Below are positions 1 through 58,229 of a DNA stretch of 58,229 nt, piece after piece (positions within the stretch are counted from its first letter, which is position 1; every line of letters begins with the position of its first letter). The translations under genes were made by a program, and so were the position numbers. The notes under the pieces are model-generated. The model was not told the DNA's origin. It made no database searches and saw only the letters and a program-made list of their open reading frames with translations. The stretch lies in contig JAGBTH010000140.1 of the NCBI GenBank assembly GCA_017631385.1, positions 1 through 58,229 on the forward strand, given 5' to 3'. The DNA comes from Kiritimatiellia bacterium. GTDB taxonomy: Bacteria; Verrucomicrobiota; Kiritimatiellia; RFP12; UBA1067.

Positions 1-91
1 AATAACCTGCCGATCCGGAAACCAAGCCGCTATGATCGCCAACCGGTATTAAGCGCTGACCTTTGACCTTATAGCGCAATGTTCTTCCCAC
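1..91 (-). CDS. 5' part of a small protein whose ORF runs off the left edge (about 106 aa if the window ends are joined)
   Basis: GGAGGT (99..104, minus) + 7 nt + GTG at 91. The frame MGRTLRYKVKGQRLIPVGDHSGLVSGSAGY stays open to position 1. It continues in frame into 58229..57995 if the shared terminal AATAA is overlapped. Confidence 0.4.
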   Translation of the reverse strand, partial: MGRTLRYKVKGQRLIPVGDHSGLVSGSAGY

Positions 92-114
92 TATGTATAC
101 CTCCGAATCTTAAT

Positions 115-202
115 TACTTTTTAAAAAATAACCCCCGGGGAAAAAATGAGGACCGCCGCGATTTGGGTAGGGGGTGCATTTTTCGTGACCCCCTCCCGTG
201 TC
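115..202 (-). other. GC-rich structured intergenic element at the arm-1/arm-2 boundary (terminator-like hairpin plus CCCCGGGG palindrome flanked by A/T runs)
   Basis: Minus strand reads GGGAGGGGGTCACGAAAAATGCACCCCCTACCC, an approximately 10-bp G/C stem. It is followed by TTTTTTCCCCGGGGGTTATTTTTT. This is a GC island in an otherwise AT-rich spacer. Confidence 0.4.
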
Positions 203-457
203 TCATTCCTCATCAGGGGTTTGTTTAGTTACTTTCTTGTACTTATTCAAGAAGTCGTATTTGATTATTTCATCAATAGCTCTTTCAATCTCTTCATCGC
301 ACTCCACTTGAGACATGTCGTCTTCAATGTTTGCGATTCTCATAAGAAGTGATGAACTATTGTGACCTTTTTCCATATCAAACTCATTCCAAAGGTCGAA
401 TTGTTCAAATGGATCAAAAGGATTGTCGAATGTTGTTAATGCACATTGCTTTGACAT
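203..457 (-). CDS. hypothetical acidic protein (84 aa)
   Basis: ORF abuts the upstream gene with a 3-nt gap and is co-oriented. No motif recognised. Confidence 0.55.
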   Translation of the reverse strand: MSKQCALTTFDNPFDPFEQFDLWNEFDMEKGHNSSSLLMRIANIEDDMSQVECDEEIERAIDEIIKYDFLNKYKKVTKQTPDEE

Positions 458-460
458 CTG

Positions 461-3235
461 TTAATTCGCTCCTTTCAAATAGTTGGATACAGTTGATGTA
501 GATACACCTAGGGCTTTAGCTATCTCCGTTAAGCTATAGTTAGAGTTACTCATAGCCTTAGCTTTAGCTATCTTAGCTGTACTAAGTGTAGTGGTAGCTT
601 TGGGGGTAGCTCTTGCTCTAAGGCTGTCCGCATCCGAGTATTTTAGTATCTTTTTAAGTGATTCTTCGCTAATAGCGCCTGCCTGTATTGCTTCCCACTC
701 TCTATCTGTTATAGTGATGGGGTTTCTTTTAGCTCCTACGGTATCGCGGTACTTGGTAAGAGCCTGTTGCTTAGCTTTCTTTATATCACCCTTTTTCATG
801 GTAGGATCTGAAGCAACTTTTTTATTAACATCAGAGGTGGCTAATAGCTGGGCCATTCTCTCACGTGGTGCGTTGAGCTCCGAATCATTAAGTTTGCTCA
901 TTAGATCATCTACTTCTTTCTTATAGATGGTCTTAGCAGAGGCCTTATATTCTATCTTACCTGCCCTCATCATTTCAACACGGGCCTGGTTAGCAAGGGA
1001 CTTCATTTTATTTGCATAGTCCGCGTAAGCTCTTTCCTGAGGGGTGTTAAAATCTGAAACGAGGGTGTAAGCATCATCAGTTTCGGCCATCTTCGTACTC
1101 TGCTGGTGTCTTTTCTTAGTAACAAGTGTTACCTCGCCGGTCTTTTTATTGACCTTTTTCTGCGTGTAGTATAAGTCATCAGCAGGGCTATATATTAGAG
1201 AACCTTCAGGTCTTGTCGGATCATACCAACTCTTACCCTCAATGTTTACTTTAGGCGAGCCTTGTCTCTTGTCGACCGACACCTGTGACTTGGCTCTAGA
1301 TATTAAGGTGGAAGCTCCACCAGAACCGTCGTCATCTTGGTGCTTCTGATATTTCTTTTTTAACGAAGCTATGTTGTTATCAATTTCACTTTGTTTATAG
1401 TCGAGCTTATGCTTCGCCGCGTCTATAACAACCATGCTATGACGAACGGCTGCTGCTAACTCGTCTGTTGAAGCACCCTTAAGGGTCATATCCGTAATAA
1501 GATTAGATATCTGTCCCATCTGAGACTGAGTGTTATCTTTTCCGGTTTTAGGATCCTTCATATATTTCATTCCGGGTCTTTCGGGATACTGCCCTTTTGG
1601 GTCGAAGCCTTCGAGACCTTTGAGTTTATCCGTAGAGGTTACTTTCACCTTTCCCGATTTGTCATGTGTGGGGATACACATAACGGTATCTCCGTCAAAG
1701 TCGGCACCGGATAATCTTTCAGCAACCTTAGCATTTATACATACGGCGTCGATCGGAGTTGTGCCGATTAACTTTTTACCCATAGGGTTTTTATTGTTTA
1801 CGGTACAAATAGGAATCTCAAACGTTCCACCATGAGGATATCTTACTAAGGCTAATTTAGTACCCTGCTCGTAACCGGGTGCATATATCTCGTTATCCTT
1901 TAATGTATTATTAGGGATAATAACATGATATTTCTGACCAGGAAGAGCGGCTGCTTGTAAGTGAGCGGCTGCTTTATCGCAATCCTCAGCAAACGAATTT
2001 AAGAAATGCTTTTTAACTGTTGGATTGTTAAGCGACATGATCTCATCATATTCTGCTGTTTTATCCACAACTGCTAAATTTAACTGTTTCTTAATCATCG
2101 GCATACTCTGCTTAGATAAGAACTGAGATGGTAATTTATCTTGCCACTCAGACCAGTCACCTTCTTCTGCTCTTTTATTAATAAGAGACAGTTGCTTATT
2201 ACCATCCTTATCGATGTAATAGCTTTGACCGTTTGCCTTAATGAGCGAGCCGAAGGGGTTGTCTGGATCGTTCTTTATATCTTTAAGAACATCCATCTTC
2301 GAGACGTTAGATTTCTTATTAGTGTTAAATATAACGTCGACGCCGTCGGGCATGTCGTCTGAATATACAGCCATACCCTTTATGTATTTAGTATCATCTA
2401 CTAATATACGAACCTGAGCGTAACGCTTACCTTCTCCTAAATATAAATCATCAACACCTCTTCTGATCTCGACAACGCCATCCTTATCGATACCGCCATC
2501 TTCTGCATACCTAATTTGAAGACGCTTAGAATCCATACTCTTAGGATATACAAATTTGTCAAACGATTCACCGCCGTCATGCGATGTATAGTCTTTTAAA
2601 GAATGAATATTATCGGGATTATATATCTCTTTATGCTCGGTGCCGGGAGGACACAGAACTTTAAGCGTTGTGTGTTTTCCAGCATTGGTAACCTGCTCGA
2701 TTCTTCCACCGTATACAGGATATCCTTCCAACTCCAGAATATTGAGCGCCTGGTTGAGTTTCTCCTTAGAAATATTAAGTTCTCTCTCAACGCCTGCTCC
2801 GACGTCAATCATACCTTTTTCTTTAACTCGTTCACGAAGAAAGTCGGCTGTCTCTTTCGCCTTGTTCATTCTTTCTTCCGATTTATCGTTAAACCAGGAT
2901 CTGACCGTCGATTCGTTAACGCCCATCTGTCTACCTATTTCGGTGTCATTAAGACCATCGGCTCTTAACGATTTCGCTCTAGCTACGTTTAAAGCTCTTC
3001 GCTCAGCTCTTGCCAAACCTTTTTCGGTTCGGTATTGAGTGGTGGTTAAACCAAACTCCTCTTTTATATTCTCAGGGGTCTCTTTCCAACCGGTCTTTTT
3101 TAATTCCTCAACACGAGACAGAAAGTCTCTAGATCTTTGATAAGGGTCTTCACCAGAACCCCAAGGATATCGACCAGAACGTTTAGGCATTCCGTAATGC
3201 ATTATCTCGTTCATTTCGTCCACAACGTGATTCAT
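461..3235 (-). CDS. putative single-subunit two-barrel RNA polymerase (YonO/RdRP-like) with N- and C-terminal HTH modules
   Basis: Motifs LALVRYPHGGTFEIPICTV, AERLSGADFDGDTVMCIPTHD, MGQISNLITDM and VVIDAAKHKLDY. Compare beta-prime RAPTLH...NADFDGDQMAVHVP and the RdRP DxDGD...AVDxxK signature. HTH-like LNDTEIGRQMGVNESTVRSWF and YSLTEIAKALGVSTSTVSNYLKG. RBS GAGGGGG upstream. Confidence 0.7.
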   Translation of the reverse strand: MNHVVDEMNEIMHYGMPKRSGRYPWGSGEDPYQRSRDFLSRVEELKKTGWKETPENIKEEFGLTTTQYRTEKGLARAERRALNVARAKSLRADGLNDTEIGRQMGVNESTVRSWFNDKSEERMNKAKETADFLRERVKEKGMIDVGAGVERELNISKEKLNQALNILELEGYPVYGGRIEQVTNAGKHTTLKVLCPPGTEHKEIYNPDNIHSLKDYTSHDGGESFDKFVYPKSMDSKRLQIRYAEDGGIDKDGVVEIRRGVDDLYLGEGKRYAQVRILVDDTKYIKGMAVYSDDMPDGVDVIFNTNKKSNVSKMDVLKDIKNDPDNPFGSLIKANGQSYYIDKDGNKQLSLINKRAEEGDWSEWQDKLPSQFLSKQSMPMIKKQLNLAVVDKTAEYDEIMSLNNPTVKKHFLNSFAEDCDKAAAHLQAAALPGQKYHVIIPNNTLKDNEIYAPGYEQGTKLALVRYPHGGTFEIPICTVNNKNPMGKKLIGTTPIDAVCINAKVAERLSGADFDGDTVMCIPTHDKSGKVKVTSTDKLKGLEGFDPKGQYPERPGMKYMKDPKTGKDNTQSQMGQISNLITDMTLKGASTDELAAAVRHSMVVIDAAKHKLDYKQSEIDNNIASLKKKYQKHQDDDGSGGASTLISRAKSQVSVDKRQGSPKVNIEGKSWYDPTRPEGSLIYSPADDLYYTQKKVNKKTGEVTLVTKKRHQQSTKMAETDDAYTLVSDFNTPQERAYADYANKMKSLANQARVEMMRAGKIEYKASAKTIYKKEVDDLMSKLNDSELNAPRERMAQLLATSDVNKKVASDPTMKKGDIKKAKQQALTKYRDTVGAKRNPITITDREWEAIQAGAISEESLKKILKYSDADSLRARATPKATTTLSTAKIAKAKAMSNSNYSLTEIAKALGVSTSTVSNYLKGAN

Positions 3236-3239
3236 GATG

Positions 3240-3800
3240 TTAAACCCCCTCGTAATCTATTTTGTCTAGCATTTTATCCAAATATACGATTCGATCCATG
3301 ACAGGTACGATCTCGTCTACAGTTGGATTGTGGTATAAAATTTTATCATTCTGATAGATTCTAAGTTCGATCTCTTTTAGATCAGAAGGTTTGATTTTAT
3401 ACTCCAAACAAAAAAGAGCAGTATATACTAATAGCTGCTCCATCTTGGCTGGTGTTTTACCAGTCTTTAAGTCATGTATTCTAAGTACACCATTTCTAAA
3501 AGAAATAGCGTCTGCTGTACCGAAGAATCTATCGGAATAATATAAGACGACTTCAGTGCTCATCTTAAATCCGATAGCGTCGTTTACATAAGCATACAGA
3601 GTCTTAGCCGACTTAGGCTGTTTGATACCCAAATCGATGGTGCTCTTAGCCCAAGCGTGAAGAATGGTTCCTCTTTCGGTGGCTTTCATTTCAGTATATG
3701 ATTGTACGACTTTATCGTCGTCATACCTCAGCCAGCTAGATTTACTTGCGCTAAACGGCGCGTGTAAGCCTTCGTATTGAGTATGTTTAATAAACTTCAT
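3240..3800 (-). CDS. PD-(D/E)XK family nuclease (RecB/Cas4-like fold, no Cys cluster)
   Basis: GTADAISF...LRIHDLKTGK (D...D-x-K) followed by QLLVYTALF (QxxxY). Confidence 0.65.
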   Translation of the reverse strand: MKFIKHTQYEGLHAPFSASKSSWLRYDDDKVVQSYTEMKATERGTILHAWAKSTIDLGIKQPKSAKTLYAYVNDAIGFKMSTEVVLYYSDRFFGTADAISFRNGVLRIHDLKTGKTPAKMEQLLVYTALFCLEYKIKPSDLKEIELRIYQNDKILYHNPTVDEIVPVMDRIVYLDKMLDKIDYEGV

Positions 3801-3812
3801 AAATATCTCCTT

Positions 3813-4115
3813 TTACTTAAATACTTTTTGAAGTTCTTTCAAAACCTCGTTTTTGTTCTCCGGATATATGAATCTAGAGAAAGACATTTTATTCAGTAGT
3901 TCAACATAGTCTTCTTGATTAGGCTGTCTCGCCGCGGTGGCATGTTTTTTACACTCTAAGATCGCCCACTTATTTTTAAACAAAATTAAAAGGTCAGGAA
4001 TTCCTTGAATATAACTAGAATCGAGTTTCATAATAAGACAACCCTTAAATAAGTTTGTTAACTCTTTTATGAGATTGTCCTGAAATCCGCTCTCTAGTCT
4101 AGAACTTCGAGCCAT
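3813..4115 (-). CDS. VRR-NUC domain nuclease
   Basis: GIPDLLILFKNKWAILECKK...QPNQEDYVELL matches the VRR-NUC PD..(D/E)xK core. It is the first gene behind the motif at 4194..4222. Confidence 0.7.
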   Translation of the reverse strand: MARSSRLESGFQDNLIKELTNLFKGCLIMKLDSSYIQGIPDLLILFKNKWAILECKKHATAARQPNQEDYVELLNKMSFSRFIYPENKNEVLKELQKVFK

Positions 4116-4193
4116 AAGCGAGCCTCCTCGGTAATTTAATAAATGTCAAAAGAAAAAGTAGTAAAGGCGTATCAAACGCTTTTAACATCTCTC

Positions 4194-4222
4194 TTCATAA
4201 CAGTCCATGTTTTTTTCGCGAA
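4194..4222 (-). promoter_or_regulatory. tripartite promoter-like motif, copy 1
   Basis: Minus strand: TTCGCG-AAAAAAACATGGACTGT-TATGAA. It lies between the terminator at 4234..4276 and the VRR-NUC gene. Confidence 0.6.
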
Positions 4223-4233
4223 TTTTGAGACAG

Positions 4234-4276
4234 CAAAAAATAAAAGAGAGTGTAAGTATTACTCACACCCTCTCTC
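4234..4276 (-). terminator. rho-independent terminator
   Basis: Minus strand: GAGAGGGTGTGAG-loop-CTTACACTCTCTT followed by TTTATTTTTT. Confidence 0.65.
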
Positions 4277-4279
4277 GTT

Positions 4280-4711
4280 TTACTTTAGTGTTTTCGAAAT
4301 GATCTCGCCATCCACATTGAAATCCAACAATACGGATTTTTCGTACCCGTTCACAAATCTTGAAGCGCCTCCCTCGGAAAGTCCGAAGTCTACATAATTG
4401 TCGCCGTTAGGATTATTTTCTTCATAAATCCAACCAACCACTTGTCCGGCTTTTGAGCGGGGAATACCCAACATGTCATAGACCTCGTTTAAGAATATAT
4501 GACCCACCGACTTCAGTTTATCGTTTGCATATCGTTCCTGAAGTTTGATGAACGCCAAATTCATTTCGCTATTGTCATTCCACATCGGACTACTCTCGTC
4601 AAAAAACCGTGCGTATTGGCTGTATGTTTTTACACCCTTTGCCTCAACCTGTTTGACATCAACCTTTACCGGTTCGTCACTTTCAATTTTGATCGTGATA
4701 ATAGTTTCCAT
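4280..4711 (-). CDS. paralogue containing only the C-terminal domain of the 17845/20459/21496 family
   Basis: IFLNEVYDMLGIPRSKAGQVVGWIYE...VDFGL...VLLDFNVDGEII is closely similar to the C-terminus of the 320-aa protein at 17845..18807. Confidence 0.65.
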   Translation of the reverse strand: METIITIKIESDEPVKVDVKQVEAKGVKTYSQYARFFDESSPMWNDNSEMNLAFIKLQERYANDKLKSVGHIFLNEVYDMLGIPRSKAGQVVGWIYEENNPNGDNYVDFGLSEGGASRFVNGYEKSVLLDFNVDGEIISKTLK

Positions 4712-5010
4712 AATATGTTCTCCTTTAAATATGTGATAGTGACCTTTCGGTCCATAAAAGGAGATGCTGGTAACGCGACTAAAATTTTGCCTAAAATTCG
4801 TCTTTGGTCATTTGCCCACTTTTATTTCTATATTATATATTTTTAAAATTTTTATTTTCACATAAAATAGGGAGAAAAAGTGGGTTTTTGACCAGAACTC
4901 AAATTTTTCTTCAAAAACACCTCAAAATGGGTCCAAAACAGCCCAAAAACGCCCTTTTTTAGCCTTTTTCGACCATTTTTCACGATTTTTCTCTGCCCAC
5001 TTTTATTTTC

Positions 5011-5033
5011 AAAAGTGACCAAAAGCCCACTTT
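5011..5033. repeat. 23-nt direct repeat, copy 1 (AAAAGTGACCAAAAGCCCACTTT)
   Basis: Identical to 5085..5107. Confidence 0.9.
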
Positions 5034-5084
5034 TTTTGACCAAAAACGGTCACCCTTGATCGAAACGCACACAAATGGTCAAAT

Positions 5085-5107
5085 AAAAGTGACCAAAAGC
5101 CCACTTT
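5085..5107. repeat. 23-nt direct repeat, copy 2 (AAAAGTGACCAAAAGCCCACTTT)
   Basis: Identical to 5011..5033. A partial third copy, AAAAGTGACCAC, lies at 5115..5126. Confidence 0.9.
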
Positions 5108-5132
5108 CCAAATCAAAAGTGACCACAAATTT

Positions 5133-5612
5133 TTACTTCCCGAACATGTAAATATCCCGGTTTCCGAGCTTCGTAGCCTCCGCTTCAAGCCAGAAATCGT
5201 CGTACTTACCTAACCTGTCACCATAGCCACGACTCGTCATAAATATCCTGTACCAATATCTCAAAGCGCTAGCGATAGTGAAGAATACCATTACCGGACC
5301 GTACATAGCGTTCTGTATAGAATGACCGAGCTCGTGTCTTTTGGTCGCGCCATTCGCGCCTCTGTGAGTTATGATAAACATACCTAAGCACAACCCGCCC
5401 CAATTGCGTCCGATCTCGAAATGCCAGCAGCCAGCATACTTCCTCGGTCTTTTACCGATCAGTAACAAACCAAGTGCAGCGATGGCTCCGACAATATTCA
5501 TGAGAAGACCCCATGTGAGATTGAGAGTATAATATACTCTACGGTACTCACTCGGCTTCACTGGTCTCGCCTTCGTCAGCGCTGTCTTTATTTTCTGAAT
5601 CAGATTTCTCAT
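5133..5612 (-). CDS. membrane protein with HExxH zincin motif
   Basis: Two or three hydrophobic segments plus TKRHELGHSIQNAMYGP. GGAG lies upstream of the ATG at 5612. The start overlaps the upstream gene by 65 nt, so it is uncertain. Confidence 0.55.
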   Translation of the reverse strand: MRNLIQKIKTALTKARPVKPSEYRRVYYTLNLTWGLLMNIVGAIAALGLLLIGKRPRKYAGCWHFEIGRNWGGLCLGMFIITHRGANGATKRHELGHSIQNAMYGPVMVFFTIASALRYWYRIFMTSRGYGDRLGKYDDFWLEAEATKLGNRDIYMFGK

Positions 5613-6183
5613 TGAACTTCGCTATCTCCTTTCCTAAATTAGCTACTGCTTTGATTGCCCTAGCCGTTGTGTTTGCAAGCGTGTCGGCTTCCGCGGAAAG
5701 CTTGCATATAGAATTTATATCCGAAGTTTTGAATCTATCGGGATATGCCTTCTTGTACAACTCGACGTCCTGCTCCTCGAACGCGGGCTTGTCGTTCCGC
5801 CCCTCGAAGACCTTAACGAGCTCTTTGTTCGAGTACGCCTCTACATACTCGCCGTTGATCTCGAGTTTATTGTAACCATCGACACAGATGTCTGTTTTGT
5901 GCGTTACGACTTCATCCTTATGGATATAAGAAACAGTATAAGCTCGTAAGGGAATGAACTCGAAAAGTCTCTTGACCGCGTAGGTATCAATAACGTACTT
6001 ATTACCATTGGCTTTTTCCTTAAATTCCAGAACCTTAACCTTAGCTTCGAGCTTATTATTGAGAATCTGAAGTGCTTTGACATCTGACGCGAGATCCCTA
6101 ACCTCGTTGATCAGATTAACGTTTGTAAGCTCGAGGGATCTGATACGTTCCTTTAACTTCTTATTAAACATCTTTTTTCTCAC
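5548..6183 (-). CDS. hypothetical coiled-coil protein (211 aa)
   Basis: Long ORF with a heptad-like N-terminus and an acidic C-terminal tail. Confidence 0.6.
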   Translation of the reverse strand: MRKKMFNKKLKERIRSLELTNVNLINEVRDLASDVKALQILNNKLEAKVKVLEFKEKANGNKYVIDTYAVKRLFEFIPLRAYTVSYIHKDEVVTHKTDICVDGYNKLEINGEYVEAYSNKELVKVFEGRNDKPAFEEQDVELYKKAYPDRFKTSDINSICKLSAEADTLANTTARAIKAVANLGKEIAKFNEKSDSENKDSADEGETSEAE

Positions 6184-6544
6184 TTTCTTTTATGTAATTT
6201 TTATAGAGTTCGAGATCGACCATAACGAGCTCGTTTTCCTGTACCTGATAGACTTCCAGAAGCTCGGGATTAGGACCGTCAAACCAGAATTCGAGGAATC
6301 GACCGTTTGCTACGGGTTTCACCCACTGTGAGGGTTTCGGTTGGATAGATACGGCGTGTAACTTGCGATCCCCGCCAATATAATTAACAACCCAGGTGTA
6401 TCGGTGTACGCAGGCGCGTCGGAAAGTATATAACTCGCCCTTGGCTTCGTTTTTGAATTCGAGAATATCGCATCTTTTCGATAAATAATCTACCCTACCG
6501 TGCAAGATCGCGATTTCCCGTAACAACTTTTTCTTAGTAATCAT
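6164..6544 (-). CDS. hypothetical protein (126 aa)
   Basis: ORF with GGAGGAG RBS. Its LEFKNEAKGELY segment echoes LEFKEKANGNKY of the next gene, suggesting weak paralogy. Confidence 0.6.
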   Translation of the reverse strand: MITKKKLLREIAILHGRVDYLSKRCDILEFKNEAKGELYTFRRACVHRYTWVVNYIGGDRKLHAVSIQPKPSQWVKPVANGRFLEFWFDGPNPELLEVYQVQENELVMVDLELYKNYIKESEKKDV

Positions 6545-6553
6545 ATCTCCTCC

Positions 6554-6814
6554 TTAAATATATAAATAGAATGTTGATGTGAGATTGATGAGATCGTCCG
6601 TACGGTTTATCGCCCTAACCTCGCGATCTTTTAAGTGCGGCTCGTTGTTTAAGAATGCCTCTGAAGCCGTCCGTACCATGTTGTATTTACCCGGGAAGAA
6701 GTGATAAACATCGCCGGTGTTTTCGTCTACGATATATACTTCAATGTTGTTGTTTCTAGGAAAATCCTCGCTAGAGCTGTTTTGAACGAGAGTGTCGATT
6801 ATCTTACTGTTCAT
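6554..6814 (-). CDS. hypothetical protein (86 aa)
   Basis: ORF whose start overlaps the stop of the upstream small ORF. Confidence 0.55.
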   Translation of the reverse strand: MNSKIIDTLVQNSSSEDFPRNNNIEVYIVDENTGDVYHFFPGKYNMVRTASEAFLNNEPHLKDREVRAINRTDDLINLTSTFYLYI

Positions 6815-6974
6815 TGTCTACTCCTCCGAACCAGGACTCGATGGACGCTCTCTGCTCGTCTGAGCACTCGCCGAAAATAACTTCGTCGGGTCGTTCGTCG
6901 ATAATATAATCCATGATCCACGCCTTCTGCTCGTCTGTAAGATCGTCGAATTTTATTACGGATTTGTTCTCCAT
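6804..6974 (-). CDS. small acidic protein (56 aa, below the ORF-track cutoff)
   Basis: AAAGAAAGGTAAAAAG-ATG. Translation: MENKSVIKFDDLTDEQKAWIMDYIIDERPDEVIFGECSDEQRASIESWFGGVDNEQ. It fills an otherwise empty 170-nt gap. Confidence 0.45.
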   Translation of the reverse strand: MENKSVIKFDDLTDEQKAWIMDYIIDERPDEVIFGECSDEQRASIESWFGGVDNEQ

Positions 6975-6990
6975 CTTTTTACCTTTCTTT

Positions 6991-7842
6991 TTAAATTAAA
7001 TATGGAACCTCTATGACCTCGCCACGATCGGTAACGATAGATTGCATTACCTCTCCAGAAATAGGATCGACAAATATATCATCGATGCCGCAATTGTTAT
7101 AGCGATAGTCGTCATAAATATTCCGCTCTTCTTCTAGGAACTCTTCCTCGAGTTCGTGTATAGTTTGGGTTCTAGTGAAACATCTACGACTCGTGTTGTT
7201 TGTCTCTTGTAAAGTGCGTAGAATATTCCACAGATCCGGGTGGTTGTAATATATGTGCTGTAGTTCACGCTTACTAGCGTTCGGACAGAAGAAACATCCG
7301 TTCCTGCCGGTTATCTTATAAATAGGAGAAAGTAATCCGGCCCGCTCGCAAATATCCATGGCGTCTTTTTCGGTGATACCGTACTTAGCCAATATGGATA
7401 CTTTGTTAGTTCCTTCGAGTCTCTTCAAGCGTTTTGGCTCGTCGGCGGCTATTCCAACGTACTGAATAAACTCGCCGTCTTGCTCGCTTAGATATTTTCG
7501 TATGGGCGGAATCTTACAGTCTCTATTAATATTACAAAGACCCGGTATGGGGAAACCACGTAGTAACCCCATCGTTGAACCTCTAACTCGTACCGTGTGA
7601 AAATCATCCCACATTGTTTTGTCCGATCGCAGCACAATTGTGTTCAGACCGTAGAGCTCTTTCAACTTTGGGATCGCTACGTTATATATGAAATCTCTGT
7701 GTTCGGGAAACTCGCCGCTAATCTGATCGGTAAACATTACCTCAGAATATATAACCGCGTCGATGGGTTCGCCGTGCTCTTTTGCTACAATTATCTGAGC
7801 CAAGCTATCCTTTCCGAAACTACAGCTTGCTATGTATTTCAT
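6991..7842 (-). CDS. PAPS-reductase-like PP-loop ATPase family protein
   Basis: N-terminal PP-loop SCSFGKDS and a C-terminal Cys pair, GRNGCFFCPN. Confidence 0.75.
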   Translation of the reverse strand: MKYIASCSFGKDSLAQIIVAKEHGEPIDAVIYSEVMFTDQISGEFPEHRDFIYNVAIPKLKELYGLNTIVLRSDKTMWDDFHTVRVRGSTMGLLRGFPIPGLCNINRDCKIPPIRKYLSEQDGEFIQYVGIAADEPKRLKRLEGTNKVSILAKYGITEKDAMDICERAGLLSPIYKITGRNGCFFCPNASKRELQHIYYNHPDLWNILRTLQETNNTSRRCFTRTQTIHELEEEFLEEERNIYDDYRYNNCGIDDIFVDPISGEVMQSIVTDRGEVIEVPYLI

Positions 7843-8156
7843 TCAGTGGGTTTGGGTTCGTTATAGCTTTTCCAGCTTATAGTGAGTATGAAACGGTAAA
7901 CCGGAGTAAACAACGTGTCCCTCGACTCTTGCGATTCCGCATCGACACAATACCCGTAATCTTTCAAACGTTTGATTATACTATAACCACACGTCTTATA
8001 ATCTTCCTCGGATAAGATATACCCGCATTCGTAATTACCGAGCTCGCACTCATGTTTTATACGGTCGCTTATTTCTTCGAGAAGCGTGTCGAGTTTTTCA
8101 TCGGCGTATTGATTGGCTAGCTCCTTAGCTTCCTTCGCGCTGAGTAGTCTGGTCAT
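7839..8156 (-). CDS. hypothetical protein (105 aa)
   Basis: 4-nt overlap coupling with the neighbouring genes. Confidence 0.55.
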   Translation of the reverse strand: MTRLLSAKEAKELANQYADEKLDTLLEEISDRIKHECELGNYECGYILSEEDYKTCGYSIIKRLKDYGYCVDAESQESRDTLFTPVYRFILTISWKSYNEPKPTE

Positions 8157-8335
8157 TCCGTACCCTCCCTACCCGGCTGGTCGGCTGAAGATTCATAAAC
8201 ATCCACCACCTGCTTATAAAGCCGGAGCCGACGTGCAGCCTCATCCAGAAGCTCCGCTATATGGTAGAGAACTCCATCTCGCCAGAGCATCTTTGCTGTT
8301 TTTTCCAGCTTTTCGATTAATTCATTGGTATCCAT
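8153..8335 (-). CDS. hypothetical protein (60 aa)
   Basis: ORF coupled to its neighbours. Confidence 0.5.
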   Translation of the reverse strand: MDTNELIEKLEKTAKMLWRDGVLYHIAELLDEAARRLRLYKQVVDVYESSADQPGREGTE

Positions 8336-8337
8336 TG

Positions 8338-8682
8338 TTATTCCTCCATTTCGGATTCTGTGATATATCTGTATCTGCGTCCTTTGTAGGGCTGACCGGT
8401 TCTACAAGCTTCATATATGCTAGACTCGTAAGCATCCACGGCGTGATCCGCGGCGCTCTTAGCGCTTATGAATATCTGGATAATATTGCCCTTCTCGTCG
8501 ATTAAAGCGACGTGCTTATGTTTCTTGATCGGCTTCACCTTATGGTCGTCGCGGTGATTAAAGCAAGTCCAAGAGCAGTACATTCTTTTACGACTGTCCG
8601 TATATACGTGCTCGGGAGTCGGATAGAATTCCTTGCCACACATCGGACAGAATCGAGTTACAAAATTTTTCTTACCTGGCAT
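8338..8682 (-). CDS. zinc-ribbon plus homing-endonuclease-type DNA-binding-domain protein (114 aa)
   Basis: CPMCGKEF...CSWTCF. The segment VALIDEKGNIIQIFISAKSAADHAVDAYESSIYEACRTGQPYKGRRYRY resembles NUMOD/IENR-type modules. Start trimmed to MPGKK, which has RBS AAGAGG. Confidence 0.55.
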   Translation of the reverse strand: MPGKKNFVTRFCPMCGKEFYPTPEHVYTDSRKRMYCSWTCFNHRDDHKVKPIKKHKHVALIDEKGNIIQIFISAKSAADHAVDAYESSIYEACRTGQPYKGRRYRYITESEMEE

Positions 8683-8687
8683 TTTTC

Positions 8688-8810
8688 TTAACCTCTTATT
8701 TGCATTATTAGAATATAAATGGCTAGGGCGAAACAGTAGAGCCCCGCTAAAATGACGGCGCCACCAGCTATCGCCATAACGCATGAGAATATGATGTCAA
8801 GTGTGGTCAT
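8688..8810 (-). CDS. 40-aa single-pass membrane peptide (not in the ORF track)
   Basis: GGAGGT directly upstream. Translation: MTTLDIIFSCVMAIAGGAVILAGLYCFALAIYILIMQIRG. ATGA overlap with the stop of 8807..9019. Confidence 0.45.
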   Translation of the reverse strand: MTTLDIIFSCVMAIAGGAVILAGLYCFALAIYILIMQIRG

Positions 8811-9019
8811 ACCTCCATGATCCTTTCCGCTATATTGTTTAATAAACAGAACACTTCCGAAACAGACACCTTAGTCTTGTCGGTATACGTTCCGAAGTGT
8901 AGCTCGAAAGTTTCTCGCATTTTTAGAATAGTTTCGAGTTTTGCCTCTCGCATTGCTCTAGCTCTCCCCGCCTCATAACCGTTGCGATATGCCGTTTCCG
9001 CTTTGTCGGGTGTGTACAT
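8807..9019 (-). CDS. hypothetical protein (70 aa)
   Basis: ORF with RBS. Confidence 0.55.
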   Translation of the reverse strand: MYTPDKAETAYRNGYEAGRARAMREAKLETILKMRETFELHFGTYTDKTKVSVSEVFCLLNNIAERIMEV

Positions 9020-9032
9020 GTTAAATCCTCGC

Positions 9033-9434
9033 TTAATGATTTATATCAATGTCGGGTAGCGCGCCATAGAATTTGATCTTGTAATGATAAGGGTCGGTAG
9101 TTGTTCCGGTGATATCTTCAACCACGTAGATTACATACTCGTTGAGATATACATAGTTTTTCTTATACTCGTTCGCGCCCGTTTTGCAGGTAACAACAAG
9201 CTCGCGCGTAGAATTATTGGACAGACTCATGTAGCCTTCCAGCTCCATAACGATAAGATCCGTTCTAGCATTGTAAACCGTAATCTTTCTAGTCACCTGG
9301 AAATTGTCCGCAGCCTGGGATAAGTTATGATTAACGTTATCTGCCGCGGTGCAGGACGATAAGGAGTACATCATGGCGATGCCCCCGAGTGTGATGAAGA
9401 TGTACCAAAGTAATGCGGAAATAATGCTTTTCAT
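9033..9434 (-). CDS. putative lipoprotein
   Basis: Signal peptide with a lipobox-like LSSC (MKSIISALLWYIFITLGGIAMMYSLSSC). Confidence 0.6.
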   Translation of the reverse strand: MKSIISALLWYIFITLGGIAMMYSLSSCTAADNVNHNLSQAADNFQVTRKITVYNARTDLIVMELEGYMSLSNNSTRELVVTCKTGANEYKKNYVYLNEYVIYVVEDITGTTTDPYHYKIKFYGALPDIDINH

Positions 9435-9454
9435 AATTTTTACCTTTCTTTTTT

Positions 9455-9497
9455 TTTCAAAATAAAAGAGAAGACACCGTGTTGATGTCCTCTCTCG
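9455..9497 (-). terminator. rho-independent terminator
   Basis: Minus strand: AGAGAGGACA-loop-TGTCTTCTCT + TTTATTTT. Confidence 0.65.
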
Positions 9498-9502
9498 AAA
9501 AC

Positions 9503-9718
9503 TTAACTTCTCAGATATTCTTTGTCTCGCTTCTCGATTAATTCTCGTGCCTCTTTTCGAGATAAGCCAACAAATTCGCTCTCGGTAAATGATAGTTCGT
9601 CAGGATAATATACTCCTAAACAATAATCATGCGAACCATCATCAAACCAAACAGCTATGAACTGTTGTCTTATGTTCTTCCATATCTCGCATTTAATAAT
9701 AATACTTTCGTCGCTCAT
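9503..9718 (-). CDS. hypothetical protein (71 aa)
   Basis: ORF behind the motif at 9748..9776. RBS AAAGGAG. Confidence 0.6.
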   Translation of the reverse strand: MSDESIIIKCEIWKNIRQQFIAVWFDDGSHDYCLGVYYPDELSFTESEFVGLSRKEARELIEKRDKEYLRS

Positions 9719-9747
9719 TTTTGAAATCTCCTTTATTGTTTTTAGTT

Positions 9748-9776
9748 TTCATAAAGGAGTGTGTTTGCGACGCGAA
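9748..9776 (-). promoter_or_regulatory. tripartite promoter-like motif, copy 2
   Basis: Minus strand: TTCGCG-TCGCAAACACACTCCTT-TATGAA. Confidence 0.6.
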
Positions 9777-9782
9777 TATAAG

Positions 9783-11030
9783 TCACCACTTGACGTACTT
9801 ACTCTCATTGAAGTTTTTCTTGTCACGAAGCGCGCGACTAATCATTAAATCGATACCGGAACGAGATTTCAGATGATAGTAATACAGATCCTTAAAAGGA
9901 GTGTTTAATCTATCAATTCGACCGGCGGACTGCTGCATGATTTTATACGAATAATTCTGAGAATAGAAGACGATCGTATCTGTCGTTATACAATTCCAAC
10001 CCTCGGCTCCAGCGGTATACTGAACTAAATATACCCAGGTTTTACTCTCTGGTACCGGTTGATGTTTGTGACCATTCCACTCGGCTACATCAACGCCCGT
10101 GTTACTAAATATCTCTTTCAGTATTTCGAGCTCGTAGTCGAAGTTGTAGAATATGATCATTTTGGGATGTTTTTCGAATACCTCGAGCAGTGCTACTTGT
10201 CTGGATTGATCGCTGTTTACGATCCTACGCCAAACGTAACACAGCTCGGAAGCATTCTTAATCGGTGCGGGACGTTCTGATCCGTCCGGCCAAATCATAG
10301 TTTTAAAAGGATTTTTTCGTTCTTTAGTAACGTCTCTATATCTTTCGAGATCATACCGAACATATACATCCTCATGGTGCGACACGGTTCCTCTTTCGAA
10401 CTCCATGTCTACCAAGATTTGATTTCGCTGACGGATTAGACGACCAGTATTTACATATCGATCTATCTTCGGATACTTGGAGAAACGAGAATATACAACG
10501 TGTTCGTCTATGAATTCTTGCTTTGTCTTGTAGAACCCATTAGCTCGGAACACCGGAATATAATCCGTCCAAGTATCGCCAGGAGTGGCGGATAGTAGAA
10601 TCCACTTATTTTTTTTCGCTATCTTTAGGAAAGCTTTAACCCACGCTCCTGATCCAACCACACGCTGCTCGTCAAATATAAAGAATGCTCCGTAGACATT
10701 CGAATATTTTTTGATGTTGTTCCAAGAGTCTATAACCACATTTAAACTCTTGTAATAGGTGAGCTCTGGGTCTGGAGATATAAGGAATGGTGTGAGTTCT
10801 CCTTCCCATTCCCTAGTATCTCTTTTTCTAGCAGTGGTGATTATGTATAGATCTCTAGGATTGGTCATGGGTGAATATCGTTTGGGGTCTTCGATACCGC
10901 CTCCGCATTCACGGAAGTAATATGCGATAGCGGTTCTAGATTTACCGGAACCGACTCCTCCGCACAATATACACCCATTTTTCATTTCATTGACGGCTTT
11001 TAACTGATAATCTCGTAGATTAATAGCCAC
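9783..11030 (-). CDS. SF2 (DEAD/SNF2-like) helicase
   Basis: LRDYQ, Walker A GGVGSGKS, Walker B FIFDEQ, LLSATPG and motif VI QQSAGRIDR. Confidence 0.8.
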   Translation of the reverse strand: MAINLRDYQLKAVNEMKNGCILCGGVGSGKSRTAIAYYFRECGGGIEDPKRYSPMTNPRDLYIITTARKRDTREWEGELTPFLISPDPELTYYKSLNVVIDSWNNIKKYSNVYGAFFIFDEQRVVGSGAWVKAFLKIAKKNKWILLSATPGDTWTDYIPVFRANGFYKTKQEFIDEHVVYSRFSKYPKIDRYVNTGRLIRQRNQILVDMEFERGTVSHHEDVYVRYDLERYRDVTKERKNPFKTMIWPDGSERPAPIKNASELCYVWRRIVNSDQSRQVALLEVFEKHPKMIIFYNFDYELEILKEIFSNTGVDVAEWNGHKHQPVPESKTWVYLVQYTAGAEGWNCITTDTIVFYSQNYSYKIMQQSAGRIDRLNTPFKDLYYYHLKSRSGIDLMISRALRDKKNFNESKYVKW

Positions 11031-11040
11031 TAAGCATCAC

Positions 11041-11994
11041 TTATCCTTTGTCGAGAGCCTCGCCAAGATCGCCGATGGCTGCTTCTATAGCCTCGATCAT
11101 CTCAGCCTTGGTCGTTCTCTTTTTATTGAATATCTTAGTGAGTGCATCGTAGGCGTTGTTAACGTTTGTTCTTGCGGCTGTTGTGGTGATTTCGTCAACC
11201 TTCGCGTCATTGTCGTTGACCGCAGCCTTATAGAGAGCCTTAGCCTGTCTTCTGGACATAATGCTGTCAGCCTGGATCTTCTGGATAAAGCACTCTCTTA
11301 TGATATCGTTGAATTTGTTTCCGTTACCGTAAACCTTCTTAGCGATACACATAACGATACCTACCTCGGGATTGTAAGTATCGCCGGACTGAGCCTTAAC
11401 TACAGTCTTAGAGCCATCCGCCCAGATTACGATCGTCGCGGGGTTGTTGAATATAACCTTCTCGATCTCAGGAATGTTGGCGTAGTAACCCTTTACCGGT
11501 TTAGAGTTGGAGCACATCTTAGTGTACGCGGCGTACTTCATGGTGGAGGGCGCGGGCTCCTCGCATCTTATAATGATCTGATCAGGTACAAAAGGGTCGC
11601 CTCTCTTAACGTCGATGGTCTTAGGGGTGATTACCTTATCTCCTATAACTACTTTGAGGTTTGCGAAATCGTAAGTATTCATTTTTTTCTCACTTTCTTT
11701 TATACATTTTACTATTGTTTCCTGTATTGGATTAGATTTGGGCCATTTGAGGGCCGGCCATTTTTGTCTCTCGGCATCGGGTTGGATCTTTAACTTATTT
11801 GTTTCGTCGGAGTCGATCCAGACCGCACGCCAATTATCGCGATGAGCCATCTCACTGTTTGTCGATACGGTGTTGCCAGTATGGCCTATCCCACACGGTA
11901 TTCCTAACGTGCGTTCTATATCATTTTTGATATACGCTGCCGCCTTAGCGATTTTACTATCGAGATAAGCTGTAGTTACAAAATCCGCCATCAC
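11041..11994 (-). CDS. hypothetical protein (317 aa)
   Basis: Long ORF. An internal RBS-like site before MNTYDF means that two products cannot be excluded. Confidence 0.55.
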   Translation of the reverse strand: MMADFVTTAYLDSKIAKAAAYIKNDIERTLGIPCGIGHTGNTVSTNSEMAHRDNWRAVWIDSDETNKLKIQPDAERQKWPALKWPKSNPIQETIVKCIKESEKKMNTYDFANLKVVIGDKVITPKTIDVKRGDPFVPDQIIIRCEEPAPSTMKYAAYTKMCSNSKPVKGYYANIPEIEKVIFNNPATIVIWADGSKTVVKAQSGDTYNPEVGIVMCIAKKVYGNGNKFNDIIRECFIQKIQADSIMSRRQAKALYKAAVNDNDAKVDEITTTAARTNVNNAYDALTKIFNKKRTTKAEMIEAIEAAIGDLGEALDKG

Positions 11995-12155
11995 TTCGTA
12001 TCCTCGTCTTTCTTATAATTAACGGGTTTGTGCGAATATAGGTTTTCCGGAGTCCCTAAGCACTCGTTGCACGGATCTTCCGAACCACTGTCATCTTTAT
12101 GTATACAGGTCTTACAATACTCGTGGAAATATACTTCCTTATATTGATCTTCCAT
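11991..12155 (-). CDS. small Cys-rich (zinc-finger-like) protein
   Basis: CKTC...CNEC. Start trimmed to MEDQYKE (RBS AAAGGAG), because the longer ORF would overlap the terminator at 12172..12211. Confidence 0.5.
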   Translation of the reverse strand: MEDQYKEVYFHEYCKTCIHKDDSGSEDPCNECLGTPENLYSHKPVNYKKDEDTK

Positions 12156-12171
12156 AGTTTTCTCCTTTATA

Positions 12172-12211
12172 AATAGTAAAAGAGAAGACACCGAATCGAT
12201 GCCTCCTCTTT
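12172..12211 (-). terminator. rho-independent terminator
   Basis: Minus strand: AAGAGGAGGCA-loop-TGTCTTCTCTT + TTACTATTT. Confidence 0.55.
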
Positions 12212-12224
12212 TGTGGTGGTAACC

Positions 12225-12797
12225 TTACATCTCGGGATATCTCTCTGCGAAACGGTCGATTTCCTGAACGACGTGCATGTTCTGTAAATATGCAGTACGT
12301 CCCTTCGAACCGTTAACCTCCCAGTCATAAGGTCTGATGTCGAGGTCTACGCCGAGAATATCAATGTCGTCAAGGCAGTCAATACTTTCCTCGTCGAGAG
12401 TAACGGGAGTACTTCTGCTGGACTTGAGATATATAACGGGACCTCTGTCGTTGAATTTGATCTTTACGGGAAGGAACATGAAAGGCGTGTCGCCCTCTTC
12501 ACGAGGAGGCTTAATCTTGATATTCCAACCAAGATCACTGAGAATATCAGCCACCTTTTCTGCCTCAACCCAACGAAGACGCGCGTCAAAGCGATCGTCG
12601 ATTACGTCTTCGAATTCGATTTCGTTTTCGATAAGAAACTTTCTATCGATGAGAGCGTCTGTGATGAGTAACGCGAAGTTACGATCTCCCTCTCGATTAA
12701 ATCTTGACTGACGGCCCGCAAAGTTTCTATAAGAACCGCCTACGAGTTTAGCGTCGTCAATCTGTAAAATGCCTCTAGGTGCAAATTCAATATGCAT
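12225..12797 (-). CDS. possible ssDNA-binding protein (T7 gp2.5-like) next to the replicase
   Basis: The function call rests on position beside the replicase and on a loose resemblance of DLDIRPYDWEVNGSKGRTAYLQNMHVV to the gp2.5-type C-terminal strand. The ORF itself is solid. Confidence 0.4.
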   Translation of the reverse strand: MHIEFAPRGILQIDDAKLVGGSYRNFAGRQSRFNREGDRNFALLITDALIDRKFLIENEIEFEDVIDDRFDARLRWVEAEKVADILSDLGWNIKIKPPREEGDTPFMFLPVKIKFNDRGPVIYLKSSRSTPVTLDEESIDCLDDIDILGVDLDIRPYDWEVNGSKGRTAYLQNMHVVQEIDRFAERYPEM

Positions 12798-12820
12798 TCT
12801 GTTTTTCTCCTTTTGAATTA

Positions 12821-15800
12821 TTAGTTTTTAGGTACAATTTTTCCACCCACGAACGGTGGTGAAATATAAGGCTCGTCGGAAACGAACCAATAGAAATCGC
12901 CGTACTTACCTATTGCGTCGATAGCGGCGTCTACCAACTTGTCATAATATGATCTATCGATGTCGGCTTCTTTTCCGGCATTCTTGACCATCTCTGACTC
13001 GAGCCAACGATAACCCTTCGATCCGGTTGCGGCTGAGAATTTGACATTACCGTCTCGATCCTTACCCTCACGAAGAAGCTCTCCGCCTCCGCATCCAGGC
13101 TTGATGGGACAGAAACTACCAACCTTTCCTACGAACTGATAGTCGTGGTCGTCCGCGAGAGTCTCGTTAAGATCCAAATATAGCGCCGAGCTTACGGATT
13201 TGGTCTCACACATATCAGTGAACTCTATAGGTTCTTTACTAAAGAGTTTCTTAAATACATATGGAACCTGGAACTGCGTACCGGTTGCGGTCCACTGTCC
13301 AGCTTCTTTACCGTCCTTATACTTGGCGATATATACCGCATCATTAACCAGACACATCCTATCGTAAGTAGCCTCATGCTCGAATGTGTAGCCGTACTGC
13401 TTACCATAGTCCATGATAAACTGAATTATCTCAGGGGTCGCATCGGGAATCTTGATCGAATCCGTCTTAATATGAGCCACGGTGTATCCTCTACTCTGAA
13501 CCTCGTGCTTAAGGTTGATCATGAACAGAGCTCCACGCTTGGCTACGATATTATCGATATTTCTGGGATCGCGGAACGGATTATCAAACGCGGCTGAGGT
13601 CAGACCGTAAACCGAGTTGATGGCGATCTTCAGCGCCTGAGCCAGATCCTTTGCTTTAGATTCGTCGTCCAAATATGGAGCGAGCTTGCCGTCCAGCATA
13701 GCTCTAGCCTTGTCGAACTCGCCGTGTTTTATTGCCACGCGAGCGTCTCTTATTTCCTGGAACCGCCTGGTGTACTCTGCGCCAAATAACTGCTCGGCAA
13801 TAATGCTAGCCGGATGCATCGAAGCAATATCCAGCAGCGCTACGTTACCGTACATACCCGGCTCAGAATATACGTAGCCACCCTCGCCTACTTCTTCTCC
13901 GCGATATATGGATTTACCGTTTTCGAATTTGTATCCGGGGAATATGGGTCTTCCGTCCTTGTCGAATACTGTGTAACCGTCTCCGAACTGGTTGTACCAT
14001 ACGTCATCGTCGGTCATGGTGAACCTATAGTGCTCCTCGGGCATTTCTCCCATATTTCTATAGTTGAATTGATCCTGAGGGTTGCGGTTGTTACCAAATA
14101 TAATTCTGGTAGTCAGAGAGTTCGTGGTGTCATTAACACACATGCCAGCCACATCGGCTAGAATCTGTCTAGCGATGAAATCGGCTTTGAGGTGGTTAAA
14201 TACCTTCTCGGTCGCAATAACGTCGTTATCACAATATTCCGCAACTTTGGTCCACATCGACTCCGGTACCGGCTTATCCCACGGTAAACCTAACTCTTGG
14301 TGGTGTATACCCAGCTCAATCTCCCATTTTTTCAGGGATTGCTTGGTGGCAGCAAAGTCGTAAACGTCCGTATACGATAAGTTATAAGCCTCTCCAAAGA
14401 ATGCGTTCTTACTTCCGCTAATTATCTTTTGAGATAGACCGTATAACTGCTCGTTCGTATAACCCATGAGTCGAGCGTAGAGAATATGATTATCGTATCG
14501 TCTACAGTTGAATCCTACCAACCTGAACTTCAGAATATCTTCGATTTCAGAAGGACTCGGGTTGATCATTCGAACAACCGGCTTTCCTTCACCCTCGACC
14601 TTCCAGTTGACCAGGAATAAGTTCGGGAATACCTCGACGTCGTAGAACACGAGCATCGCATTGTCGTTTCGTACGTTTTCAGAAGGGTCGTCTGATTTGA
14701 ATTGCATCTTGTTTACCAACTTGATACAATATTCGGCCTGATTGGTACTGTTTGCGGCAAACGCAAATATGGCATTGCGCATATCGGAAACGTCGTACTT
14801 CAAGCCATTTGCGTGAGCGTCTTCTAATATCTTATAGATAAAGTCGATACTCGGTTTGGTCCCAGGATGAATCTCTTTGTTAAGATTTCTCTTAATGAGA
14901 GTCCTAAGGCCTTTTTCGCTTTGAATAGCTTCGAAATTGACCAACTTACCATCTCCTTTCAGCGGTAATCCGGAGCTGATCGTAGCGATCGGTAAGTCGT
15001 TGCACTTAGTAAGCATTCGTCTCAGTGAGCTCTTCCCACTGAACACTTTTACTTCTATATGATCGTCATATATGCTGCTAAGCTTAGTGGGGTCACCAGA
15101 GTAAATATAATGAAGATGTATACCTTGGCCGCTTTTACTTACCTCGGCGTACGTAGGCGGCCATTTACTAGCCTCTTCAAGATTTTTTTCGAAGCACTTA
15201 TTGCCGTTTTCGTCCGGAATATCAAAGTCTATAACAATATGGTTTTCGGGAACCTTTACGAAGTGGAGCCTGGAGGTATCCAAATCTTTTAGGGCGGTGG
15301 TAACATTGTCCCACTTCTTGAATGGCGTCCCTTTTTCACTGGCGTATTGCGCTGGACAATCGACGCATTCAGCATCCAATATAGACTCTATCTCCTCGAA
15401 TCGAATACGCGTATCGGTAGATTTCTCCTTCTTACCTTTGGTTTGGGTGGTTTCAAATTTATCAGTCCTGAAACCGCTATAATAGCTGCGGACTCGAGAA
15501 CCGTCGTCCAGGTTAAACCTATCGTTGAACTCCCAAAAATAGTTTTTAAGCTCTTCTTTAAAGCTTCTTTGTGATAACGGATAAGGAACCTTCGCGTCAT
15601 CACAATATGTTTTGTACATTTCCCAGGCGGCCTTGAGTGTCGTGCCGTCCTCTTTTTTGAATACGTGATACGAGTCGATAACATAGTTGTAGAAATCGTT
15701 AGAAGCGCCAAGCATAGCTACGGGAATATAATTGTCGTACTTACCCGGATCGTCCAAATATATTTCCTTACAATGCCAAGCTATATGTCCTAACTCGAAC

Positions 15801-16777
15801 GCAACCTGCTTCATTATCGTACTGTATTCTTTAGGGTTTAATTTTTTACCAGACGGAGTTACGTCGATAAGCCTTCGTATAAGACCCGACTTCGCGTCCG
15901 TAATTTTTACCGGTTTATTCGTACCCATAAATAAGAAGCTCATGAAGCGGGTTGTATACCGGCCTTTGAACTTCTCATTAACAGTCATTTCTTCGTGAGA
16001 AACTAAACTGTTTAGTCTAGTGTTGTCTTCTATCCTAGATAGATCTCCATCGTGCTGAATTGCTACTAATGGGTTGGTTTTAAATGCTTCCAACGCGAAT
16101 TGGTCGCTACCCGAACCCAGGGCCCTAGCATCAAATACCGAATAATATCCCTCAAATAGTTGCTGAATAATATTCAAGATAGTCGATTTACCAGTTCCGG
16201 CGGCACCATATAGAACCATGAATTTCTGTAGATATTTCGATTCTCCAGATATAATTGAACCTATAGCCCACTCTATCTTATGTCTCTCTTCTTCTGAATA
16301 TAAAGTAGATATAAGCTTGTCATAAGCCGTAATAGGTCCGGGTTCTAATGGATAGCTAAGCCGTTTGCTGGCGTAATCTTTTTTATTAGTATCGTCGTTC
16401 GAGAATACGAGTTTTTCATCCAATGGTCGGAAAGAATCCCTCATCTGTTTCTGACAATACTTATGCCACTTATCGATCATTCCACTGTCGGCGTCACACA
16501 TATGCATGACCCTGACGGTGCCTTCGAATTTGTGCTTATTTTCTTTGTAATAAGCGTCAAGTTCTCGGTCGATAAGTTGCAAAGCATCTTGTTCTTTTGT
16601 GGACCATAAACCAAGATCTTCGAGCCAAATCGCATAAAAGTCGCGGCCTCGAATCATTAGATCAGAACTTTCACAAATCATAAACTTTGGATAGATTTCA
16701 TAGACATCACGTTTTGGTGAGCGCGTTGAAATCTTCAAAAAGTCGATCATTTCATCCCCAATACTCCTTTCATGCAA
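12821..16777 (-). CDS. fusion replicase: SF3 (D5/P4-type) helicase + AEP prim-pol domain + family B DNA polymerase
   Basis: Helicase: GAAGTGKST, IQHDGD, FLFMGTN. AEP: HIVIDFD, SGQGIHLHY. Exonuclease: FYDVEVF, RRYDNHIL, YCDNDV. Polymerase: LDIASMHPAS, KIAINSVYG, IKTDSI. Confidence 0.9.
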   Translation of the reverse strand: MHERSIGDEMIDFLKISTRSPKRDVYEIYPKFMICESSDLMIRGRDFYAIWLEDLGLWSTKEQDALQLIDRELDAYYKENKHKFEGTVRVMHMCDADSGMIDKWHKYCQKQMRDSFRPLDEKLVFSNDDTNKKDYASKRLSYPLEPGPITAYDKLISTLYSEEERHKIEWAIGSIISGESKYLQKFMVLYGAAGTGKSTILNIIQQLFEGYYSVFDARALGSGSDQFALEAFKTNPLVAIQHDGDLSRIEDNTRLNSLVSHEEMTVNEKFKGRYTTRFMSFLFMGTNKPVKITDAKSGLIRRLIDVTPSGKKLNPKEYSTIMKQVAFELGHIAWHCKEIYLDDPGKYDNYIPVAMLGASNDFYNYVIDSYHVFKKEDGTTLKAAWEMYKTYCDDAKVPYPLSQRSFKEELKNYFWEFNDRFNLDDGSRVRSYYSGFRTDKFETTQTKGKKEKSTDTRIRFEEIESILDAECVDCPAQYASEKGTPFKKWDNVTTALKDLDTSRLHFVKVPENHIVIDFDIPDENGNKCFEKNLEEASKWPPTYAEVSKSGQGIHLHYIYSGDPTKLSSIYDDHIEVKVFSGKSSLRRMLTKCNDLPIATISSGLPLKGDGKLVNFEAIQSEKGLRTLIKRNLNKEIHPGTKPSIDFIYKILEDAHANGLKYDVSDMRNAIFAFAANSTNQAEYCIKLVNKMQFKSDDPSENVRNDNAMLVFYDVEVFPNLFLVNWKVEGEGKPVVRMINPSPSEIEDILKFRLVGFNCRRYDNHILYARLMGYTNEQLYGLSQKIISGSKNAFFGEAYNLSYTDVYDFAATKQSLKKWEIELGIHHQELGLPWDKPVPESMWTKVAEYCDNDVIATEKVFNHLKADFIARQILADVAGMCVNDTTNSLTTRIIFGNNRNPQDQFNYRNMGEMPEEHYRFTMTDDDVWYNQFGDGYTVFDKDGRPIFPGYKFENGKSIYRGEEVGEGGYVYSEPGMYGNVALLDIASMHPASIIAEQLFGAEYTRRFQEIRDARVAIKHGEFDKARAMLDGKLAPYLDDESKAKDLAQALKIAINSVYGLTSAAFDNPFRDPRNIDNIVAKRGALFMINLKHEVQSRGYTVAHIKTDSIKIPDATPEIIQFIMDYGKQYGYTFEHEATYDRMCLVNDAVYIAKYKDGKEAGQWTATGTQFQVPYVFKKLFSKEPIEFTDMCETKSVSSALYLDLNETLADDHDYQFVGKVGSFCPIKPGCGGGELLREGKDRDGNVKFSAATGSKGYRWLESEMVKNAGKEADIDRSYYDKLVDAAIDAIGKYGDFYWFVSDEPYISPPFVGGKIVPKN

Positions 16778-16780
16778 TTA

Positions 16781-17290
16781 TTAAACGATGGTATCTAGAT
16801 ACCAACAAAGCTGCTGCCATATTTCCAGATTACGCAAGTCGCGATTACAGTCTCTGACAGTGAATAAGCCACCAGTACCATCAGGTTCGTAGTTCCGATC
16901 GAGAAATCGGTCGATGACAAAGTTGACCCAATCCTCGTCGTAATTATCATCCGTCATATCACCAAGATCTAGGTTCGTGATCATACCCCAAAACCATTGT
17001 CTAGTTCTATCTCCGAATTGAGGGTCGTCCATAATCGTTTCTTCACAACGGATGGCCAAAGCGACCATCATTTCCAAAACGCTACAAGGTTTGTCGTAGT
17101 CGAAATATGGATCAAATCGTCGCCTTAAATCCAAACCGTCATCTGCTCTGTTGCGGTCTCTCGGTAGCGAATATCTGAAACGTATAGCGTGTAGACGAGT
17201 TAAAAGTTTCCTGAAAGAAATTTGTTCGGAATATCTTTTTCCGCATACTAAATCGAATAACCAGTTGAAATATTCGTCTTTAGTATTCAC
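16781..17290 (-). CDS. hypothetical protein (169 aa)
   Basis: ORF tightly coupled to the replicase gene. Confidence 0.6.
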   Translation of the reverse strand: MNTKDEYFNWLFDLVCGKRYSEQISFRKLLTRLHAIRFRYSLPRDRNRADDGLDLRRRFDPYFDYDKPCSVLEMMVALAIRCEETIMDDPQFGDRTRQWFWGMITNLDLGDMTDDNYDEDWVNFVIDRFLDRNYEPDGTGGLFTVRDCNRDLRNLEIWQQLCWYLDTIV

Positions 17291-17292
17291 CG

Positions 17293-17841
17293 TTATTCCT
17301 CGTCGCTATTGTAGTTTCTAGAATCGTATAAGATTTCGTAATCGTGCTTGGTCGCGTCGTTTCTGATAAATACAGAATCAGCCTCATACTCACCGAAATG
17401 CTCAGCGTAGTCTTCACCTACGGTTCCGTCGATATCGTCAACACGCTCGTCGCTCTCGTCCACAAGAACGCCGTCAGCATAGTGTGTGAACGTCTCTATT
17501 TCGTAATCGTCGTTCTCTCCGAATTCCTCGGGTGAGATCACATAGGGTTCGTCGTATATTTTTTCGTCTCTCACGGGCTCGTCGTCTCCTTTCTCAGATT
17601 CCTCAGAAGGGAGCTCATCGTCCTCGACCGTGTTGTATGCTCCTGCGAGAATTGCAGCCTGCTCCCTCTCATATTCTGCTTCCTCATATGCACGCTTTTT
17701 TTCAGAAAATATCTTTTTGACAGACTCGATCTCCTCGTCTGCGATACGTTCGTACTCGGCCTTGATGAGCTTCTGAGTGACGAGAGAGCCGATGGCGGCT
17801 CCCGCTGAAAATGCAAATATGCAAAGTAACTTGTTACTCAT
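17293..17841 (-). CDS. membrane-anchored, highly acidic protein
   Basis: N-terminal hydrophobic helix followed by a D/E-rich body. Confidence 0.6.
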   Translation of the reverse strand: MSNKLLCIFAFSAGAAIGSLVTQKLIKAEYERIADEEIESVKKIFSEKKRAYEEAEYEREQAAILAGAYNTVEDDELPSEESEKGDDEPVRDEKIYDEPYVISPEEFGENDDYEIETFTHYADGVLVDESDERVDDIDGTVGEDYAEHFGEYEADSVFIRNDATKHDYEILYDSRNYNSDEE

Positions 17842-17844
17842 TTT

Positions 17845-18807
17845 TTATTCTCCTTCGTAAATGCGGTCGATAATTACTCCATCAACGTTAAAGTCAAGCA
17901 GGATGCTTCTCTCACGTCCGTTTACAAAATCGCGTCTTCTAGCGTTATTGTAATATCCATCGTAAATGCCGAAATCTACAAAGCTATCGATCGTAGGATC
18001 TTTCGGATCATAGCGCCAGCCTACAACCTGACCAGCCTTAGACTTAGGGATGCCGAGCATTTCATATACCTCGTTCAAGAATAAATATCCCTCGCGCTCG
18101 AGTCTCTTGCTAGCCTCGGCCTGCTGCATCTTAAGGAACGTGAGATTATAGCCGGGATCTTTGGTCCAGCCAGCGCAATACTCGTCGAAGAACCTAGCGT
18201 AATCACTAACGTTTCTAGGATCAAGCTCGTTTACGGTGGTTTTAACCTTTTTTTCCTTGCCGTTTTCGTCTACGACAACTTCCTCGACCTCTTTCACCTT
18301 GATGTTGTGTCTGAGTTCGCGATCGATCTCCTTGCCGAATCGGTCGACGACACGACCTCTATATTCCTTGAAGCTCTTATCGATGGTTGCGTAAGCAGCG
18401 GCAGTAGCGATGTAACGCTTACGAAGGATGCCGTGAGATGTCAGCATGCAGCCAAGGGATGCCGCGCCGAGAATAACCGCGGGGCCATAAAGCTTGGCAA
18501 GCTTGACACCCGTATGTGCGTATGTGATAGTGAGATCCTTTTTGCTATCTTCCGCAGTATATTCTCTACCATCGGCGGTCGCACCTTTCTCGGTGGCAGT
18601 GTGGATCTCTTCGATGGTTTTCTTTGATTCGGATATAACATCCGTGACCTTCAGCGTTGCCTTACAAGCCAGAACGGCACTCGCCACAACACCAACGGTT
18701 CCGGCTACTGCGAGAATCTCGGGACTATGTTTCTTGAGCTGGAACCCGGTTTTGTAAAATGCTCTGCTCACACCTGAGATAATTTGTGCTTTAGTCATTT
18801 TTATCAT
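17845..18807 (-). CDS. paralogous TM-anchored protein, family member 1 (320 aa)
   Basis: N-terminus KKHSPEILAVAGTVGVVASAVLACKATLKV plus the C-terminal GIPKSKAGQVVGW domain. It resembles what I recall as a DUF6353-type family, which is unverified. Confidence 0.65.
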   Translation of the reverse strand: MIKMTKAQIISGVSRAFYKTGFQLKKHSPEILAVAGTVGVVASAVLACKATLKVTDVISESKKTIEEIHTATEKGATADGREYTAEDSKKDLTITYAHTGVKLAKLYGPAVILGAASLGCMLTSHGILRKRYIATAAAYATIDKSFKEYRGRVVDRFGKEIDRELRHNIKVKEVEEVVVDENGKEKKVKTTVNELDPRNVSDYARFFDEYCAGWTKDPGYNLTFLKMQQAEASKRLEREGYLFLNEVYEMLGIPKSKAGQVVGWRYDPKDPTIDSFVDFGIYDGYYNNARRRDFVNGRERSILLDFNVDGVIIDRIYEGE

Positions 18808-19063
18808 TCTCCTTTTTGTTTTCTTCTTCGAGTTTTCTTACGTGATCTATAAGATACTGAAGATACCACTTTGCTTTCTCCAGATCCTGAAGACCGTTCT
18901 TACCCTTCCATCGGCAAATATACTTTAATACGTTGCCGGTACAAACCGCCTCAATCCCCTTTAAATCAAACGTAAAAGCCTCGATGGCGGTTATAACCTC
19001 GAGACCCGTTTCGGACTGATAGTGGGGCGGATGCGATACCATTACGTCTGTTGAGTCGTACAT
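18791..19063 (-). CDS. DUF3310-like phage protein
   Basis: HPPHYQ...LEVITAIEAF...NVLKYICRWKGKNGLQDLEKAKWYL. Confidence 0.7.
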   Translation of the reverse strand: MYDSTDVMVSHPPHYQSETGLEVITAIEAFTFDLKGIEAVCTGNVLKYICRWKGKNGLQDLEKAKWYLQYLIDHVRKLEEENKKENDKND

Positions 19064-19076
19064 AAATATCGCCTCC

Positions 19077-19250
19077 TTAGAATAATCTGCATATAAGCTT
19101 GACCGTGAGCGCCACTAAGAGAGCCATGGTGCATCCGGATACGGTTACGCCGAGAGCTACGCCTATAGCGTTTCCGATCTTTTTAGCTGCGGTGTTATTG
19201 GTTTCGCAGCAACGCGTGTCTTCGCTCTGATAAATATCCTTGTTGTTCAT
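19077..19250 (-). CDS. 57-aa membrane protein (not in the ORF track)
   Basis: GGAGGAACGT-ATG. Translation: MNNKDIYQSEDTRCCETNNTAAKKIGNAIGVALGVTVSGCTMALLVALTVKLICRLF. Confidence 0.5.
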   Translation of the reverse strand: MNNKDIYQSEDTRCCETNNTAAKKIGNAIGVALGVTVSGCTMALLVALTVKLICRLF

Positions 19251-19263
19251 ACGTTCCTCCTTA

Positions 19264-19863
19264 TTAATCTATGGGTTTAGCTTTGGGTAACTTGATAATA
19301 TAACCGTCTCTACCGCGGACGACTTCTGCCGTGGTGAGGTTTGTCCATCCGTAACGGTTACTGGTGTACGGAGCTGTTAACTCGGACATGTCGTACATGT
19401 CGGCGATGGTTACAAGCTTGTAATGGTCGATCATTTCTTCCATTCCGCTTAACACGGCCTCAGCCTCGCCTCGAGTGTCGTATACGATCTCGTCGACGTC
19501 GAAACGCGGTCTTGACGATGCGGCCGCTCGCCAATCGCCGTCTCTACCCTTATCGTAGTATGCTCCGTAAGATATACGGTCGCCGCTAGAACGCTTCTTA
19601 GAGCGTCCATTACTGCCATACAGAACCATGTCGATACCGTTGGTTACGATATCGGATATAGCCTTCTTTATTGCAGGTACAAGGACATCAAGTAATACGT
19701 AAGACTTTACGTTTTTGATATCCTCAGAAATAAACACACCAGCAAGCTTGGATACTTCGCTTTTCTTCTTAACCTTGCCGCTAGCTATTTTTTCCACCTT
19801 TCTCTCCTCGGTGGGTTCCGCCTTTGATTTGTGAGAGTTTGGTTTGAGATTATCTATATCCAT
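19264..19863 (-). CDS. hypothetical conserved phage protein (199 aa)
   Basis: ORF with RBS GGAGAAT. Confidence 0.6.
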   Translation of the reverse strand: MDIDNLKPNSHKSKAEPTEERKVEKIASGKVKKKSEVSKLAGVFISEDIKNVKSYVLLDVLVPAIKKAISDIVTNGIDMVLYGSNGRSKKRSSGDRISYGAYYDKGRDGDWRAAASSRPRFDVDEIVYDTRGEAEAVLSGMEEMIDHYKLVTIADMYDMSELTAPYTSNRYGWTNLTTAEVVRGRDGYIIKLPKAKPID

Positions 19864-19878
19864 TTACCAATTCTCCTT

Positions 19879-20070
19879 TCATTTAACAAGTTTTATTGGA
19901 CCGGGCAATGTGATTCTGGTTGCCGGTACTCTATTATGTTTTGTTTTAAATTGATATGTTAGATTAGATCGCGCTTTTTCCTCCGACGGTGCGCGGGTGG
20001 TTGATGACCAACGATCCATAATCAATCTATCAAATTCATAAACCGGGCCATCATACGAATATACATGCAT
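19879..20070 (-). CDS. hypothetical protein (63 aa)
   Basis: RBS AAGGAGG. Confidence 0.55.
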   Translation of the reverse strand: MHVYSYDGPVYEFDRLIMDRWSSTTRAPSEEKARSNLTYQFKTKHNRVPATRITLPGPIKLVK

Positions 20071-20081
20071 ATAGCCTCCTT

Positions 20082-20120
20082 AAAAATAAAAAGAGAATAC
20101 CTTGATTTAGTATCCTCTTT
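20082..20120 (-). terminator. rho-independent terminator
   Basis: Minus strand: AAGAGGATAC-loop-GTATTCTCTT + TTTATTTTT. Confidence 0.65.
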
Positions 20121-20148
20121 TATCGTTAAACACCTTTATTAATATTTA

Positions 20149-20385
20149 TCACTTGGTGTTTTCGGAATCGGTCTCGTCAACGTCACCCTCGATATCGCCT
20201 TCGATGGCGTCCTTCTTAGCCTTCTTAGCCTTAATCATATTCATAACCTTCAGACCGAGTGCCGCTATAGTTGCGGTAACAAGTCCGAACGCTACAAACT
20301 TCTTAAAACCTCCGTTTGCGTTAGAAGTAACAGCCTCAACCGCTACATCGTTCGTAGTTTCGTTTACAATGATCTCGTTTTCCAT
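20149..20385 (-). CDS. 78-aa membrane protein with acidic tail
   Basis: Start trimmed to MENEII (RBS AAGGAGAAACAAA). The longer ORF would overlap the preceding gene and the motif at 20429..20457. Confidence 0.6.
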   Translation of the reverse strand: MENEIIVNETTNDVAVEAVTSNANGGFKKFVAFGLVTATIAALGLKVMNMIKAKKAKKDAIEGDIEGDVDETDSENTK

Positions 20386-20428
20386 TTTGTTTCTCCTTAT
20401 GTAAAATATTTTTATTGGGGTGTTATCC

Positions 20429-20457
20429 CTCATAATACCGTTTGTTTTTTTCGCGTT
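20429..20457 (-). promoter_or_regulatory. tripartite promoter-like motif, copy 3
   Basis: Minus strand: AACGCG-AAAAAAACAAACGGTAT-TATGAG. Confidence 0.55.
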
Positions 20458-20458
20458 A

Positions 20459-21229
20459 TCATTCGAAATGGTGCTTTGGCGGACGTACATAATCAAGCAC
20501 GATACAAGGTCTATCGTACTCGTCCTTACCCGGATTGTAGTCGATCTCGATGAGACCGTCGGCAAGATTCCAACCAATATAATCGCTGATATCGGTTTTC
20601 TCCAGACCGATCTCGTAATAGAAATCGGTTAAGGATATGGATCCGCTCATATCAAACATCATTTGTCGGTTGAGCTCATTTACAACCCTTTTGACCTTGT
20701 CGATATCATGCTTAAAATATCTTTTCGATACTGGATCGCAGAATAGTGTATCGCCTTTATCCGTGATATACACCTCATGCTTGCTTATCGGGTTTTCATC
20801 AAGCCTTTTCTGACTGACCTTTTCGCGAACCTCTCGTTCCTTTTTTTCACCGATCGTCTCGATGACTTTTTCTCGATATTCGGTAAGAGCAGTCTCCGAA
20901 ATCTTATAAGCGGTTGCTAGTGCTGCGTTTCTACGAAGATTCACGGATGTAGCGCCGAATATGCAACCACCCGAAACCACTCCGATTACGGCAGCCGGAA
21001 TATAACACCTCCAGCAGGTTTTGATGGTTTCTATCGGCGTTAACTCTTCCCTATCTTCCTCAAACTTACGATCGTCTATCAGCCGTAAAGCTTTTGGCGT
21101 AGCTTTTACTGCTAATACGGTCGAGGTGATCATACCAGCAACGCCAATACCGGTTAGGATTTCCGGACTGTGTTTGGATATCGACGACCCAACGCCTTTT
21201 ACAAGTTTCGTGAAATTTAACTTATTCAA
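20459..21229 (-). CDS. paralogous TM-anchored protein, family member 2 (256 aa)
   Basis: N-terminus SKHSPEILTGIGVAGMITSTVLAVKATPKA. TTG start behind AAAGGAG. Confidence 0.65.
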   Translation of the reverse strand: MNKLNFTKLVKGVGSSISKHSPEILTGIGVAGMITSTVLAVKATPKALRLIDDRKFEEDREELTPIETIKTCWRCYIPAAVIGVVSGGCIFGATSVNLRRNAALATAYKISETALTEYREKVIETIGEKKEREVREKVSQKRLDENPISKHEVYITDKGDTLFCDPVSKRYFKHDIDKVKRVVNELNRQMMFDMSGSISLTDFYYEIGLEKTDISDYIGWNLADGLIEIDYNPGKDEYDRPCIVLDYVRPPKHHFE

Positions 21230-21247
21230 TTAGATGACTCCTTTCGT

Positions 21248-21279
21248 AAAAATAAAAGAGTCCGAATAGACCCCTTTAT
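21248..21279 (-). terminator. rho-independent terminator
   Basis: Minus strand: AAGGGGTC-TATTCG-GACTCTTT + TATTTTT (stem includes G-U pairs). Confidence 0.5.
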
Positions 21280-21287
21280 CTGTTTTT

Positions 21288-21512
21288 TTATTTAGCAAGC
21301 TTATCGTCGATCATGCCTTCGACCAGTTTCAGTAGTTCTTGCTTATCTGCTTCTGCCTTCTGTACCTTAACCTTTTCGGCAATTATATTTCCGCCAAAAG
21401 TCATGATTATGCCAAGAACCGGTAATAACTTCTTAAGAAAATTAACCAACGCTATCGCCTCCTTTCCATAATATAAGTTGTCGCTTTCGCGGTCGTTAAT
21501 ATAAATACTCAA
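21288..21512 (-). CDS. 74-aa membrane protein
   Basis: Central hydrophobic helix LLPVLGIIMTFGGNII. Confidence 0.55.
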   Translation of the reverse strand: MSIYINDRESDNLYYGKEAIALVNFLKKLLPVLGIIMTFGGNIIAEKVKVQKAEADKQELLKLVEGMIDDKLAK

Positions 21513-22257
21513 TTATAGGGTCGTTGTCGATTATTACTATATAACCTTCCATACCGTCTGCAAATTTGACCTTTTCGTGTCTAAATTCAATGCTCGCATG
21601 ATTATAGAACTCCCGCATGGAATCTATAGACCATCCGACCTCGGCGCCATACTCAGTTCGAGCGAGACCAACCATGTCGTAGAAGTCGTTTAGACAAATA
21701 TAACCGCGGGTCTCGAAATCCGCATTAAATTGCCGTTCTACATTTAATAGATCTTCGATGGTTGATTCAAAGAATCGAAGAGAGTGATTATCAAAGAATA
21801 TAAGATTTTCTTTGGTTACAGAATTTTCGAAATCATCATATTCGTCTTTCATGATTTCTTTCCGAACTCGATCATCGGCGTCATCGCCATATAGTTCCTT
21901 GACTTTTTCTCTATATTTTTTAAACGATACATCCAAAAGCGCGTACGCGCTCATTAAAGAAGCTTGTCTGTGTTTATTCAATATATTTGCCCCAACTATA
22001 CAAGCCACCGTGGAAACACCGGTTATAACCGTCGGAATATATGCGGGACTAGCCGCAACAACGGTTTCTAGTTTCGTGAGTTTTTCGCCCTTATCGACCT
22101 CCGCCTCGACCACCAAGCAAATAGCTTTGGGTGTAGCTTTAGCCGCTAACACGGCAGTGGCAACCACGCCAATACCGCCTACGCAAGTTAATATAGTGGA
22201 TGCGTTTTTATGAAGAAACTTACCGGCTTCCGACCCAATCTTTTGTAAAAATGACAT
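21496..22257 (-). CDS. paralogous TM-anchored protein, family member 3 (253 aa)
   Basis: N-terminus NASTILTCVGGIGVVATAVLAAKATPKA and C-terminal ...YGAEVGW. Confidence 0.65.
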   Translation of the reverse strand: MSFLQKIGSEAGKFLHKNASTILTCVGGIGVVATAVLAAKATPKAICLVVEAEVDKGEKLTKLETVVAASPAYIPTVITGVSTVACIVGANILNKHRQASLMSAYALLDVSFKKYREKVKELYGDDADDRVRKEIMKDEYDDFENSVTKENLIFFDNHSLRFFESTIEDLLNVERQFNADFETRGYICLNDFYDMVGLARTEYGAEVGWSIDSMREFYNHASIEFRHEKVKFADGMEGYIVIIDNDPIIEYLY

Positions 22258-22283
22258 GCGATATAAACCTCCTTTCAGAAAAC

Positions 22284-22313
22284 TAAAAATAAGAGAGTTT
22301 GATCACCCTCTTA
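22284..22313 (-). terminator. rho-independent terminator
   Basis: Minus strand: AGAGGGT-GATCAA-ACTCTCT + TATTTTT. Confidence 0.55.
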
Positions 22314-22487
22314 TCTCTTTTTAACTTTTATAATAATTTCGTCGTTTTCGACATAAGCCTCCAACTTGACGTTCTCAGGATGGTCAAATACTTCCTTCAA
22401 GATAGGACACTTACGTTTAATTGTAATTAATCCTATTCTGCTTATTAAGTTCTTAAACCACTCCTTAATTGTCTCGATAGTTTTCAT
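22311..22487 (-). CDS. 58-aa protein (not in the ORF track)
   Basis: AAGGAGGTATAGC-ATG. Translation: MKTIETIKEWFKNLISRIGLITIKRKCPILKEVFDHPENVKLEAYVENDEIIIKVKKR. Confidence 0.5.
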   Translation of the reverse strand: MKTIETIKEWFKNLISRIGLITIKRKCPILKEVFDHPENVKLEAYVENDEIIIKVKKR

Positions 22488-22517
22488 GCTATACCTCCTT
22501 CATAAAAGTTTATTTAT

Positions 22518-22546
22518 TTCATAAAGGGGTATGTTTTTTTCGCGAG
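22518..22546 (-). promoter_or_regulatory. tripartite promoter-like motif, copy 4
   Basis: Minus strand: CTCGCG-AAAAAAACATACCCCTT-TATGAA. Confidence 0.6.
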
Positions 22547-22554
22547 TCGACAGC

Positions 22555-22586
22555 CGCAAAAAGAAGAGACTTTATAGTCCCCTCTT
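22555..22586 (-). terminator. rho-independent terminator
   Basis: Minus strand: AGAGGGGAC-TATAAA-GTCTCTTCT + TTTT. Confidence 0.6.
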
Positions 22587-22820
22587 TTTTATTAGTTTCT
22601 TCTCGCTCCTTAAGTACCTACGCGTTTTCTTCTCTAATTTAGCTACATCCTTATCGTGTCGTTTAATCATTTTATCAGCCACACGCTGTCCGAGCTCATA
22701 TCCGGATTTAAACATGCAACCCAAAGCTACTATGCCTATTACGCACATTAAGCTTATAGAATCCGCATGTATGATAGGTGTTGCTCTAGCGGTCGAACTG
22801 ATTTTTACATATTCGTCCAT
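22572..22820 (-). CDS. 82-aa membrane protein
   Basis: Hydrophobic helix LMCVIGIVALGCMF and a basic tail. Confidence 0.6.
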   Translation of the reverse strand: MDEYVKISSTARATPIIHADSISLMCVIGIVALGCMFKSGYELGQRVADKMIKRHDKDVAKLEKKTRRYLRSEKKLIKKRGL

Positions 22821-22858
22821 GATATTACCTCCTTAATTAAATTTTCGAACACATGGTC

Positions 22859-22887
22859 CTCATAAAATAGCCTGCGTTTTCCGCGAC
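22859..22887 (-). promoter_or_regulatory. tripartite promoter-like motif, copy 5
   Basis: Minus strand: GTCGCG-GAAAACGCAGGCTATTT-TATGAG. Confidence 0.55.
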
Positions 22888-23247
22888 TTAAATATCGCGT
22901 CTATCGAAACAGGTCTCCCAACGTTCTTTTGGGATAGGCTTCATCTTCAAAGCCCACATCGTTTGACGAATTGTCACGGTTGGATATAACCCGTCCTTAC
23001 TTTCTCCAGAACGATCGCCAAAGAATTCTTTGAACTTCGGGTGTAAATATATGTCGTCCGTTAACCAAGGATCTATTGCGTCCCACCAGGTGCTTTTAGA
23101 GCCAGCATCATATCGTTGCTGTATTATAGCTAAACCTCTATCTTGAACTTTAAGTAATGTGCATCTATCGTATACCGGATGATCGCAATAATATATGGAT
23201 CCATACATAGACGAAAATATAGATGGTTTCTCGTAGTGGTATCTCAT
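22888..23247 (-). CDS. hypothetical protein (119 aa)
   Basis: ORF with no recognised motif. Confidence 0.6.
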   Translation of the reverse strand: MRYHYEKPSIFSSMYGSIYYCDHPVYDRCTLLKVQDRGLAIIQQRYDAGSKSTWWDAIDPWLTDDIYLHPKFKEFFGDRSGESKDGLYPTVTIRQTMWALKMKPIPKERWETCFDRRDI

Positions 23248-23261
23248 GGGTCACCTCGAAA

Positions 23262-23292
23262 ACAAAAAGAAGAGACCGTTAAGTCCCCTCTT
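23262..23292 (-). terminator. rho-independent terminator (29-nt core identical to 24938..24966)
   Basis: Minus strand: AGAGGGGAC-TTAACG-GTCTCTTCT + TTTT. Confidence 0.65.
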
Positions 23293-23304
23293 TTTAAGTT
23301 GTAT

Positions 23305-23832
23305 TTACTTCGTTTTCGGGAGAAGTTTGTTAATAAATCCTCTTCCCATTATTGTTGTAACGCTTCCAGTCTCTTCAAACTTCAAAGATTTCAACGTTCC
23401 CCAAATCGTAATTAACGACGGAACCACGATGCCGGTTACCGCTATGATATTTCGAATCAATCGATCCTTATCCTCGCTCTCAGCCTGCTTAGCCTTCAAA
23501 GAGTTTTCAAACTCCGTAACAGCATTAGCGCTTTCGTTCTGCTTGGTCTTGAGGTCCCGCTCAAATTCGGCTGCTAACTCTGCAACCTTAACTTGACGCT
23601 CCTTCAATTCCCGCTCGATTTCAGCAGCTTCTTCTGCATACTTCTGCTTTTCGGCTCTCTCTAGGGCTTCGGCTTCAAGCTTATCTATCTCGATCGCTCG
23701 ATCTACAAGCTTAACCAGTCCTTCGACCGTCACTTTGTACTCATCGGTACCAACGCTCATCTCCTTCAGATATTTCATTTCGTCCTGGATTTCGTCACGT
23801 AATAACTGCCTCATTTCATTATCCATGTTCAA
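23305..23832 (-). CDS. coiled-coil protein with C-terminal membrane anchor (175 aa)
   Basis: E/K/A-rich heptads followed by IIAVTGIVVPSLITIWG. Confidence 0.6.
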   Translation of the reverse strand: MNMDNEMRQLLRDEIQDEMKYLKEMSVGTDEYKVTVEGLVKLVDRAIEIDKLEAEALERAEKQKYAEEAAEIERELKERQVKVAELAAEFERDLKTKQNESANAVTEFENSLKAKQAESEDKDRLIRNIIAVTGIVVPSLITIWGTLKSLKFEETGSVTTIMGRGFINKLLPKTK

Positions 23833-23858
23833 TCCTCCTTTTTAATAAGTTAATACGT

Positions 23859-23887
23859 CTCACAATAGAGGTTGTCATTATTGCGAA
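23859..23887 (-). promoter_or_regulatory. tripartite promoter-like motif, degenerate copy 6
   Basis: Minus strand: TTCGCA-ATAATGACAACCTCTAT-TGTGAG. Same spacing and CA position, with two substitutions. Confidence 0.4.
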
Positions 23888-24090
23888 AGATCGGCGTTAT
23901 TATCGACCTTAAGAACGACTATGCGTTTCTTAGGCAATTTATCCAGATCATCGACACAGAGACGATATATGTCTTTTTCCGGATTAGAATGATCGATCTT
24001 AAGAGTTCCGATTCTCGATTGGGCGACAAATATAATCCATCCAATAAGACATCCGACGATCATTCCTATTACATAAAATAGAAATTCCAT
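23878..24090 (-). CDS. 70-aa membrane protein
   Basis: N-terminal helix FLFYVIGMIVGCLIGWIIFV. Confidence 0.6.
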   Translation of the reverse strand: MEFLFYVIGMIVGCLIGWIIFVAQSRIGTLKIDHSNPEKDIYRLCVDDLDKLPKKRIVVLKVDNNADLSQ

Positions 24091-24217
24091 GCTGACTCCT
24101 TTCTAAAAGTTTTTCGAAAAACCCAACCCGGGATTTTTTCACACTACTAAAATAGCACCGTATTCGGTAACCTACGTACGGGAAAATATAATCTAGATTA
24201 AAAACTTCTAACCTAGA

Positions 24218-24254
24218 ATAAAAAGAAAGAGCCTAAGTTTTTCACTTAGACTCG
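24218..24254 (-). terminator. rho-independent terminator
   Basis: Minus strand: GAGTCTAAG-TGAAAAA-CTTAGGCTC + TTTCTTTTTATT. Confidence 0.7.
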
Positions 24255-24260
24255 ATTTCT

Positions 24261-24455
24261 TTAGGCCTTTGTATCCTCTTTGGATACCAATTTATCGCCA
24301 CAGTACAATTCAAATCCCTGTCCAGGCCATGTATCTTGGGCTTCCTGATACTTTGCTATCGCTTCATCCGTAGTTCCCTTAAACCACAGAATCCTTTTCT
24401 CTTTCAAAGTCTTGATTGTCCAATTGTAGACCTTATTGTTTTTAGTTACTGCCAT
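24261..24455 (-). CDS. hypothetical protein (64 aa)
   Basis: RBS GGAGGT. Confidence 0.6.
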   Translation of the reverse strand: MAVTKNNKVYNWTIKTLKEKRILWFKGTTDEAIAKYQEAQDTWPGQGFELYCGDKLVSKEDTKA

Positions 24456-24485
24456 CGTTAAATACCTCCAAAATTTTTATTATTG

Positions 24486-24514
24486 GCCATAAAAGGCAGT
24501 GCTAAGTTCGCGAT
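24486..24514 (-). promoter_or_regulatory. tripartite promoter-like motif, copy 7
   Basis: Minus strand: ATCGCG-AACTTAGCACTGCCTTT-TATGGC. Confidence 0.5.
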
Positions 24515-24520
24515 GATTAT

Positions 24521-24556
24521 AAATAAAAAGGAGAGACCTTGTTAAGATCCCTCGCT
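24521..24556 (-). terminator. rho-independent terminator
   Basis: Minus strand: GAGGGATC-TTAACAA-GGTCTCTC + CTTTTTATTT. Confidence 0.55.
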
Positions 24557-24715
24557 TTTAGATTGTTTCTTAAATATCGATTTAAGACGATTCTTTACTG
24601 AGTTGATAATTATTTGCTCTTTGCCTTCTATTTTTCCTTGGTATGCCTTAACGGCTAAATAACTAGCCAACGAGCACGCCGCGGATAATGTAATTCTACC
24701 TATAATTTTACCCAT
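24542..24715 (-). CDS. 57-aa membrane protein
   Basis: Start trimmed to MGKIIGRITLSAACSLASYLAV (RBS AAAGGAGGCG). The longer ORF would run through the motif and the terminator. Confidence 0.5.
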   Translation of the reverse strand: MGKIIGRITLSAACSLASYLAVKAYQGKIEGKEQIIINSVKNRLKSIFKKQSKSEGS

Positions 24716-24730
24716 ATAATATCGCCTCCT

Positions 24731-24759
24731 TTCATAAATGAGGGTGTTTGCTTCGCGAA
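24731..24759 (-). promoter_or_regulatory. tripartite promoter-like motif, copy 8
   Basis: Minus strand: TTCGCG-AAGCAAACACCCTCATT-TATGAA. The 3' box directly abuts the SD sequence AGGAGG. Confidence 0.6.
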
Positions 24760-24788
24760 AAGAAGAGGTCGTGTTTAAACCTCTCTTT
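24757..24788 (-). terminator. rho-independent terminator fused to motif copy 8
   Basis: Minus strand: AGAGAGGT-loop-ACCTCTTCT + TTT, running straight into TCGCG. Confidence 0.55.
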
Positions 24789-24811
24789 TTCAATTGAACG
24801 TATATATAAAA

Positions 24812-24892
24812 TCATCTTCCATTTATTACGGCTAACGATACGTATATAAACATCATAGCACCAACAACACCGTAAAATATATCTGTGATCAT
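24812..24892 (-). CDS. 26-aa hydrophobic peptide (speculative)
   Basis: GGAGGATGTATT-ATG. Translation: MITDIFYGVVGAMMFIYVSLAVINGR. It sits between its own motif (24906..24934) and its own terminator. Confidence 0.3.
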   Translation of the reverse strand: MITDIFYGVVGAMMFIYVSLAVINGR

Positions 24893-24905
24893 AATACATC
24901 CTCCT

Positions 24906-24934
24906 TTCATAAGAACCAATGTAAAAACCACGAA
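24906..24934 (-). promoter_or_regulatory. tripartite promoter-like motif, variant copy 9
   Basis: Minus strand: TTCGTG-GTTTTTACATTGGTTCT-TATGAA. The 3' box abuts the SD sequence AGGAGG. Confidence 0.45.
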
Positions 24935-24935
24935 C

Positions 24936-24966
24936 AAAAAAAGAAGAGACCGTTAAGTCCCCTCTT
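24936..24966 (-). terminator. rho-independent terminator (29-nt core identical to 23264..23292)
   Basis: AAAAAGAAGAGACCGTTAAGTCCCCTCTT on the plus strand at 24938..24966. Confidence 0.65.
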
Positions 24967-25034
24967 CGATACCTCTAATTAACATTAGATGATCAGGTAT
25001 GCTAAATAATTGATTTGTAATTATTCGACGCGCA

Positions 25035-25157
25035 TCATATAGTTCCAACAAAGTTGACAATGTCGCATATTACATCGGCAATAATCACAATGTGGCTAAA
25101 CGCCGCACACAGTATAACAAATCCAATCACAACATTAAGCATATTAAAGTTTTTCAT
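25035..25157 (-). CDS. 40-aa membrane peptide
   Basis: Start trimmed to MKNFNMLNVVIGFVILCAAFSHIVIIADVICDIVNFVGTI (RBS AAAGGAGAAC). The longer ORF would cover the motif at 25183..25211. Confidence 0.45.
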   Translation of the reverse strand: MKNFNMLNVVIGFVILCAAFSHIVIIADVICDIVNFVGTI

Positions 25158-25182
25158 AATAGTTCTCCTTTTAGGTTTTGTT

Positions 25183-25211
25183 TTCATAAAGGAGCATGTT
25201 AATTTCGCGAT
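25183..25211 (-). promoter_or_regulatory. tripartite promoter-like motif, copy 10
   Basis: Minus strand: ATCGCG-AAATTAACATGCTCCTT-TATGAA. It overlaps the 3' end of the regulator gene. Confidence 0.6.
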
Positions 25212-25618
25212 TCGCTTAGCAGCCAAAAGAACCGTCTGTACCGATCGTAATACATATCTTTGCCACACGGAATATCCAGCTTAGTTTTCAAATACGTATA
25301 AGATAATTCCTCCGTAACCGCTTTTATTATGTATTCGTACAAATACGGATCAGCCTCTTTAGCACAATCCTCTATTATTCTGATTTTTTCAGAATAAAAA
25401 GTTTTAAGCATTGCCCTTTTCCCGGTTGGATCTCCAGGCAGATTGCTAGTGGTCATACCACCCACCATAGACAACGGTATAGTTGAGTCGGATATCTCTT
25501 CGTACGATTTCTTCCATAACGGGTATTGTAAACAGAAATGCTTTAGTTCGTAGTATCGATGTTTGTCGATCCAGTATTTATTTTTTGTTGATAGTTCCGC
25601 GCGTAATACTGTTGCCAT
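25199..25618 (-). CDS. putative sigma-like (RinA/ArpU-type) transcription regulator
   Basis: The layout YYELKHFCLQYPLW...MVGGMTTSNLPGDPTGKRA...LDIPCGKDMYYDRYRRFFWLL resembles RinA/ArpU-family activators. It is the first sizeable gene of arm 1. Confidence 0.45.
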   Translation of the reverse strand: MATVLRAELSTKNKYWIDKHRYYELKHFCLQYPLWKKSYEEISDSTIPLSMVGGMTTSNLPGDPTGKRAMLKTFYSEKIRIIEDCAKEADPYLYEYIIKAVTEELSYTYLKTKLDIPCGKDMYYDRYRRFFWLLSESRN

Positions 25619-25751
25619 TGGTATTCATCCTTCCCGATATAACTTTTCTCATAAATTTTTCTGTTGCAGTTAGTAATCTTTCTTGAAATTGGTCGTCATC
25701 AGGCATATTCACAATTACCTTACAATTCTCATAAATGTAAATTCTCCTCAT
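25578..25751 (-). CDS. 57-aa protein overlapping the regulator start (not in the ORF track)
   Basis: AAGAGGGTAATT-ATG. Translation: MRRIYIYENCKVIVNMPDDDQFQERLLTATEKFMRKVISGRMNTNGNSITRGTINKK. Confidence 0.4.
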   Translation of the reverse strand: MRRIYIYENCKVIVNMPDDDQFQERLLTATEKFMRKVISGRMNTNGNSITRGTINKK

Positions 25752-25895
25752 AATTACCCTCTTTTGCTTAATTCAGAAATAAATTACTATTTAAATATAA
25801 TAACAGACATCGTCACCTGCGTGCGGGTTTTTAAAAAAGTTGTAATTTTGGATATAATTCTGTAAAATGTGACTAAAGGAGGAGGTTATTAACCA
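25752..25895. promoter_or_regulatory. AT-rich divergent control region between arm 1 and the recombinase gene
   Basis: TATAAT at about 25851 lies upstream of the recombinase RBS AAAGGAGGAGG. A/T palindromes are present (TTTTTAAAAAA). None of the TCGCG motifs occurs here. Confidence 0.4.
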
Positions 25896-27536
25896 ATGTA
25901 TAGGGAATATCCAACATTTACACCAGAAGAAATACTAGAATATGACCGGAAGTCTAGGTTCGACGACCCACTTCTATCGGTCGAGGAGCAGCTCGCAAAG
26001 CACGAACAAATGCTGGACGAATACGCTAGACGCTATTTTGGAGGACCAGTACCGCCGGGCAATAAATATAAGGAGGTCGGTAGCGGAGAAACCCTCAAAT
26101 CAAGACCAGAAGTAAATAAGGTTTTACGACGTATCGAAAAGCCAGATATTAAAGGCGTATTAATCGTAGACGTACAACGTTTATCTCGCGGTAATCTCAA
26201 GGATGCTGGTAAACTTATTGAACTGTTTCAGTTTTCGAATACGTACGTAATCACGCCGTATAAAATATACGACATTCGCGACGAGTATGATCGTGACGCA
26301 TTCGAGCGAGAGCTGAAACGAGGTAACGAGTATCTCGAATATTTCAAGAAAATACAGATGCGCGGTAAATTAGCAAGTGTTAAGGAGGGTAATTATGTGG
26401 GATCCGTAGCCCCGTTCGGATTCGATCGTATTAAGAAAATGTATCCAGACGGCAAACGGCACTATTGGACTTTAACCGAAAAACCCGAAGAGGCGGTGAT
26501 CGTACGTACCGTATTTGACTGGTATTGTAACGACGGCGTGGGCGTATCAACTATATGTAGACGTTTGGAAAAGATGGGGGTCGCGGCCAAAAGCGGTAAA
26601 GTCAAATGGACCCCGGGAGCTATATACAATATGATAGAGAATGTGCATTATATCGGCTACGTAAGATGGAATTGGAGAAAGGTTATAAAAATAATAGAAG
26701 ATCAAGAAGTCAAAGTGTTGCGTCCGCACGCTAAGGACGGAGAATATTTGATATTCGAGGGCAAGCACGAGGGGTTAATATCCGAGGAATTATTCAAGAA
26801 AGCAAAACAAATTAGGGGTTCTAAACCTCGCAGCCACGTAGACAACTCGCTTAAAAATATACTAGCCGGCTTGGTTTATTGCAAATGCGGATATAGTCTC
26901 GTTCATAATACGTATGTACAAAACGGAGTAGAACTCGCAGCGCCCAAACTAAAATGCAGTAATCAGGTACATTGTAAAAGTGGATCGGTCGACTATAAAG
27001 AAATCGTAGATCGAGTGCGCGAATCCCTTCATGAGGCTATCGAGAATTTCGAAATAAGAGTAGTAAACGACCAAGCAGACTCGGCTAAACTTCATAAAAG
27101 TTTGATAAAGAGTCTCGAACGAAAGTTGGTAAAATTAAAAGAACAAGAGCTTCTGCAATGGAAAGCTCAGACTGATCCAGACCCAGCCAAACGAATGCCG
27201 GAGGAAATATTCAAAACTCTGAATGAGAATTTGCGTAAAGAGAAATCCGATCTCGAAGAAGCGCTGAGTGAGGCGTACGAGTCCTTACCGGAACCTATAG
27301 ATTACGAAGAGAAAATAGTTCAATTCACCGACGTATTAAATATTATGGACGATCCGAACGTGTCTGTTGAAGATAGAAATATGTATTTGAAGGATATAAT
27401 AGAGCGCATAGATTATAGACGTGACCCATATATTCAAGTCACCAGAGATAATTATGAGAAATTAGGCGCACCGAAACCGAAACGAGGTTTAACGTGGTTC
27501 GCCCCACCATTCGAGATCGAATTACACCTGAGATAA
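25896..27536 (+). CDS. large serine recombinase (integrase)
   Basis: N-terminal resolvase-type domain (YDRKSR...SVEEQ, VLIVDVQRLSRG), recombinase domain, Cys-rich zinc ribbon (CKCGYSL...LKCSNQVHC) and a C-terminal coiled coil. It is the only plus-strand gene. Confidence 0.9.
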   Translation: MYREYPTFTPEEILEYDRKSRFDDPLLSVEEQLAKHEQMLDEYARRYFGGPVPPGNKYKEVGSGETLKSRPEVNKVLRRIEKPDIKGVLIVDVQRLSRGNLKDAGKLIELFQFSNTYVITPYKIYDIRDEYDRDAFERELKRGNEYLEYFKKIQMRGKLASVKEGNYVGSVAPFGFDRIKKMYPDGKRHYWTLTEKPEEAVIVRTVFDWYCNDGVGVSTICRRLEKMGVAAKSGKVKWTPGAIYNMIENVHYIGYVRWNWRKVIKIIEDQEVKVLRPHAKDGEYLIFEGKHEGLISEELFKKAKQIRGSKPRSHVDNSLKNILAGLVYCKCGYSLVHNTYVQNGVELAAPKLKCSNQVHCKSGSVDYKEIVDRVRESLHEAIENFEIRVVNDQADSAKLHKSLIKSLERKLVKLKEQELLQWKAQTDPDPAKRMPEEIFKTLNENLRKEKSDLEEALSEAYESLPEPIDYEEKIVQFTDVLNIMDDPNVSVEDRNMYLKDIIERIDYRRDPYIQVTRDNYEKLGAPKPKRGLTWFAPPFEIELHLR

Positions 27537-27562
27537 AGCCTGATATGACGGGCTTTCTCATT

Positions 27563-27610
27563 TTTGGTGTCATCTCCACCCTCATTCATGGGGATATATA
27601 TGATACCAAA
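27563..27610. other. candidate attP core for the serine recombinase
   Basis: 48-bp imperfect inverted repeat: TTTGGTGTCATCTCCACCCTCAT-TC-ATGGGGATATATATGATACCAAA. About 16 of 23 arm positions are symmetric. The central non-palindromic TC is at 27586..27587. The element starts 27 nt after the recombinase stop. Confidence 0.4.
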
Positions 27611-27612
27611 GC

Positions 27613-27655
27613 AAAAACGAAGAGGGGTTGTAGCTTTCGCTAGCCCCTCTTTTTG
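27613..27655. terminator. bidirectional rho-independent terminator between convergent genes
   Basis: AAAAACGA-AGAGGGGTTGTAGC-TTTC-GCTAGCCCCTCT-TTTT. Confidence 0.75.
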
Positions 27656-28099
27656 TTATGGATTATCGGGCTCCGCATACAGGTAATCACCATGCGCCCT
27701 AACTTTGGAGTAGATTTCATGCACATACACATTACCCATCTTGTCTTTCAAGGTTGTCGTTATATACTGTCGACCGTCGGCTTCATACTCTGGTTCGATA
27801 TCTACGGTATATTTCTTGGACAACGTTTTGGCGTATTTAGTACACCATCTCAGTCCAGTACTAGCCCGAGTTGCAAGAAACGAGAGTGCCTCGTCGGGGA
27901 TCGTAGCGTTACCTCGATCTTTTTGAGCCTTCAACTGACGATACATGACAAGTTCGCGATGCGCGCGTGCATAGTGTTCGGATAGTTTCCGTACTTCTTT
28001 GTTGGTCTTGTAACCGAGCTGCTCTGGAGTACGTCTAACGCCCCACTTCATACCTTTGACTCCGTGATGATAGAGCACATTGTTATATATCCACATCAT
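27656..28099 (-). CDS. YH(Y/H)GV.GMKWGVRR-tag protein, paralogue 1 (147 aa)
   Basis: N-terminus MMWIYNNVLYHHGVKGMKWGVRRTPEQ. It is the last gene of arm 2, next to the candidate attP. Confidence 0.65.
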   Translation of the reverse strand: MMWIYNNVLYHHGVKGMKWGVRRTPEQLGYKTNKEVRKLSEHYARAHRELVMYRQLKAQKDRGNATIPDEALSFLATRASTGLRWCTKYAKTLSKKYTVDIEPEYEADGRQYITTTLKDKMGNVYVHEIYSKVRAHGDYLYAEPDNP

Positions 28100-28108
28100 A
28101 CCCTCCTT

Positions 28109-28453
28109 TTAGTCCCTAATCGGTAGTTCTTGGATCTCTTCTTCCATGTGGTCGATCATGCCGTTTCCGCCAAGGGCTTTGTACGCTTTATACATCGCCA
28201 ACCCGTTTTCGAGTGCGTGCGGCGTAATATAACCCTCTTGCGTCCAGCGTTCGTGCTCGTCCATAAGGTGTTTTCGCAAGATACATACCAGACCGTTTTC
28301 GATAGCAGCTTCGTGCTTCGATTTTTGAGCCTCTTGCTCGCGTTTCAGCGCATTGTTTTCCCTGATCTTCTGTTGGAGAATATAAAGTAATACTCCGGCA
28401 ACGACCGTGGATACAATACTCAGTAATATAGCTCCGATATCCATGTCACTCAT
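28109..28453 (-). CDS. membrane-anchored coiled-coil protein of the lysis cassette
   Basis: N-terminal TM segment IGAILLSIVSTVVAGVLLYIL. 8-nt overlap with the holin gene. Confidence 0.6.
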   Translation of the reverse strand: MSDMDIGAILLSIVSTVVAGVLLYILQQKIRENNALKREQEAQKSKHEAAIENGLVCILRKHLMDEHERWTQEGYITPHALENGLAMYKAYKALGGNGMIDHMEEEIQELPIRD

Positions 28454-28673
28454 CCTTTTCTACGGTTTCTTCGTCCTTAACTTCAGGTAAACCGGCTACG
28501 GACGTAGCAAGGGATAACACGGCAGCGAGAGCAGCGGCTGACAACGTCAACCCCCAATTTACCTCGCCGAGAAACGCGGCACCCATGGGGACCATTGAAA
28601 GAAATGTCTGAGCGAAAGTCTTAGCGGCACGTACGAGCGCGCTCTTAATCCATGATTTGAAGTTTTTAATCAT
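28446..28673 (-). CDS. holin (r1t-type)
   Basis: ALVRAAKTFAQTFLSMV...EVNWGLTLSAAALAAVLSLATSVAG parallels the r1t holin ERAIKTFAQAMIG...VDW..ALS. Two TM segments and an acidic tail. Confidence 0.75.
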   Translation of the reverse strand: MIKNFKSWIKSALVRAAKTFAQTFLSMVPMGAAFLGEVNWGLTLSAAALAAVLSLATSVAGLPEVKDEETVEKDE

Positions 28674-28881
28674 TCTGATCAGTCCTTTCTTCTGTTTCTT
28701 TTAAAGATTTCTCGTAGTTGATCTTGTCCTGAATATATTCTTGTTCGAGTTTAGATTCTACAGCGACGAGAATATCTTTTAAAATAGGTTTTACTACTAT
28801 TAAAGATAGTCCGGAACAATTCACCAGATCTATAGCCGCCTTTTCAAACTCTTTTACTCTTATGCTAATTGGTTTTTCCAT
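28666..28881 (-). CDS. hypothetical protein (71 aa)
   Basis: ORF between the fibre and holin genes. Confidence 0.55.
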   Translation of the reverse strand: MEKPISIRVKEFEKAAIDLVNCSGLSLIVVKPILKDILVAVESKLEQEYIQDKINYEKSLKETEERTDQND

Positions 28882-28898
28882 ATTGTTTTAGTCCCCTT

Positions 28899-31832
28899 TT
28901 AATCTACAAAGAATGTTGTGTGGAACGGTAACCATGTCGCCGCCGGAAGATCGACACACGAGGAGCCGTCGCTATATCGCGAATATCGTAACTCTCCTGC
29001 CGCAGTGATGGAGAACAACCACGAGTGTCCCCCGCTACCTTGAGCTCGTTCCGTTATGGCGTATGACGGTCTGTATCCAGACGGGAGCGTTGCGAAAACG
29101 TAATTGGTGGTTCCGCCATCCAACGCTTTCTTGGGTTTAACCGCTCCGACCACTTCAACCATTTTTCCGATTTTTCTGTATCGTATGTTGTCGGCGTCGC
29201 TATATACCGTAAAATCTCCGCTTGTGTTTATTGCGCAGGTTAGCCAACCGCTGTCCATAAGTTTATAGAAGTTACCCGTATCTAATATAGAATACGTCGC
29301 CGCGGTTGACGGATGGTTACGCGTTATGTAAGATTCCGTTCCGCTAGCAACCATGCCTATACTTCCGAGCACGCCGCTGGTGTTAGCGAACTGGATCGCG
29401 ACTTTACCGGATACAGTACTCGTAACACATAGCGGGTTGTAAGTTCCCTGTATTTCGGTAGCGTTAGGCGTATCGATCACGAACACCGTGTCATACGAAT
29501 ACTTACTCTCATGACGAAGTTCAACGAGACCATTACAAAGATCGATCTTCGCGTTACGACTATGCTTTGCTAGATATAAGTAATCTTCGCCGAAGCTAGC
29601 TCTTACGTTCGTACCAGATCTGATATCCACGCTGTCGTTATCGATCAAGATATTCTTACCGAGCGTTGACGCGGTTAAATCACCGACGATCAGACCGTTA
29701 GAGCTAACATTCAGATAGTTCGTGGCGGTTTTAGAAGCGTCGATAATACCATTCTCAGTATTTGTAATGCGGGCCGTCAGTCCAGTAGCAGTTTGTTCAA
29801 CCGTAGACATTCTGGTACCGAGGTTCGTAATATCAGTAACGTTTAGAACGATTTTATCGGATAATTGAGCGATGCTTGATTCGTTGGTCGACACTCTCGT
29901 AGAAAGGTCGTTTGTGTTAGTCTCAGCATCCTCAGGGGCCGGCGTCCAATCCGTAACCTTATTGCCACGTTCTAGTTTAGGGGCATACAAATATGCTGGG
30001 TTATCGCTAGAAGCACCGTCATATACTTGTAAGGTCCATTTAATAGTGCCGCCATCATTAATTAGATCGACCCAACCTTGTGTTACCGAAAACGTTATAT
30101 GTACTCGTTGATCTTGTTCTTCTTCGGCGTTAGTAGTAACGATCGATGCACTATTAAACTGTCCGGTTTCGTAATCAGGATATACTCTCGTCCCGTCGGC
30201 AGTGTTACACATAGCATAAAAACTTAACTTACACGTGTCGGACGTTTTAATATTTACTGAATATGTAAAACTATCACCGACTTTACTATCTAAAATAAGT
30301 TTTTTAGCGTCGTAGCTCACACCATGCCAATCGCCCGTACATTTAAAAGCCGTAAAACCATTATCAAGAACCAATTTACCGTTATAGTTAGTAGAACCAG
30401 TCCCATTAAGGTTTCTAGATCCGAGTATAAAGTTTCGACCGCCTATAGATATATTTTCTATATCGGACATTTTTGCTACGGTTTCGGACCCCATTTTGAT
30501 CGAGTCCGCTACTATGTCTACTTTATCGTTTACGGCATCGTATGTGATCGCGCCGCTACCGATAGAAACAGAGCCATCGTACTTAAGCCAAGTCTTACCG
30601 CCGCTACCCAGCGAAATATAATCCGAGCCGAGATATACGCCGTCTTTAGCGGTGTTATATGCCGAATGATCGTTGGAATATATAGCGTTGTTAATAGCAA
30701 AAGAGCCTATCTTAGCGACGATAGACTCGAGGGAGGTTACGCTTATTTTACTAGCGGTTACAGCGCCTGCCAAAATCTTATCAGATGTTATCGCCCCCGA
30801 ATGAATTTCGTTGGCTGTTATAGATCCAGCCACAATATGATCGGCAGTTATGGTTCGCTCTTTGATAACCCCGCCTTCGAGTCTATTAAACTCCGAAGCC
30901 TCTAAGTCGCCGAGTTTGTTCAGCTCATACAGGATCGATTTGTCGTTGCCGGATATAACGAGTCTATCCACGGTAAGCGTACCAGTGTTAATATTATTGG
31001 CATTGATCTTTACCGCGTCCAAGAATCCGGTAACATGACCGTTCACCATAGTTGTCGTATCGATCAGACCGACTTTCGCTAAGAGCGAACCTATATCGGC
31101 ATTTTCAACGTTCGCCAACTTAATATCGGCATATTTCGAATCTAAATTACCGAACTTACCATCCACGGCATTAAGCTCCTCCACCGTAGCATAGGTCGCG
31201 TATAAGTCGTTTATGGTTGCGGTGTTCGCTAACAGCTCGTCGATTCGGGCTATTTTGGCGTCCAACACGGTCGTGTCAACTCTATTAGCCTTGAGGGTGG
31301 CTATTTCGCCTTCGGCTGCGGTCAACAACCCGTATATCGAAGCTTCTCGGGCTACGAACAAAGCGGTCTCGACATTCGACGCAAATAGCGAACCGTTCAC
31401 GAACAATGTATCTGCTACGATTTTTTTGAACATTCCGGCCTTGTCACCAAGTAATGCATTAAGGTCTTTAATGATTTGGGCGCTATTAAGCGCTCCGGTG
31501 TCGTCTACTAAATATTGGGCTAAGGCCGCAATAAGAAGACTTATGTCGTAGGCAGTTGTCGACGGTGACGTTATATTTCCGGTTACGATCGCTGTATGAT
31601 TTTTTATCATGACGGTTACTCGGTCGCCAGCCTTTAAGCCGGTGGTCGATAGTACTGGCGTTACTGCGTTCGAACCGTCGATCTGAACACCTTCAACGCT
31701 CTCGATCACTTGACCCATAATCGTTTGTTTCTTCGTAACAACGGTGCCGTATACGGTGGACTCGGTCTTCTTTTTAGATCCGTCATTTGTGATTTTGGCG
31801 AATTGTGATATTAACCTGTCTGTTAAAGCCAT
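28899..31832 (-). CDS. tail fibre / host-specificity protein (977 aa)
   Basis: Repeats ITADHIVAGSITANEIHSGAITSDKILAGAVTASKISV. It is the last large gene of the tail module. Confidence 0.8.
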   Translation of the reverse strand: MALTDRLISQFAKITNDGSKKKTESTVYGTVVTKKQTIMGQVIESVEGVQIDGSNAVTPVLSTTGLKAGDRVTVMIKNHTAIVTGNITSPSTTAYDISLLIAALAQYLVDDTGALNSAQIIKDLNALLGDKAGMFKKIVADTLFVNGSLFASNVETALFVAREASIYGLLTAAEGEIATLKANRVDTTVLDAKIARIDELLANTATINDLYATYATVEELNAVDGKFGNLDSKYADIKLANVENADIGSLLAKVGLIDTTTMVNGHVTGFLDAVKINANNINTGTLTVDRLVISGNDKSILYELNKLGDLEASEFNRLEGGVIKERTITADHIVAGSITANEIHSGAITSDKILAGAVTASKISVTSLESIVAKIGSFAINNAIYSNDHSAYNTAKDGVYLGSDYISLGSGGKTWLKYDGSVSIGSGAITYDAVNDKVDIVADSIKMGSETVAKMSDIENISIGGRNFILGSRNLNGTGSTNYNGKLVLDNGFTAFKCTGDWHGVSYDAKKLILDSKVGDSFTYSVNIKTSDTCKLSFYAMCNTADGTRVYPDYETGQFNSASIVTTNAEEEQDQRVHITFSVTQGWVDLINDGGTIKWTLQVYDGASSDNPAYLYAPKLERGNKVTDWTPAPEDAETNTNDLSTRVSTNESSIAQLSDKIVLNVTDITNLGTRMSTVEQTATGLTARITNTENGIIDASKTATNYLNVSSNGLIVGDLTASTLGKNILIDNDSVDIRSGTNVRASFGEDYLYLAKHSRNAKIDLCNGLVELRHESKYSYDTVFVIDTPNATEIQGTYNPLCVTSTVSGKVAIQFANTSGVLGSIGMVASGTESYITRNHPSTAATYSILDTGNFYKLMDSGWLTCAINTSGDFTVYSDADNIRYRKIGKMVEVVGAVKPKKALDGGTTNYVFATLPSGYRPSYAITERAQGSGGHSWLFSITAAGELRYSRYSDGSSCVDLPAATWLPFHTTFFVD

Positions 31833-31839
31833 ATAAATA

Positions 31840-32898
31840 TCACCTCCACAAATTCATAGTAAACGTTGCGGTCTCAGTAACCGGAGTTCCAGATTCGCAC
31901 TTGATGGACTGACTTATAACTTTTGCTTTAACGTTATTGATGCCGGCCTTTGTGTAATTAAGACGCACACAGTCTCCAACACGAACTGGGCAATATCCGT
32001 GACTATACGTAACGGTGTATTCGAGAGTTGACATACTATCGAGGACCTGTTTGGCATAGTCGTCTATTTGGCTATTTGTCGGGTTGCCTATCAAGCTAGG
32101 GTCGGTAATTCTATATATAATTTCACGACCTCGGTTTGGAATTGAAACCGGGCTATTGACGTTTTCATTTTTAACGGTTGCCTGATAGATGCCGACGCCG
32201 CTGGAATATAAAACCTCGACGACATTCGGAATACCGTATAAATCGCAGTCGGTCGTGAAGTCCGGATATAGAATCGAACTGTTGCCATCGTCATAAGTCC
32301 ATACGGGCTGTAACGATGCCATATCCTGTTTTGGCGCAAATAAAATACGACCCATCTCGTCGAGGTCGTAATTATAATTCGCATTAGCGATAAGGTCGGT
32401 TAAGAAGGAGCACCAGGTGTCACTCGTGTCCGCGACGAAATCGTTGAATAACTTGTCGGAAGACGAAGTTTGCACGACTGGCGCTCTTGCGTGCTCTCTG
32501 GTTAGTCGATATGCAATATCCATGATATTCGTATCCTTACTCACATAATACCCTATATCTGTTGGATTTTCTTTAAGCTCGAGCAATGGTGTGTAGGCAT
32601 CTATGGATGTAGTGCTAATCTTACCATCGAAACGTGTTGACGGCGTTTGAATGAGAAACGTGCCCAATGGGAACTTCTCCTTAACGCCATCTTGAACCGT
32701 GACGAGATATACTCTCACGTACGTTTCGCCCAAAGACTCGGTTATGTCCAAGGTGGCTGATCCGAGAGTTTCTGCCGATAAATCTCGGTTTATAGTACAG
32801 CCCTTAACGGTTCGAATTATATTTTTATCCTTCCAAGTGTTAGGGTCGACGGTGTAGTACTCAAATGTTTGCCGCATTGATTTGGTCCAATCGGGCAT
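31840..32898 (-). CDS. baseplate / tail-associated protein (352 aa)
   Basis: Position between the Dit-like protein and the fibre. No specific motif recognised. Confidence 0.6.
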   Translation of the reverse strand: MPDWTKSMRQTFEYYTVDPNTWKDKNIIRTVKGCTINRDLSAETLGSATLDITESLGETYVRVYLVTVQDGVKEKFPLGTFLIQTPSTRFDGKISTTSIDAYTPLLELKENPTDIGYYVSKDTNIMDIAYRLTREHARAPVVQTSSSDKLFNDFVADTSDTWCSFLTDLIANANYNYDLDEMGRILFAPKQDMASLQPVWTYDDGNSSILYPDFTTDCDLYGIPNVVEVLYSSGVGIYQATVKNENVNSPVSIPNRGREIIYRITDPSLIGNPTNSQIDDYAKQVLDSMSTLEYTVTYSHGYCPVRVGDCVRLNYTKAGINNVKAKVISQSIKCESGTPVTETATFTMNLWR

Positions 32899-32900
32899 TA

Positions 32901-35570
32901 TTAAGCACCTCCTTCGACTCTAACAACTTCGATTGATACGGGTATGGTTAACTCGTTATGTGTTTGATTAAATGATACGGATACAGAGGCCCAATAACCG
33001 CTGCCGGAAGGCTCTCTTATATACACGTCACCGGGCCAAACTGACAGACGACGTAGTGCGTATAGCGTTTCAGCATCGTCCTTCTCGATTTCCATACTCC
33101 AGGTGGACGTTTCTCCTCTTTGAGTTCCGTAATAACTCACAGGGTGGTTACGTCCGATATATTCGACGAGAGATACGTCGGGTTTGTGGTTATCAGAGAT
33201 ATCAACGTTATAGTGGAGTTTGAGCATTGATCCGGATAGCACGGGACGCTCTAAAGCATCTTCGTTTTCCGCAACATCAAAATTAGACCAAGCCTCGCCC
33301 CACTGAATTATTACGGAATCACAACCGATCGGATAACTAGGCATATCGCGATAGCTAACAGCTCCTGTGTTTTTATCAATCGCTACAATTCTATATCTCG
33401 CATAATCCAACGCAGGGTGAGGATCCGTAATGAAAGTTCCGGACGTGTTACTTACTCCCGTTGCCAACTCGGTGAATCTGCCATCGAATTCGCGTCTGTA
33501 CACAGATAATGATATATGGTTGACACGATCAATACCATCCTCTATACAGCAATAGACCGAAGCGCCATAAGGGTTCGTTGCGCTGTATACTTCTTCGCCG
33601 GTTTCCGTACGTATGCTTTTTCCAGTGTTCGGATCGAATAACAATGAGACATCCGTCGCATAGTCTATAATCCAGTCGGTTTTCCTATAAGTCTGGGGAT
33701 ATTTATCGACTCTTCGATAGATCGGTTTATATTTTCCCGCATAAGGACCGATACTCATCGAGTAATTGTCCTCGTCTATAAATAATTCAGCATTTATTTC
33801 GTATTCTTGATCGGTCCAGTTTACTGTAAATTCAAAAGATTCAGAAACAGTAAGACCGGAGTTCATTGCAACCAGGCAGGTTATTGTATAGCTTTTGTTG
33901 TTATCGAGATTAACATCGCTTGCTGATATGGCGGCGTATAGTTTCTTCGAAATATCGAAATGTTCGGAGTAAACTTCATCTCCAGGGCTAATTAATTGAT
34001 CGTTACCAAGGTTATCCACCGTTTCATAACCCTCATTAGCGACTATTGTCAGGCTATAAGATATCGGGGTTTGAGTGCTCGGTCCAGCCAAAGCTGAAAC
34101 CTCCAACGGAAATGATCCTAAAATGGCGACGTTGTTATTTACGATAAATTCGAGGGTTGGCGGAGCATAGATATTTATAATTCTCTGCATGGACCAGTCT
34201 CCAACGCTTTCGGTTACTCCGGCGGTTCTTACTCGCCATTTGATAACGGCGCCGTCCTGATACGAAGAGGTGTCTATCGAATACTCCAAGGTTTTGTCTT
34301 TATTTTCGCCGCTGTTTGTATTTCGAACCACAATAGATTCTTGCGGGACATCGTTGATAATCAACTCCAGCTCAGCAAATGTTTGGCTTGAGTTATCTTT
34401 CGCGTTATGAATCCAATATAACAGCAGAGGCTCGCCCACGACCGCACTGGTCGTCGATGACCAAGTCGTAGGAGCAGCCGGAAGACCGCCTATTGTACAG
34501 GAAGATATTTCCGACCAATCTGACGCTCCGATGTCGTTTTTAGCCCTTACTCTGATAAAGTATTCATTACCAGATACGAGGTTTGGTATCTCTAAGCTGG
34601 TGAGGTTTTCCAAATCGTTTATGGAATTAACTTCACCAGTTCCGTCAAAATATGCTCTGTTTAAAGTATACTGTACATCGTGCTTATTATTAGCCGATCC
34701 CGACCACTCAATGAAGATAGAGGTGGTGGAGCTAGCCTTACACTGTGTGAGCTTTGTTATTTTTGCAGGGACGGTTTGATAGTTCGTGGAGTAGGTAGTC
34801 CATTCGCTATATAAGTTTCCTTTTATAGCGCGGCATCTAACCTTATAAGATCCACCCGCAGTCACCGTGCACGAATAAGACGAAGTCTGGGTGTTGACTT
34901 TAGACTTTCCGGTTTTTACAACGGTGACGTCATCTTTCACCACCTCGAACTGAACGAGGTTGACTTCTTCATCGGTCACCGTTGCGCTCGCCGTTAGTTT
35001 AAAATCTGAACCAAGAGTTACCGACAAATTAGTCGGTGCTGCCGGGGGATACTGTATACTATGTATCTCGGCATTCGACCAGGTAGCGGTCCAGTATACA
35101 GTATCCTTGTCGTTTACTTTATGCGTCTCGGAGACAGGTCTGACAATGAATTTTACACGTTTAGCGTTACCCGGAGGGTTATATGTGCATTGCTTGTCGG
35201 TAACAGTCGAGGAATTACCAACGAACCAGATATAATCTCCGGTGTCGTAATACCATTTGACTTCGTAATGTTTTACATTACCTTTGTCCCAGCTCCAAGT
35301 GACATATAGCACTTTTGTTTCCGAGTCGCTCTGCTCTCCAAATACTTTGATCACAGCCTTTTCGGAAATGTTCTTCGCGGGAGTCGATACCGTTCCGTCC
35401 AATTTTATTTTCTGACCAACGACGATATAATCGGGATCTTTTATATTGTTTAACTGCACGAGGTAATTCATGTACGCCTGCCAGTTGGCGTATGATGCTC
35501 CGTACGAACTATACTTGTCGTAGGCAATCTCACTAAGTGTGTCGCCCCTTACAACTACATATTCTGCCAA
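32901..35570 (-). CDS. LysM + FN3-repeat decorated distal-tail (Dit-like) protein (889 aa)
   Basis: LysM segment YVVVRGDTLSEIA...IVVGQKIKL. Several Ig/FN3-like repeats. It lies immediately downstream of the tape measure gene. Confidence 0.7.
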   Translation of the reverse strand: MAEYVVVRGDTLSEIAYDKYSSYGASYANWQAYMNYLVQLNNIKDPDYIVVGQKIKLDGTVSTPAKNISEKAVIKVFGEQSDSETKVLYVTWSWDKGNVKHYEVKWYYDTGDYIWFVGNSSTVTDKQCTYNPPGNAKRVKFIVRPVSETHKVNDKDTVYWTATWSNAEIHSIQYPPAAPTNLSVTLGSDFKLTASATVTDEEVNLVQFEVVKDDVTVVKTGKSKVNTQTSSYSCTVTAGGSYKVRCRAIKGNLYSEWTTYSTNYQTVPAKITKLTQCKASSTTSIFIEWSGSANNKHDVQYTLNRAYFDGTGEVNSINDLENLTSLEIPNLVSGNEYFIRVRAKNDIGASDWSEISSCTIGGLPAAPTTWSSTTSAVVGEPLLLYWIHNAKDNSSQTFAELELIINDVPQESIVVRNTNSGENKDKTLEYSIDTSSYQDGAVIKWRVRTAGVTESVGDWSMQRIINIYAPPTLEFIVNNNVAILGSFPLEVSALAGPSTQTPISYSLTIVANEGYETVDNLGNDQLISPGDEVYSEHFDISKKLYAAISASDVNLDNNKSYTITCLVAMNSGLTVSESFEFTVNWTDQEYEINAELFIDEDNYSMSIGPYAGKYKPIYRRVDKYPQTYRKTDWIIDYATDVSLLFDPNTGKSIRTETGEEVYSATNPYGASVYCCIEDGIDRVNHISLSVYRREFDGRFTELATGVSNTSGTFITDPHPALDYARYRIVAIDKNTGAVSYRDMPSYPIGCDSVIIQWGEAWSNFDVAENEDALERPVLSGSMLKLHYNVDISDNHKPDVSLVEYIGRNHPVSYYGTQRGETSTWSMEIEKDDAETLYALRRLSVWPGDVYIREPSGSGYWASVSVSFNQTHNELTIPVSIEVVRVEGGA

Positions 35571-35572
35571 AC

Positions 35573-38500
35573 TTATCTCCTCCTTTCTATCTTCGCGGCT
35601 CTAACGAGCGCGTTGACCGCGTTGGAAACGCTGGTGCCATCATCATAAGTAACACCGTTAATGTTATATGACGTGTTGCCAACGCCCGCGAGGTCTTTGC
35701 GAAGTTTGTTGATTGCGGAAACTACGTCTTCGTTTCCTCCATTTTGATTTCTAGAGTTCATCATAGAACTTATAGATCCGACATTTGCCAGCACTCCTAC
35801 GGAGGCATCGCCAAACATGCCGCCTATGGAATTGGCGCCAGACCTAATAGCGCTAAGATCGAGAACCGGACGAATTGTCGGTTGAGAATCGATATCGTCG
35901 TTAATGACTTCGGATATACCAGCCATAGACTTTCTCATGGAAGACAGGGCCGAGTCGCCTACGGAAGTGGCCGAATTAGCGACCACACCTGCGAACTTAG
36001 ACAAGCCTTTCGCGAAACCTTCGTCCGAATATCTACCGATCTCCATAAACTCCCTCGAAGGCGATTTGATGCCGAGGAAGTTCTTGAGACCATTAAGAGC
36101 GTTCTGTCCGACCTCTTTAACTTTATTGACAACAGAGGTCGCGTTCTCTTTTATACCGTTAGCCAAGCCGACTATCATGTCTTTTCCGACATTTTTAAAT
36201 TCTGACAATTTGGTCTTGATTCCCTCCAGAGCGTTCTTACCGACCTCTTTCGCTTTCGCAACAACGTCTGATATTTTATCGCCGATGCCCTTGATAAATC
36301 CTTGTACGGTGTCGTCACCGATGGATTTCATCTCTGTCGAGGGCGATTTTATACCTAAGAAGCTCTTTATACTGTCTAGAATATTTTTACCGAGATCCGA
36401 CATCGCCTGTCCGATTTTGCTGAATCCTCCGAATATACCGTCAATGAAACCGTCAAGCAGCGCTTCCGCTAGTTCTCCAGCCGACGCTAATATACGGGAT
36501 AAGCCGTTTTCGCTCTTTACCGCCTCGGTTAAACCGTCGATGAAGCTTATTACCAAATTGAATCCAGCTTGAATTATCTCTGGTAATTTTGTGCTAAGCG
36601 CGTTTAGGAAGTTTACAATAATATCGGAAGCGATCGTAACGATCGAACCGATGTTGTTTCGTATGCCGGCTAGCAATGCGAGCAGTAACTTGAATCCAGC
36701 GTCAACGATCATCGGGGTATACTGGACTAAGAACCCTAAAAGAGCTACTAGCAAATTACCCAGACATTCGAGCAGCGGACCGGTTATGTCGTTTATACAT
36801 TTAAGTACGGCTAATAAGACGGTAGTGACCGCCAGTCCGATCGAGGGTGCCGCATCTATGATGATCTGACATAATATGAGCAGCGCCTCTCCGAGCTTAG
36901 CTACGATTACCGGTATCAAACCGGCAAGACCGGAGCCTATGGCTATAATTGCCGCCGTTATACCCGCAGCGCCAGCCGTTGTGGCGGTAGCCAATGCGGT
37001 GAGACCTACAGCTATCGCAGATAAACCGAGACCTAAAGCTAGTGCACCGACGCCAATAAGAGCGAACGCCGCAGCTAGTCCTATGATAATAGGAGTGACG
37101 GGACCTAATGCTAAGCCCGCAACGCCCAATATGGTAAATACGCCAGCCAACGTAACTAGGGATTTTAATATTGCTTCCCAGCTCATTGTTCCCAATAACA
37201 TAATTGAGGGCGTGAATACACTTATAGCTGCCGCAGCAACAAGTAGAGCTGCTGATCCAGACAGCGTTCCGCTCATTGCGGCTAATCCGACTGCTAATAT
37301 AAGAAGTGCTCCACCGAGAACGGTCATACCTCGTCCTATCTCTTCCCATGACATAAGCGCCATATTTCTAAGAGCGTTCGACAATATGACCATGGCGGCC
37401 GAAACTGCTATTAAGCCGATGCCGGTTCCTATAAGATTTTTAGGCATGAGATTGACGGCTATCGTTACTGCTGCCAATCCTCCAGCCATACCGACAAGTC
37501 CTCTGGCTATCTCTTCCCAGGACAAGTTCGCGATACACGACATTGCTGAACCGAGTATTTTGATAGCCGTTGCTATAGCAATCATGCCTATGCCGGTAGA
37601 CATCATGTTTTTAGCATTGCCAGTTAATTTCGTAAATGCGGCTAGTTCGACGAGGAGTATTCCTATGGCAGACAAGCCCTTCACTATATCACGCGTAGCC
37701 ATATTAGCAAATGCGCTGCAACTAGAAGCTAGTATTTTTATAGCTGCCGCCAATATGACGATTCCTGTCGCGGTGGATATCGCTTTACCGCTGAATTTTG
37801 CGGTTTTTAAGAATATAGCAACCTCAGCCAATAAGACGCCAACGCCGACCAAACCTTTACCCATCTCATTCCAGCTTAATGAGGACAGATCCTTGCAAGC
37901 AGAGGCGAGTATTTTAATGGCCGCTGCAAATATGACCATCTGCACGGCGCCTTTTATTACTTTTTTATCGCTACTAGCCAACGCTTTGGCCGCCACCACA
38001 ACTATCGCGGTTAAACCCGCTACTCCGGCTACGCCTTTGATCATATCGTTAGTGTCAATTTTACTGAGCATCTTCAACGCAGACGCCAATAAAAGAACTG
38101 CCACGGATATACCAATCATGGTCGTGCCTATGGTCATCATTCCTTTGGTGTCTCCGATTCTGCTCAATAGGGACATAACTCCGACCAACTCAACAAATAG
38201 CGTGGATATGGCTCCGAGAGCTATTGCCAATTTGTCGTTGTCGATGAATGTCAGCACTAACACTGCCGCCGCTAAAATTCCGATCGCGCCAGCAATCTTT
38301 AACAGGGTTCCGGCTTTTAATTGATCCTGCCAAGCCGAGAGGCATCCTCTTATATCATCGAGAATTCCTTTTACACCATCGAATAAGTCCGCAAATATAC
38401 TGGTTTGTTCTCCGCCTTTGTTTAAACCTTTTATAAATTTGATAAGGCTTATGCCGAGTCCTCCGGCCACGATGCTATTGACGGTATCTATGGCGCTTTT

Positions 38501-40357
38501 GAGATCACCATTGCCTAAGGCTTTTGTGATTCCGCTGGCAAGCGATCCGAACGCTTTAGCCAAACCAGAGCCTATAATTTTCATAGCGCCCCAGAGTGAG
38601 CTTATAAACGTGCCGAAGTTAGACGCGGTTAAAGCGCTACCTATTTTATTAAACGCCGACACTACGACGTTTTTCATTTTTGAAGCTATTTCACCGATGC
38701 CGGTCAAACCGCTACCTAGCTTAGATATCACCTCGCTAAAGCTTTCAAATCCGGGGAATTTAAATTTACTTTTTATAAAACCTATAACTGAAGCTATTCC
38801 ATCGATTACCAGCTTTACAAAACCGCTTATCTTTCCAAGGACAACCGTAAATACGTCGCTACTTTTTACAAAGTCTCTAAGTTTCACAAGCCAGTCTCCG
38901 AAAGTTCCAGTGACCTCTAATATACCGCCACCGAGTTTGGCTACGCCACCTGTCATCGGGAATATAGCTTTTACTATGGCAGTGAATGCTTCTTTGACTA
39001 TGTCTACAACGGCAAATAAGCCGCGGAACGTAGATTTTAGATTGCTAGATGCGGAATCACTCAACGTCAATTTCGACGTTAAATTTTTTAAGTTTTCTGT
39101 TATTTTGAACAACTGTTCGGCGGTCATGGGCGGAAATATATCTCTAAAAGCATCTTTTATAGGCGTAATGACACTCATGATGCCTTTAAATACATTTCCT
39201 ATCGACTCGATTACATCGGCTCTACCGCCCATCTCTTTCCAGTTTTCGAGCATGGAATTACGAGCTTCCGCAGAAGAGCTTATCATTTCGCCGATCGTAT
39301 CGGACACTTTCGTTAAGAGTTCCTTGGCTTCTTCGAAGTCGCCTACGAGAATTTCCCAAGTTTGAGTCCATCCGGACTGAGCCGCCTCCTTTAAAGTATC
39401 CATTAACTGCGAGAACGTTTTGACCTTCGTCGCAGCATCGTTCGCAGTTTTACCCATTTTGAGGATGCCCTGGATTTGCTCTTCGGTATAGCCCATCGTC
39501 TTGAGCTGCTCGGCATTAAGGTCGCCAGTGAACTTAGAAAGGGTCTCGGTCAATATCTCAGATGTCAACCAGCCCTTACTCAGTGTTTCTCGGAACGATC
39601 CTTCTTGTGCTATAAGATCATCGATCGCAATACCGTGTACTCTAGCGGTCTCTTTTAATGCGTCCTGGAAGACCTGACCGCCCATGCCAGCATTTACGAC
39701 CGAGTTCCAGTCCATAAGCTTTACAGTACCGGAAGCCAAAGCCTGCGATAACTGATACATCGCGGTGCTCGCCTGCTGCGATGTCGAACCCGACACTGCC
39801 GCTAAGTTAGCGATACCCTTAATCGCTGATACAGAGGTATCCAGATCGACACCCGCTGCTGTGAATGTACCTATGTTACGGGTCATCTCCGTAAAGTTGT
39901 AAATGGTTTTGTCGGCGTAAGCGTTAAGCTCGTCCAACGCGGAATTTACATCATCCAGAGTTTTACCCTTACTTTCAGTATTTGCTAAGATTGTCTGGAC
40001 CGCGTTAATCTGAGTCTCGTATTCTTGGAAACCCATCTTTATCGGGTCGATCGTCAATGACGATATGATTTTTTTACCATACATCATCGCCGAATCGGTA
40101 ATTCTTCGGAGGGCCTGGTCGGCTATAGTGTACAAAGAGTTAAACTTCAAACCAACTTGATGGACCGCGTCGCCTATTATGCCGATATTACAGCTTTTAG
40201 CCGCTCTATCCACTTCTTCTAGACCTTTTGTGGCTCCATTTAAGTTAAGTTTTTGTTTAAGTTTGTCAAGAGTCGACATTGTATCAGAGACGTTAGATTC
40301 GAACTGTTTGTTGTCGAATTGCATTTCGACGACTCTTTGATCAATTGTTGTACTCAT
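35573..40357 (-). CDS. tape measure protein (1594 aa)
   Basis: Size and position. Central Gly/Ala-rich hydrophobic repeats of about 55 aa (..AAAIKILASxC..LSWEEIxRGL..). C-terminal LGIKSPS(T/R)E motifs occur twice. Confidence 0.9.
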   Translation of the reverse strand: MSTTIDQRVVEMQFDNKQFESNVSDTMSTLDKLKQKLNLNGATKGLEEVDRAAKSCNIGIIGDAVHQVGLKFNSLYTIADQALRRITDSAMMYGKKIISSLTIDPIKMGFQEYETQINAVQTILANTESKGKTLDDVNSALDELNAYADKTIYNFTEMTRNIGTFTAAGVDLDTSVSAIKGIANLAAVSGSTSQQASTAMYQLSQALASGTVKLMDWNSVVNAGMGGQVFQDALKETARVHGIAIDDLIAQEGSFRETLSKGWLTSEILTETLSKFTGDLNAEQLKTMGYTEEQIQGILKMGKTANDAATKVKTFSQLMDTLKEAAQSGWTQTWEILVGDFEEAKELLTKVSDTIGEMISSSAEARNSMLENWKEMGGRADVIESIGNVFKGIMSVITPIKDAFRDIFPPMTAEQLFKITENLKNLTSKLTLSDSASSNLKSTFRGLFAVVDIVKEAFTAIVKAIFPMTGGVAKLGGGILEVTGTFGDWLVKLRDFVKSSDVFTVVLGKISGFVKLVIDGIASVIGFIKSKFKFPGFESFSEVISKLGSGLTGIGEIASKMKNVVVSAFNKIGSALTASNFGTFISSLWGAMKIIGSGLAKAFGSLASGITKALGNGDLKSAIDTVNSIVAGGLGISLIKFIKGLNKGGEQTSIFADLFDGVKGILDDIRGCLSAWQDQLKAGTLLKIAGAIGILAAAVLVLTFIDNDKLAIALGAISTLFVELVGVMSLLSRIGDTKGMMTIGTTMIGISVAVLLLASALKMLSKIDTNDMIKGVAGVAGLTAIVVVAAKALASSDKKVIKGAVQMVIFAAAIKILASACKDLSSLSWNEMGKGLVGVGVLLAEVAIFLKTAKFSGKAISTATGIVILAAAIKILASSCSAFANMATRDIVKGLSAIGILLVELAAFTKLTGNAKNMMSTGIGMIAIATAIKILGSAMSCIANLSWEEIARGLVGMAGGLAAVTIAVNLMPKNLIGTGIGLIAVSAAMVILSNALRNMALMSWEEIGRGMTVLGGALLILAVGLAAMSGTLSGSAALLVAAAAISVFTPSIMLLGTMSWEAILKSLVTLAGVFTILGVAGLALGPVTPIIIGLAAAFALIGVGALALGLGLSAIAVGLTALATATTAGAAGITAAIIAIGSGLAGLIPVIVAKLGEALLILCQIIIDAAPSIGLAVTTVLLAVLKCINDITGPLLECLGNLLVALLGFLVQYTPMIVDAGFKLLLALLAGIRNNIGSIVTIASDIIVNFLNALSTKLPEIIQAGFNLVISFIDGLTEAVKSENGLSRILASAGELAEALLDGFIDGIFGGFSKIGQAMSDLGKNILDSIKSFLGIKSPSTEMKSIGDDTVQGFIKGIGDKISDVVAKAKEVGKNALEGIKTKLSEFKNVGKDMIVGLANGIKENATSVVNKVKEVGQNALNGLKNFLGIKSPSREFMEIGRYSDEGFAKGLSKFAGVVANSATSVGDSALSSMRKSMAGISEVINDDIDSQPTIRPVLDLSAIRSGANSIGGMFGDASVGVLANVGSISSMMNSRNQNGGNEDVVSAINKLRKDLAGVGNTSYNINGVTYDDGTSVSNAVNALVRAAKIERRR

Positions 40358-40731
40358 TTTCTAGTAACCTCCCTCCATATTTCGTTTGTGATTTTATCAA
40401 AAACAGGTCGGATAGAAGGGTTAATGTAATCTCTACCCTCTACCCAACCTCCGTTTCGAGTTCCGTGACCGTACTGTATGATTACGGCTATTGGTACTCC
40501 ATTTTGAATGTTTGAGTTGTTGAACGTCAGTTTTAATTTACCGTCGTTATTAACTATCTCGTAATACCACGAATTGGCCGTTTTTCCACTAGCCACAGGA
40601 GTGGCAGCGGCAAGCGCCGCAACACCTTCGTTTGCATATTTCTCGATAATTCTGATATTAATGGACTGTTTAATATCTTTAAGATAGGTGGTTAATTTGG
40701 AAAAATTACCCCTATGTTTTATGCGAATCAT
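40354..40731 (-). CDS. HK97 gp10-like tail-completion protein
   Basis: AAATPVASGKTANSWYYEI...IIQYGHGT. 4-nt overlap with the tape measure gene. Confidence 0.65.
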   Translation of the reverse strand: MIRIKHRGNFSKLTTYLKDIKQSINIRIIEKYANEGVAALAAATPVASGKTANSWYYEIVNNDGKLKLTFNNSNIQNGVPIAVIIQYGHGTRNGGWVEGRDYINPSIRPVFDKITNEIWREVTRK

Positions 40732-40743
40732 TAGTAAATCTCC

Positions 40744-41481
40744 TTAGATCTTTGTTGTGTAATCCAGGGAAATCCATCCGACGCCGCTTTTTAGTTTCCC
40801 CCAACCAGATTTGGAACCTGGGCCATTAGCCGTTTCATTTATAGTGAATATGCCCGTGCCGGTTACCTTTCCGGTTTTGGCGTAATTTGTGCCGGGACCT
40901 TTGCGAATGTTTAAGTCTGAAATATAAACTCGAACCTTGTAGCTCGGGTTTAAACGGGAATTAACCTCTTTCGCTATTTTCCCATGCCGCGTATATAAAT
41001 ACTCGCCGGGACAATCCTTGTTAGCAAACCATCTATGAACCGTCATATTCTGTTTACTAACCTTGCCGATTAAGGACTTGTCGGCGTTCCATTTTAGCTC
41101 TTTTATTTCATTGCGTTTACAAATATCGACGAGTAAATCGATCAAAGCTTCATACGCCTTGTCGGTCACTTTATAGGGATGCGTGGTATCTGATGCGACC
41201 TCTATTGTTATGGCGCGATGGTCGTTAGCTCGATTTGACGTGCACCAAGAACGGTCTTTCTCCTCTACGCCCAACCCGATGGAACCGTCATAACCGATCG
41301 CATAGTTACAAGAAGACCCCGTTTTGGAATTGTAATTGACGAAATTACTTAAATTGAGAATCTTCTTAGCTGTAAACTGACCGACGGCGCAATGAATGCT
41401 GATCGTGTCGATTTTGTGATTTCTAGGACTAGTTCTGTTAGGACTAATTTTTCGATAAGTTACTAAAGAACTGTTACTCAT
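40744..41481 (-). CDS. N-acetylmuramoyl-L-alanine amidase with C-terminal SH3b domain (endolysin or virion lysin)
   Basis: IDTISIHCAVG...SCNYAIGYDGSIG...DRSWCTS..ANDHRAITIEV, plus the SH3b-like NIRKGPGTNYAKTGKV...GWGKLKSGVGWISLDY. Confidence 0.8.
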   Translation of the reverse strand: MSNSSLVTYRKISPNRTSPRNHKIDTISIHCAVGQFTAKKILNLSNFVNYNSKTGSSCNYAIGYDGSIGLGVEEKDRSWCTSNRANDHRAITIEVASDTTHPYKVTDKAYEALIDLLVDICKRNEIKELKWNADKSLIGKVSKQNMTVHRWFANKDCPGEYLYTRHGKIAKEVNSRLNPSYKVRVYISDLNIRKGPGTNYAKTGKVTGTGIFTINETANGPGSKSGWGKLKSGVGWISLDYTTKI

Positions 41482-41535
41482 TAGTTATCAACCCTTTTCA
41501 ATGTTTTCGGACTAGCAATAACTATTAGGTTGGGT

Positions 41536-42078
41536 TTAACCCTTGGAATTTAATTGTTTTCTTCGAGCAGCATTAAGTGCTTGGTATCTACTCATCGTTT
41601 CTCTCTTACTCATCTTCTTAGGAGGAGCGTTCTTTATGTTAGCAATCCTAATCAAAGTAAGGAGTCTGTTTAAGTGCCATTTCTGGCATTCGAACGGGAT
41701 GTTTAACGCAGTCATCCAGTAATATATAAGCTCCGACGTGACAATCTCGTTGGATTTTTTGCCGCCATTCGCTTGGGAAAAGGTAGTGGCTGTGGCGGGA
41801 TGACTTATATAGTCGTTTATCCGCTTGATGTTGTCGTTGGACAATCGCAAATATACTTCCGGATTGACGTTCTGCGTTATCGTCATGAATTTTATATAAT
41901 CTAGGATCTCTTCGTCGGTCTTTTCCGCTTTAGAAAGAAACGGTTTACACCACTTAGATTCCCATTTTGAAAGAGAGACGAGAGAATGTTCCAGCTGTAA
42001 AGTTTGTTCTTTTCCATAGATGAATTCTTGGTTTTTTTCATCCCACAATTCAACTCCCGGTATTATAATAGTAAGCAT
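41536..42078 (-). CDS. tail assembly chaperone-like protein (Gp15-type)
   Basis: LQLEHSLVSLSKWESKWCKPF, and position upstream of the tape measure gene. Confidence 0.55.
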   Translation of the reverse strand: MLTIIIPGVELWDEKNQEFIYGKEQTLQLEHSLVSLSKWESKWCKPFLSKAEKTDEEILDYIKFMTITQNVNPEVYLRLSNDNIKRINDYISHPATATTFSQANGGKKSNEIVTSELIYYWMTALNIPFECQKWHLNRLLTLIRIANIKNAPPKKMSKRETMSRYQALNAARRKQLNSKG

Positions 42079-42109
42079 TTCTCGTCACCTCTATGATTTT
42101 CGTATTTAC

Positions 42110-42511
42110 TTAGACGGTTGTCTTAATAGCGGCGCCGTCCACGATCTTGTCGAGATCGGAGGGAATAATGCCCTTGACAAATTCGGTTGCCGCAGGAACG
42201 TTTGTAGAGAGCTCCATGTACAGGATTGCATATGCCTCGGTCTGCGAGAATGCGGTGGAGAGCTCCTCGGACTTGATGAAGCGTCTACCGTCGGGACTCT
42301 TTTCGCCGTAAGCTTTAAGGATCATCTCTTTGAACACCTTAACAATGGTTGCGTGATCCTTTGCATCGATAATTCTCTGTAAATATTCCGAGAATCCACC
42401 GGTGGTGCCCATCTGAAGTTCCATGACCTCAGCCTTGTTGAGATTGAAGTGGAACGTTTCGGTTCTTTCCTCGCCGTTATAGTCCTTATAGGTGATAGTC
42501 TTCTTAATCAT
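42110..42511 (-). CDS. tail assembly chaperone
   Basis: ITYKDYNGEERTETFHFNLNKAEVMELQ. It follows the tail tube gene. Confidence 0.6.
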   Translation of the reverse strand: MIKKTITYKDYNGEERTETFHFNLNKAEVMELQMGTTGGFSEYLQRIIDAKDHATIVKVFKEMILKAYGEKSPDGRRFIKSEELSTAFSQTEAYAILYMELSTNVPAATEFVKGIIPSDLDKIVDGAAIKTTV

Positions 42512-42531
42512 TTTTAATTCTCCTTTTCAAA

Positions 42532-42571
42532 TTAAAACGAGGGCCGCCAGCCAAACTGAATACGACCCTCT
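42532..42571 (-). terminator. leaky terminator after the tail tube gene
   Basis: Minus strand: GAGGGTCG-16 nt-CGGCCCTC + GTTTTAATTT. Confidence 0.45.
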
Positions 42572-42602
42572 AAACTTAACGTTAGTTTTTCAGATTATAG
42601 AT

Positions 42603-43280
42603 TTATGCCGCAGGCTCGGTGTAACCGAGTGTCGAAAGGACCTCCACGGGAAGAGGAAGCCTAGCAGCTTTATCGGCGGTGCCATAAAGAATATCCTCAA
42701 GGGCAGCAAGCTTATCCGCATCCACCGTGGTAGAATCTATCTCGATATGAGCGAAGGGCTTATAGCCAGCCATGGCAATAGGAGTGGTAGTGAACTCCCA
42801 AGAAAGAGTAGTCGCCTCGGGCGACTCGTTAATAGACGTATTCGCCTTCTCCGAGGGATTTACAACGCAACCGTAAACGAGGTGAAGTTTGTAACCGTAA
42901 TCGGTCGCCTGCTCGTCATTGCCGATAAGCGTCTTATATACGAGACCGAACGGCTTACGGGTCTGCTGTCTGATCTTGACGCCGGCTACGGGGCTCTTAG
43001 AGCCGTCGCACTCAGCGAATTCATCGGGGTATGTGTAAGCCTCGATGGTGCCGCCGAACTCCTCATTAGATCTGAGTTCAAGATACTTTTTGTTGTTAGC
43101 ATAAAGAGGGGTTGCCTCCGCGCCGGAAGGACTTTCCGTTACGGAAATAAGACCATTCCATGCTGCGCCAGCAGGATATGTGCCGTTAACCTGGGGGTAG
43201 ATGGCGGCCTGCTCGACACCAGTTTCATAAAGCTTTTCGCCGGTCTGGTCCCAGACGAGCTTTTTAGATGTTTCAGCCAT
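42603..43280 (-). CDS. major tail (tube) protein, TP901-1/phi13-like
   Basis: Size, position, and an N-terminal ...KLYETGVEQAAIYPQ...GLISVTESPSGAEATPLYANN pattern. Confidence 0.7.
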   Translation of the reverse strand: MAETSKKLVWDQTGEKLYETGVEQAAIYPQVNGTYPAGAAWNGLISVTESPSGAEATPLYANNKKYLELRSNEEFGGTIEAYTYPDEFAECDGSKSPVAGVKIRQQTRKPFGLVYKTLIGNDEQATDYGYKLHLVYGCVVNPSEKANTSINESPEATTLSWEFTTTPIAMAGYKPFAHIEIDSTTVDADKLAALEDILYGTADKAARLPLPVEVLSTLGYTEPAA

Positions 43281-43294
43281 TTTTTATTCTCCTT

Positions 43295-43600
43295 TTAGTA
43301 ATATAATGTGTACACATCATGATAAAGATTGTCGGATATAAAGCGCCTATCGAATCTACAATATGGTAGAGCTAATAGTTCTGCATGTATCTCCGAGTCA
43401 GGATCTTCGTGAATGTGTGTGAGTTTGTAAGCTTTGTTTAGCTTGTAATTTTTGTTGTTAGCTTTTAGGGTGTTAATCCCGTCAAGCGAATAGACTATAG
43501 CGTCGTACTTGATCATCAGGGACTCGGGAGGTTGAAAGTACACATTTCTAGATCCGAGTATTCTTTCCAACTCACTTTGCAGATTAAGCCTGCTTGCCAT
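43295..43600 (-). CDS. head-tail joining protein (101 aa, function by position)
   Basis: ORF between the adaptor and tube genes. Confidence 0.5.
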   Translation of the reverse strand: MASRLNLQSELERILGSRNVYFQPPESLMIKYDAIVYSLDGINTLKANNKNYKLNKAYKLTHIHEDPDSEIHAELLALPYCRFDRRFISDNLYHDVYTLYY

Positions 43601-43913
43601 TGTACAAACCTCCTATCGTCAAGATGAGTCTGGGGTACTGAACTCGAACGCTAGAAACTTTCCAGTTAGCACCCATAAACTTCACATAGCGTATCGACTT
43701 GACATTCTCATTAGCAAATGGATCGGCTACTATGCTGATCTCATTTGTAATATTAATGTTGTCGTTAATATCACCAGAGGACTCTGATCTACGGGTCCAT
43801 TGAATTACATCGCCGCGATGGTCGCGCTCGGTGATAACTTCCTTCCATACACCAGGTTTAGTCTCTTTCAACACTGCGTAGCCGATAGGGCCAAAGAATT
43901 TAGCCATGTCCAT
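43584..43913 (-). CDS. head-tail adaptor / head-closure protein
   Basis: ...IRYVKFMGANWKVSSVRVQYPRLILTIGG is a typical adaptor C-terminus. It lies downstream of the capsid gene. Confidence 0.55.
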   Translation of the reverse strand: MDMAKFFGPIGYAVLKETKPGVWKEVITERDHRGDVIQWTRRSESSGDINDNINITNEISIVADPFANENVKSIRYVKFMGANWKVSSVRVQYPRLILTIGGLYNGKQA

Positions 43914-43934
43914 TTACTCCATTTTGAATTTTAA

Positions 43935-45683
43935 TTAAGCGCCAGCCTCAACGCACTCGAGAGCGATTGCAGAGTAGGGCTTGATAAGCGCGCCAGAGCA
44001 ACGAGTCTCGATAAGGTACTTCTGCTGGTTGTAGTCGATGTCGAAGTCGTCGAACATGTTAACAGCGCCACCCTTATCTGCACCTACGTTGTAGTCCTTA
44101 AGGTTGACGATGATACCCATGAGGTCGCCGCCATTCTTACCCTTAGCACCCTCCATAACGGGAACCGTAACGATCTCCTTTACGCGAAGAGTGTTAGCGA
44201 GCTTAGCTACGGAATCATAGAGGGGATGACCGATACCGTCCTCGATAAGAAGGCACTCGGTAAGAACATCCTCGGTGGTGTAGAGTACGGGCTCGCCGGA
44301 ACCCTTGTAGTTCTTTCTTGCTCTGATAGCAGCCTTGATGAACGCCTTAGCCTTAACATCTTCAGCAGCACCGTTGGCAACGTTTACTGTAGCCTTGATG
44401 GTGTAGAGGTCCTCATCGTTGAAGATGGGGCGGATGTTCTGCTCGTTGATCTTGTCGTCGGAAGAAGCGAGACGACCGTCGCCGATAAGGAATGCACGAG
44501 CAAGCTCCTCATCGAGCATCATTCTCATCTCGGCCTTGATCCACGCTACTACGTCGAAGTCGGTGATGTCGACTACATCGTCGCGATCGAGCTTCTGCTT
44601 CTTGTAGACCGTGGTAGGAGTAGTGGTTCTCTTAAGAAGCGAGAACACCTCATCCTTCTTAAGATTGCCCTTGATGTAACCCTTTGCTCTTGCGTCCTCT
44701 TCGGTGATGTTAGCGAACATGGACTTGATACGAGAGAAGGGAGTGTGGTGTACGGCAGCCATAACCTTAGCTACCCAACCGGTATCTCTCTTGATGAACT
44801 CGGGGGGAGTGTTGAGGTTCTTAGCCTCGGGGAAGAGCCAGTCGATATCCTCGATACCGTGCTGGAGTACAGCATCCTTAAGGCTGCCGTAGCGCTTTGC
44901 GTCACCCATGATTGCCTCGATGTCCGAGTGGGTGAGTACATTCTCGTTGTTTTCGGTCTGATCAAATGCGTTGTGCTTCACGTTAGTTTCTCCTTCGTTA
45001 TTGTTATTGTTTTTAGAGTCTTCGATTGCCTGGCCGATGATCGCGTAAACTACGTTCTTCTGCTTCTCGGTCAGAGTTTCAAATACATCGGCAACGGTTT
45101 CTTCCTTGCCAGTATTTTCGGTCTTCTTGGTTTCTTCTGCCATGGTGGCCTCCTTTGTTGTTTCGGACTTTTCCGACTTTTCTTCGGCGTGAGACAGATC
45201 AATGCCTTCGCCGGTAAATATGCAAGCTTCTTCGCTATGCGCGAGCGCGTCGACCAGCTCGTCGTCGCTCATGTTATCCACATCTACGCCGTGGGCAAGA
45301 ACATTTTCAATTCGTGCGCCCTTATTGGCACCAGCAAGAACGAGGCTTAATTCACGGATTGATCCATGGATCACGTTACTGCCCTGCTGTTTAAGCTCGT
45401 TGGCATAGATTGATAGACTTTTAACGTCGCCGTGCTGAACTAAAAGCTTGGCTGTCTTACCCGCTTCGGTGTCGTTGAACGAGCCATATGCGAATACGCC
45501 TTCTTCTCTATTCTCGAGAAGTGCATGTCCAAGAACCTCATTCGGGTCGTTGTGCTGGTGATTCCAAACTAACGGAACGATTTCGCCGTTGTTGTGCTTA
45601 AATGCATCTTTCATGATAACGCGTCCATCAGAGCATCTAATGTTAGCTTTGGTCGCCCAGCCGCTAAAATCATATTTAGCCAT
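43935..45683 (-). CDS. prohead protease (HK97/S78-like) fused to an HK97-fold major capsid protein
   Basis: N-terminus: VPLVWNHQHNDPNEVLGHA...SLSIYAN...IRELSLVLAGANKGA. An acidic/E-K linker follows. The C-terminal approximately 340 aa are capsid-like. Start trimmed to MAKYDFSGW behind GGAGGAAAAATTCAAA. Confidence 0.8.
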   Translation of the reverse strand: MAKYDFSGWATKANIRCSDGRVIMKDAFKHNNGEIVPLVWNHQHNDPNEVLGHALLENREEGVFAYGSFNDTEAGKTAKLLVQHGDVKSLSIYANELKQQGSNVIHGSIRELSLVLAGANKGARIENVLAHGVDVDNMSDDELVDALAHSEEACIFTGEGIDLSHAEEKSEKSETTKEATMAEETKKTENTGKEETVADVFETLTEKQKNVVYAIIGQAIEDSKNNNNNEGETNVKHNAFDQTENNENVLTHSDIEAIMGDAKRYGSLKDAVLQHGIEDIDWLFPEAKNLNTPPEFIKRDTGWVAKVMAAVHHTPFSRIKSMFANITEEDARAKGYIKGNLKKDEVFSLLKRTTTPTTVYKKQKLDRDDVVDITDFDVVAWIKAEMRMMLDEELARAFLIGDGRLASSDDKINEQNIRPIFNDEDLYTIKATVNVANGAAEDVKAKAFIKAAIRARKNYKGSGEPVLYTTEDVLTECLLIEDGIGHPLYDSVAKLANTLRVKEIVTVPVMEGAKGKNGGDLMGIIVNLKDYNVGADKGGAVNMFDDFDIDYNQQKYLIETRCSGALIKPYSAIALECVEAGA

Positions 45684-46950
45684 TTTGAATTTTTCCTCCT
45701 TCTTCTTTATTTTGCTCGGTTGCTTCATCTTCGAGATTCTCCGGAGAAGTCGGTTCGAGACCTTCTGTCGACTGGTTGATGTTGCTATTGATTAGCTTGT
45801 CAGCCTTCGGATCGTCAGAGGGTTGCATTCCGATGATCTGGCGGAATTCGTTCTTCGACATGATCTCGTTACGCGTAAACTTGTCCGCGATCTCGGCAAG
45901 ATTGTCGATGGGGACGAGCTTAAACGGATCTCGGAAGAACAAAATCGAGTGTTTCTGCGATCGAGCGGTTTTTGTTAGAAACTTTCGTTTCATTTCGTCA
46001 ACAATTGCTGATAATATAGGCTCAATAGTCCTATTGTTGTAGTTGAGCATTGTCTTCTCGTCAGCGGTTCCATCTAATACAGCTTGTGTCATTCCTAACT
46101 GGCTATATAGCATGCTCGTCAAGTATTCGATCTGCTTCATTAGATTGTTTTCCACTGGACGATTCAACTGTGTAATACGCTCTGTACCATCGGTATAAGC
46201 GATACCATACTTTGAACCTGCCAACTGCATCTCTATGTCTTTGCGCCTATTTTCGGCCTGTTGACGTCTTGTTTCGGTTTTGATGACGTAGGGTAGCTGA
46301 ATGATAAGATCCAGCTTACCGGATCCGCTCTGTTCGTCTATTGCGTCTAGGAGGTTTAACTTTCTAGTCAAACGCTGTAGAGTTGAACTCGGCTCGTTCA
46401 TCACCGCGAATAGCGGATTTTCTATGATGGCTACTGTACTTTTGGGAAGTATCAGCTCCTCTTTCCTACCAGTTCGGTCGTTATAGACCTGAAGTCTCAC
46501 CTTACTAGGAAACCATTCCAGAATCTTACCGGTTCTGATTGAATGGATATCATACGATCCGCTAACTGCCGGATCTAGCGACGTGTCTATCGGGACTAGC
46601 GCTACGACACCTTCGTCCAGCATTGATAATACGCAGTCCATGATAAAAGCTCGCCCGGTCTGGTCCATATTAGCCTCCAGAGTTAGACACTGGTCCAAGC
46701 CATCGGTTATGTAGGAATTGAATCTGTTTTTATCGTCGAGCTTAACATGACGAATGTTTATTGCGGCAACATCCATCGCTATTCTGTTACAAATAGCCGT
46801 TATGATCGAACGTTCGTTACCCTTAGTTAGTCGCGGTCTATCGGGGCGGTATGTATTGCCGCTACCGAGATCGTGATAGTAAGCGGTGGGGTCTCGATTG
46901 AAGAAAGCGTTCCAGGCATGTCTCAACCTAGATCCAAATGATTCTCCCAT
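45676..46950 (-). CDS. putative portal protein
   Basis: 424 aa, located between the TerL and protease-capsid genes. No motif recognised with certainty. Confidence 0.6.
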   Translation of the reverse strand: MGESFGSRLRHAWNAFFNRDPTAYYHDLGSGNTYRPDRPRLTKGNERSIITAICNRIAMDVAAINIRHVKLDDKNRFNSYITDGLDQCLTLEANMDQTGRAFIMDCVLSMLDEGVVALVPIDTSLDPAVSGSYDIHSIRTGKILEWFPSKVRLQVYNDRTGRKEELILPKSTVAIIENPLFAVMNEPSSTLQRLTRKLNLLDAIDEQSGSGKLDLIIQLPYVIKTETRRQQAENRRKDIEMQLAGSKYGIAYTDGTERITQLNRPVENNLMKQIEYLTSMLYSQLGMTQAVLDGTADEKTMLNYNNRTIEPILSAIVDEMKRKFLTKTARSQKHSILFFRDPFKLVPIDNLAEIADKFTRNEIMSKNEFRQIIGMQPSDDPKADKLINSNINQSTEGLEPTSPENLEDEATEQNKEEGGKIQNG

Positions 46951-46990
46951 TTTGAATTTTCTCCTTTACTACTGGTTCGGGTTAGCGTCG

Positions 46991-47467
46991 TCAACGTATA
47001 GTACCAAACATCGTATCTATAGGCGTACGCAAAAATTTAATCATATCGGGTACGGCCGATATGATATCCCAATTGTCCTTTGTAAATTTTGCCAGCTCGA
47101 CCGTATCTGCTATGAGTTTAGCTCCTCCGATCACTCCCAACGCGGTCAAGGCGACGCGGGCGCCGCGGCTCATTTGGGTAGCGCGTTTTGCTTCTTTGTA
47201 TTCAGCCTTTGCCGCTTTAGTGGCTTCTCTGAACTTCTTTTCCGCAGCTGACGATCGAGCTAAGTCTTCCTTCGAAAGAGTCTGACCTCTCTTATAAGAT
47301 TTTTCGATATCGTTGATTTCGCGCTCGTACTCATCAAACGCATCTTTTGTGCGTTTCTTATACGTACGCTTAGCTTCTTTCCTTAAAGCTCTTCTTACTC
47401 CCCACTTCATTCCGGGTACGCCGTAATGGTAGAGTTCGTTAGACGTTGTATGGTTATAAGCCCACAT
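46991..47467 (-). CDS. YHYGVPGMKWGVRR-tag protein, paralogue 2 (158 aa)
   Basis: N-terminus ...NELYHYGVPGMKWGVRRALRKE, a basic coiled coil and a C-terminal hydrophobic segment. Confidence 0.65.
   Translation of the reverse strand: MWAYNHTTSNELYHYGVPGMKWGVRRALRKEAKRTYKKRTKDAFDEYEREINDIEKSYKRGQTLSKEDLARSSAAEKKFREATKAAKAEYKEAKRATQMSRGARVALTALGVIGGAKLIADTVELAKFTKDNWDIISAVPDMIKFLRTPIDTMFGTIR
47408..47440. repeat. 33-nt repeat identical to 49574..49606
   Basis: CATTCCGGGTACGCCGTAATGGTAGAGTTCGTT, which encodes NELYHYGVPGM. Confidence 0.9.
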
Positions 47468-47482
47468 TCGTGTTTTCCTCCT

Positions 47483-49228
47483 TTACTCAAAAGCATCTCT
47501 GTTGTTTTTATAAGCAATATACGCGTCCATCATAGCTGCTACTGCGTCTATCTTCTGGGCGTATCGCTTTTTGTGTAGTTTACGGTTTCCGTTTGTATCT
47601 TCGAGAGTGATACAGTTACCCATGGCGAATGACATGAGTTCTTCGTCAAATAAAAGAAGCCGCTCTTCGGACAGCTTTTTAAGCTCACCCAAAGGAACGG
47701 ATTCCGTCTTTGCACCCTGTATTACTTTTTCAATACCAAAAGGACCGTTTTCTGCTTCCCATCTAGCTATGAAGTCTTTCGCGTTGTAAGGGTCGAAGCC
47801 CAAACATCTGACATCATAACCCGAGTCGGCGATGTGCCGGTCTAAGTCCTCGTAAACATCGATCATATCTAGAACCGTGCCGTCCAGCACGACCAAACTA
47901 CCTTCTTCCATAAACTCGTTGTACTTCTGACGCATTGCCGACGGAAGTTTTGAAAGAGTTAGCGAAGATATGTAGTTACGAGTCTTTATACCGAACGCGC
48001 CGTTTGGTAATGGGAATAAGAATGTAAATGCGCAGAAGTCATCGCCTTGCGAAAGGTCGGCTCCCATTGCGCATGGCATGTTCCAGAAATCTCGTTTTTT
48101 ATGGGGGAGGGTTTCTTCATATGTGAAGTAATATGTATAACCCTCCATCGGGATTCCGAAACGTTTTGCCAAAATATCATTTCGAGTAGCGGGAGCTTTC
48201 TCGGCTCTCTCTACGTCCAAGTGATAAGTTTCATAGGTTACTGTCTTACCGAGATTCGGATTTGCCTTGACCCACTTGTCGGGGTCCGCCACCTCGTCTA
48301 CGGAATCCAGTTTGTAGTACCAGATTGATACGTGGGGGTTAATGTAGTCACCTTTTAAGATGTCCATTAACTCCATTTTGATTGTGTCGCCGGAGCCATT
48401 ACGAACCGTACCCTCTGAACTGATCGCAACTATTAGATAGTCGTCGTTCTTCGAGGCACCCTGCTCGATAGCACCGATTACATCCTCGCGTATGTCTCCC
48501 GAGAGCCATTCGTCGACCGTGGCGATCTTACACCTTAGACCCTGGAGCTTATCAATGCTCATAGGTCTTACCTCTAAGAGCGAACCGGTTAGGAAGTTCT
48601 CAACACCCTTCTTGGTGGATGCCAACTTCACTCGATTCGACTTAGATCCGGTCGTGTTCTGGATGGAGCCTTCGGTGAGGAACTTAAATAGTGGTCCTCT
48701 GGCTCTGGTGATGGCGGTTCGGATCGGAGACATCACCTCTTCGGCCTGCTTCATGGTAGGAGCGGTCGTAATCTGGTGCGTGGTGGACGTGTCAACATTC
48801 AAGAAGTAGTTCTGAATGCACGACGCGTACATCGATTTGGCTGCACCTCTGGCTATGATGAGGTACTGTTTGTTGATGAGACGCTTCTTCGTACGCTTTG
48901 TAACATACCGACCGCCGTGACCATCCGGAGATGGCTGGTAGACGGTACGTTCGACGAAGTAATACCATCCGAATATCTGCTCAGCCCAAAGCTTAAAGGT
49001 GTCCAGAAGATGCAGATCTTCGCCATCGGTTAGCGTGAGCTCGTGTTCGCAGTACTTGACAAAACCCTCTACGGCTTTATCATCGTAGTAGATTCCCGGA
49101 TTATCGATAAGATCGTCGATTCGGTTCATCTCCATCTCGATGGTCTTGCATACCGGGATCTCACCTCGCATTACGGCATCTCTGAACTGACCGTAATACT
49201 TTGGTACGGCTGTGTTTGATAATGCCAT
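47483..49228 (-). CDS. terminase large subunit
   Basis: Terminase_1-like layout: LIIARGAAKSMYAS (P-loop-like), ATVDEW (Walker B) and a C-terminal nuclease region ...KIDAVAAMMDA. Confidence 0.85.
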   Translation of the reverse strand: MALSNTAVPKYYGQFRDAVMRGEIPVCKTIEMEMNRIDDLIDNPGIYYDDKAVEGFVKYCEHELTLTDGEDLHLLDTFKLWAEQIFGWYYFVERTVYQPSPDGHGGRYVTKRTKKRLINKQYLIIARGAAKSMYASCIQNYFLNVDTSTTHQITTAPTMKQAEEVMSPIRTAITRARGPLFKFLTEGSIQNTTGSKSNRVKLASTKKGVENFLTGSLLEVRPMSIDKLQGLRCKIATVDEWLSGDIREDVIGAIEQGASKNDDYLIVAISSEGTVRNGSGDTIKMELMDILKGDYINPHVSIWYYKLDSVDEVADPDKWVKANPNLGKTVTYETYHLDVERAEKAPATRNDILAKRFGIPMEGYTYYFTYEETLPHKKRDFWNMPCAMGADLSQGDDFCAFTFLFPLPNGAFGIKTRNYISSLTLSKLPSAMRQKYNEFMEEGSLVVLDGTVLDMIDVYEDLDRHIADSGYDVRCLGFDPYNAKDFIARWEAENGPFGIEKVIQGAKTESVPLGELKKLSEERLLLFDEELMSFAMGNCITLEDTNGNRKLHKKRYAQKIDAVAAMMDAYIAYKNNRDAFE

Positions 49229-49246
49229 TTTGAATTTCTCACCTAC

Positions 49247-49615
49247 TTACTTCTTAATAAACGCGGAAGCTACCTTTTTGCCGGCTTTAACCAGTTTGTT
49301 GCTGTTATCGTAAAGGGTGCACACCGTACCCATAACGGCAGCGGCGCCTATTACATAACCCCAACCCTTTTTCACAGCATTCGGATTTAGGCTCTTATAC
49401 TCTCTTTCGAGTCTGGTTCTCTCGTTAAGAGCCCTGATTTCAGCATTACTCATCTGCTTGAGGCTTTTACGTTTCGTCTCGGAAGCAGCTCTGGCCTCGG
49501 AGGACCAGTTTTCCGACTCGGCACGACGTTTGTTTCTGTCGGCTGTTTTTTGACGTCTTCTCACACCCCATCGCATTCCGGGTACGCCGTAATGGTAGAG
49601 TTCGTTGTTGTACAT
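49247..49615 (-). CDS. YHYGVPGMRWGVRR-tag protein, paralogue 3 (122 aa)
   Basis: MYNNELYHYGVPGMRWGVRRRQK, a basic region and a C-terminal hydrophobic GWGYVIGAAAVMGTVCTL. Confidence 0.65.
   Translation of the reverse strand: MYNNELYHYGVPGMRWGVRRRQKTADRNKRRAESENWSSEARAASETKRKSLKQMSNAEIRALNERTRLEREYKSLNPNAVKKGWGYVIGAAAVMGTVCTLYDNSNKLVKAGKKVASAFIKK
49574..49606. repeat. 33-nt repeat identical to 47408..47440
   Basis: Exact identity read directly from the sequence. Confidence 0.9.
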
Positions 49616-49630
49616 GACGTGTTTCCCTCC

Positions 49631-50713
49631 TTAAATATAGTGAATGGATTTCAGCTTATCGAAGCTCCAGTCGAACAGCATAAATCTCTTATGCGTTCCA
49701 ACATAGTCTTCTTTGTCCGACCATTCGTCTGTTTTATTCCCGGAAGAGAGTCTTCGGACCATTATTCCGTGAATATCGGTATCCGATTCACTATGAAGAT
49801 GGCCGGCATGAACCTCCCTAATATTCGCCTTTGCGAACTGCTCTGCAAAAGCCACCGGGAATATAGAGGCTAAATTGCGAGGTGTTGCTTGCTTGGAGTC
49901 TCCGTGGGTTATCATGATCGTGTTTTTGCCGTAGCTTATGCACTTTCTGAACTCCATAGAGTCGTCTACGATATCGGAACCGTAACGCTCGAGGAGAACC
50001 TGCGTAAACATCCACGATATACTCCTGTCATGATTACCGGGAGAATATAAAACTTTAACATTGTTGGCATGACTAATAGCCGTATCGATAATGGCATACA
50101 TAAACGTTTGCCCTTCCTTTACGGCTCTCTTCATATCAACTTTTTCGATAAGCGTACCTTTGGTGGTGTGCCCATTCACGATACTATCGTTATGGAAGAA
50201 ATCCTGGCCAAACGGGATAAATATAGTATCCCAATTCCGACTAGTTATAAGTTCTAGGATTGAATTGAGAACCGGCCGATAGTGATCAAGGAACGCCACA
50301 CCCCAATGCATGTCGAATAAGGGTATTTCCAACATGCCATGAGAATCGTTTCTCTCTACCGGAATGTAAGTATAAGGTTCGACTTTACCCTCGATAGCTT
50401 CTATGAATTTCTCAGGGTCTACATCGGTAGCCTTCTGTTTAATCCATGCTTGTACTATCTCGCCGTCGGCTGAGACTTGCACGGTTGCGTCGTGGGCTAT
50501 AAAGCCCTTATACGTTCCCGCGGCTAGGGTCTCGTCGTCTGGGTACCCCTTCTTTTCCCATCGCCTTATCATGGAGTCGAACCCGCTAAAAGCCGTGGGT
50601 TTATCGAAATGGTGTTTGAAGTACGAGTCGTAGATCTCCCTTGTGGTGAGACCCTTTTCTCGCAGTTCAACGCAACTTCGCTTAACCTCGATGGGTATTC
50701 TGTTTCTTATCAA
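49631..50713 (-). CDS. calcineurin-like metallophosphoesterase with N-terminal HTH-like segment
   Basis: DMHWG, GQDFFHND, PGNHDR, ITHGD and AGHLHSE. N-terminus VELREKGLTTREIYDSY. Confidence 0.75.
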   Translation of the reverse strand: MIRNRIPIEVKRSCVELREKGLTTREIYDSYFKHHFDKPTAFSGFDSMIRRWEKKGYPDDETLAAGTYKGFIAHDATVQVSADGEIVQAWIKQKATDVDPEKFIEAIEGKVEPYTYIPVERNDSHGMLEIPLFDMHWGVAFLDHYRPVLNSILELITSRNWDTIFIPFGQDFFHNDSIVNGHTTKGTLIEKVDMKRAVKEGQTFMYAIIDTAISHANNVKVLYSPGNHDRSISWMFTQVLLERYGSDIVDDSMEFRKCISYGKNTIMITHGDSKQATPRNLASIFPVAFAEQFAKANIREVHAGHLHSESDTDIHGIMVRRLSSGNKTDEWSDKEDYVGTHKRFMLFDWSFDKLKSIHYI

Positions 50714-50724
50714 TTCGCATCACC

Positions 50725-51054
50725 TCACTTGTCGGCGATCACGGACAGACGCCATTGCGCTTCGTCAGCCGAGCGTTTAAGAGCGTCCGCCATGGTTGAA
50801 CTTTGAGGTGGGTCGAATGAGAGTTTTACTTTTGCGTAGACGAAGGTTTTCACCCTCTCTAATCTCAGGTCTCCAGAAGTGAAGTCACTCCATATCGAGG
50901 TGTCATCGTAGATTATGAATCCCTCGGGAGGACCCACTCCGATGTCGGTTAGGTCTCCCAAAGCGGAGTTGATATGTACGATAATCTCCTGATCGAAGTG
51001 GTCGTCTTCATGGATACCGAGCATTTGCTTAATCGTTGTAAGTATGCTCTCCAT
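50725..51054 (-). CDS. gp6-like head-tail connector protein
   Basis: MESILTTIKQMLGIHEDDHFDQEIIVHINSALGDL...LSFDPPQSS...EAQWRL. Start trimmed to MESIL behind AAGGAGAAAATTCAAA. Confidence 0.6.
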   Translation of the reverse strand: MESILTTIKQMLGIHEDDHFDQEIIVHINSALGDLTDIGVGPPEGFIIYDDTSIWSDFTSGDLRLERVKTFVYAKVKLSFDPPQSSTMADALKRSADEAQWRLSVIADK

Positions 51055-51068
51055 TTTGAATTTTCTCC

Positions 51069-51494
51069 TTATGTGTGTCGCCAAGGACACGTGTCGTTTC
51101 TCATTCTCTCGATCGGACCTTGGTAAAGCAACTCGTCGTTACCATAATGTATGGCGTCGTGAGTATTCTTTATGGTGCTTATTAGGTATTCCGGATCGAG
51201 AAGAAACTTAGTTCTGTATAACAAGTCTTCTACGGTTATGGGGTTCATATGATGGACTATAATTCTCTGTCCTTCTGCGAACTCGCGACCAGGCATGGCT
51301 AGATCGCAGCCATCTCGAATGATGACTTTATCGCGGACGGCTAGCCACTCTCTATCCCTAGTGTAGAATTCTTGGTTGAGGTATCTGTCGAATCCGAACG
51401 TCTCTTCTCCGACTCTACCTCCTAGCTTTAGGTATTTGTAACGGTCAATAAAGGTCGGGATTTCGATTAGTTCACTATAAGTCCTGATCTTCAT
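51069..51494 (-). CDS. HNH endonuclease
   Basis: RIIVHHMNPITVEDL...DPEYLISTIKNTHDAIHYG. The start is uncertain (51494 or 51503) and overlaps the upstream gene. Confidence 0.75.
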   Translation of the reverse strand: MKIRTYSELIEIPTFIDRYKYLKLGGRVGEETFGFDRYLNQEFYTRDREWLAVRDKVIIRDGCDLAMPGREFAEGQRIIVHHMNPITVEDLLYRTKFLLDPEYLISTIKNTHDAIHYGNDELLYQGPIERMRNDTCPWRHT

Positions 51495-51819
51495 CGTAAT
51501 CATCACCTTGTCCGTTGTAGTTTCGCATAGCTTTGAGAGCATCTGCGTATAGTTCTTCGACCCTTTTCTGGGACTTTAGAGCCTCTGTCTTGGCGGTAAT
51601 TAGCTCTTTCTGCTTTTCAAGAATCTCTTTTTCGAGTCTTTCTTTGGCAGTGCCAAGTTTTAAAAAGTGAGTAATTACCTGAGAAGAAGCGGTTCCATCT
51701 CTAAGTTGTTTCTCGGCTAAGTCGACCGCATAGGAAATCATCTGATTTTCCCTGGCTTCCGGGGATAGAGCCGGTCTTCTCTTTTGAGGTTCGGAAGAAC
51801 TTGCTATCTTAGCAGGCAT
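51475..51819 (-). CDS. possible small terminase subunit
   Basis: ALSPEARENQMISYAVDLAEKQLRDGTASSQVITHFLKLGT plus a coiled coil. The call rests on position and on recollection of similar TerS N-termini. Confidence 0.45.
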   Translation of the reverse strand: MPAKIASSSEPQKRRPALSPEARENQMISYAVDLAEKQLRDGTASSQVITHFLKLGTAKERLEKEILEKQKELITAKTEALKSQKRVEELYADALKAMRNYNGQGDDYDEDQDL

Positions 51820-51886
51820 CTGTTATACCGCCTCCTTCTCTTTGGTTATGTTTTGGCTAACGCTCTGTCTAGCGGCTTGGAAGGTG

Positions 51887-53374
51887 TTAGTTTGTGATTC
51901 CGTGGAAAGCGTTCAACTTCTTTTCGAGGTTATAAATCCTTAGCGCTAGGCTATGCAGTCGGTTGATGTCAATAATAGAGGACGTATCACAAAGCCAATA
52001 TACTTGGGTGGTATATCTGTCGAGGTCGCCGCCAAGCCACGAATCTTCTGTAATAAAAGACCCGTCCTTCTTCATCGCTTTAGGCCAGCCAACAGGCTCG
52101 TCGGCAATAGAAAACCAAACGTAAACTACAAGGTTTGGGCAATCGCGAAATACATTTTTACCCATTGTTTGCACGCTTTTCGGGATCGTTACCGCTTCCA
52201 AATTTGTACACCCCTTAAACGCTTCGTGTTCTATAGAGATTACGGTATCGGATATTGCGACTCTCTTAAGGCCCGTGCAATCCTTGAATGCGGACGCCTG
52301 AACGGTTCGAACATTCTCACTTAGAATAACTTTTTTTATGCTCGTACAACCCTTGAATGCCTCGGCACTTATAGAAGTTACAGGTACACCGTAATGTGTC
52401 GATGGGATTCTAATTTCCGTATCTGTACAACTGCCTATACCAGAAACCGACCATTCGCCGTCTGCGTTGACTGAAAGTAACAAACCATTACTCGCCCTGT
52501 ATTCCGCGCCAGCGTAAACCGCGGTTCCTCCTTGTGAGACTTCAGGAGCATTATAATGCACGGGGTGTCCGTCCTCTGATACGCCCTCTTGTCTATTCCA
52601 GCTACCCACCCAACCATCGGGCACGCTCGGCATACCTCTGAGATATACTTCGACTTTTGGGCAATTGTTAAATATACATGGTCCCATTATTTTTACACTC
52701 GCTGGTATGGATACGAATTCGAGACTTTCGCAGTATTCGAATACGTATCCACCGTTGGAGCCGATATCTGTTACGCCGTGTGGTATTGTTACACTCTTGA
52801 GTTTTTTACATTTATAAAACGCTTTTTCATCTATAAATGTAATACCAGATGGTATCGTTACGCTCACAAGGTTCGGACACTCTTCGAAGGCGTGGATGCT
52901 AGTATCACGCGGTGCGCGTATCTGCGTTACGGGTTTACCTTGATGCGTCGACGGTATTATCAGGTTTGTTAACGAGTTTTTGACTCCGCTGTCTTTACAC
53001 CATACTGCATACGTGCCGTTATTTAACGCCTCATACGACAGACCTGGCGTGGCTACTTCGGTAGCTGCACCTCCGACGTAGCCATCATCTCCAACATCAA
53101 TCTGTATTGATGTTCCAAGCACATTCGCCTCGACCCACGTTGCGTCGCCCTGCTCGCTGATCGATTTACAAAAATAGAATTTACCTTCTAGTTGACAATA
53201 ACACAGAGAGCCGGGTACAATCGTGCCGTAGGGAACTCCGAGACCGTCCTCCGCCACTTTCAATTTACTTAAATCGGCCTTTTCCGCAACGACAAAGTAA
53301 CCACCTTGAATGTATTTGGCGCTTGTTAAATAATTATCATCGCCCGTAGGTCCTAGTTCATCATATAATGCCAT
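51887..53374 (-). CDS. BspA-type leucine-rich-repeat protein with fibre-like N-terminus
   Basis: Repeats ...FEECPNLVSVTIPSGITFIDEKAFYKCKKLKSVTIPHGVTDIG... and ...AFKGCTSIKKVILSENVRTVQASAFKDCTGLKRVAISDTV.... N-terminus GGYFVV...GSLCYCQLEGKFY is shared with 53385..55469. Confidence 0.75.
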   Translation of the reverse strand: MALYDELGPTGDDNYLTSAKYIQGGYFVVAEKADLSKLKVAEDGLGVPYGTIVPGSLCYCQLEGKFYFCKSISEQGDATWVEANVLGTSIQIDVGDDGYVGGAATEVATPGLSYEALNNGTYAVWCKDSGVKNSLTNLIIPSTHQGKPVTQIRAPRDTSIHAFEECPNLVSVTIPSGITFIDEKAFYKCKKLKSVTIPHGVTDIGSNGGYVFEYCESLEFVSIPASVKIMGPCIFNNCPKVEVYLRGMPSVPDGWVGSWNRQEGVSEDGHPVHYNAPEVSQGGTAVYAGAEYRASNGLLLSVNADGEWSVSGIGSCTDTEIRIPSTHYGVPVTSISAEAFKGCTSIKKVILSENVRTVQASAFKDCTGLKRVAISDTVISIEHEAFKGCTNLEAVTIPKSVQTMGKNVFRDCPNLVVYVWFSIADEPVGWPKAMKKDGSFITEDSWLGGDLDRYTTQVYWLCDTSSIIDINRLHSLALRIYNLEKKLNAFHGITN

Positions 53375-53384
53375 TCGTATTCTC

Positions 53385-55469
53385 CTATTCGACTTTGTAT
53401 GTTTCAGTGCAAACCACTATCTTTTTTCTCGTTCGATAAGCGTAGTAGGTTCTACCCGAGCCATTAAAATCGTCGACCTCGAACGGACCTCTCGTTAACG
53501 AGCTCTCCCATAGATTTTGCACTGGGTCATACAAATGCCAAATTTGGCTGTACTCAGCGCTTTCCATAAGAAACCAAAGATACACCGACTCGGAGTTCGA
53601 CAGGGTATGCTGCGTTTCATTGCCGATTGATTCTGCCTTAATTATCGTGTTCGTGGTCGACGTCGATTGAGGGGGAGTATTAGTGTCTTCGGTTCCATAA
53701 AATATATAATTACCGGTTGTCGGGGTGGTTGCGCCACTATCGCCACTATCGCCACTATCGCCACTATCGCCACTATCGCCACTATCGCCACTATCGCCAC
53801 TATCATCAGCATCAACGATGCGATACTCAACGCTACGATCAGTTATGTAATGGTATCCTCTATATGCGAAGTATGAGATTTCCAAACCAGTTCCTGTTAT
53901 AAACGACTGAACGGGGATGGCATCTGATGTAATAGTAGGAACCCAAGACGAATCGACCTTATACTCAATTTGTTTCTTACCGGCATTCCAAGGCAGTAAG
54001 AACCAAATATATTCGGCTGAGGAGTATACGCTCGTAATCGTGTCGGTACCAATTTGTTTTACGCCCATTGTATCAGCCGACGTAGGGGGATTCTCGCCGT
54101 TTGACATTGCTATATAATTGTATTCATGAAACCAAAAATGGGCACTGCCCGATCGCGTATTCGTACCGTCACTCAACTGGCAGGTTATCGTGTTATAGCC
54201 GTCGGTGAATCTTGGCTTGTTTGTTAGCGTAATTGACTCGCCGCTTTTTATATTAGTACCTGAGGCGGTATATAAGGTTGCGCCATCGCATGTAATAATG
54301 ATCGAGGTGACAGGCAAAGTGCCTTCGTCGAATACGGGGGTCACCGTAGAAACTTCTTTTACCGTGCCCTTCTCGAATTCTCCAGAGGCAGGATCAGTAT
54401 AAATTTCGGGAAAACCAAACGGCTCATAATAGGTAAGCATCTTGCCTAATACCTCTGGCATTGATTTTCCAGAAAGGTCTTCACCTTGTACTATGCCGCC
54501 GAACGCGGTCATGGCCGTTAACGGTTTATTGTTTGCATCCTTTTCGGGTAAATAAATGTCCGCTTTCGTTGCGAACTTCGTGTTCACATAGAACTTGTTA
54601 ACGCAAGCTTGCTGGCTATATACGTTAACGGTTTGACCCATTTCGTTTACCGTGGTGTCATCGTTAACGTTGCATCTTATCTCGCCGTTTGCTTTTCTTA
54701 GGGGGATGGTATCGGATTTCGATGTGAAATTTAGATCCACATAAGAATATTGAAGCTTGCTTTGTAAGGTTGCGAGGTTCACAGCGTCTGCTGAGTCTCT
54801 CGGTGTACCGGTTCTTACATTACCATCCATCGTTCTAACAACAATCGAGCCGAGTCGAGGGTGATAGGTAAGTCCCGTGTCTTGTGTGCCGCATTCGATA
54901 TAATGCTTTCCTAGTTCTACGTTGAGCGAAGTCCATCCCTTTGCTTCTTTTAAGTCGTGAAGTGTGCTGTATCCACGGGGATCGAATACCTTCGAAGCAT
55001 TAAAGTCAATATAGTAGTATGGGTTTATACCAGCATTATTCGCTTCCTCTACATATACCCTGCTTCGGTTTTCGGTTAGAGTGTTGAAAAGAACCTCATT
55101 AAAAACCGGATTGTTTTCATTTGCTTCTTTTTTTGCGGCGTCCACTTCGGACATGTCCGGTGCGTAATCATCGTGACTATGATCTTTAGGTGCGTAATCA
55201 TCGTGACCATGATCTTTAGGTGCGTAATCACCTTCGCTAAAGTTCTTTTCTACCCAGCCAACCACATGTTCGTCGACTACCGAGTCGTCATAAATATAAA
55301 ACTTTCCGTCGGCTTGACAATAACATAAAGAGCCGCCTACGATAGATGATTTTAACGCGTTTCTAGCTTCTATCGTACTAACTACGAAATAACCGCCTTT
55401 TACATCGGTGCCTTCACACAAAAAGCCGTCGGCGGTATTCGTTAAGGGCATTTTTGTATTAACTGCCAT
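53385..55469 (-). CDS. fibre/adhesin-like protein with HxH repeats and a (DSG)n linker
   Basis: YAPKDHGHDDYAPKDHSHDDYAP, a (DSG)8 linker, and two copies of a C-terminal ...Y.WF...YYAYRT... domain. Confidence 0.7.
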   Translation of the reverse strand: MAVNTKMPLTNTADGFLCEGTDVKGGYFVVSTIEARNALKSSIVGGSLCYCQADGKFYIYDDSVVDEHVVGWVEKNFSEGDYAPKDHGHDDYAPKDHSHDDYAPDMSEVDAAKKEANENNPVFNEVLFNTLTENRSRVYVEEANNAGINPYYYIDFNASKVFDPRGYSTLHDLKEAKGWTSLNVELGKHYIECGTQDTGLTYHPRLGSIVVRTMDGNVRTGTPRDSADAVNLATLQSKLQYSYVDLNFTSKSDTIPLRKANGEIRCNVNDDTTVNEMGQTVNVYSQQACVNKFYVNTKFATKADIYLPEKDANNKPLTAMTAFGGIVQGEDLSGKSMPEVLGKMLTYYEPFGFPEIYTDPASGEFEKGTVKEVSTVTPVFDEGTLPVTSIIITCDGATLYTASGTNIKSGESITLTNKPRFTDGYNTITCQLSDGTNTRSGSAHFWFHEYNYIAMSNGENPPTSADTMGVKQIGTDTITSVYSSAEYIWFLLPWNAGKKQIEYKVDSSWVPTITSDAIPVQSFITGTGLEISYFAYRGYHYITDRSVEYRIVDADDSGDSGDSGDSGDSGDSGDSGDSGATTPTTGNYIFYGTEDTNTPPQSTSTTNTIIKAESIGNETQHTLSNSESVYLWFLMESAEYSQIWHLYDPVQNLWESSLTRGPFEVDDFNGSGRTYYAYRTRKKIVVCTETYKVE
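53733..53804. repeat. perfect 9-nt tandem repeat (GCCACTATC) x8, in frame, encoding (DSG)8
   Basis: 72 nt counted directly in the sequence. Confidence 0.9.
55159..55230. repeat. 30-nt tandem repeat, 2.4 copies
   Basis: GGTGCGTAATCATCGTGAC(T/C)ATGATCTTTA, which encodes KDH(G/S)HDDYAP. Confidence 0.85.
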
Positions 55470-55482
55470 AAATATCTCCTCC

Positions 55483-57378
55483 TTATTTCAATCTAAAGGT
55501 TGCATAATCTCCGGCACCAGCGGTATTCTTAGTCCTATAAGCAAAGAACGTGTCTTCGACATCGTTAGCCTTAACGAAATCAATCGTTCCCATCAACTCC
55601 GTGCCACCCAAGAAAGAGCCCCAATCTTTTGCTATATCAGAATATGCTTGGATGGTCTTGGTCGGCTGACTTGTTGTGTCTCCCTTTCTTACAAAAATCC
55701 ATACGTAAGCATTGGCGTAGTAATCGAACTTTGCGCCGGTGTTGGTCGTCAAGTTGGTAGATTTTTGAGATATGGTTATACCTTTAAGCCCATTAATTGT
55801 CGACGCGCTGTTGGAAATATAGTAAGGATAATCGACCGCGGTCTTTGAGAATGATGCGGAAGGCGAGGTACAAGAACCAGCAGAGATCTGAACGACGGGA
55901 TTCGAATTATTTCCAAGGTTTGTTTTTGCTATATTACCCTCGGAATATTGTGCGGTGACTGACGCTTCAACTGCGGGAGACTGGCCCACAATATAGTCTT
56001 CCGTCAGTGTGAGTGTTCCCGAAGTTAACGTGGTAGAAGATGGCGTTCCGTCTGAGAAGGAGTACGTTCCCATCTTACAACCCGTTGTGTCGTTCGTGGA
56101 ATAAGCACCGTCTTCAAATGTTATTGAGTAAGAAAGTGAGGAAATGGTGGTTCCTCTCTCATCGCTCTCGCTCGAACTTAGCGTGAGCCTAACGGAAGGA
56201 TGTGTCTTAATCGTTGGCTGATCTTCGGCCATGACGAATAGATTGTTAAAAACATCCCGCAACGAATCGCCTTCTTCGCCGATGGGAACCGGGTTTGTAC
56301 CGCTTGCGGTGGTGATTTTTCCGACATTATAGTGGGTCTTCAACTGAGATGACAGCTTTACATTTGTGTCCAACAGGTCCTTCGTTTCGTCTCTTTTGAC
56401 ATACCTACCGTCTGCGTATCCTTTGTTTATAAGGGTGTCGTTTGACGAGGAGTTACTGACGCGACCCTTGATCGATCCATCTGGCTTTCTCGCAACCGAC
56501 GTATACATCCTCGGGTGGTAGCTGGTCGTACGGTCCGCAATTTTGATTACGTATTCGGTTCCTTCTTGCACTTTATCGATGTCGAGGTCTCGTGCGGCGC
56601 ATAACTCGGCTAGTGACCGATAACCGTAAGGGTTATATATCGCCGAAGAGCCCGCATGGAAAACGTATAGCGAATTCAAGCCTCGACCGTTCTCTTCCGA
56701 GTTCTCCATATACACTCTTTCTTTTGCTAAAAGTTCCGCATAGAGTTCTTCGTTGAATACCCTATCTTCTTCGGGCTCGGGATCTCTTAATATCTGCTCA
56801 TCGACGAATGACATCGTATCGGTTTTATGCAGGAGTCTCGTGTCGAATCGACTATACCACTCTTGAAGGACTTCGATACACGCGCTGATATTCGCGTCGA
56901 TTATGACTGGCTTATTGTCGTAGCCCTCTTCGACGTTTGCCGCAGTAAGAGGTCTCGTGTTCCATACGTAGTCGGCATCGCTAGATGTCGTCTCTGGGTC
57001 GCCGCATATGAATTTAACAGCAAATGAGAGAGTGCCGGCGTACTTTGTCGCGGTGGACGATAACAACCAGCTAAATTCTATTTCATTGTCAACGACCTCA
57101 GCGTCCTTAACTGTGTAAATACCGGAGGATGTCTGATCTCCCGACGAGTTAACGTTTATGTAATGAATTTCAATCCTGTCGCATTCGGACATGTCATGAC
57201 CTTCGATTTCCAGAGGAGCTTTAAACCTGAAACGCTCAGCGTTCTTATCACCTTGGACGATTATCTGTTGATGGCGCTTATTCGAACCATCGGTTGGTCT
57301 TTCTACAGCTCTAGTGTCAGGATTAATTATAAAGGGACTTTCGTCGTCGATAATATTACACTTATGTAATTCGCTCAT
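55483..57378 (-). CDS. BppU_N-like baseplate-anchored receptor-binding protein (631 aa)
   Basis: N-terminus ...VQGDKNAERFRFKAPLEIEGHDMSECDRIEIHYIN...TLSFAVKF.... C-terminal ...FFAYRTKNT domain. Confidence 0.65.
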   Translation of the reverse strand: MSELHKCNIIDDESPFIINPDTRAVERPTDGSNKRHQQIIVQGDKNAERFRFKAPLEIEGHDMSECDRIEIHYINVNSSGDQTSSGIYTVKDAEVVDNEIEFSWLLSSTATKYAGTLSFAVKFICGDPETTSSDADYVWNTRPLTAANVEEGYDNKPVIIDANISACIEVLQEWYSRFDTRLLHKTDTMSFVDEQILRDPEPEEDRVFNEELYAELLAKERVYMENSEENGRGLNSLYVFHAGSSAIYNPYGYRSLAELCAARDLDIDKVQEGTEYVIKIADRTTSYHPRMYTSVARKPDGSIKGRVSNSSSNDTLINKGYADGRYVKRDETKDLLDTNVKLSSQLKTHYNVGKITTASGTNPVPIGEEGDSLRDVFNNLFVMAEDQPTIKTHPSVRLTLSSSESDERGTTISSLSYSITFEDGAYSTNDTTGCKMGTYSFSDGTPSSTTLTSGTLTLTEDYIVGQSPAVEASVTAQYSEGNIAKTNLGNNSNPVVQISAGSCTSPSASFSKTAVDYPYYISNSASTINGLKGITISQKSTNLTTNTGAKFDYYANAYVWIFVRKGDTTSQPTKTIQAYSDIAKDWGSFLGGTELMGTIDFVKANDVEDTFFAYRTKNTAGAGDYATFRLK

Positions 57379-57442
57379 GCCTACCTCCTTACTTTAATTT
57401 TTTACTATTGGCATCTTGCGTTATGCAAATCTGCCGACGGGT

Positions 57443-57979
57443 CTAAACCCAATTATCGTAGCCCTCTTCGACGTTTGCGCCGGTGACTGGTTTGGTGTTC
57501 CATGCGTATTCGATGTTGCTAGCCGGGGGCTGGATCGCATCGTTGATGCATAGAAATTTGACAGCAAACGAAAGAGTGCCAACATACTTTGTTGCGTTTC
57601 CTGGTATCAACCAGGTAAATCGGAGTTTCAGTTTTTCCAGATCGTCTACTGCGCTCTTATCTGTTACTTTAGCTCCGTTCTCGTCTACGACGTCCTTGTC
57701 GGTTACTTCGTAAACATCGGATGACTTCAGCTCGCCATCCGGGCTCTTGTTTATATAATGGATTTCGATTTTGTTACATTCGGACATATCATGACCTTCA
57801 ACGATCAACGGTACTTCGAATGTGAATCGCTCCGAGTTTTTATCTCCACGAACCATAACTGGGCGGCTATAATAATCGTTCAAATCAATGGCCGAATTAT
57901 TTATAACCCTTTTGTTAGTCTCGATTATAAAGTGATGATCGTCTTTGTCGGTGACGATACAATCATGTGTAAGAGCCAT
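57443..57979 (-). CDS. BppU_N-like protein containing the N-terminal domain only (178 aa)
   Basis: Paralogue of the first approximately 160 aa of 55483..57378. A 23-nt stretch is identical between them (56918..56940 and 57456..57478). Confidence 0.65.
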   Translation of the reverse strand: MALTHDCIVTDKDDHHFIIETNKRVINNSAIDLNDYYSRPVMVRGDKNSERFTFEVPLIVEGHDMSECNKIEIHYINKSPDGELKSSDVYEVTDKDVVDENGAKVTDKSAVDDLEKLKLRFTWLIPGNATKYVGTLSFAVKFLCINDAIQPPASNIEYAWNTKPVTGANVEEGYDNWV

Positions 57980-57994
57980 GACTACCTCCTTATT

Positions 57995-58229
57995 TTAGTT
58001 TCTTACTACTGATGTCTGACGCTCTGTAAAGGTATTGGTGGTGATGCTTAGACCTCGACCAACGCCAACTATACGAACGCCGAAGGATGAGCTAGTAAGG
58101 GCCTGGGGCGGTATCTTGCACTCGTCGTCGACGATACGTACAGGATAATCAACGGTTCCGTTTACGAATATGACTTTCTTTTCGCAACCCAACCAAAGTT
58201 CGTCGAACTCGAACTTGACGGTTAAATAA
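57995..58229 (-). CDS. 3' part of a small protein whose ORF enters from the right edge (see 1..91)
   Basis: The frame is open from 58229 (YLTVKFEFDELWLGCEKK...) to the stop at 57995. The TTG start in the ORF track is probably internal. Confidence 0.5.
   Translation of the reverse strand, partial: YLTVKFEFDELWLGCEKKVIFVNGTVDYPVRIVDDECKIPPQALTSSSFGVRIVGVGRGLSITTNTFTERQTSVVRN

Follow-up and report, generated by a model that had tools for sequence, protein, structure and literature searches.

Within the window, by which we mean the whole 58,229-nucleotide stretch of DNA that was analysed, positions 12821..16777 of the minus strand form one uninterrupted open reading frame that shows 0 internal stop codons in the ORF listing. 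The predicted product is a replicase whose modules, together with the other genes and elements considered here, are distributed as follows.

12821..16750, minus strand: complete replicase coding sequence of 1309 amino acids (start ATG 16750, stop codon 12821-12823)
16301..16750, minus strand: N-terminal part of the helicase module (about amino acids 1-150, 1309-aa numbering), with conserved columns in the family alignment and without a named domain
15872..16213, minus strand: predicted SF3 (D5/P4-type) ATPase core with Walker A, Walker B, motif C/sensor-1 and arginine finger
15530..15697, minus strand: C-terminal domain of the helicase module (weak Pox_D5 match, PriRep5 CTD overlap, modelled helix-helix-β-hairpin)
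14951..15400, minus strand: predicted AEP (PriS-like) primase catalytic domain (motifs, AlphaFold fold, Foldseek)
14708..14917, minus strand: α-helical domain (aHD) of four helices, a primase accessory domain (model helices, GP55 alignment)
14138..14680, minus strand: predicted PolB 3′-5′ exonuclease subdomain (ExoI/II/III motifs, phrog_1252)
12824..14137, minus strand: predicted PolB polymerase subdomain (palm, fingers, thumb) and C-terminal tail (motifs A/B/C, family profile)
12225..12797, minus strand: gene of a phage ssDNA-binding protein, adjacent downstream (Pfam Phage_ssDNA_bind, E 2.5e-38; phrog_4787)
12178-12212: strong terminator-like hairpin after the ssDNA-binding protein gene (terminator scan)
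9783-11030: SF2 helicase gene
3240-3800: PD-(D/E)XK exonuclease gene

The maximal open reading frame opens at TTG 16777 and encodes 1318 amino acids, nine more than the form starting at ATG 16750. The shorter product is favoured because the homology of every relative starts at residue 10 of the 1318-aa form, an AAAGGAG Shine-Dalgarno-like box precedes ATG 16750, and the exact 1309-aa protein is found among public gene calls, a collection from which the 1318-aa form is absent. ATG 16750 is most likely the start codon. An earlier note on this DNA had described a single 1318-aa chain; its uninterrupted frame stands, and its length is probably to be revised to 1309 aa. All 11 motifs quoted in that note are present in the translation in the order given there. 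Their coordinates are reported below in the 1318-aa numbering, and the numbers of mutated or invariant residues refer to the 1309-aa form. The junctions proposed at about 15450 and 14700 also agree with the module boundaries, the helicase module reaching to about amino acid 440 and the primase module, here the AEP plus the helical domain (the aHD of the 2025 paper), to about amino acid 697.

The helicase module contains a Walker A motif (GAAGTGKST, 191-199), a Walker B motif (IQHDGD, 240-245) and a motif C (FLFMGTN, 281-287), with MGTN as the SF3 sensor-1 and the RR of GLIRRLID as the arginine finger. In an alignment of 8 family members, G185, G187, K188, T190, D234, D236, N278, R292 and R293 are invariant. 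Pfam DUF5906 matches residues 189-302 with 51.9 bits (cut-off 27.6), TIGR01613 (P4-family primase C-terminal domain) matches at E 5e-13 with 48.5 bits, which is below its cut-off of 108.7 bits, and the family profile run against the PDB finds the SF3 helicase of SaPI5 PriRep5 (7OLA, residues 492-787, E 5.4e-8). The structure model of the module is of low confidence (pLDDT 59), and the best that Foldseek finds for it is ASFV PrimPol, short of significance (E 2.6e-3 to 5e-2; 0 matches at or below 1e-3). At the level of sequence, the prediction of an N-terminal SF3 helicase domain holds.

The regions flanking the ATPase core can be described more cautiously. The N-terminal region, where model confidence is patchy, is perhaps the counterpart of the N-terminal tier seen in SF3 hexameric helicases. 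In the C-terminal domain of the module, the Pox_D5 match is weak (E 0.0048, under the Pfam cut-off), the PriRep5 profile match extends into the PriRep5 CTD, a moderately confident part of the model forms a helix-helix-β-hairpin at residues 372-427, and the Foldseek winged-helix matches are non-significant. This domain is possibly a winged-helix DNA-binding domain, as in the D5/P4/PriRep5 helicases. That the segment of about amino acids 330-430 is an origin-binding winged-helix domain like that of P4 gp-alpha, D5-family helicases and SaPI5 PriRep5 is a tentative proposal, and on balance we doubt it. If true, the replicase would recognise the phage origin and load itself, which would add an initiator role to the four published activities of this type of enzyme.

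The primase module begins with AEP motifs I (HIVIDFD, 513-519) and II (SGQGIHLHY, 549-557). The motif I aspartates are D508 and D510, and E566 of IEVKV supplies the third, invariant acidic residue; D508, D510, S540, G541, G543, H545 and E566 are all invariant in the 8 family members. The AlphaFold model of the primase segment has a pLDDT of 88, and the top ten PDB matches of the AEP model in Foldseek are, 10 out of 10, to pRN1 ORF904 or NrS-1 prim-pol (E 2e-5 to 3e-4, probability 0.97-1.00; the next match is at E 0.24). The only sequence family to match the AEP is phrog_3022, ‘DNA primase’ (E 6.4e-5). Pfam AEP families give no match to the protein at E up to 1, and a profile built from the primase segment draws no match from the PDB up to an E of 10, so that the assignment rests on fold and motifs. 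As modelled, the AEP domain is divergent and recognisable through these two features. The AEP fold and a four-helix domain together span residues 440-696 of the protein, with the four helices at residues 182-251 of the modelled primase segment. The earlier note had listed the three catalytic domains correctly, but missed this fourth element between the AEP core and PolB.

The C-terminal part of the protein carries the exonuclease motifs ExoI (FYDVEVF, 711-717), ExoII (RRYDNHIL, 759-766) and ExoIII (YCDNDV, 848-853), followed by polymerase motifs A (LDIASMHPAS, 982-991), B (KIAINSVYG, 1050-1058) and C (IKTDSI, 1103-1108). Motif C reads HIKTDS, with a lysine in place of the usual first aspartate, and KTDS is invariant in the 8-member alignment. 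phrog_1252 covers residues 686-1158 (E 1.5e-47), and at about residues 925-1085 the family profile matches PDB entries of E. coli Pol II (E 2e-7), the archaeal PolB of P. abyssi (E 6e-5) and Pol alpha (E 1.8e-4). None of the Pfam DNA_pol_B models reaches an E of 1 with the window protein. The assignment of this part to a family B polymerase with exonuclease holds as a prediction from motifs and profiles.

The three domain calls made previously (an SF3 helicase, an AEP primase and a PolB) and their order are borne out by DUF5906, TIGR01613 (below its cut-off), the phrog families, the AEP Foldseek search and the PDB profile search. As to profiles, SF3 and PolB are supported by the family profile, and PolB also by phrog_1252, but the Pfam AEP and PolB models are silent. 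Such proteins look novel by eye because Pfam still misses both of the latter domains in this family.

The protein is collinear over its full length with GP55 of Lactococcus phage 1706 (YP_001828703), with BLASTP giving 40% identity and 909 bits for residues 6-1285 aligned to 10-1298. The two chains (1309 aa in the window and 1317 aa in GP55) have a common domain order of SF3 helicase, PriS-like AEP, aHD, PolB exonuclease and PolB polymerase, and differ by two insertions, one of about 35 aa that the window protein has between exonuclease and palm, and one of about 45 aa close to the GP55 C-terminus, which the window protein lacks. The host lineages differ as well, the window deriving from a gut Clostridia-type phage and phage 1706 being a dairy Lactococcus phage. 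GP55 was described in silico as a combination of SF3, AEP and PolB (Kazlauskas 2016, PMC4889955) and has since been purified and found active as a single chain, a ‘four-in-one replicase’ with helicase, RNA-primase, polymerase and 3′-5′ exonuclease activities (Zhang 2025, PMC12205980).

The residues that mutagenesis showed GP55 to need for its activities each have a counterpart in the window protein: GP55 K189, D509, Y655, F667, D712/E714 and D949 correspond to K188, D510, Y652, F664, D704/E706 and D974. All residues mutated by Zhang 2025 are identical in the window protein, and they are invariant across 8 phages from two bacterial phyla, save in Streptomyces phage DrGrey, where one Y is replaced by F and one F by L. 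The exonuclease pair D704/E706 is among the residues invariant in the family; in GP55, mutation of D712/E714 abolishes exonuclease activity and that of D949 abolishes polymerase activity (PMC12205980). In GP55, dimerisation is mediated by the helicase, which takes UTP/dTTP as its nucleotides and also supports strand displacement, and the RNA primers are 2-22 nt long, begin with GTP and are preferentially initiated at 5′-CCAAC-3′ (PMC12205980).

An alternative reading is that the AEP domain does not prime and is a degenerate structural linker in an enzyme that relies on a host primase, on protein priming or on a primer-independent, piPolB-like PolB. The silence of the Pfam AEP models would fit such a reading, as would the absence of a PriL or helix-bundle domain from GP55, for whose aHD no homology to the latter is reported (PMC12205980), and a motif C of KTDS that, as in piPolB (PMC7544198), is without the first aspartate. 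Against it, DxD and SGxGxH show no variation within the family and the fold resembles that of active prim-pols. Furthermore, in GP55 RNA primer synthesis was traced to the PriS-like domain with the help of a D509A mutant, the aHD is essential for priming (mutation of Y655 and F667 abolishes primer synthesis), de novo synthesis needs NTPs, and the AEP makes RNA primers only, with no role as a DNA polymerase (Zhang 2025, PMC12205980); the residues concerned are conserved in the window protein. We consider a degenerate AEP very improbable and predict the domain to be a functional primase.

The open reading frame is not a chance product, as phrog_4210 matches it end to end (profile positions 1-1291 of 1304, 2061 bits). 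Full-length collinear homologues, covering at least 80% of the query, occur in 252 phage genome records, mostly of cultured isolates from Gordonia, Arthrobacter, Streptomyces, Rhodococcus, Lactococcus and Faecalibacterium. The primase module alone is represented by 482 clusters in public data at 50% identity, and among the best 150 cluster representatives, 109 are at least 1200 aa long with the module at about residues 430-720. One might suspect that separate helicase, primase and polymerase genes were fused artificially in assembly or annotation, since short proteins (under 450-770 aa) are numerous among the database relatives of the primase and helicase segments and the homologous region of one long contig (L008) is called as four ORFs. 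These ORFs, however, are collinear pieces in frames 2, 1, 2 and 3, which points to frameshifts rather than separate genes. Together with the 252 records, the predominance of long representatives and the activity of GP55 as one purified chain, this effectively refutes an artefact, and the earlier view of a genuine fusion is upheld.

Nor does the fusion appear to be a polyprotein from which internal starts or proteolysis release a separate helicase, primase and polymerase in vivo. Structurally, the domains are rather independent of one another, the GP55 primase and polymerase can work together in trans, and individual activities survive in GP55 truncations, but the helicase activity of GP55 is nearly lost when its polymerase domain is deleted, and polymerase, exonuclease and strand displacement are all stimulated by the helicase domain (PMC12205980). 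Such interdependence argues that the chain works as a unit. To our knowledge, there is no evidence for processing of the replicase. We regard a polyprotein as highly unlikely.

Combining these findings, we propose that the open reading frame very probably encodes a GP55 orthologue, that is, a HelPrimPolB ‘four-in-one’ replicase serving a temperate siphovirus of gut Firmicutes as its main replication enzyme. By homology to GP55, from which we infer the four activities, the nucleotide preference and the oligomeric state, the N-terminal SF3 helicase would unwind duplex DNA, the central AEP and the four-helix aHD would synthesise short RNA primers de novo on ssDNA, and the C-terminal family B polymerase would elongate these primers while its own 3′-5′ exonuclease proofreads. 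As the primase and polymerase active sites are separate and in-trans cooperation is possible, a dimer could make up a self-contained replisome.

The AEP and SF3 domain families also occur together in poxvirus D5, ASFV C962R PrimPol, pRN1 ORF904, NrS-1 prim-pol and SaPI5 PriRep5. The AEP fold of the window protein resembles that of pRN1 and NrS-1, and its SF3 module resembles PriRep5 by profile and, weakly and short of significance, ASFV PrimPol by fold. In contrast to these canonical primase-helicases, in which the primase comes first, the window protein (i) starts with the helicase, (ii) has, judging by GP55, the aHD in place of their unrelated PriL/helix-bundle accessory domain, and (iii) has a proofreading PolB attached. 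The order had been called unusual, and it is: according to Kazlauskas 2016 (PMC4889955), 94% of fusions have the primase on the N-terminal side of the helicase. The other known single-chain helicase-primase-polymerase is Pas55 of Actinoplanes phage phiAsp2, which joins an SF3 helicase to a DnaG primase and PolA rather than to an AEP and PolB, and in N4 dns an AEP lies C-terminal to an SF6 (DUF3987) helicase without a polymerase (PMC4889955). Both are analogous to the window protein, not homologous along the whole chain.

The architecture itself is neither new nor rare, as the earlier note had suggested it might be. It was described in 2016 (PMC4889955), named in 2020 (PMC7544198) and characterised in 2025 (PMC12205980), and the 482 clusters of the primase module speak against rarity. 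HelPrimPolB denotes a group of PolBs with an N-terminal SF3 helicase and PrimPol whose motif C and KxY are reported to diverge and which is described as prevalent in metagenomes (PMC4889955, PMC7544198); the organisation of the window protein is identical, its motif C is KTDS, and no difference from this description was found. The replicase is a further member of the published HelPrimPolB family, and its discovery value is small because the helicase-primase-polymerase fusion is already published, named and biochemically characterised. Its practical value is modest: as a gut-phage representative that shares 40% identity with the one enzyme characterised so far and retains all key residues, it could suit comparative biochemistry and structural work on single-chain replisomes, and it could be a candidate reagent for primer-free DNA amplification.

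Among the phage genome records, the closest relative is gp28 of Faecalibacterium phage FP_oengus (YP_009797554), which shares 60.6% identity across 98% of the query. This protein is annotated as ‘helicase/polymerase’ or ‘DNA polymerase’. The FP_oengus genome, at 58.4 kb, is similar in size to the window, although nucleotide similarity is negligible and FP_oengus carries a tyrosine integrase where the window has a large serine recombinase among its genes. The ssDNA-binding protein, SF2 helicase and exonuclease of the window parallel orf66, orf67 and orf69 of phage 1706 and gp30, gp35 and gp54 of FP_oengus, and these three genes together with a YonO-like RNA polymerase form a context common to all three. 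The ssDNA-binding protein is a likely partner of the replicase and would probably assist it; the arrangement of the two genes is repeated in FP_oengus.

The replicase of the window, in which an SF3 helicase is followed by an AEP primase, an α-helical domain (aHD) and the PolB exonuclease and polymerase, adds a new member to a family that is already known and characterised. It is matched end to end by phrog_4210 (positions 1-1291 of 1304, 2061 bits), and a tblastn search found relatives in 333 phage records, 252 of them with at least 80% query coverage. The hosts of these phages are Gordonia, Arthrobacter, Streptomyces, Rhodococcus, Curtobacterium, Lactococcus and Faecalibacterium, and the relatives are annotated as ‘DNA primase/polymerase’, ‘helicase/polymerase’ or ‘DNA polymerase’. 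The closest relative among phage records belongs to Faecalibacterium phage FP_oengus (60.6% identity); at the nucleotide level, megablast with 10 kb around the replicase found no close phage genome and yielded a single 695-bp stretch at 72% identity. As far back as 2010, the record of Rhodococcus phage ReqiPoco6 lists at least a primase-C-terminal domain, a PolB domain and a resemblance to a Lactococcus sequence. The earlier note, which had suggested a rare or new architecture, was thus right on the anatomy and wrong on the novelty, the family being known from phrog_4210, the 252 phage records with full-length relatives and the literature (PMC7544198, PMC12205980). The anatomy, the residue conservation and the gene context described here are direct observations.

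The gene is a single open frame on the minus strand (12821..16777) that, as the earlier note had claimed, is unbroken (here in the ORF listing of the window) and 1318 aa long, counted from a TTG codon, and all eleven motifs quoted in that note were found in the same order and at the same positions. The start is most likely an ATG at 16750, which gives 1309 aa. This codon is preferred because every homologue begins to align to the 1318-aa form at residue 10, because an AAAGGAG box precedes the ATG, and because public gene calls contain the exact 1309-aa product (on 4 contigs) and not the 1318-aa form. Residue numbers of the replicase refer to the 1309-aa form unless stated otherwise. At 8 nt past the AGGAG box lies a two-codon mini-ORF (ATG AAA TGA; 16742-16762, minus strand) whose stop overlaps the ATG at 16750; it could represent translational coupling or chance, and leaves the start assignment slightly uncertain.

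Fusion of separate genes during assembly is excluded as the origin of this frame, since isolate phage genomes carry the same fusion, which bears out the first reading of the ORF as not an obvious artefact. Nor are the short relatives in databases, as far as we looked at them, natural split genes. On a 178-kb contig (CAXVQW010072368.1 of GCA_964261755.1), a replicase homologue with 67-78% identity (5066-9125) is called as four ORFs, which are collinear and lie in frames 2, 1, 2 and 3; collinear pieces in differing frames (three frame changes) point to frameshifts, which probably reflect either indels introduced in sequencing or assembly or the decay of a prophage copy. Most other short relatives lie on contigs of ~1-5 kb, and the short matches that we looked at are fragments or frameshifted copies; the many short matches of the word-indexed searches are likewise fragments. 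Such fragments swell the count of short ‘DUF5906’ proteins in databases.

On the whole replicase, DUF5906, an SF3 P-loop family, is the only Pfam model above its cut-off (51.9 versus 27.6 bits); Pox_D5 matches below threshold (E 0.0048), and neither AEP nor PolB models of Pfam match. Because Pfam is nearly blind to this protein, support was sought in PHROGs, in profile searches against the PDB and in structure, and all three proposed domains found backing: the helicase in DUF5906 and PriRep5, the primase in the AEP fold, and the polymerase in a Pol II profile match and phrog_1252.

For the helicase, a profile of eight family members matched residues 492-787 of SaPI5 PriRep5 (7OLA), an SF3 helicase with a characterised structure, at E 5.4e-8, and the eight do not vary in their Walker A, Walker B, sensor-1 and arginine-finger residues. 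A match to TIGR01613 (P4-family primase C-terminal domain) has E 5e-13 and stays under that model's cut-off, and there are matches to the C-terminal helicase parts of several PHROG ‘DNA primase’ families. The structure model of this module is of low confidence (pLDDT 59), probably because its alignment was limited to relatives at 71-81% identity; its Foldseek result fits D5-like helicases, is not significant, and counts as no more than a hint. The C-terminal part of the module (~aa 330-430) may, though this is less likely than not, form an origin-binding winged-helix domain of the kind found in P4 gp-alpha, D5 and PriRep5. The hints, all weak, are the Pox_D5 match, the extension of the PriRep5 profile match into the PriRep5 CTD, a helix-helix-β-hairpin in this part of the model, and non-significant Foldseek matches to winged-helix proteins. 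With such a domain, the replicase would in addition act as a self-loading initiator.

A PDB search with a sequence profile built for the primase segment gave zero matches even at E 10. A model of residues 440-696 (1318-aa numbering), built on a 22-sequence alignment from which GP55, the 1317-aa replicase of Lactococcus phage 1706, was left out, reached a pLDDT of 88. Its top ten Foldseek matches in the PDB are the prim-pols of pRN1 (ORF904) or phage NrS-1 (E 2e-5 to 3e-4, probability 0.97-1.00), after which comes a match at E 0.24; the AEP core of the model is followed by a four-helix domain. A phmmer search of 1.84 billion cluster representatives with the 257-aa AEP and aHD segment returned 482 matches at E<=1e-3 and 230 at E<=1e-30. 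In 109 of the 150 best matches the protein has 1200 aa or more, and in these the module, at about residues 430-720, sits within the helicase-primase-polymerase fusion.

In the polymerase module, the eight-member profile matched E. coli Pol II at E 2e-7, as well as archaeal PolBs and Pol α, and the match to phrog_1252 (‘DNA polymerase’) has E 1.5e-47. Where almost every PolB carries the first Asp of the DTD motif, the replicase has Lys. Its motif C reads HIKTDS (window 13454-13471, minus strand), and KTDS is present in 8/8 family members, which fits the divergence reported for HelPrimPolB, a group named by Kazlauskas et al. 2020 and said there to diverge in motif C and KxY and to be prevalent in metagenomes (PMC7544198). 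GP55 is active as a polymerase although the family motif C carries this Lys (PMC12205980). An insertion of ~35 aa (EMPEEHYRFTMTDDDVWYNQFGDGYTVFDKDGRPI) is located between the exonuclease and palm subdomains (~898-932, window ~13960-14060, minus strand); it is absent from actinophage and phage 1706 homologues, whereas FP_oengus has a shorter one at the same place.

The replicase and GP55 are collinear over their full length (40% identity, 909 bits). The GP55 residues mutated by Zhang et al. 2025, K189, D509, Y655, F667, D712/E714 and D949, correspond to K188, D510, Y652, F664, D704/E706 and D974 of the replicase, and these columns are invariant in eight family members of phages that infect Firmicutes or Actinobacteria, except that Streptomyces phage DrGrey has one Y-to-F and one F-to-L change. 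Purified GP55 is a dimer whose helicase runs on UTP/dTTP; its RNA primer synthesis needs the PriS-like domain together with a new helical domain, aHD, it shows PolB polymerase and 3′-5′ exonuclease activities, and it makes DNA de novo in dependence on NTP plus dNTP (PMC12205980). Our literature search found no later paper citing or extending that study. By analogy with this 40%-identical characterised orthologue, the replicase is very probably a single-chain replisome that acts as GP55 does. The SF3 helicase would open the DNA duplex, the AEP with aHD would make short RNA primers, and PolB would lengthen and proofread them, with the domains boosting one another and the active sites able to cooperate in trans inside a dimer. 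An inactive AEP, with priming by another route, is argued against by the invariant catalytic residues and by the GP55 mutants. Processing of the chain into parts, as in a polyprotein, would be unlikely given that the domains of GP55 depend on one another.

The window is a siphovirus-type genome, probably temperate, with tape measure, TerL, portal and protease genes and the following features:

461-3235, minus strand, 924-aa YonO-like RNA polymerase candidate, matched end to end by phrog_4291 (‘RNA-dependent RNA polymerase’), HTH at both ends
6991-7842, minus strand, PAPS-reductase-like protein (phrog_424; Pfam PAPS_reduct just over cut-off) in the replication/nucleotide-metabolism region
12178-12212 and 9466-9496, minus strand, strong, related terminator-like hairpins with 16-bp and 13-bp stems and the common core GAGAAGACACCG
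17845-18807, 20459-21229, 21496-22257 and 4280-4711, all minus strand, four DUF6353 paralogues, one partial, in the early/replication region
22557-22603, 23263-23309 and 24937-24983, ~47-nt repeat with the inverted repeat AAAAAGAAGAGAC...GTCCCCTCTTTTT, among small early genes
25896-27536, plus strand, large serine recombinase (Pfam Resolvase plus Recombinase; phrog_95 integrase)
27656-28099, 46991-47467 and 49247-49615, all minus strand, three small paralogous genes that share a DUF7211 motif at the N-terminus as well as a 51-nt DNA repeat

The recombinase is the only plus-strand ORF of at least 200 aa with a family match, the other long ones sitting inside minus-strand genes; FP_oengus, in contrast, has a tyrosine integrase. 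Phage 1706 and FP_oengus share with the window an ssDNA-binding gene, an SF2 helicase, a PD-(D/E)XK exonuclease and the YonO-like candidate, a gene set discussed for this phage group in bioRxiv 10.1101/842583, where the single-subunit RNA polymerase candidate is reported as a signature of the group; one could argue that this candidate is more intriguing than the replicase. Downstream of the replicase lies an ssDNA-binding gene, directly past which one of the two hairpins is found, the other being past the next gene block; these positions suggest transcription units in the replication module. The ~47-nt repeat could be a terminator or regulatory site. DUF6353 paralogues number three in FP_oengus against four in the window. 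Two of the three DUF7211 paralogues flank the large terminase gene (47483-49228), and all three are possible candidates for HNH-type or homing endonuclease-like genes.
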